Source: Aduncisulcus paluster (Eukaryota). Taken from it: 33,916 nt of DNA. Positions within the stretch are counted from its first letter, which is position 1. Every line of letters starts with the position of its first letter. Below the pieces are notes generated by a model. The model saw only the letters and a program-made list of their open reading frames with translations, was not told the DNA's origin and did not search any database. Below, piece by piece: positions 1-33,916 of this stretch. The DNA is taken from assembly GCA_024181965.1 (NCBI GenBank), contig BQXS01009689.1, positions 1 through 33,916 on the forward strand, read 5' to 3'. The translations under genes and the position numbers were made by a program.

Positions 1-125
1 TGATGAAAAAAGTAGCCTGTTCCTTGGCTGATGAAGAAGCCATGGAGGATACCTCATGTGACAATGTTGCTGCCATTGATACCATTTATGAAACATCTGG
101 GAAAGATTCAGGCTGTGGATGTTAA
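1..125 (+). CDS. 3' end of a probable Rab-family small GTPase (partial; 5' part outside window)
   Basis: The frame from position 3 reads MKKVACSLADEEAMEDTSCDNVAAIDTIYETSGKDSGCGC* (TAA 123-125) and is followed by T-rich 3'UTR-like sequence. A helix-like segment, an acidic hypervariable tail and a terminal CXC match a Rab geranylgeranylation C-terminus. No G-box motifs are visible in the window. Confidence 0.6.
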   Translation, partial: MKKVACSLADEEAMEDTSCDNVAAIDTIYETSGKDSGCGC

Positions 126-509
126 ATTGACTCAGCTATATTCTTTCTGGTGGCTTATATTTAATTATATTACTCCAATTCAGTTTTTGTTGTTTTTCTA
201 ATGCCAAGTGGTCTGTTTTTATATTTTTATAATTTTTTTTGTTATATTCTCTCTCTTTTACAAAGTCAAATGAGAGAAATGGTGAATATAACAGTTAGCT
301 ATCTTCTTCAGAAATATTTCTTTTTTGTTTGTTTTTTACTATTGGACATCTAGTTCTAAAACCTAGATCTATAAAATTCTTCATCATTATCTATAGATTT
401 CGAGAGATTTTTAAGTCGGTTCATATATATTGGCCAATTTCCGTGGATTCAAAAATCTCCTGAGAAAATGTGTGAAATCTCAATAAAATATCATAAAATT
501 TTACAATCA

Positions 510-1502
510 TCACTTTTTTATCCGACTATCCCTATATGCCTCCCATTTCTCACTCAATAAATCCACAACCTGAGCCGTCACATTCTTGAATATTTTGAAA
601 CGAAGTGGTCCCAACATCACACCTCCCCAACGCCTTGACACCACCACACAGGCACAACTTACCTTCTTTTGCTGTAGAATAAAGGATAAACAGGGTCCAG
701 CATGAGCTTCACCATCCTCGTCGAAACCATCTTCGAGAGAGACGGATCCAGAACCAGAGCAGGAACATGAGAAGTGCTGGAATGGATCAGGAGGCATCTC
801 ATGACAACACGAATGACATATTCTAAAGGCCATAACATTATGAGTTGCAGTTCTCACATCTTTAAATAGATCTTTGAGATACTGAACGAAAGCAGGGGCT
901 TGTGTCGGATGATGGAGAAAACATCCAAATCCACGAAACGAACTCTTCATTTCTGTATGAACAGGTGTTGACACAATATATGGAAGCAATGATACAGGAG
1001 GAAAAGAGGTGATTGGAAGCAGATCTGATATCTTTTCACTATCTATTTCATCACCACTAACAAGTGGTTTAATAGGTTGAACTGATCTTTTCTGGGACTT
1101 TGTTTTCCCGTTTCTTTTGGTTCTCAATCGGTGAGATCGACCAGAAAGTATAATAGTGTCCTTTTGGATATCGTTCATAATAACATCCTTAACTGCCATA
1201 CAACAGGCATACATACCATCTTCAAGGGATTCTTGAGCTTTTAGTAAGCATTTTTCAGTATTTATGCAACGTGTAACCCCATCCACACGTTTCGGTTTGA
1301 CCATAACTGTTGGGTGGTCAAAAATACATTCAAAATCCAATTTTCCAATAATTATATCTGGACTACTATCATCTCGAATAGAAATCGATAAATTGGTCCT
1401 ATCATCAGATTCAATAACATCTCCAGGAAGAAAAATCGATCTCAACACAGCTACTTCAGAATTGAACCTTTCATGATCTAATTCTAAACCAAAAAAGGGC
1501 AT
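510..1502 (-). CDS. IMPACT: IMPACT/YIH1 family protein (RWD-like N-terminus plus UPF0029 'ancient' domain), 330 aa
   Basis: Motifs KSSF, ATHNVMAFRI, FDEDGEAHAG and VVVSRRWGGVMLGPLRFKIFKN correspond to the IMPACT consensus (KSxF, ATHNIxAYRI, DDDGExxAG, VVVSRWYGGxxLGPDRFKHI). The N-terminal EVAVLRSIF resembles the first RWD helix (ExxALxSIY). Confidence 0.92.
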   Translation of the reverse strand: MPFFGLELDHERFNSEVAVLRSIFLPGDVIESDDRTNLSISIRDDSSPDIIIGKLDFECIFDHPTVMVKPKRVDGVTRCINTEKCLLKAQESLEDGMYACCMAVKDVIMNDIQKDTIILSGRSHRLRTKRNGKTKSQKRSVQPIKPLVSGDEIDSEKISDLLPITSFPPVSLLPYIVSTPVHTEMKSSFRGFGCFLHHPTQAPAFVQYLKDLFKDVRTATHNVMAFRICHSCCHEMPPDPFQHFSCSCSGSGSVSLEDGFDEDGEAHAGPCLSFILQQKKVSCACVVVSRRWGGVMLGPLRFKIFKNVTAQVVDLLSEKWEAYRDSRIKK

Positions 1503-1568
1503 CCATAAAATATTAAATGAAAATCAATTATCACTAGCAAGAAAAACACATTTAAGATTAATTTGCTT

Positions 1569-1576
1569 TTTCGCGT
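1569..1576 (-). promoter_or_regulatory. ACGCGAAA (E2F/SCB-like) candidate promoter element upstream of IMPACT
   Basis: A CG-rich octamer in a very AT-rich spacer, about 70 nt upstream of the ATG. The same octamer recurs upstream of PLRG1. Confidence 0.3.
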
Positions 1577-1807
1577 GTTATTTGCAAATTACAAAAAATA
1601 TAAAGGTTTTAATTTCTTTATTCTAATGTTTATCTTTTATTTATAAATTGAAATATGTAATTCTTGATTAGTTATTTGTAAGAAATCCGGATTGGAACAA
1701 AATGAGATGCTGAGAGGAGGTGAATAATTAATTCCCGAAGATTATTTCTATATTTACAGCATAATATACATCCATAATAGACAACTTTCATTTTATTTGC
1801 GTAAGAA

Positions 1808-4800
1808 TTACAAAATACTCTGAAGGCACTCAATCAATGGAACAATCAATTTCAATTGAATATTTGCAAGGTAAGATGCTTCTTCAAATGAGATAAAATC
1901 ATGGAATGTCCCAATAAGATCTTTTATAGGGAAGTCAACAGATGTCAGCATAGTTGTGATTTGGCCTGAAATAATCAAATGCTTCAGATAAAAAATTAGT
2001 TTGTAAGGAAGAGTTGGAGAATTACTTATTTCGATATTTGATACAACCGATTTGATTTCCTTGAAGGCATGTTTGGATGCCTTCGCTGAAAACTTATCTA
2101 AACCGCGAACAAAAGGGGTCGAATATGAGATTAGATCAGCACAATCAACTCGTTGAATACAAGAGAGATATAAGTCTGGAAGATCCTCAAAATCTATCTT
2201 TCTCTTCCCTGAAATCAAGAACAGTTTATCATGGTGATGTTGAAGAGTATCCCGATCCATGATTCGAATAGACAATTTTCCAGTTTCAAAGTAAGAATCT
2301 TTGAGTTCAGAAATCATTTCTTTCATAAAATTCAAAATATCATGCATAAGAGGAGCAAGGCCATCATGGACAAGATGATCATATTCCTCCACCAATTCTC
2401 CAAAACGATCTCTGTGGAAATCAAATTGCTCGATATCCATACCAAAATGTTCAAGGAAATTAGTAAAGATATGCATGGACCCACTTTCTCGCAGGGAAAT
2501 AAAGGAATCAGGATCAAGAATAACCTTCTGAACACTACTACACAAATGTGTAAACATCGGTTGAACGATAGCCATATCGAAAATAAGTTGCCCTTGAACT
2601 CTTCTTAGGGGTTTTGTGAAGAAAATGGAACATAATGAATCCTTAAAGAAAGCACTAGAAGGGGCTAGTAATCCAGACACGATCTCCAAATCATGTTCAT
2701 TTCTTTCTGGAGATAAGAAGTTCAAACACCTTTGTTCATGTTTAAGACATAGGTTATCCATTTGAGTATAGAAGAACAAAGCACATTTATGATGCGGTTG
2801 TTGGAATTCATTACAGGCGATCTCGAATGGATCAATCAAAAGGAAGTAATAGAGTGGAGTTTTTGGTTGGAAATCGAACCATAATTCACGATCACCACAA
2901 GTAACAGTCTCACCTTCAGGGAACACGAATGACCAATCATTTTGAATGGAGTCAAACAAACTACGAATTGTAATATTATCTGAGGAGAAAATATCATTCC
3001 TAATCATTTGTAGGAAAGTGTTTGATTTATGTTCCTCTGTTTCACTCCACAAAGATTCAAGAGGTTCATATTGAGAATCATCAACTCTATTTTGAACATG
3101 ATTCCTAATTACTCGAACAAGATCAAGCAGTTCATGAAGGAGTTTCTCCTCTTTCCATGGCATGGATTTTGATTGCATATCCATATTATCTGTTGGTCTA
3201 CGAATCATGCCCTTTTCTTCTTCTTCTTCCTCTTCTTCAAATCTACGAACAGGAGGAACTCTTGCAAGGGGAGGGAATAAATTCTCAACATCCATTGGCT
3301 GTGGCAATTTTTCATCTAAAATTCTATAAATTCGCCCCCGATTTGAGCCAGAAGAACAAGAAAAGATCTCAACTAAAGATTGAATTCTTGCAAACCACAA
3401 TTCATTTCCTTGTTTTACCTTACAATTATCGTCGTTTGATATAGCCATAGATAAATCATGAGAATGCAATACTGTTAGAATATCCATCTTAAATATTATT
3501 GGAATTATATCAAAATTCCCTTCGAAAAATTGTGTCAGGGATCCTCCATCAATAGTGTCTTTTATCCGTGAACGGTTCTTTGCTTCTTTTGCATAACAAT
3601 TTTGTGCCATTGTAGATAACTCCTTCTCTAATTTAACCTTTTTGGTGATAGTTTTAGGAAGAGGACCCGCTTCACTAAATATTATATCCTGCAAAACTTC
3701 TCCCAGAATAATAGCTTTATCCGTATCTAACCCACTATATGATTTTGAAAATAATCCAAGAGAGCTTAATGAGATTCTAAAGTAATATTCAAACAAAGTA
3801 TTTGATATGTCACATCCACTTGGTTTGGTATCATGAACTGTTCCATATAAGGACAAAATCTTAACAAAAAGGAGGATATTCCAAACAAAATGAATAATTC
3901 GATCACCTATATTCACAAATTGAAATGGCATACTCTCAGCTGCGTGAACAATATCCGAGCGACAACTCTCATCAACAATAGATATACCATCCCATTCCTC
4001 TATGAAACCACAATCTTCTGCTTTTAATTTCTGAAGTTTGGCACTGTGCAAATCCCCCAACCTCGCAAAACGTCTTGTATCCAAACCACATTTGAAACAT
4101 CCTCTTCCAAGAGCAAGATTTCTATTTCCACATTCAGAGGAACTTGGAGCAGCATCACATCCTGCAGAGGAAATCAAAATACCACAATTGGTACATTGTC
4201 TAATAATATTAGCAGAACCATAACTAACCTTTGAACGAGAGGTTGCCGCAGAATCTCCAGCAATAACACTCGTAAGACTGAAGAGATCTGACTTAGTCCA
4301 AGCAGTGGGGAAATATGTTGTATGAAGGTCAGCAAGGGTACTGTGTTCAACAGTTGATACTAAATTTGAATGAACCGAATCTTTTCCGATAACTTGCATA
4401 AAACACCCACAACAAATACCAACAAGATACCTCCAAGTTACCTCGGTTTGAGTATTCTCCCTCAAAAGTTCCCCAATTTGAGGATTTGTCCGAATAACAC
4501 CCTCACACACAGGAAACTTCATCCACTTCATAAGTTGTAAGAAACGGACTAAGAATGAAATTTGATTAGGGTTCAAAACTAATCTCAGAGACTTAACGAT
4601 ATTTTGTCCATCATCTGTTTTTATATCATTCCCATTCAGGCCGGCAATGATATCATCAATGGTATTTGTTGAATGTAATGATAATATTAATGCTAAACGA
4701 GGATAAATTGGGAATTCATTTCCATAATGCAAAGAATGAAGTATTTCAATATCTTTTTGGATAATATATTGTTGATTTTCTTTTGGAATTCCCAGGAGAT

Positions 4801-7800
4801 CAAGCACATCGTTCTTTAGCATAGGAGCATCACATCCAAGACATGCAAGCAAGAAATTTTCGAAGGTACCAAACTGTTTAGCAGCTTCTGTCTTTAGACA
4901 CCACAACGCAATGGTAGGCCAAGCCATACTCTTACCGATATTCTTCTCAGATATGACCAAATCTCGTAATTCATCATTAATTATTGATCGACAGTGTGCA
5001 TATTTTCCAGTTATATCGCTGGTTTTGCAAGAAATGATTTGTTTAATAAATGTCACAACAGAGACAGCATCTTCTCGAAGCTTTACATATCGACAAATAG
5101 AATTGAAATCAATGGGTCCAAGGGTACTACTTTCTGATGATATTGACCTTTTTCGTTTTTTCCAAGTTCCTCGCGTCCACAGAGGGAAATATCCCGAAGA
5201 AAGAGTATCTATTAATCGACCCACTCTTGTAGCTGGAGAATCTTTTCGAAGGATTGAATACATCATAGAAATGAGAGAAATAGAAAATGTTGTATGTTCA
5301 TACCGCCCCTTTTGTTCAAACTGCAACCAATCGTTGAAAATACTCGTCACAATCGGATTATATGCCACATTAGCCATTGAAAAAGCGACACCCAAAATAT
5401 CCACACTGATTAATTCATAGAGCCAGAGTGAACGTTGATCAATTGCAGTTTTAACAGCCGCATTCATGAGTTCAATAATAGCTACAAACCAATTTTGAAT
5501 TATTGTNNNNNNNNNNNNNNNNNNNNTCGTTTTTTCCAAGTTCCTCGCATCCACAGAGGGAAATATCCCGAAGAAAGAGTATCTATTAATCGACCCACTC
5601 TTGTAGCTGGAGAATCTTTTCGAAGGATTGAATACATCATAGAAATGAGAGAAATAGAAAATGTTGTATGTTCATACCGCCCCTTTTGTTCAAACTGCAA
5701 CCAATCGTTGAAAATACTCGTCACAATCGGATTATATGCCACATTAGCCATTGAAAAAGCGACACCCAAAATATCCACACTGATTAATTCATAGAGCCAG
5801 AGTGAACGTTGATCAATTGCAGTTTTAACAGCCGCATTCATGAGTTCAATAATAGCTACAAACCAATTTTGAATTATTGTTGGTTCATCAACAGAAGATT
5901 TATCCGTTAAAATGTTTTCACACAATCCACACGAGGAAAATATCAAACAGCGGACTTGTTTTTGGAATGATTCTCGCTGAATTTCAGATGATGATTCTCC
6001 AAAGCCCCGAATTGATGCAGGAATTCCTGCTAATACTCGTAAAGCGAATCTATGGAAGTGGGACATTGAATCAGTTTCAGAGTGAATGTGAAGATTGTCA
6101 AGTGAATGTTCAAAAATACCAACAATGAGCCCATCTTGTCTTTCAGAATACAAATATTTCATCCAATCGAACAAAGAATTAAGAAACATTACAAAAGACC
6201 CATCAAGGGAATCTTGAACAGTGTTACAAATTGAAATTATAAATTCAAGTCGATTTTCGAACACAAAAATATCTTTTTTGAGCTGAGAAATAAACCACGA
6301 TTTCAGTAACCAAGTAATAAAGCGAGGAACACTACTCTTTTCAATGAAAGGCTGAAATACTTCTTTCAACATTGAATCAACATCTTTTTCATCAAATTTC
6401 ATCTTAATTGTATGATATAACACATATCCAACCTTAATTTGATTGATAAGTCGATGTTTAGGAGAGAAAAGATGAGAAAGGAAAGATAAAAGCTGAGACA
6501 ATGGAATGACATCTAAGAGCAGTTCTGGTTCCTCTTCCTTCTTTTTCTTCTTGTCTTTCTTATCCTTTTTCTTATGTTTTTCTTTTTTATCCTTCTTATC
6601 TTTTTTATCTTCTGATTTTTTTGTTTTTTTCTCAAACAATTTCTTTGAACACATAGATTTGACGACTTCCTCAAGTTCAGGATTCAACTCGGAATCTTCG
6701 GTAGGGACCAAAGGAAGTCCCGAAACAGCAATAGCAAGAGAACAATATGATATAGCTTGCTTTTGGGACAGCTGTGAAGGAATATAGAAGAGATTATCAG
6801 TATTGGTCTCGGAGAAAGGCTTTTTCTTACAAATTTCATGTTCAACCAATTGAGTAAACTCCCCAGCAAATGGAACACACAAAGATGTTGGATGGGAAGG
6901 TAGATCAATCACAACTGGAATAGTTCTTGATGAAGAGACATAACTGAGGGCAATATTCAAGATCTCATCACAAGCAACAAACTTATTAGATTTCGAACTT
7001 TCTTCCTCTTCTTTTTCTCTCTTCATTGAAGTTTCCTTCTTGGACCTATGGAAAGTTGTCCACAGCTCATCAGGAACCATCTCCTTTTTGTGAGAGTCAT
7101 CGTTCAAATCTTTCAATAGAATATCAATCTTTGAATCAACAATTTTCCTCCACATATCAAACATTTCATTCGGAGTGAAAAAAGTTGATTGCTCCGAACT
7201 TGAATCAGAATTTAAGAGACGATATGAGAATAAAGGACACCACAAAGTACACCGTAGTAATGAGTTTAAAACGAGAGCATCAGACAAAATCATTAAGAAT
7301 CGTTTAAACTGGAGCAAACTCCCACGATTTCCAAATATTGATATTGGAAACATCACTTCTTTCAAGTGGATATTCATTAAATCATGATAGTGTTCCCCCA
7401 AATGGTGAAACACTTTCATTGCCAAATCTCCAATGTATGCACGACATCTTCTAGCAAGTCGAACTTCATCTCGCGAAATATCAATTCCCTTCACATCTTT
7501 TTTCTGTTCGACATCAATTAGCGAGTATTTAGAACATCTAAGCAATGAATTTTGATGAGAAGCAACAGAAATGAGACGAAGAGCATGATTGAATTGTAGT
7601 TGACAATTTCTAGCATCTATATGAACCTGATCATCAACAATATCATCGACATCTGCAAAAGAACATAAAGCACCAGGTTGAGGCGAAAAGATATCATTTC
7701 GCCGAGATTCACAGATACATACAAGGAACACACTATTTCCAAGGGATGCTCCAAATGTATTCTTAATGGTGGTGGTAAACATTTCAAGATGATTCGTTTG

Positions 7801-10800
7801 AGATATTTGAGAATCATGAGAATCGGTAAATGAAACAAGAATTACGAATTTAACCTTCGAATCTGGTCTTTTGAGACTAATTTCCTCTTCCTCATCCTCT
7901 TCCTCATCTTTGCCATCCGTTGCCTTTTCTCCTTCATGTGGCGGGGTTTTAAATTGTCCTTCTTCCTCTTCCTCCTCACTTTTTTCAACCTTTGAACTTA
8001 TTTGTTTGGCATCAAATTGTACATCCATTCCATACGCTTTCATAATACCTGATAATTCACTCTTGTAATTGGAAAGTTCGAGCTGGAGTTGCAATTTGTT
8101 TGATACGGCCGAAGAATTCAGGCACTTAACTTCGATTAGACACTCATTGGAAGAACTCAACTCTCGTTTCAAATGGGATGACATGTTCGACATGTTAATA
8201 TCCTCCCTTCCCCGAACATTGACAATACAAATTGGAAGAAAGTTTGTGATGGCAACACAAGCAGCTCTAGTAGCAGTGAGATAACGACCACTATCAATAT
8301 GAGCCGCTTCAAAGAGTGTTTGGAAATCTTCATCGTCGATATAGAGTTCATCCAGTTTTTGTTCATCGAGGGGGTTTCCTTGTCGATATGGCAAGATAGC
8401 GAGGAACTTTTGCAACAACATATTCTTTGCAAACGACTCACAATTAGCAATACTTGGTTCTCTTGGTTGTGTAGAATACCAAGTTTGGGTTTCAAACAAG
8501 ACTGAAAGAAAAGTTTTCTTAACAAATTCATCACAAGAAAAGAAAAACTCCGATGGAACAGATCTGAGGTGGAATTGAGGATACCAATTAGCAATAAACT
8601 TTAGAAAAGGCTCCTCAAATGAATTTAAAATACTCATATCGGCATCTTTTCCGGTAATTTTCACCTTTTCCAATCTCTGCAAAAGAGCACTTTCCTCAAA
8701 CTTAACAGAATCCCTTAAATCCAGACTTGACTGTTGAATTTCATTCTTTTCTGGGAAGATCAAGATGAATCTAGCTCCTTGCTTCACCTCAACTCTACGA
8801 TTTCCACTAGTTCCAAGAGAGACACGACAATATTCAACTCCTTCTCTCTTACTGTGATTTTTGTTCAAAAGATCAAACAATGCACCAAGGTTTCCAATGT
8901 TCACCAAAATTCCAATATCTCCTTTCTTGGCAACATCAATAATCCGCTCAAGCTGCTCAGCCTCCTCATCAATGTTTCGTTTATCTCCCTTTAAGGAACT
9001 TCCATAAATAATTCGAACTCTTCGATTTGGATCAACACGGGATTGAATATACTGAGCAAGAAGAGTGATAAAATGAGTAGAACATTGAACATACAAATGT
9101 CTTGCAATAACACTTGTGTCTTGAACATTGTTAATAATGGCATCAAGCAAATTTCTTGGATTTGGAGCATAATAAGGCATTTGGGAAGTTGTTGGTACAG
9201 ATAAATGATTCCGACGCATTAATTCGGCAAGTTTTTTCTGAACTTCAGCAAATACCCTTTCATCAACACCACTATAACATCTACTGGCACAAAGAGAAAT
9301 TGTTTTATAGTCTTGAACCTGACTCTTCGCAACTGAAGCAACAAACCCAAATAAGTCTCGATTTCCAACCCATCGGCTTTTCCCAACAGCCTTGGCGGTT
9401 TCCAATGCATGATAATGAGTATCAACAAGAATATCAACAAAAACAGAGCTTATTTTTGAATCACCTTGAGTCTGGTATATTTCTGTGGCAATCTCCTTCA
9501 TTTCAGCAACCTTCAAATGAGGTCTAAAAATCAACAGGGATCGTGAAGAAGGAGCAGCATCTGGAACATGGTTAGAAATACCGATAAATGAGAAAATAGG
9601 AACTGGTTGTTCAACAGATGGCTCAAGAGGTGCATGCAAAGCTTTTAAAGGATTCATTGGACTTCTATGAGCCAAACCAAGCTCATCAAATAACAATACA
9701 CTCAGGCATTCCATATTCTCAACATCTTTTCGAGAATAGAAATTCTTGGCACGATTGATGAATGTTGTCACACCAGCACTTGTAGAACTTTCTGAACCCT
9801 GATAAGCAAGACAAAACAGAATTGGAACTCCTTTTTCACGGGCGTGATATTTAAGATAGGAGAAAGCAAGTTCTGTCGAAAGAGATTTTGATGATCCTGG
9901 AGAACCCATAATGAGCAGCGGAGTTCTAGAAAGCACGCACACAAGGATTGAGATAAAATTCTCCCGCAAAGCTGCACAATTTGCTACTCCAGAAGTCTTT
10001 GTTTCACTCAACCCTCTCTGTAAGAGTTCTTTACCAACAGTTTCAACATAATCATGATAGTTTAAGTTAGAACGAGAAATATAGTATTGAAATTCAGACC
10101 TCCATGTTATTGATGGAAGTCTAAGTTCATACACAAGCATGAGAGCAAGGCACCACGCCTTCTTAACAGTAATTTTGTTACCGCTTGATCTACTGGAGAG
10201 TTGAAAAATGTTTTCGTGCGCAAGTAAAGTATAAAAAACCCGAGCAAACCTAACTGGATCTCTCAATGAACAATTCCAAGCAGATCTTTGAGCCTTTTCT
10301 CGAACGAACATATGAGCTTTTATCACGACTTCAACCAACAGTTTATAATCATAGTCTGATATATCACGAATTTTTCTTGCCTTTTGCATGAGTTTGGACG
10401 AGTGAAGAATTGAATAAATATACTCTCTTGTGTCTTTGGGATTCAATTCTCCAAAATCCATAGTTCGACACAAGAGAGAAGGAGGAAGAGGATGAACTCT
10501 GTATATTGTACTCACTTCTGAAATAAATTCGTCAGTTTCTTCCCTTGAATCTCTAGGTTTCCGATGGCGGTAAGGATTCGTGGCGATTACAATTCCAATG
10601 TTTTCATGGAGAAGAACACTTCCAATACTTCTATTCTTTGCCATATTACAAACAACATCAATTAGATCTGATGCATTGGATTCATCAATGAAAAGGATTA
10701 CCAAAGCTTTTTCTCTCAGACCCTGGATTTTTTCGTTGTGGGCTTTAAAATCGAGGATTTCTGGAACACCTGATTTCGGACTTGTATCCAATTCACGGAG

Positions 10801-13800
10801 GGCAACTTCCTCTTTTTCTAAAATAGATCCCCAAATCAAGTCTGCTCGACGATTTGCTTCGGCAACAGATTCAATTAATTTGCCAATCGAAGATCCAGCA
10901 TCAAGAGTGACTTTCACAAATGGATCAATCTGAACCTTTTCGGCTTCTAAAAGTCCAATTTCAGAGAGAGAGCCAATTAAAAATTGAATCAAACTTGTTT
11001 TTCCCACTCCAGAATCAGCTCTAAGAACGACAAGTCTCTCGGTACATAACATCAGCCGAATCTGGATCATTTTGAAGAGGTTATCGGGAGTAATATTATA
11101 TTCACCATCCAAAAACTTAACACTTCCAACAATATCAGAATCGGGAACTAAATATTCTACCAGTTTTTTTCTGAGATCTTTATCACTCTTGTCTTTCACA
11201 CAACTCATTTGCCCAACGGAGCTTCCCCGCAAAGAAGTATAGAGTTTGCTAAAAATATGATCAATTGCATGTGAAATACCAGAATATGAATCATGAGAAA
11301 TAAATCTAACATTTTCATTTTCAATTATTGGAATAATTCGTTTTTGTTGCTCCCATGAAAAAATACACTCATCGAGATATTCACCACGAGTAACTTGGTG
11401 AGCCTGGGAATTTCCACACATTCCAGCAAATTTACACTCAACAGCAATCATTTTCCAGATATCCTTAAAAAATGTCTCGACCAACTCCCGACCAATATCA
11501 TGCTCCCGACAGATCACATCAACCATCATTGAAGGATAACCATAAACTCCATGAGACTTGAAAAATACAACATATCTATATGCAGCAAGGGCAATAGAAG
11601 AGATCACACCATATGTAATGTTCTTGATTGGAATTGCACACTTCTCAAGTCCAGGAATACGCCCACCAACAAAATTCTTTATGATTTCAATATCCTCCGG
11701 TTCAAAACAGATTTGACTACAATCGTTCATAGGATTCTGATATTGTTTAATTACCGTGGCCAGAGCAGCCAAAGCAAAGAAATAACGTTTGCTTGTTAAC
11801 ACCATACTCTCTGAAGCCACAAGACTTCCTGTGGAGATTTGAAGCTCTTTCCAGCTAAAAGTATGTTGAATGTTGTGTCTTTTCTCGACACATAAATGGT
11901 TTAATCTTTCAGCAAGCCAGTTTGCACGAGAAGATTGAATCTCGACATGAACAGTAACATCATCAGTCAAATAAAGAAAAGAACCATTTACACGAAGAGC
12001 CTTAAGATAAAGGATGGAGAACAAGAAATCTTGCAAATGTTTCTCACTTCGGATTCCTCTTTCCATTGCATAAGAATGGATATCAGATTCAATTCCTTCT
12101 CCATCAAAATTTTCCTCATCTAAACACATATTTATCCTTCCAATATCAATCCACAATACTCCATTGCCAACACCATCCTTAGCTTTCGTTACAAAGTCTC
12201 TAATGTCTTCACTAAGGCGTGAAAATGAACATTCACCACTGATATGGAAAGGTAATAAACGATTATCACCACGCCCATAAATAAATTTGATATTATGGCT
12301 TTTGCCATTTGCTGGTAAATCCGAAGTATGAATGAAAGAAGTTGGGGTTTTAATATGATCAGGATCAAGAGGAGAAAGATGATTGAAATAATCGTACCAA
12401 AGAGTTGACTCTGCAAACTTCCCTTTGTCTTTCATTGGACAGAAAATAACGAGCTTAACATCATCATAGTCTCTAACAATCAGCTTTGAGAGAAGAGATA
12501 GAGCAGCATTGGAAAGTTCTTCACATCGAAGAATAGTATGGAGGCTGTCATGAGCACGAGCGTGTGCAAGAAAAGAATAAATCTCATCATAGGATGTAAT
12601 AGATGAACAGAATAAAATATTACTCGGATCCATTCGAACCTTTTCCTGTTGATACAAGAATGGCACTCGATTAAGCATAGTCATCATTTGTGTATCTTCA
12701 TAAAGAATGATTGTTGGTGCTGTGATTGTCTTATAAGTAAACAGACGACGTTTAGGTTTTGCAAGATCCACATGTAATCCACGAGAAATCTGGACATGAC
12801 CGTGAGAACGCTCAGCTTCATATGAAGCAACGAATTTATCATAGGCTCGATATCCTTGCAAAGCATAAATGACTTCTTTGATTTGGGCAAAGGCAATATC
12901 AACATCAGAATTCTTGCATAATGTTCTGATAAATGGAGTTAAGCGAACGTTTTCCCTTGCAGCACTGAAATGGAATACTTGAAGTCCTCCGAGATCAGCC
13001 TTATCGCCTCGCAAAGTAGCGATATCTTTTCCAGTGATTCCTGAAAGAATTTTGGAAGATGAACGCAATTTATGGAGCTCTCCTTGAAATTGTTCGAATT
13101 TCTTTGAGATTGCCTCATCAATGCGTTGGAAATCACTAATAATATAATCTTCCCGCTTAATCGCAAAATGACTCTGAAGGGAAGATTGTGACGATGTGGG
13201 AGAAAGTGGGAAAGAAACTGATTCAACACTGCTACTCTTCTCATTGTCCCCATCTTGCTGTGCAGCTTTTCCATCCTTGAAACCTTTCCAAGCAACAGGA
13301 TTCCAGGAATCATATTTGTATTCCCAGACAACATATTCATCTCTCCCAGGTGGGATGTCGATAATTCCATTGTGATACATTTTTTCAATACCTGTGCGAA
13401 TACGTTCAAGGAATTGGACAGCATTGATAAAGTTCATTCTATGAATATCCTCTTGAATATTGCTCTTCTTTTGGAATCTTGCATCACCCACAGCACTTTT
13501 TAACCTTTCCTCAGAGACAATATTACTTTGAGAAACTGGAGCCACAGTTTTAACATGTCTTCCCTCTTCTTCCTCTTCCTCTTCCGACTCTTTCATAGGA
13601 ATTAGAGCTCTTGAAGGAGCGGAAGCTCCCTTTACAAGACGAATCTCGAATTTTGAATTCTCAAATCTCAAAATCTGAACAGTTTGTTGAAAAATCAAGT
13701 TTCTAATTCGCAAATCGAGATATTTTGAATCAGAAAGAGCGTGAAGAAGACTTTTTTGGTGAGCAATTGTTAGATGTTCAATAATTTCAGCTCCCTTTTT

Positions 13801-16800
13801 CGCATTTTGCGCTCCTAATTCAGTTTGGAATCGACGCACTGTAGACACAGCAGAGTCAAACCTCGAAACGTCAAGTAAGGAGTCATGTAACTTTTGTACA
13901 GCATCATAGATGTTTTGTTGAGAGAAGAAAATCAGTGCTTGAAGAGCATCAGGGGTAATATTAATCAAAGTAATCTCTTCCATCAATGAAGCAAAAATTT
14001 CACGATTTTCTTGAGATTTTTCAATCGCCTTCTTACACAATTTAATGAAGGAGTCTTTTCCATCGATGATATAAGAAGCTATTTTCCAAGCATCTTCACA
14101 TCCTCGCCCTTGATCAATACTGGAAGTCACAGTTTCACCCCGCAATAACGTAGTGGCATATGATAAAGATTTATCTAGAAGTAACTGAGTGTGACATATA
14201 TTGGGATTAGGAACATCTTGTGACATTTGGGAGGATTGTTCACACAACCTCAACATTTCATCAAGAGGTTGAAGGTAATCGGGAAGGTTGACACCAAAAG
14301 CATTTACAATAGACCGTAAAATATATGGTTGTTCTCTCATATACCATATTGATAGAGATTCACCACATTTTGGGAAACAATACCGAATACAATCATCTTC
14401 AAAACTGATAATTTCACCTCTCCGAGCTTCTTCCTCATCACGGCTCATTGTCGTATTCCTAGGCGGGAAAGTCATATTTTTAATCTTGTTAACATAATAA
14501 ATGTAATAAGAGAAAAAAAGGAGTGAAAATTCATCAGATATTTTGGAACTTTGCAATTTTTCCATGAACTTGAACAAATTCTTCCACTTTTTCTGTTCAG
14601 AACCCTCAGTCAATAGTGAATGGGGAACCCCAACTTTAAACAGAGCAGCAAAAAGGGATTGTGCTCCTGTCTTCTCCTCTATTTCCTCAGGTTCTTCATC
14701 GACCTCCTCCAGTTCCTCAATATCTGCATCTCCTTGTTCTGGAGGTTGGGGTTTCTTTTCCTTCATTTTCTCAGCAATCTTCTCCCGTTTCGCTGCCTCA
14801 AGGAAGAAACAAATAAATTCCAACAAAGGAAGAGAAGAAAACCTCCTTTCTCTAGGAATTTGGTTGTAAAATATGATAAGTTGTTCCTTTTCAACACTAG
14901 CTTCTTTTACAAAATTCTCAGGATTTGCTTGATTTAGAGGTTTATCAAACATTAAAGCACGGCATTGACTCATTTTATCAACAATACCATTTCCTTGGGC
15001 TTCATCGATGTATTTCCACACAACTCGATTATACAAATCAATCATCTTTGAATATTCATCAATTCTACCAAATTCTTCTTTCACTTTTTTAATTTCTCTC
15101 TGAATATATGGACGAGATATGCTGGTTAAATCGGACATTAATTTCAATGGGTGCAAAGGTTCTTTTACGGTGGTTGTTTTGGAACCCACATGCGAACCTC
15201 CACGATTCCAATATGGACTCGACCAATTTTGTCCACCAGAATATTGATGATCAGACCAATAATCTTGTGTTTTCCTTCTAGAGCTAGAATCACTTGAATA
15301 AATGGAATTTTCGACTTCACTCCTTGCAAAAATACCTTCAAGATGTAAAATATCATTGTATGAGAGATTTCTTTCCTGAATATCATCAAAGAGAGAAATG
15401 AAACGTTGGAGAATACCAAATAAATGTGTAGACCGAATGATGGGAGATTCAAGTATATCCTTTAATCTTGTGAATGTTTTTTTAATAACCACACACAAAG
15501 AAAGACAATGAAGATACTTGGGAGAAGAAATTATATCGAACCGTTCCTCTCCGTCTGCACTAATCTGATTTTTGAGGAATTCGTTGAATACTTGATTGAA
15601 GAAAATTTCTTGGATTTGATCTTGATCTTGACTCTTAATTTTAGTTCCTCGAACGATATCAATTGCCGAAATACAGATAATTTTGACCAAATTTGAATCT
15701 TCTCTGAAACGATCACACATAATTCTCATCAATATTCCAAAAAGAGGATGAAGCATGACATTATATTTAAAGGAAGTGAAAATCTTGTCAATCGGATTGA
15801 CTTCACCCTTTTTCTTCGATCCAAATAATCCATTTGAAGCTGGAGCAGAGCAAAGAGGCTTGACAAATCCAGGATCATCTAAAAGTTGACTCAAGTTTTT
15901 ATGTTCCACAAAAGCAGAGATAGACTTCTCAATAAGGGGTTTTAGAACTTCAAATTGCGTAAAAGGAAGCAAAAGGTCAAATAATTCCAGAATTGAACTA
16001 ACTGGGTCATGATGAGTCGACTTATCATCAGAATATACACCCATTCTGTTACCAAGGGCCACAAAAATATTCTGAAAAATCTCAAAATGCTCTTTGGAAA
16101 GGGTTAAAAAAGGCTTCTTTACGAAGATCAAGTTCGAAATGGTGTGTAAAAATCGAAAAAGAGAAAATCTTCGAACATGATTTCCAANNNNNNNNNNNNN
16201 NNNNNNNCATCTAAAAGTTGACTCAAGTTTTTATGTTCCACAAAAGCAGAGATAGACTTCTCAATAAGGGGTTTTAGAACTTAAAATTGCGTAAAAGGAA
16301 GCAAAAGGTCAAATAATTCCAGAATTGAACTAACTGGGTCATGATGAGTCGACTTATCATCAGAATATACACCCATTCTGTTACCAAGGGCCACAAAAAT
16401 ATTCTGAAAAATCTCAAAATGCTCTTTGGAAAGGGTTAAAAAAGGCTTCTTTACGAAGATCAAGTTCGAAATGGTGTGTAAAAATCGAAAAAGAGAAAAT
16501 CTTCGAACATGATTTCCAACCCAAGCTGAACGGATTTGACCATCCTCAAAGAATAATTGAACATCATCCTTAATAATTAACTTTTGAAGATGCTCTGGAA
16601 TAAGATGATATAGATAAATTCGAGCCTGAAAAAGGAGATCAGCTTTACGTTTAGCTTCAATTCGGTCAGGTGCTGTCATGGAATACATACCTCTTGTAAC
16701 AAACGAAGGTGCTCCCTTTTTCTCCCCATCACTTGACTCATCATCGTCATCATCGTCATTATCATCATAGAGACCACGATCTGGCTGAGCACCTATGCCA

Positions 16801-18539
16801 TCAAAGGTAGGAACTTCTCCTTTTCGAAGATCAGTTTCAAACGCAATAATATGCTCGAACAAATGAAGTTCAATAAACGGTTCGAGGTGGTCTGAAAAAA
16901 TATGAAGCAAAGGACTGGTCATAAAGCATTCTATTGTGATATTCAGAACACGATAAATTTGTTGTTGTAACACAAGAGCATGGTTGATTCCAGTAGATAG
17001 AGCTGGATTATGGGAAATAGCAGAGAAAATAAATCTAATAACTTCAGAAAAATCTCCTTTTGAAGATTTAAAAGACAACGAATGGTATTGTTTCCCATAT
17101 TCATGAAGCTTTTGAAGGATTGAAATGGGTTCAAAGAGACGCCCAGGAGAATGAAACCAGGGGATCCCACCAGGCTCACTCTCTGAAAATCCGGTCAAAG
17201 CTCGCAAAATTTTTGAGCTTATACTTTTCAATTTTTTAAAAGAATTAAATTTTAAATCCAAATATTTAACTTTGGCAAGTTTTTCAGCAGCATCTCTGAT
17301 TTCAGCAAACCCGTGAGTATAACGCTGAGAGGTTGACCAATCAGCATAAATTCCCACGACAAATAAAGTTTTGATAGCAAGTTCTTTCCACATTTCTTCG
17401 GTTGAATTCTTCTTCGCTATCTTCTCCACAAAATTTGGAATGCAAAATGCGATTCTTGGATCATAATTAAGCAATCGAATCAAAAGAGGTAACTTTTTCT
17501 CAGACATAATCAAAGGGGCTTGACGATACTTGTCAATGGAAGCTTTGCTATCGTGAATAAGATAGATACCGAATTTTCGTGGGGCATTTTCGGACCGAAT
17601 CATACGATTATTGTAAACACTACCATCTAATTTTTCCCATTTCCAATCTGACCCTGTAAAAGTTCGAAATCTGAGCTTGAATTCAGAGAAGGAGGTATCA
17701 GGAACATCAAAAACAGCATCTCCGGCCTCAATCGAGGAATCCCAAAAAAGATTCTTCGCTTTATATATTTCTTTGAACCCTGATGTTGATTTTGATCCAT
17801 AATACCCAGAATATCCAGTATACTGAGTATAAGTATATCCATATGAAAGTCCAATATCTTCAGAGGATNNNNNNNNNNNNNNNNNNNNTAATCAAGGGGG
17901 CTTGACGATACTTGTCAATGGAAGCTTTGCTATCGTGAATAAGATAGATACCGAATTTTCGTGGGGCATTTTCGGACCGAATCATACGATTATTGTAAAC
18001 ACTACCATCTAATTTTTCCCATTTCCAATCTGACCCTGTAAAAGTTCGAAATCTGAGCTTGAATTCAGAGAAGGAGGTATCAGGAACATCAAAAACAGCA
18101 ACTCCGGCCTCAATCGAGGAATCCCAAAAAAGATTCTTCGCTTTATATATTTCTTTGAACCCTGATGTTGATTTTGATCCATAATACCCAGAATATCCAG
18201 TATACTGAGTATAAGTATATCCATATGAAAGTCCAATATCTTCAGAGGATTTAACGATAGAGTCATCATAAAGGACATATAATTTAAAAGATGTATTATA
18301 TGTTGGATATGACATTTTGTATGTTTGTGTCAAAACCAGCTTCGATGATTCAAGTTGCTGAGGATCCTGGCTTCGAAACAAAAACAAAAAAATCAATGCA
18401 AATAATTATTTTATTCAGATCAGATATGCTTAAAGAGAATTTATAATTTGTTGATTCAGACAAATTGACTGGAGGATCCTCAGATTTAATACATCGGAAA
18501 TATTGTTCAATATCATTATATATATAAAACCCATACCAT
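1808..18539 (-). CDS. RNF213: RNF213/mysterin-like giant AAA+ ATPase / E3 ubiquitin ligase, about 5,140-5,157 aa after collapsing three gap-flanking duplications
   Basis: ORF-track pieces 17860-18396, 16281-17603, 5500-16131 and 1808-5554 overlap each other in near-identical sequence. Span 1808-18366 minus 374+332+382 nt is 15,471 nt, or 5,157 codons including the stop. RNF213-type motifs occur in the expected order: YNITPDNLFKM..VLRADSGVGKT, ILFIDESN, IATNPYR, IYRVHPLPPSL..DFGELN, SLRDPVRF, ALRENF..PLLIMGSPGSSKSLS, LFDELGLAHRSPMNPLKALHAPLE, FIGISN, LFDLLN, LLQRLEK. The start is uncertain: ATG 18539 with an intron, or ATG 18315 without. Confidence 0.9.
5153..5880. repeat. 354-bp direct duplication flanking a 20-N gap (5153-5506 vs 5527-5880; gap 5507-5526); probable unmerged contig overlap
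   Basis: The copies appear identical by eye except 5175 g vs 5549 a (Thr vs Met). Confidence 0.93.
8660..12760 (-). other. Dynein-like multi-AAA+ core of the RNF213-like protein (approximate bounds)
   Basis: P-loops DLPANGKS (~12298-12321), ADSGVGKT (10996-11019) and GSPGSSKS (9883-9906), plus Walker B motifs ILFIDE and VLLFDE, match the three nucleotide-binding AAA units described for RNF213. Confidence 0.85.
15876..16519. repeat. 312-bp direct duplication flanking a 20-N gap (15876-16187 vs 16208-16519; gap 16188-16207)
   Basis: The copies appear identical except 15951 c vs 16283 a (GAA Glu vs TAA stop on the minus strand). Confidence 0.93.
17507..18250. repeat. 362-bp direct duplication flanking a 20-N gap (17507-17868 vs 17889-18250; gap 17869-17888)
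   Basis: The copies differ at 17514 a vs 17896 g (synonymous Pro) and 17719 t vs 18101 a (Asp vs Val). Confidence 0.93.
17975..18300 (-). other. CBM20-like carbohydrate-binding domain at the N-terminus of the RNF213-like protein
   Basis: The pattern EFKLRFRTFTGSDWKWEKLDGSVYNNRMI resembles the CBM20 C-terminal signature (eYKy...WE...NR). Animal RNF213 carries a CBM20-like domain at the start of its stalk. Recognised by eye; no HMM was run. Confidence 0.55.
18367..18536 (-). other. Candidate 170-nt spliceosomal intron immediately after the start codon of the RNF213-like gene
   Basis: The minus strand reads ATG|GTATGGGTTT ... TTTTTTTGTTTTTGTTTCGAAGCCAG|GATCCTCAG. It has a GT donor, a very AT-rich body, a U-rich tract and a CAG acceptor. 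Splicing gives in-frame MDPQQLESSKLVLTQTYKMSYP. Confidence 0.55.
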
Positions 18540-18582
18540 AAATTCAAGTTAAAAATCAAAAAATTATTTTTCTGACAAAATT

Positions 18583-19263
18583 ACTTTATGAATCTTAACA
18601 GTATTATCCATATGACCCGTCAAAATTATGTCTTTGAAATGTACCATTGACAAAATTGAGCATCTTGATTCTTTAAAAATTGTTTTTTCAGTCGGAGGTT
18701 CAAATAATCCAAGAGTTCTCCCGCTAGAAACATCAGAAATATGAAGAGAGCCATTTTGATGACATGTAAGGAGAGAATCACTATCTAAATAGAGCATCGC
18801 ATTCACTTCTCCAAGCCCATGTGAAACAATCGATTCTGAATCAGTAACACATTGCTTAGCATGAGGATAGAGCAATCTTAATTCTGTTGGAACATGAGAA
18901 ACATCTGTCAGACTAAATCCACTTTATGAATCTTAACAGTATTATCCATATGACCCGTCAAAATTATGTCTTTGAAATGTACCATTGACAAAATTGAGCA
19001 TCTTGATTCTTTAAAAATTGTTTTTTCAGTCGGAGGTTCAAATAATCCAAGAGTTCTCCCGCTAGAAACATCAGAAATATGAAGAGAGCCATTTTGATGA
19101 CATGTAAGGAGAGAATCACTATCTAAATAGAGCATCGCATTCACTTCTCCAAGCCCATGTGAAACAATCGATTCTGAATCAGTAACACATTGCTTAGCAT
19201 GAGGATAGAGCAATCTTAATTCTGTTGGAACATGAGAAACATCTGTCAGACTAAATCCACTTT
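18583..19263. repeat. 338-bp head-to-tail tandem duplication of the 3' third of the PLRG1 gene, with no N gap
   Basis: 18583-18920 equals 18921-19258 by eye. A 5-nt microhomology acttt occurs at 18583, 18921 and 19259. Confidence 0.92.
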
Positions 19264-19999
19264 TGGAATCTTTCATAATGGGCTGAATATCTACTGGTTT
19301 AAATAAAGGCCCCTCATCATGACAATGATTGCCAGATATTGACCATTTTCTCACACAGTCAGCAGCCGCAGAGATTAAAGTTCGCGAAATAACACCTTTA
19401 TCAATCGATTTATGCCCTAAAAGTGATGTAATCGTGCCTCTATGATGTGTGAGAATTGATAAACATTTACCACCATCGAATTTAGACAATGATCGCAAAT
19501 CCCAAGTTCGAATTGTTGAATCTTCAGATCCACTAATAATTTGAGGATCAGATACCATTGTCTCAAGACACGTGACGGCATCTGAATGACCTTTCAACTC
19601 GTAAAATGAATATGAAGTCCGGGGATCCCACAATCGTAGCGAATTATCTCGAGATCCCGTAATAAAAATATCCAAAGCCGGATGATGTTTCATACAAAGA
19701 ATATCACTGTGATGCCCTGTATGCCTCCTAATGCATTTTCTTTGGGACAAATCCCAACAACATATAGATCTGTCTTCACCAGCACTATACAAATGGTGTG
19801 GGTGCACTTTGCTAAAATAAAGTGTTCTAATATTGGCAGTATGCCCTGTAAATACATCAATAACTTTGTAATCAAAGTCGAAAAAATAGATAACATTGCT
19901 ACACGCTGTAACAAAGAATTTACCGGATGGATGAACAGCTATTGATCTTATCCATGAATCATGAGGTTTAAGAATACTCTTAACATGTTCAATTATCAT
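18908..19999 (-). CDS. PLRG1: Pleiotropic regulator 1 / Prp46 (NineTeen-complex WD40 splicing factor). 363 aa as assembled; 365 aa ending at 18564 if the 338-bp duplication is collapsed.
   Basis: WD repeats align in order with PLRG1/Prp46: HDSWIRSIAVHP, TGH...LYSAGEDRSICCWDL, IRRHTGH...HPALDIFITGSRD..RLWDPRT, LKGH...DPQIISGSEDSTIRTWDL, LTHH, and C-terminal LTGHMDNTVKIHK. Confidence 0.85.
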   Translation of the reverse strand: MIIEHVKSILKPHDSWIRSIAVHPSGKFFVTACSNVIYFFDFDYKVIDVFTGHTANIRTLYFSKVHPHHLYSAGEDRSICCWDLSQRKCIRRHTGHHSDILCMKHHPALDIFITGSRDNSLRLWDPRTSYSFYELKGHSDAVTCLETMVSDPQIISGSEDSTIRTWDLRSLSKFDGGKCLSILTHHRGTITSLLGHKSIDKGVISRTLISAAADCVRKWSISGNHCHDEGPLFKPVDIQPIMKDSKSGFSLTDVSHVPTELRLLYPHAKQCVTDSESIVSHGLGEVNAMLYLDSDSLLTCHQNGSLHISDVSSGRTLGLFEPPTEKTIFKESRCSILSMVHFKDIILTGHMDNTVKIHKVDLV

Positions 20000-20021
20000 C
20001 CCTTTACCACAAAAGCTGATA

Positions 20022-20029
20022 TTTCGCGT
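20022..20029 (-). promoter_or_regulatory. ACGCGAAA (E2F/SCB-like) candidate element in the PLRG1/CFAP47 divergent promoter
   Basis: Same octamer and orientation as at 1569-1576, about 25 nt upstream of the PLRG1 ATG. Confidence 0.3.
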
Positions 20030-20203
20030 TCTTTTTTTTCTATCTTTATTGGAAAATAATATCGTAAATATATTCGTGCACCTGAATAGTAAGTTCTCTA
20101 AAATGCAGAAATAATGATCTTAATCATATTTTATGCTGTTTTATTTATGGTGAACGGAAGCCAATGGGTTTTCTTCGCAAACAACAAGGCAATTGACATA
20201 AAA

Positions 20204-23200
20204 ATGTTAATTGTTAAACCTCCTGAAGTTGTATTTGGGATATCTTCCCAATTTCCAGTGTCTTTGCAAAAGAGTGTCTTCATACAAAATACAAGTGGCA
20301 AAATTGTAAAGATAAAAGTATCCTCTCCTGCCACTCAGCATTTTCAAGTTTCTAAACCTTCCAAAACTGAAATTCCATGTGGTTTAGAAGTCGAAGTTCA
20401 AATATTTTTCCAAGCAATTGAAGAAAAGACATATTATGATTCTTTCTTCATATATTCAGATTCTGGACAAAAAATTGAGGTCAAATTAAAAGCTATTCCA
20501 CCAAGTCCCGCATTTGAATTTAACAAATTCTTAAATTTTGGAGTAATTACACCTACAGAGGTTGTTCAGAAAATTGTCACCTTCAAAAACACTGGTTCAA
20601 AGACAGGATTTGTAAAATTGTGTTATCAGCAACCGTTATCATCCACAAAAGATCAAGCATTACTTGAAGAAAAGCCTGCCACACCTGTCATATCCATTGA
20701 GCCCACCATATTCGAGTGTGAACCCGGTGGTCAACGTTCTGTTAAAGTTACAATAACCCCTCGATCCGTTGAGAATGTTCGTGTTCTTGCCCATGTCCGA
20801 CAGTGGGATACCATGGATGCTGCCAGGATGGATTCTGGCCCTGTGCCATCAATGATGTCTCAGAGTGCCATTTCACGGGGGATCCCGAGTTCGTTCAGTT
20901 CTACCACAATGGCAACAACGTCCAGTACAAATTCAGGCTCATATATTGACATTTCATGCTCCGTTGTTGAGCCTGTTGTCACTATCCATGACGTTAAAAC
21001 TGGAAGAGAATTAACAGAATTATCATTTCCAAATACTCTATTCTATCATTCCGTCAAGAGAGAAGTTGTTTTAGTTAATAGTGGACCCCATCCTGTTGAA
21101 TTTAACCTCCAATGGAACGATCTCTCTCAGTCAAAGTTCTTCCGACAAGGAGGCGATGATGACGGCATGGAAGCTATGAAAAGTATGAAGCTCGGTGCCA
21201 AACCTGTTTCTATGCCCCCTCCATCTCGATCATCAGAGCCTGCTACTTCCCCTGAGCTTTTGGCTGTCCACCAAGAGACTCGCACTCCTCCAATCACATT
21301 CTCGCCACCATACGGTGTTCTCCAACCCCATTCCTCACAATCTATGACAGTCACATTCACACCCGTTTGTAGGCGGGGTGTTTGCGAGCGTGCCGAACGA
21401 TTCATGGGACAGGTGAATATGAAGAGAAGGAAAGACCTTCTCAAGAAAGCCATGGATATTAGTACAAGTGCACAGAACGATACTTCGCGGACTTCTGGGA
21501 GATCTGGTCATCCAATGCCTGCAGGTTCTTCTGGTACCCGCAAAGGACTTGTGGGAGTATCTGTATCCACCCTTATGGGCAATTCGGCAGTGTCTCCTGG
21601 CATTAAAACCGGAATAACATCCTCTTCGATGAATCCCAAAGATTCTACATCCCTCGCACTTGGAGAGATGCCCCATGTTGCAGATGGGGCTCTTGACACC
21701 ACCCTTCTGGCCCATTTAGGAACAGAATATGCTCTCATTGTTCCAGATTCAGATCTTAGTATCTATGACTTGGTATTGAAGCTCTGTGTGAAGAATAAGG
21801 TTGGTAATGCAGGAGTTGGAGATGATCCTTCAACAGCTCTTTCCATGTCTGCCAAAGGTACATCTCGAACTAAACCAATCGTCACTCCATCATCACAGTT
21901 CTCTGTTCTTCGAGAAGTCATTGTCAGGGGCCGTGGGGTTCGTCCAGATGTGACTCTTTCCCATCTCAAGATAAATTATGGAGAGTGTCCTGTGGGATCC
22001 AAAGGGCATGTCACACATTGTTACATTCAGAATAACTCAAGAATAACCACAGCAGCTATTGATGTTGGGAATTTAGCCTTCTTCAAGGTGCATCCAACAA
22101 CCATTCCTGCCCTTCGACCTATGGAAAGGGCTGATCTATACCTTGAGTATTGTCCTCGGGTTCTGGGTCCTACTGTTGGTGATATTAATGTGAAAGTCAG
22201 TGGTATGTTTGACCTCAAGGTGAGGGTTCGAGGTGTTGGAATTGGGAAGAAGAAAGAAGTGTCTGAAATTGTTGGAAAGGGAAATCTGATTGAAACATCC
22301 TTAGAACCGACAACAGCCCGCAAGAAGACTCTTACCGTTGCCGGAGAGTCAAAACGCACTCCTTTCAAATCTACCAAGAAGGTTATGAAACATTTGACGA
22401 CATCTCTACTGCCCGCATCAGAAATGGCTTACTTGGACGAGTATCATAAAGAGGTTGACGATGAGAATGGTCTTGCACCACCCACCCTTGAGATGTGTGA
22501 GATGGAGGATCATTTGATTGTTGACGATAAAGGTGGACGTGGGCCTTCCTCTTCCACATCCTCTGGCACATCATCCACCGTTCACAAACATTCCCATCGT
22601 ATCAGACACGCCCTTAATAACACACAGGATCTCATTAAACATAAATTCCCTGCCCACGCTGTGGGAGCTGTCGTAGATGAAGTTAGTGTACAACTGACTA
22701 ATAGAGAGATGCAAGCAATTCACACTGGTCCAAGGTCATTTGATATGGGAACAGTAAGTGTATTTTCAACATCTGCCCAGAGTTTTAACATAAACAATGG
22801 AACCCCAAGGCATATTGTGGTAACGATTATTAGTAATACGAGTGAATGTGAACCTTTCCCATCCTCTCAAGTGATTCCTCCCGGTGCTATTGCTGGATTT
22901 GACATTGTTCTTGCCCCCACCGTTCCTGCTCCCTTCTCACAGGCCCTTGAGGTTCTTGTCAATGGTGCAGTGCAGTATGTTCTTGATGTTACTGCTTCCG
23001 TCTCACCAACTATCCTATTCTGTGACACTGACCGTGTTGATTTTGTACTTGACGACAGCAACATTCTTGAGAGTAGCATTGAACACTATGTCCAATTGGA
23101 AAATCCGGGGACGGCAGATGCCAAATATTCGACTCGAATGGTTTGTGTAAAAGACAAGGAAGAGAAGGATCGCACTGCTAAACTCACTTCAAGAATACCC

Positions 23201-26200
23201 ATGTCTTCCAGGGTTCCAATGTCCTCTAGAGTTCCTTTATCCTCTCGAATTCCAATGTCACAGAGAACTCAACAAGGACAGACTCAGAATGCCATTGGAG
23301 GTAAGGATGCAACTGGTAAGCAAGGAAAAGATGATGGCTCTCCAAATCCATCAGCTATTGACTATTTCTCAATTTCCCCTGCCTCTGGAGTGATCAAAGC
23401 TGGTGATAAGACATCCCTTTCCGTGACGTGGATCCCAGGCATCCTCAAGACATATCACGTGCATTTAATTGTTGATGTTGAAGGTGGAGAATCTCTTACA
23501 ATTGATGTCACTGCCCATATTCCTCCTTCAAAGATTGTTACTCCTCAAAAGAAAATCAATACTGGAGCCATTTCCATTGGAGTCTGTAAGGATGTCGATA
23601 TCTCTCTCAAGAACGTGAAGGACACCGATGCCTTCTTCTCTGCTTCGTGTGCAAGTACCATTGTTAGTGTGACACCACAACGAGGCAAAGTCCCAGCGCT
23701 ATCCTCTCTAACTTTGACTGCCTCAATCCTGAGTCTCAAGGAACAGGTTATTGACACCCATCTCTGTGTGAGTGTGTGTGGAGGAGGTGTTGTTAAGATT
23801 CCTCTTCGATGTGAAGTCTTACTTCCATCTCTGGACATGAAAGTTGTGAGTTCAGATGAGGAGAAAGAAGAGGAAGAGAGGAAAGGATCAGGTGGAAAGC
23901 TGCCAAAAGGGATGGAAGAGCTTGAAGAGTTGAAACGCAGCAAGGATAAAAAAGAGAAAAAGTCGGACGAAGAAGAAAAAAGAGATGGTAAGAAAAAAGA
24001 GGGTACTACAACAGATTTCTCATCTCCTGTATCATCTCCCCACACTCCTTCCCCTTCTTCAGTCCTTTCTTTCTCAGCCGTCAGTGTTGGACAACGTAAG
24101 AAACGGGTACTATGTATTGCCAACCAGAGTGTCATCCAGGCTACAGTATTCATAGATTTACGTTCTGAGCCATGTTTTTCTATTCTTCCTCCATCTCACC
24201 TTCCTCTTCCTATCTCTTCTTCTTGGGCCTTTCCTAGAACTACCCTATCCACATCACCTCAGTGTGTATACAGTGTAACTGTCGAGGAAATGATGAATGT
24301 GCTTGGTGGACGGGGTCGTGGAAACACGAGTATGATTACAGCTCAACGTGATGCCAAAGAGTCTGGGAAAGAGGCTGCCGATGTCTCTGATATTTCTTCC
24401 AATGCTACATCCTCCGTTAAAGTGCAACTCAGTGTTCTTAAACAAACGTTAGGGGTCAAGGATGATGGAAAGATGAAGCTATTCGAAGGTGATTATGACG
24501 ATGAGGATTCTAAGGCCTCTCCTTCTTCTGTCGTTAGTGCTATGTCTTCTTCCAGATCTGATCCTACCTCTTTCTCTCTTGCTCAAATCACTATCCCACC
24601 TCGTACCACTGTTCCTCTCTGTTTCTTGTACACTCCTCGTGCTGTCCATGAGAATTTCAAATTCAAACTTCCCTTACATGTTCTCGGAATGAGAGAAATT
24701 CCTCGTCAGCTCTCATCAATGATCACTGCAACCTCCACCCCTCCACAACTCCTTTTGTCTCCTTCTACCCTTGAAATGGGCTATCACAAGATTGTCAATA
24801 GTGAACGCCTGGGACGCATGCTGACAATCTCTGGGGTGCGTCGATGTGTGCTTAAGAATGCTATGGGTAAAGGTGTGTGGTGGTGTGTGGTGACTCGAAA
24901 GGTCTGGAAAGCTTGCATCAAGCTTATTGGTGGAGGAAGAGTACCTGTCAAGTCTTTGCACCCTACGTTAGGGAAACCGTTGAAGTTGGAGTCGTCAGAT
25001 AAAGGAAAGATGACAATCAAACCTGGCTGGGATACAGAAAAAGATCGAATATGTGAAACTATTAAAGACTATCTCCTGTCCCCACTTGCTTTCATATCTT
25101 ATCCTTGCTGCGGTTTCTTGCCTGCCCACACTTCCACCTCTCTTTCAATCACTTTTACTCCTACAAACCAACAGTCATATCGTGATGAACTATGCATTGT
25201 TCAAGGGGATATTATCAAGAAGGTCGTGGATATGTGTAAGATGAAAGAAAGCAACCCTTCATCTTCATCCTACCTTGATACCTCCATGTGTGGAACAATT
25301 GAGCAATATGATACTTCAAACTCGTTATTTATAATGCAAAAGATGCGAAGGATGAGTTTGTTAAATTATATGCTTCTTGATTCTGCCAAGAAATTTGGAG
25401 AAATGCCAAAGAAACCTTCAGGTAGTAAGTTGGCTTCTGAGTCTCATCTCCAAGATGGCGCCTCGGGTAAAGTGAAGAAAGAGCCCAGCTCTCAACTCCC
25501 TTCGTTTTCACAACCCCCAACTACACTTTCCCTCTCTGGTTGTGGTGTTGAATCATTCCTTCTCTTTGACCGGACTCATGTGCAGCTCCCTCCTGTTCCT
25601 CTTGGAGTCTGTAGTCGTGGTATTATTCGTATAATTAACTGCGGATTCACATCATGCCGTATCTCACTCTCATTGCCTGCTGAATGCAGTGGTGTTCCCC
25701 TGGTTCTGTGGTGGGGCAGTGAAGTTAGTATCGAGAAAGGAAAAGACGCTCTTCTCGATCACAACACTAAGTTTGCTTCGTTGTTTATATCTTTTATGTC
25801 ACGTAGATCCCTGAGTTTCTGCGTGAAGATCGAAGTCCTAACTAATGATGGTGACATATTCCCATTCTATGTATCTGGAGCTGCTGACGACAGTGTTCTT
25901 GGTGTTGGACATACTATTGAGTCATACAAGGACGTTATCATTGGAATGAAGGGTAAAGGACTTCCAATGAGTGGATTTAAGGATGGTGTGAAGGCTCTGG
26001 CTTCTGTATCTGGCGATTCAAGTATTATTGCAACTGAGGCTGCTATTCAGGCCGGATTTGACCTTGGTGCTCTCAAATCGGATGGTCATTCTGATTCTCC
26101 AGTCCAAACTACCGGTGCACTCAATGCCTTCAGAAGTGCACACATGTCTTCAAGCAGTGTTATTCGTTCTTCCCGTGCTTTACTCACAAACCGTAAACCA

Positions 26201-29200
26201 GCTAAAGGTACCAACACTCAAATGTCTCAAATGATTGTCAAAACGTTCGTTTCTTTCCCTGCTGTGTTAACTGCTGCCCTGATGAATCGAGTTGAGATTG
26301 ATCGAGTTTTCAATATGTTGGATGAGAAAAAGCAGAGAGCGGCTGGAAAAGATGGTCTTCGTGGAATGATATCATTACCATCTCTCCCACAGCTCCCATT
26401 TGCTTCAGACACAACTATTTCCTTGTCACAGGCCCTTGAAGAAGTCTTGAAGCTTTCCCTCTCATTGTCTCACCCAACTCCCAGCTCTTTGCCCCTGTTA
26501 ACTCCTTTCAACCATCACTTCCCTTCAGCTCTTCCTTCCGATTTGCTATTCTTACGTTCATTCTTCCTCTCATCCACTCCCCGTGTTCTGTTTTTGTCAC
26601 AATTCCCAGCTATTTTACACACTGACAAAGGTGTTGAATTTGCTTATAGTCTCATTAACACACTGTTTGGCAAAAAGGTAAAACGAGAAAAGAAGAAGAG
26701 AGGAGACAAGGATGAAAAAGTTGAAAAGAAGAAAGGAGAAAGAGGAAGTATTGCGTCTTCCCTTCATCTTCTTGAGATGTTTGATGTGCTTATTTCTCAT
26801 GTGAAATCCTTTGGAGGTATGGTCAGTACTATCATTCCTGCAATATTGTTGCCGTTACATCACTATTTGAACGTGTGTGTGTACTGGTACAAACAGAACA
26901 TTGATATTCTTGAGGTTCAAGATGAGTCTGATGTTGTTCACACTCCATCTGTATCTTCTCCAGGAATGAAGTCTGAATCTGCAAGATCTTCATCAACTTC
27001 ACCTTCACCAGGTACAAAATCCCCATCAGTCACCGCAGAGCCAGAAGGTGTCATGGTTGCCACCCCTCTTGTTGCTCTCTCTCATACTGATATCTCCTCT
27101 TCTTCGCCCATCCTCTCTGCTATGATACGCACATGTTCAGTTCAATGGTCCACTGCCCATAACTCAGCCTGGGCCATGTTACTCTACCAATGTCTTCGCC
27201 TCTGTGTACTCGGTGGTGTCAGCAGAAAGAGTCTTGCGGTTGCTACAGAGAAGGCACAAAGTCCTGTTCTCCTCCTTGGTGGAGTTGGACAGCAGAAGGA
27301 TGAGAAGGAAGCGGATAAGGCTAAAACTGAGGACAATCCCAAATCTGATCGTGATGGAAAGAAACCAAAGGGTGCTGTTGGTGGAACTACTGGTTCCGGT
27401 TCTTCTCCTATTGCCCATCTCCCTCTCCCACATGTTGCTGGAACTCTTCCTCCAATTCCCTCTACCTTCCTTCAACCTTATCAGCATACGTCCAACACTC
27501 ATTCGTCGTCCGAAATATCACTCCTCTTGTGGTTAAATCGTTGTTTAATCCTCTCTTTGCCCGCTTTGAGGATGATTTTTGGCGTGTATTCATCAAATGC
27601 TGAGATCATTTCACTCCTTGCCAAAACACACAAAGGGATGATGCAAATTCAGAGAGAGAAACAGCAAAAAGCTGCACAAATGATGAAACACGATATCAAT
27701 GGTAGTGAACTCTTGGCTGATCCTCGGATGTCATCTTATCAATATGACCAATACATGAAGCAAAAGAAGAAGCTTGATCTCACTCTTGCCAAGTACAATG
27801 TTATTGACCAGGAAACAGTTGCTCTTGCACGCGTGAATACCTTATCCATGAACCATTGTACTTCATTCGGTTCATTGCTTCTCTCGTCATTTTTCGTCTC
27901 TGGTTCTTCCTCATTCCTATTTTTACTGTGTATTGGGTGTGTCTTGGTCTGTTATGAACCTCAACTNNNNNNNNNNNNNNNNNNNNTTGACCAGGAAACA
28001 GTTGCTCTTGCACGCGTGAATACCTTATCCATGAACCATTGTACTTCATTCGGTTCATTGCTTCTCTCGTCATTTTTCGTCTCTGGTTCTTCCTCATTCC
28101 TATTTTTACTGTGTATTGGGTGTGTCTTGGTCTGTTATGAACCTCAACTGTGTGAATTATATGAGATTATTGCTGATATCAACTCTCAAGTATATGTTCG
28201 GTTAAGAAACATCATTGGCCATGATACTTATGGATCTACAAGTGCTGATGGTGCTGATGGAAAGAAAGGAAAAGATGTTGTCATTCCCTCTTCTGTATAT
28301 CCTGCTCTGGCTTCTCTTGATATTGGATCTATCATTGCTGAGGATGAACAAGAAGCTTTTTGTAAAATATTGGCCTCTACTCTCAAGAAAATGGGCATCT
28401 TGTCCATTGGTCCCGCATCGCTTGCTGGTTTAAGTCCTCAAGAACGAGTTTTGTTGAGTTACTTGTGCTTTGAGAATGCTCCTCTTCATGCTCCAAGATC
28501 TGATGTAACTGTGACTGTCAACCTTTCTGAGTCTGTAACCCGTTCGATTGTTCTCTCAAACCCTTCTGACCGCGTAATCACCTATACTGCCCATATCCAG
28601 GGAGATGTTCGTGGAGAGGTTAAAGTTGCAGATGGAAATGGAAAGATAACAGTTGAGGCCAGGAGTAAGAAATCATTCTCTGTTGTTTTCAATCCGAAGT
28701 TTGCTGGGAGTCGAATCTTCCGTTTGTCGTTAACACCTGTCAATACTGGTGCGGCCCCCGTTGTGTTCACCATTCGTTTGAATGTCAAATATGGATTGCC
28801 AGCTCAATCATATATGTTCTCATCTGCCACGTATACCCACAATACTCGAGTAATTCGTATTCATAATCCATTTGATCAGCCGTTTTCGGGACAAGTTCAT
28901 GCTGTTCAAGTTGAATCGCGTGCAGAAAAGGACGAAGAAGGGAGAAATATGATCACTGATTATCAATTCCAGTCAGATGCCGATAGTTTGAAGCTTGGAG
29001 ATGTTATTCAGAAGATTAAAGAGAAAGAAGAGAAAGAAAAGCTCAAGAACCAGTTGAACAGAAGACGTCATGGATCTTCAATTTCTTCCAGTTCAGGCTC
29101 TGAATCTGGAGAGGATAGAAATCTTGCTATTGAACGTGCTTTGTATGGCATTACTCCAGCTCCTTCATTCCCTCCCCTTGTTGATAGTCTTCTCCCTCCT

Positions 29201-32200
29201 GCCGATGTCACTGGGAAGGAGGTGGATACATCTTCCCTTGTTGGTGCTCGTAGTTCCAATAAGGATGTGTTTATTCCTCCATTCTCATCTGCTCTGTTCA
29301 CTTCATCGTTATCAATACCTGCTAAAGGATATTGTGATGTTAGAATCAGGTTTTCTCCTTGTAAATGTGGAGCTTACCGTTGTGTTTTCGTTGCTCAGGA
29401 TGAAAATGTTGGTGAATTCGTTGAGTGCTTTGTTGGAATTGCTGTTCCTCCTTCTCCTTCCACAACTATTGAAGAAACTGGATTCACAAACCAACCCTTG
29501 AACCTTTCTATACCTGTTCCATACCGTAATACGTTGTTTGATGTTGTTAAACCACGAGGCGAAGGTGGAGATGTGATCAAACGCCTGCGACAAGTCTTTA
29601 CCCGCGGAGAGAAGGTGAAATACACTGTTATAAGTAGAGCTGAGTTCATTAAAGTTCCCAATAATCTCTATTTATTCTCATCGGCAAAGGAAGACAAGAG
29701 TGGTACCAACAACATGCTCAATGTGAGTGTGTCTGCTGCTCTTCCTGGGGAGTATGTTGGCTTTATCCTCCTCCAATCGAATGTTGATGTTCGTGTTGTT
29801 CGGGTACAATGCACAATGTTCAAGAAACAATCAGATATCGTTCTCCAGCTCCACACTCCAGCCAGGAAGCAGATTCATCAAGAGATTCCAATCCATAATC
29901 CTCTGTCATATGGTGTTAGTGTCAATATCGAGCGTTTCATGTGGGAAAGGGAGGTCGATAAGAGTGAATCCATGCTCTCTGTTGAAGGAAAGAACGTGAT
30001 TGAGGAATCCCTCGCCCATTCGTCGCTATTCTCTGAGAAAGAAGGTAGTGGCAGCATAGAGGATGAAGATGATGAACCCATTGAGGAGTTGAAGGTATTT
30101 CCTATCATTCATGAAGTTTCTGTCCCAACTGAGGTGTTTGAGTATCTCTCAGCACCTTCTCACCTTGAAATTCCTCCCAATGGAACGACATCTCTCCGTG
30201 TAGCATTCTCTCCTGCTTGGAAGTGTGATCTCCGTGGAGCTATCATTGTCTCTCACACATGTCCTGCAATCAATCAGACAATCCGTCTCTCCATGAAGGT
30301 TAGTGAGCCCCTCGGTTGTGGTTGCATCGAAGTTGAAACCCCTGCAAAGGTTAAGAAGGACGTTCAAATCGAAGTGACGAATCCATTTGCTGAAATAACA
30401 CGATTCCTTGTCAACACTGATGTAAATGTTGTAAAAGGAGATGATGAGTTTGTGTTGCAACCTCATGAAACCAAAATATACAACTTCTCTGTATATGCTC
30501 TCCGCAGTGGGAAGTATCGAGGTGTGATTACATTCACTCCTCCTTCCAAGCATTACCTTTGGTATGCCATTTCCTGTTCTATTTCTCCACCTCCTCCCGA
30601 ACACCGTCTCCACATTTCTGCTAGATGTAGAGAGACTGAGAGTGTGACGATTCCCGTTGTTAATTCTATGGATTTCCCTTGTGAATGGATTGTGTTTTGC
30701 GAAGGACCAACAGGATTGGTCGTGAATGAGAATGTCGTTGTCAGTGCAAATGACACTGAGCAATTTACTATCTCGTACACACCACTGATTGAGGAAGAGG
30801 GCGAAGGTGTTGTGTCATTTGTGAGTGAAGCAGGTGGGGATTTCTGGGTTCATATTACTCTTGAGTCTTTGCCCCCACAAGAAGAGGTTATTGATGGTTT
30901 TGAGGCCAGTATTGGACAACACCAAGAGAAAACTATTGTTGTTGACAATCTCACTGACATGTATTGTGATTACACGTATTCTTCATCCAATTCTAAGATA
31001 TTCGGAGCAATTATTCCTAAAGAGCTTCAAGAGAAGATTGGGGGAAGAACAAAACATAATGTCTTCACTCTACCACCTGATACAAGCCAAGAGATTAAGA
31101 TAAGATACATGCCTTCCTCGATTGGTGATGAAGAGGTTGCTACCATCATTTTCAATTCGACTGATTCTGGAAAGTTCATTTATAAATGTAAAGGACGAGG
31201 AACTTCACCTAAACCCTCACCCCCGTCTTATGTTTCTGCAAACCTCGGTTCTACCTCTTCATCTCTCATCTTGTTCACAAATCCTTTCTCATTCCCATTG
31301 TCCCTCACGTGCGAACTTCAATCTCAAGAACCTTTGGAAGATGTGGGTATTTCTGATCATTCCTGCTTCACTCTTCTCTTGAAACAGAAAGTAATGGTTG
31401 TTAGAAGTGGAAATTCCATTCAGATTCCTTTCTCTTATCATGCAAAACAACTTGCTAATTGCTGGAGTGTGATTGTCGTGAAGGTTGTTGGAGACAGTGG
31501 TGCAGCTGCAACTCGGCACGGCACTCGTAGAGGAACTCGTACCAGGGTTTCCTCTCGTGTTGAAGGGAGAAAGGGCGATGCCGTATCTTCTGCCTCTCAT
31601 CCCCTTCGCTGGGAATTCCCAATCTCAGGTGTCACTGTCGTTCCCTCCTCCCTATCTCCTCTTCGTCTGACCTGTGCAGCAAGGAGTAGAGTTGTGAAGG
31701 TATTATCGCTGAATGTACGTGGTCTTGCTGGAATGATGACAAGTTCTCACCGTCCTGAGCTTCTTCGGGTTTCCATTGAGTTTGCATCGGGGTCTGAATC
31801 TCCAGGATCCCTTGGAAATAATGTATGGAGTATTCGTCAAACTTCTTTCCCTGTTCCCTCCCAGCTTCAGCCTGCTCAAGCTCTCCCTACTTCGAGTCGG
31901 TCATCGAAACACTCTATCATTAACATCACATCCATGTCTGATGCAGCATCATTGAGCGCATCTACCTCAGCTCCAAGCCCAGAGGATGATGAAGCCCGTG
32001 TTGGGTTGGAGCTTCGTGAAGCAGCTTCTCCATACGATCCTCCATTTGAACAGCTCGGTCTCCCTGTTTCCTTTTGTCCAAGAAAGCCATTGTCTGTCAC
32101 TGGAACAGTCATTGTTGAGGCTCTTCCAACCGGAGGAAGATGGTTATTCCCCTTACATCTCAACTCTACTCTCCCTCCCCACGATGGTGTGATCCGTGTT

Positions 32201-32572
32201 GAAGCCTCTCCTGGACAGAGTGGAAGTAACGTCATTCAACTCAGTAATGTTGATGCCCATTATGCTCCTTTCACTGCTAAATTCACGCCAGATTCATCAA
32301 TCGAGTTCTCAGTTGCACCCGAAACTGGATTGTTGGCTCCACCTGCCTCTTATGACCCTGTTGACATTGTTGTTTCATGGAATCCTCAGTCTTACGGACT
32401 TCCTGGTAAAGGTGAGTTGATCATTGAGACTGATAAATTCTTATGGAGATACAATGTTCGCGGAGAATACATTCAATATCGACCTCCCGATGGTGTGGCC
32501 AAAGTCATGTCTCGCCGCGCCCAAACACAGAAGAGACGAGACCAAAGTCTTAAAAAACGAGGAAGAAAATGA
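20204..32572 (+). CDS. CFAP47: Cilia- and flagella-associated protein 47 (Hydin-like ASH/Ig repeats plus calponin-homology region), about 4,060 aa after removing a gap-flanking duplication
   Basis: Many ASH/PapD-like repeats (..N.G/S...F...P..G.L.P). Central motifs AWAMLLYQCLRLCVL and SSSEISLLLWLNR resemble the CFAP47 CH region. The C-terminus GGRWLFPL..HDGVIRVEA..PFTAKFTPDS..FSVAPETGLL..GELIIETDKFLWRYNVRG..YRPP is characteristic. ATG 20204 (MLIVKPPEVVF) is preferred to the ORF-track start at 20114. Confidence 0.88.
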   Translation: MLIVKPPEVVFGISSQFPVSLQKSVFIQNTSGKIVKIKVSSPATQHFQVSKPSKTEIPCGLEVEVQIFFQAIEEKTYYDSFFIYSDSGQKIEVKLKAIPPSPAFEFNKFLNFGVITPTEVVQKIVTFKNTGSKTGFVKLCYQQPLSSTKDQALLEEKPATPVISIEPTIFECEPGGQRSVKVTITPRSVENVRVLAHVRQWDTMDAARMDSGPVPSMMSQSAISRGIPSSFSSTTMATTSSTNSGSYIDISCSVVEPVVTIHDVKTGRELTELSFPNTLFYHSVKREVVLVNSGPHPVEFNLQWNDLSQSKFFRQGGDDDGMEAMKSMKLGAKPVSMPPPSRSSEPATSPELLAVHQETRTPPITFSPPYGVLQPHSSQSMTVTFTPVCRRGVCERAERFMGQVNMKRRKDLLKKAMDISTSAQNDTSRTSGRSGHPMPAGSSGTRKGLVGVSVSTLMGNSAVSPGIKTGITSSSMNPKDSTSLALGEMPHVADGALDTTLLAHLGTEYALIVPDSDLSIYDLVLKLCVKNKVGNAGVGDDPSTALSMSAKGTSRTKPIVTPSSQFSVLREVIVRGRGVRPDVTLSHLKINYGECPVGSKGHVTHCYIQNNSRITTAAIDVGNLAFFKVHPTTIPALRPMERADLYLEYCPRVLGPTVGDINVKVSGMFDLKVRVRGVGIGKKKEVSEIVGKGNLIETSLEPTTARKKTLTVAGESKRTPFKSTKKVMKHLTTSLLPASEMAYLDEYHKEVDDENGLAPPTLEMCEMEDHLIVDDKGGRGPSSSTSSGTSSTVHKHSHRIRHALNNTQDLIKHKFPAHAVGAVVDEVSVQLTNREMQAIHTGPRSFDMGTVSVFSTSAQSFNINNGTPRHIVVTIISNTSECEPFPSSQVIPPGAIAGFDIVLAPTVPAPFSQALEVLVNGAVQYVLDVTASVSPTILFCDTDRVDFVLDDSNILESSIEHYVQLENPGTADAKYSTRMVCVKDKEEKDRTAKLTSRIPMSSRVPMSSRVPLSSRIPMSQRTQQGQTQNAIGGKDATGKQGKDDGSPNPSAIDYFSISPASGVIKAGDKTSLSVTWIPGILKTYHVHLIVDVEGGESLTIDVTAHIPPSKIVTPQKKINTGAISIGVCKDVDISLKNVKDTDAFFSASCASTIVSVTPQRGKVPALSSLTLTASILSLKEQVIDTHLCVSVCGGGVVKIPLRCEVLLPSLDMKVVSSDEEKEEEERKGSGGKLPKGMEELEELKRSKDKKEKKSDEEEKRDGKKKEGTTTDFSSPVSSPHTPSPSSVLSFSAVSVGQRKKRVLCIANQSVIQATVFIDLRSEPCFSILPPSHLPLPISSSWAFPRTTLSTSPQCVYSVTVEEMMNVLGGRGRGNTSMITAQRDAKESGKEAADVSDISSNATSSVKVQLSVLKQTLGVKDDGKMKLFEGDYDDEDSKASPSSVVSAMSSSRSDPTSFSLAQITIPPRTTVPLCFLYTPRAVHENFKFKLPLHVLGMREIPRQLSSMITATSTPPQLLLSPSTLEMGYHKIVNSERLGRMLTISGVRRCVLKNAMGKGVWWCVVTRKVWKACIKLIGGGRVPVKSLHPTLGKPLKLESSDKGKMTIKPGWDTEKDRICETIKDYLLSPLAFISYPCCGFLPAHTSTSLSITFTPTNQQSYRDELCIVQGDIIKKVVDMCKMKESNPSSSSYLDTSMCGTIEQYDTSNSLFIMQKMRRMSLLNYMLLDSAKKFGEMPKKPSGSKLASESHLQDGASGKVKKEPSSQLPSFSQPPTTLSLSGCGVESFLLFDRTHVQLPPVPLGVCSRGIIRIINCGFTSCRISLSLPAECSGVPLVLWWGSEVSIEKGKDALLDHNTKFASLFISFMSRRSLSFCVKIEVLTNDGDIFPFYVSGAADDSVLGVGHTIESYKDVIIGMKGKGLPMSGFKDGVKALASVSGDSSIIATEAAIQAGFDLGALKSDGHSDSPVQTTGALNAFRSAHMSSSSVIRSSRALLTNRKPAKGTNTQMSQMIVKTFVSFPAVLTAALMNRVEIDRVFNMLDEKKQRAAGKDGLRGMISLPSLPQLPFASDTTISLSQALEEVLKLSLSLSHPTPSSLPLLTPFNHHFPSALPSDLLFLRSFFLSSTPRVLFLSQFPAILHTDKGVEFAYSLINTLFGKKVKREKKKRGDKDEKVEKKKGERGSIASSLHLLEMFDVLISHVKSFGGMVSTIIPAILLPLHHYLNVCVYWYKQNIDILEVQDESDVVHTPSVSSPGMKSESARSSSTSPSPGTKSPSVTAEPEGVMVATPLVALSHTDISSSSPILSAMIRTCSVQWSTAHNSAWAMLLYQCLRLCVLGGVSRKSLAVATEKAQSPVLLLGGVGQQKDEKEADKAKTEDNPKSDRDGKKPKGAVGGTTGSGSSPIAHLPLPHVAGTLPPIPSTFLQPYQHTSNTHSSSEISLLLWLNRCLILSLPALRMIFGVYSSNAEIISLLAKTHKGMMQIQREKQQKAAQMMKHDINGSELLADPRMSSYQYDQYMKQKKKLDLTLAKYNVIDQETVALARVNTLSMNHCTSFGSLLLSSFFVSGSSSFLFLLCIGCVLVCYEPQXXXXXXXXDQETVALARVNTLSMNHCTSFGSLLLSSFFVSGSSSFLFLLCIGCVLVCYEPQLCELYEIIADINSQVYVRLRNIIGHDTYGSTSADGADGKKGKDVVIPSSVYPALASLDIGSIIAEDEQEAFCKILASTLKKMGILSIGPASLAGLSPQERVLLSYLCFENAPLHAPRSDVTVTVNLSESVTRSIVLSNPSDRVITYTAHIQGDVRGEVKVADGNGKITVEARSKKSFSVVFNPKFAGSRIFRLSLTPVNTGAAPVVFTIRLNVKYGLPAQSYMFSSATYTHNTRVIRIHNPFDQPFSGQVHAVQVESRAEKDEEGRNMITDYQFQSDADSLKLGDVIQKIKEKEEKEKLKNQLNRRRHGSSISSSSGSESGEDRNLAIERALYGITPAPSFPPLVDSLLPPADVTGKEVDTSSLVGARSSNKDVFIPPFSSALFTSSLSIPAKGYCDVRIRFSPCKCGAYRCVFVAQDENVGEFVECFVGIAVPPSPSTTIEETGFTNQPLNLSIPVPYRNTLFDVVKPRGEGGDVIKRLRQVFTRGEKVKYTVISRAEFIKVPNNLYLFSSAKEDKSGTNNMLNVSVSAALPGEYVGFILLQSNVDVRVVRVQCTMFKKQSDIVLQLHTPARKQIHQEIPIHNPLSYGVSVNIERFMWEREVDKSESMLSVEGKNVIEESLAHSSLFSEKEGSGSIEDEDDEPIEELKVFPIIHEVSVPTEVFEYLSAPSHLEIPPNGTTSLRVAFSPAWKCDLRGAIIVSHTCPAINQTIRLSMKVSEPLGCGCIEVETPAKVKKDVQIEVTNPFAEITRFLVNTDVNVVKGDDEFVLQPHETKIYNFSVYALRSGKYRGVITFTPPSKHYLWYAISCSISPPPPEHRLHISARCRETESVTIPVVNSMDFPCEWIVFCEGPTGLVVNENVVVSANDTEQFTISYTPLIEEEGEGVVSFVSEAGGDFWVHITLESLPPQEEVIDGFEASIGQHQEKTIVVDNLTDMYCDYTYSSSNSKIFGAIIPKELQEKIGGRTKHNVFTLPPDTSQEIKIRYMPSSIGDEEVATIIFNSTDSGKFIYKCKGRGTSPKPSPPSYVSANLGSTSSSLILFTNPFSFPLSLTCELQSQEPLEDVGISDHSCFTLLLKQKVMVVRSGNSIQIPFSYHAKQLANCWSVIVVKVVGDSGAAATRHGTRRGTRTRVSSRVEGRKGDAVSSASHPLRWEFPISGVTVVPSSLSPLRLTCAARSRVVKVLSLNVRGLAGMMTSSHRPELLRVSIEFASGSESPGSLGNNVWSIRQTSFPVPSQLQPAQALPTSSRSSKHSIINITSMSDAASLSASTSAPSPEDDEARVGLELREAASPYDPPFEQLGLPVSFCPRKPLSVTGTVIVEALPTGGRWLFPLHLNSTLPPHDGVIRVEASPGQSGSNVIQLSNVDAHYAPFTAKFTPDSSIEFSVAPETGLLAPPASYDPVDIVVSWNPQSYGLPGKGELIIETDKFLWRYNVRGEYIQYRPPDGVAKVMSRRAQTQKRRDQSLKKRGRK
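23189..23260 (+). repeat. Coding minisatellite of 4 x 18 nt encoding SRIPMS-SRVPMS-SRVPLS-SRIPMS within CFAP47
   Basis: tca aga ata ccc atg tct / tcc agg gtt cca atg tcc / tct aga gtt cct tta tcc / tct cga att cca atg tca. Confidence 0.85.
27804..28149. repeat. 163-bp direct duplication flanking a 20-N gap (27804-27966 vs 27987-28149; gap 27967-27986)
   Basis: The copies appear identical. 163+20=183 nt is a multiple of 3, so the CFAP47 frame is preserved by chance and 61 spurious residues are added. Confidence 0.93.
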
Positions 32573-33075
32573 TTATTGGCCATGTTTGTGACCACTTTCA
32601 TTAATTCCTTAATTGTATTTTGAAGAAAGTACTGTTTCTGCCGTTCTAATTCTGAGAATTTTGTGTTATATTCATATAAGATTATATTTTAGTATTATAG
32701 AAAATCCAAAAATAAATCAATTATTATAAACAGGCTGTCGAGGAGAGTCTCTCATTAACTACTTGTTTCATTAATTACACATTTAGCTGATGATGTGTTA
32801 AACACAGATTTTAGTAGTTTCAATCATTTTCAAAGTCAAATGTTGAAGAAATATCCAACTATTATAAGATTGCTGTTTGAAATCTTTATGTGTGAAATAC
32901 AAAGAATTATGTTAGATCTTCAAATCCAATTATAATATTTTGAGGAATTAAATAACTTTAAGGCGCTTTTATTCAAAATAATCATAAAGAAAAGAAACCT
33001 CCAAAATAAAAAAAAAAACTCAATTCTTTTCTTGCTGAGTTTGATTTGGAAAATCAAGTTTTGGTTCATTCCAAA

Positions 33076-33916
33076 ATGGATTTCCCACATCAAAGTGAGC
33101 AAACACCTTTTGATAAAAAATTTAAACCTTCCTATGATCTGAAGGTAATGATTTCTGGATTGAGTATTTTTTATAGTAATGGATCCAAGAAGCTCGCGAC
33201 CACCTCTACGGGCTCTCTGAAGGATGTTATTTATACTTTAACTTATTGCAATTTATTTGATTCATCTGATCCAGAATGTATTCCCTCTTCTCCATCTTTA
33301 TCTGTCAGCACCAGCTATGCCGAATCTGAAGATGATGATTCAATAATGGATACCAATTTCTTTGGTTTGAATTCCAAACCTTCATCCCTGTATTGTCCAA
33401 AAGAAGATACTTTGCTCCCTACTTCTTATCCGAAGATCGCCCCTCCGCTTTGTCCTGAAATGAACGATCAAGTCCAACTTCCCCTGCCTGTTCCGAACGA
33501 TGGCTGTGTTTCACGAGCTTCAATACCTGTTCCCCCCGGAAGAAAAGAAGGATTGGTCTCCAATCTCAAGATCAAATCCTTCGACGTGTTTCCAAATCAA
33601 GATTGTCCAGACGTGCAACTGAAACAATTCCCGTCCATGTGTCGATGTGCAGATGATCCTCCTCCATCCCTCGGTGACTCAGACTCTCGATACTATCCAG
33701 GCTGGGTCTGTGGTAGCAGTCTGCACCCTGACCACCAATCACATTGTGAATCAACTTCATCCCATTGGTTTCATCAAACGGGACCCGTCATGTCTTCTGT
33801 ATCATCCCAACCGCCTTGCTCGAGCTCAAGTTCTTGCAGCCCCAGTTATGATCTGCTACAAATCCCTTTGTGGCCTCCACAACCACCTAACATCGAGCTG
33901 ATAGGAGATGTAGAGC
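33076..33916 (+). CDS. Hypothetical Pro/Ser/Cys-rich protein, 5' part only (at least 280 codons; runs off the window)
   Basis: The frame from ATG 33076 (MDFPHQSEQTPFDKKFKPSYDLKVMISGL...) has no stop before the window end, and GC content rises relative to the preceding intergenic tract. It is absent from the ORF track, presumably because it has no stop codon in the window. No family recognised. Confidence 0.7.
   Translation, partial: MDFPHQSEQTPFDKKFKPSYDLKVMISGLSIFYSNGSKKLATTSTGSLKDVIYTLTYCNLFDSSDPECIPSSPSLSVSTSYAESEDDDSIMDTNFFGLNSKPSSLYCPKEDTLLPTSYPKIAPPLCPEMNDQVQLPLPVPNDGCVSRASIPVPPGRKEGLVSNLKIKSFDVFPNQDCPDVQLKQFPSMCRCADDPPPSLGDSDSRYYPGWVCGSSLHPDHQSHCESTSSHWFHQTGPVMSSVSSQPPCSSSSSCSPSYDLLQIPLWPPQPPNIELIGDVE

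Follow-up and report, generated by a model that had tools for sequence, protein, structure and literature searches.

Animal RNF213, also called mysterin, is an immune ubiquitin ligase whose E3 activity is regulated by ATP and whose targets include LPS or lipid substrates. Family features also include a helical stalk in the N-arm and, in AAA2, a P-loop that binds nucleotide but has no Walker B. ZNFX1, in turn, is an SF1 helicase. In mouse RNF213, AAA3 and AAA4 are the catalytically competent units (PMC7311170). ZNFX1 is the other known RZ-finger protein, and the RNF213 RZ pattern reads C-x3-H-x6-C-x8-C-x2-C-x8-H, where C, H, C, and C are the Zn ligands, the nucleophilic Cys lies between the knuckles, and the His follows (PMC11549300). 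A full-text literature search returned no paper on RNF213 homologues in protists, as judged from titles and abstracts.

The window analyzed here, a stretch of 33,916 nucleotides of contig BQXS01009689.1 (assembly GCA_024181965.1), comes from Aduncisulcus paluster, a free-living fornicate flagellate (PMC9933649). The origin in a flagellated protist, first proposed from the sequence alone, is supported by the NCBI name, the same paper, and a HYDIN-like neighbor; this HYDIN-like flagellar gene adjoins the RNF213-like gene and carries the same gap-duplication artefact. The RNF213-like gene is not hidden, as the initial annotation had it: a 5,305-aa protein model is on record at NCBI under the name 'E3 ubiquitin-protein ligase RNF213 like protein' [Aduncisulcus paluster]. 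Its errors are limited to gap artefacts, which call for three local corrections (+111, -32, and +87 residues at the respective scaffold gaps). No long-standing question is opened, the protein being RNF213-like by name in public databases already. The gene extends the range of full-length RNF213-family proteins to Fornicata (Metamonada).

The gene is spread over four open reading frames that are separated by scaffold gaps:
1808-5554, 5500-16131, 16281-17603, and 17860-18396, minus strand: the four ORFs of the ORF listing
5507-5526, 16188-16207, and 17869-17888: runs of 20 N between the four ORFs
5507..5880, no strand: assembly artefact 1, 20 N and 354 bp repeated from 5153-5506, 374 nt in excess
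16188..16519, no strand: assembly artefact 2, 20 N and 312 bp repeated from 15876-16187, 332 nt in excess
17869..18250, no strand: assembly artefact 3, 20 N and 362 bp repeated from 17507-17868, 382 nt in excess
1808..18315, minus strand: whole RNF213-like CDS, 5,139 codons plus stop after gap removal, no intron (from ORFs, frame, and contigs)

Each of the three gaps is bracketed by a near-identical direct duplicate of 312-362 bp: 5153-5506 recurs as 5527-5880 (354 bp, 99.7% identity), 15876-16187 as 16208-16519 (312 bp, 99.7%), and 17507-17868 as 17889-18250 (362 bp, 99.4%). When the N and one duplicate copy were removed at each gap, a single open minus-strand frame was obtained (1811-18405, 5,169 codons stop to stop), which is open over this length only after exactly these three deletions. 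Counted from the first ATG at 18315, the corrected CDS comprises 5,139 codons up to the stop at 1808, all in one frame, which fits a single giant polypeptide of ~5,000 residues. The 5,157 codons counted initially were close but not exact, and the end coordinate given then (18539) lies beyond the upstream stop of the frame. A 26,564-nt contig (run X1, DNA) and a 19,103-nt contig (run X2) each cross all three gaps with 0 mismatches to the stretch, leaving out exactly 374, 332, and 382 nt (for artefact 1, 5175->5550, 374 nt). X1 is possibly the window's own source and would then be another assembly of the same data, and X2 carries the label 'RNA?', which is a guess (probably RNA). The entire CDS is contained in the X2 contig, which stops 5 nt upstream of the ATG (at 18320); the DNA contig extends further. 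This is a weak hint that the gene is probably transcribed.

The N gaps and the fragmented short-read assembly (N50 4.6 kb, PMC9933649) might suggest that the four ORFs are separate loci or a mis-scaffolded chimera, with the single frame an accident of editing. This is very improbable and effectively refuted by the gap-crossing contigs of two runs, whose skips equal duplicate plus N, by the unique open frame, and by a paralogue that is collinear with the studied protein across residues 1067-3459. The claim that the ORFs form one full-length gene stands: the CDS was rebuilt without the duplicates, as had been proposed, and its frame agrees with the contig skips of the re-assemblies.

In sequence comparison, RNF213 is recognizable in the ATPase core alone and, with less certainty, in one zinc-finger-like motif. 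The following features make up the core:
8572..12564, minus strand: RNF213-family homology region, ~residues 1680-3010, corresponding to AAA2-AAA5 of mouse RNF213 as judged from collinearity
12298..12306, minus strand: candidate nucleotide site of AAA2, P-loop remnant G-K-S, residues 1766-1768
10996..11010, minus strand: AAA3 Walker A, GVGKT, residues 2198-2202
10681..10701, minus strand: AAA3 Walker B, VILFIDE, residues 2301-2307
9883..9906, minus strand: AAA4 Walker A, GSPGSSKS, residues 2566-2573
9682..9699, minus strand: AAA4 Walker B, VLLFDE, residues 2635-2640

The Walker A and B motifs of two consecutive AAA units align to those of RNF213 and stand in RNF213 order, just as first read from the sequence (GVGKT 2198, ILFIDE 2301, GSPGSSKS 2566, and LLFDE 2635), and their residues in AAA3 and AAA4 are invariant in 4/4 fornicate sequences. 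The GKS of the candidate AAA2 site falls within a weakly matching segment that aligns to the P-loop of the mouse protein (i-E 0.0087), its GK again being invariant in 4/4 fornicate sequences. When the 3,535-aa piece was searched against the PDB with phmmer, nine RNF213 sequences were matched over ~660 residues (E 4e-38 to 1e-35), and the remaining three matches at E<=1 were unrelated (E>=0.12). A profile of four fornicate sequences matched RNF213 at E 6e-108 over a contiguous 790 residues. Clp-type ATPases or their relatives accounted for 8 of the 17 PDB matches of this profile at E<=1 (E>=0.038), and RNF213 was the only family below E 0.03.

That we are dealing with a dynein- or midasin-type AAA protein, whose RNF213 likeness is restricted to the P-loops, has a negligible probability. 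Pfam leaves some room for it by giving just sub-threshold matches to generic AAA (E 0.05-0.2). None of the four pieces has an RZ, RING, CBM20, or AAA family match at E<=0.01. AAA_5 and AAA_7 are likewise absent from the protein in the Pfam scans, and the PDB alignment to RNF213 reaches far beyond the P-loops; none of the 17 profile matches at E<=1 is a chain of dynein or midasin. The profile comparison of midasin/dynein with RNF213 that had been suggested came out for RNF213, and the phmmer and profile searches refute a dynein or midasin identity. When 300-residue windows were compared with family profiles, all from 1501-1800 to the AAA4 Walker B were significant and collinear (E 6e-5 to 4e-28), and 17/17 reversed controls stayed at E>=0.13. 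Outside ~residues 1680-3010, profile-profile comparison shows likeness to the family just in a weak stretch around the Cys cluster at residues 4345-4393. By its sequence, the AAA core is dynein-like and of the RNF213 type, not dynein or midasin itself, and the protein is a highly divergent member of the RNF213 family.

Relatives number 406 proteins at E<=1e-3, mostly RNF213-like from Glomeromycota, invertebrates, and metagenomes; the 120 matches listed include no Naegleria sequence. In the AAA-core phylogeny, another of the suggested checks (54 rows, 698 columns), the four fornicate rows form one group (SH-aLRT 100), in which the A. paluster protein is sister to its own paralogue P0002.

Outside of the core, a Cys cluster stands out in the C-terminal third:
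4049..4195, minus strand: residues 4345-4393, Cys cluster of the pattern C-x2-C-x8-C-x8-C-x10-C-x2-C-x12-H, probably an RZ-type zinc finger in diverged form
3848..4330, minus strand: conserved C-terminal block containing the Cys cluster (from paralogue comparison)

Between the two A. paluster paralogues, identity within the C-terminal 1,199 residues peaks in this block (48-52% for 60-residue windows versus 27% overall). The cluster occupies the position of the RZ finger of RNF213 relatives, ~800 residues away from the C-terminus; its order of knuckle, Cys, knuckle, and His is kept in the paralogue, and the six Cys and the His are all retained in the paralogue fragment P0121 (30% overall identity). 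The 8 residues from the second Cys to the next equal the distance from the first knuckle to the nucleophilic Cys in the family alignment, where 30/32 RZ fingers start with C-x-C rather than C-x3-H. With hhalign, the cluster was placed on the RZ columns at E 3.3e-4, and in the windowed comparison at E 2.2e-5 (probability 76%, 121 columns). The reversed Cys window also matches these columns (E 2.9e-3), and for the Cys segment by itself the forward score (E 0.003) does not surpass the reversed one (E 0.0015), so that much of the RZ signal consists of Cys composition and spacing. The downstream flank alone gives a collinear match at the same offset (E 0.0056 versus 0.56 reversed). As the windowed alignment (E 2e-5) is better than its reversed control (3e-3), the conserved cluster is probably RZ-derived, although a family RZ HMM reaches only E 8 on it and the general-base His of the RZ finger is not aligned. 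Pfam finds neither RZ nor RING in the protein at E<=10, and a regex search, run without a full-length vertebrate positive control, found no C3HC4-type Cys/His pattern and one Cys-rich window in the whole protein. The altered E3 module of the initial annotation holds in the sense of a RING-less protein with an atypical RZ-like cluster; going by their Pfam lists, all 120 listed relatives look RING-less as well.

The same region invites a doubtful but serious alternative, in which the RNF213-derived AAA machine is no longer a ubiquitin ligase: the E3 module would have been lost or replaced, the protein would act as an ATP-driven scaffold or remodeller, and, as part of this alternative as a whole, the Cys cluster would be an unrelated structural zinc ribbon. 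The negative RING and Pfam RZ searches, the equal forward and reversed scores of the Cys-only segment, the unalignable E3 shell and CTD, and the related fornicate paralogue P0004, which has zero Cys at the RZ position, all speak for such a loss. Against it speak the conservation of the cluster and its flanks, unsurpassed in the C-terminal third of both paralogues, its location and knuckle-to-Cys spacing, the windowed alignment relative to the reversed control, and the collinear downstream flank.

The complete CBM20-stalk-AAA-E3 layout that was initially assigned to the protein could not be demonstrated. For its first element there is one candidate feature:
17911..18315, minus strand: N-terminal domain of ~135 residues, low-confidence all-beta prediction; candidate CBM20 of the initial annotation, unconfirmed

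The segment 'FK..F...W.WE...NR' presumably resembles CBM20, but Pfam CBM_20 was found in the protein neither at E<=1 nor at E<=10, and the domain matched none of 26 CBM20-like domains of the family and nothing in Pfam, PDB, Foldseek (best E 0.13, not a CBM), or family profiles. AF2 from the single sequence gave an all-beta model with 8 strands (pLDDT 45, pTM 0.42), and for the C-terminal 1,199 residues a model with pLDDT 32.5 and pTM 0.25; both are unusable, and structure prediction hence did not substantiate the layout. In sequence and family-profile comparisons, the N-terminal ~1,500 residues match nothing, the paralogue included, and neither do most of the C-terminal ~2,100 residues in sequence and profile searches. 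Among 1.84 billion representatives, the C-terminal 1,199 residues find just themselves and P0121, and nothing in the PDB, also when used as a profile; no family profile window matched between post-Walker-B residues 450 and 1500 or beyond 2100.

The locus is a single intron-less gene for a fast-evolving member of the RNF213 family with an RNF213-type AAA core and no RING, and on balance we lean toward a diverged RZ finger, nucleotide-gated ubiquitin transfer, and a target-selecting N-terminal arm. The cluster would be a diverged RZ finger with two zinc knuckles bracketing one or more conserved free cysteines. By analogy with RNF213, nucleotide binding at AAA3/AAA4 may gate transthiolation from the E2 to Cys, from which ubiquitin would pass to substrates, and the long, unalignable N-terminal arm may select the target; bacteria, membranes, lipid droplets, or proteins are possible substrates, and the antibacterial ubiquitylation role of the initial annotation is hypothetical. 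If the Cys cluster is catalytic, the RZ finger and not the RING would be the old ligase center of the family. It is conceivable, though improbable, that A. paluster operates two RING-less RNF213-type machines with an all-Cys expanded RZ as sole ligase center and N-arms diverged by an arms race, as a cell-autonomous ubiquitin-coating defence of a free-living anaerobic flagellate against symbionts or prey bacteria that get out of food vacuoles. The N-arms have diverged beyond recognition between the paralogues, as expected of target-recognition modules in an arms race, and such a defence would date RNF213-type immunity before the origin of animals.

Among the known systems, ZNFX1 has an SF1 helicase core besides its RZ finger, whereas no helicase family appears in the Pfam scans of the A. 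paluster protein. The AAA cores of the Glomeromycota, invertebrate, and metagenome relatives (e.g., P0007, 'RZ-type domain-containing protein' of Rhizophagus clarus, and P0003, 'CBM20 domain-containing protein' of Diversispora epigaea) are 25-27% identical to that of A. paluster, and their precomputed Pfam lists contain no RING among the 120 matches listed. Unlike the A. paluster cluster, the RZ of RZ-bearing relatives passes Pfam (e.g., 46 bits in P0007), and 26 of these relatives have an N-terminal CBM20-like domain without a match in A. paluster. In 30 of the 32 aligned RZ fingers the first knuckle reads C-x-C, and the knuckle-to-central-Cys spacing is the same, but the putative A. paluster finger is longer by ~11 residues and contains one additional conserved Cys. 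The Chilomastix cuspidata proteins P0004 and P0005 (EukProt transcriptome) branch as the sister group in the phylogeny of the AAA core (SH-aLRT 100), with BLAST similarity of P0004 to the A. paluster protein over residues 1501-2986. After AAA4, the Chilomastix pair aligns with the wider family over 1,966 columns (E 5e-49) and the A. paluster pair over the first 371 only; in P0005, Pfam still half recognizes an RZ at the position of the cluster (E 6.6e-4), its 19.7 bits lying below the cut-off of 27 bits, and P0004 has no RZ there.

Vertebrate RNF213 (PDB 6TAX, 7OIK, 8S24, and 9G08) differs by its RING, not found in A. paluster, by an RZ pattern replaced here by the cluster pattern given above, by a CBM20 that is detectable in its N-arm and not in A. 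paluster, and by an N-arm, linker, E3 shell, and CTD without sequence or profile alignment to the A. paluster protein. Both have nearly the same size (5,148-5,207 versus 5,139 residues), a collinear likeness over ~790 residues of the AAA core with intact Walker A/B in AAA3 and AAA4 and a weak match at the AAA2 P-loop, and a Cys cluster or RZ at a similar distance from the C-terminus. The A. paluster protein shows the extent of drift that is open to the family, with the AAA3/AAA4 engine retained and a Cys cluster kept at the site of the RZ.

The RNF213-like gene of the window lies on the minus strand, where its four ORFs span positions 1808-18396 and are interrupted by three runs of 20 Ns, each flanked on both sides by a copy of one and the same sequence:

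5507-5526, run of 20 Ns with flanking copies of 354 bp (99.7% identical)
16188-16207, run of 20 Ns with flanking copies of 312 bp (99.7% identical)
17869-17888, run of 20 Ns with flanking copies of 362 bp (99.4% identical)

Such duplicate-flanked N runs are what overlapping contig ends look like when they are left unmerged after scaffolding. The source assembly was produced with MaSuRCA from 150-bp paired reads and has an N50 of 4.6 kb (PMC9933649), and we infer that the gap duplications stem from this assembly method. When the N run and one duplicate copy are removed at each gap, a single open frame (1811-18405) is obtained, which comprises 5,169 codons from stop to stop and 5,139 codons from the first ATG at 18315. 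A 26,564-nt contig re-assembled from X1 (a DNA run) and a 19,103-nt contig re-assembled from X2 (a second run) both cover 1500-18800 without a single differing letter. At the three gaps they leave out precisely 374, 332, and 382 nt, which corresponds to the duplicate plus 20 Ns in each case. The initial annotation's proposal of one continuous gene is thus confirmed by both the open frame and the re-assembled contigs. Since the window itself may derive from X1, the X1 contig counts as a separate assembly but not as separate data; X2 belongs to a separate study of the same sample, and its being RNA is only a guess, with no RNA record for any of the listed runs. Between 18320, where the X2 contig ends 5 nt upstream of the ATG, and 18398, where another X2 contig begins, the DNA contig continues through; this break is a weak hint of the transcript's 5′ end. 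If X2 is RNA, the 5′ UTR would measure just a few nucleotides, as in diplomonads. Two apparent contig joints (6551 to 6998 and 7978 to 13563) were discarded as repeat artefacts with sides of only 21-22 nt; short Glu/Lys-rich coding repeats at 6551-6998 and 7978-13563 lead to these spurious joints in both runs. The window protein also contains several acidic low-complexity runs and one lysine-rich run.

Four further genes or ORFs are found in the window:

510-1502, minus strand, UPF0029/IMPACT-like gene (Pfam E 2e-16)
18908-19999, minus strand, gene of a WD40 beta-propeller protein
20114-32572, plus strand, HYDIN-like gene of 4,095 codons with Ig_CFAP65, HYDIN/VesB Ig, ASH, and Cep192 domains
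33046-33915, plus strand, ORF with an open 3′ end and without Pfam match

The HYDIN-like gene holds a fourth 20-N gap (27967-27986) with a perfect 163-bp duplicate on both sides. Since 163 plus 20 equals 183 nt or 61 codons, this artefact is in frame and silently adds 61 false codons (4,152 vs 4,095). The GC content is 31-39% over positions 1-20000, where the RNF213-like gene and the small genes beside it lie, versus 42-47% over the HYDIN-like gene (21000-32000); the genome mean of A. paluster is 39.1% (PMC9933649).

The top database match is the protein itself, namely the public model P0001 (5,305 aa), which NCBI lists as 'E3 ubiquitin-protein ligase RNF213 like protein [Aduncisulcus paluster]'. 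The gene was initially described as hidden, which does not hold because P0001 already bears an RNF213-like name. Compared with the collapsed frame, P0001 contains three errors:

After residue 26, a duplication of 111 residues
Residues 476-507, missing
After residue 3914, a duplication of 87 residues

A. paluster is a free-living, microaerophilic, and bacterivorous fornicate flagellate (PMC9933649). Two further public proteins on separate A. paluster contigs are related to the window protein: P0002 (3,723 aa, partial) is 33% identical to it across residues 1067-3459, and P0121 (1,528 aa, annotated as 'hypothetical') is 30% identical to its C-terminal part. When aligned to the window protein, the two fragments abut near residue 3730, where P0002 ends and P0121 starts; judged by this alignment, they look like the N- and C-terminal parts of a single RNF213-like paralogue with a length of about 5,250 aa. 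Literature searches, judged by title and abstract, returned no description of RNF213 homologues in protists.

Pfam reported no family at E<=0.01 in any of the four pieces, and up to E 10 just sub-threshold generic AAA and chance matches were obtained. The 3,535-aa middle piece matches RNF213 structures from mouse and human at E 4e-38 in an alignment of about 660 residues, passing the Walker B motif of AAA3, the Walker A and B motifs of AAA4, and further. When a profile of four fornicate sequences (two each from A. paluster and Chilomastix) was compared with the PDB, RNF213 was found at E 6e-108 over 790 residues and was the sole family under E 0.03; neither dynein nor midasin was found, and the core is accordingly RNF213-type, as had been proposed. 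A weak additional stretch (i-E 0.0087) falls on the upstream 'GVGKS' P-loop region of the mouse protein, consistent with AAA2. The motif pairs GVGKT/ILFIDE and GSPGSSKS/LLFDE, as well as the GK at residues 1766-1767, are invariant in all four sequences. The competent units of the mouse protein are AAA3 and AAA4 alone, with AAA2 binding ATP structurally (PMC7311170). Windows of 300 residues compared with family profiles gave significant and collinear similarity over approximately residues 1680-3010, with E values of 6e-5 to 4e-28 upstream of the AAA4 Walker B motif (all reversed controls there E>=0.13) and of 6e-39 and 3e-16 downstream of it. A quick tree under LG+G4, built from 698 columns and 54 rows picked out of 119, unites the A. 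paluster pair and the Chilomastix pair in a single group (SH-aLRT 100) with a long stem. Subject to the usual caution over long branches, this agrees with vertical inheritance in Fornicata.

The N-terminal 1,500 residues match nothing, the paralogue included, and when residues 600-1650 of the large piece were used as the query in a word-index search, the protein itself alone was returned. The CBM20 domain of the initial annotation could not be recovered, as Pfam was negative and hhalign of the N-terminal 400 residues against a profile built on the CBM20-like domains of 26 Glomeromycota relatives matched nothing in residues 1-160. Modelled by AF2 from the single sequence, the N-terminal 142 residues come out all-beta but at low confidence (pLDDT 45), and Foldseek of this model against the PDB gave no match at E<=0.001; the best one, a phage baseplate protein (E 0.13), is meaningless at such a pLDDT. 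In a PDB phmmer search with the N-terminal domain, the best match was an MIB1 repeat (E 0.061), probably by chance.

In the C-terminal 1,199 residues, phmmer against 1.84 billion representatives found only the protein itself and P0121, and neither phmmer nor a profile search of the C-terminal piece against the PDB matched RNF213. Structure prediction of this part (AF2, 2-row alignment) was unusable at pLDDT 32.5, and P0121 scored 0.75-0.76 in the ESM Atlas, within the noise range. Alignment of the Chilomastix proteins with the wider family, by contrast, extends over 1,966 columns after AAA4 (E 5e-49), which makes the A. paluster lineage the divergent one.

The whole window protein shows no C3HC4-type RING pattern and only two Cys/His-enriched windows. 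A Cys cluster at residues 4345-4393 reads C-x2-C-x8-C-x8-C-x10-C-x2-C-x12-H, and its six Cys and one His are all retained in P0121. The approximately 160 residues round it form the conservation peak of the C-terminal third (48-52% versus 27% overall identity). The cluster lies 1,706 residues past the AAA4 Walker B motif, with about 795 residues left to the C-terminus; for the RZ fingers in the relatives P0007 (Rhizophagus clarus), P0012, and P0005 (Chilomastix cuspidata), the corresponding distances are 1,437-1,532 and about 740-800 residues. In the canonical RZ finger, C4505, H4509, C4525, and C4528 are the Zn ligands, C4516 is the nucleophile, and H4537 the base (PMC11549300). Of 32 aligned RZ fingers from relatives, 30 have C-x-C in place of C-x3-H as the first knuckle, and the 8 residues that separate its second residue from the central Cys in these fingers recur in the window cluster.

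Alignment by hhalign places the cluster on the RZ columns at E 3.3e-4, and windowed hhalign against a family-plus-Chilomastix profile does so at E 2.2e-5 (probability 76%, 121 columns); the downstream flank alone matches at the corresponding offset (E 0.0056 versus 0.56 for the reversed control). Against an RZ origin, however, the RZ columns are matched by the reversed window as well (E 2.9e-3), the segment with the Cys residues alone gains nothing from the forward direction (0.003, against 0.0015 reversed), and the family RZ HMM scores the cluster only at E 8. Among the Chilomastix proteins, P0005 has a half-canonical RZ finger at the same place, below the Pfam cut-off (E 6.6e-4), and P0004 has lost the cysteines, with none at the aligned RZ position (residues ~4117-4240). 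An insertion of some 25 residues interrupts the P0005 finger (residues 2766-2850). On balance, we lean moderately towards an RZ ancestry of the Cys cluster, in which C4357 or C4366 could be the nucleophile.

The window protein thus has an AAA engine of the RNF213 type in which two ATP sites are intact; it lacks a RING but carries a conserved Cys/His module where relatives have the RZ finger. If it works like RNF213, binding of ATP in AAA3/AAA4 would trigger transthiolation from an E2 to a Cys of the finger and on to a substrate, and the hypervariable N-arm would select the target. A putative antibacterial role fits with bacterivory and the fast-evolving arm.

The protein is an unusually divergent new member of the already known RNF213 family, as which the public annotation names it. 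RING families are absent from the precomputed Pfam lists of all 120 listed relatives (0/120), many of which list the RZ finger (PF20173), and a RING pattern search run without a full-length vertebrate positive control found none in 121 sequences. Outside vertebrates, the RNF213 family appears to be RING-less as a rule and may generally be RZ-only.
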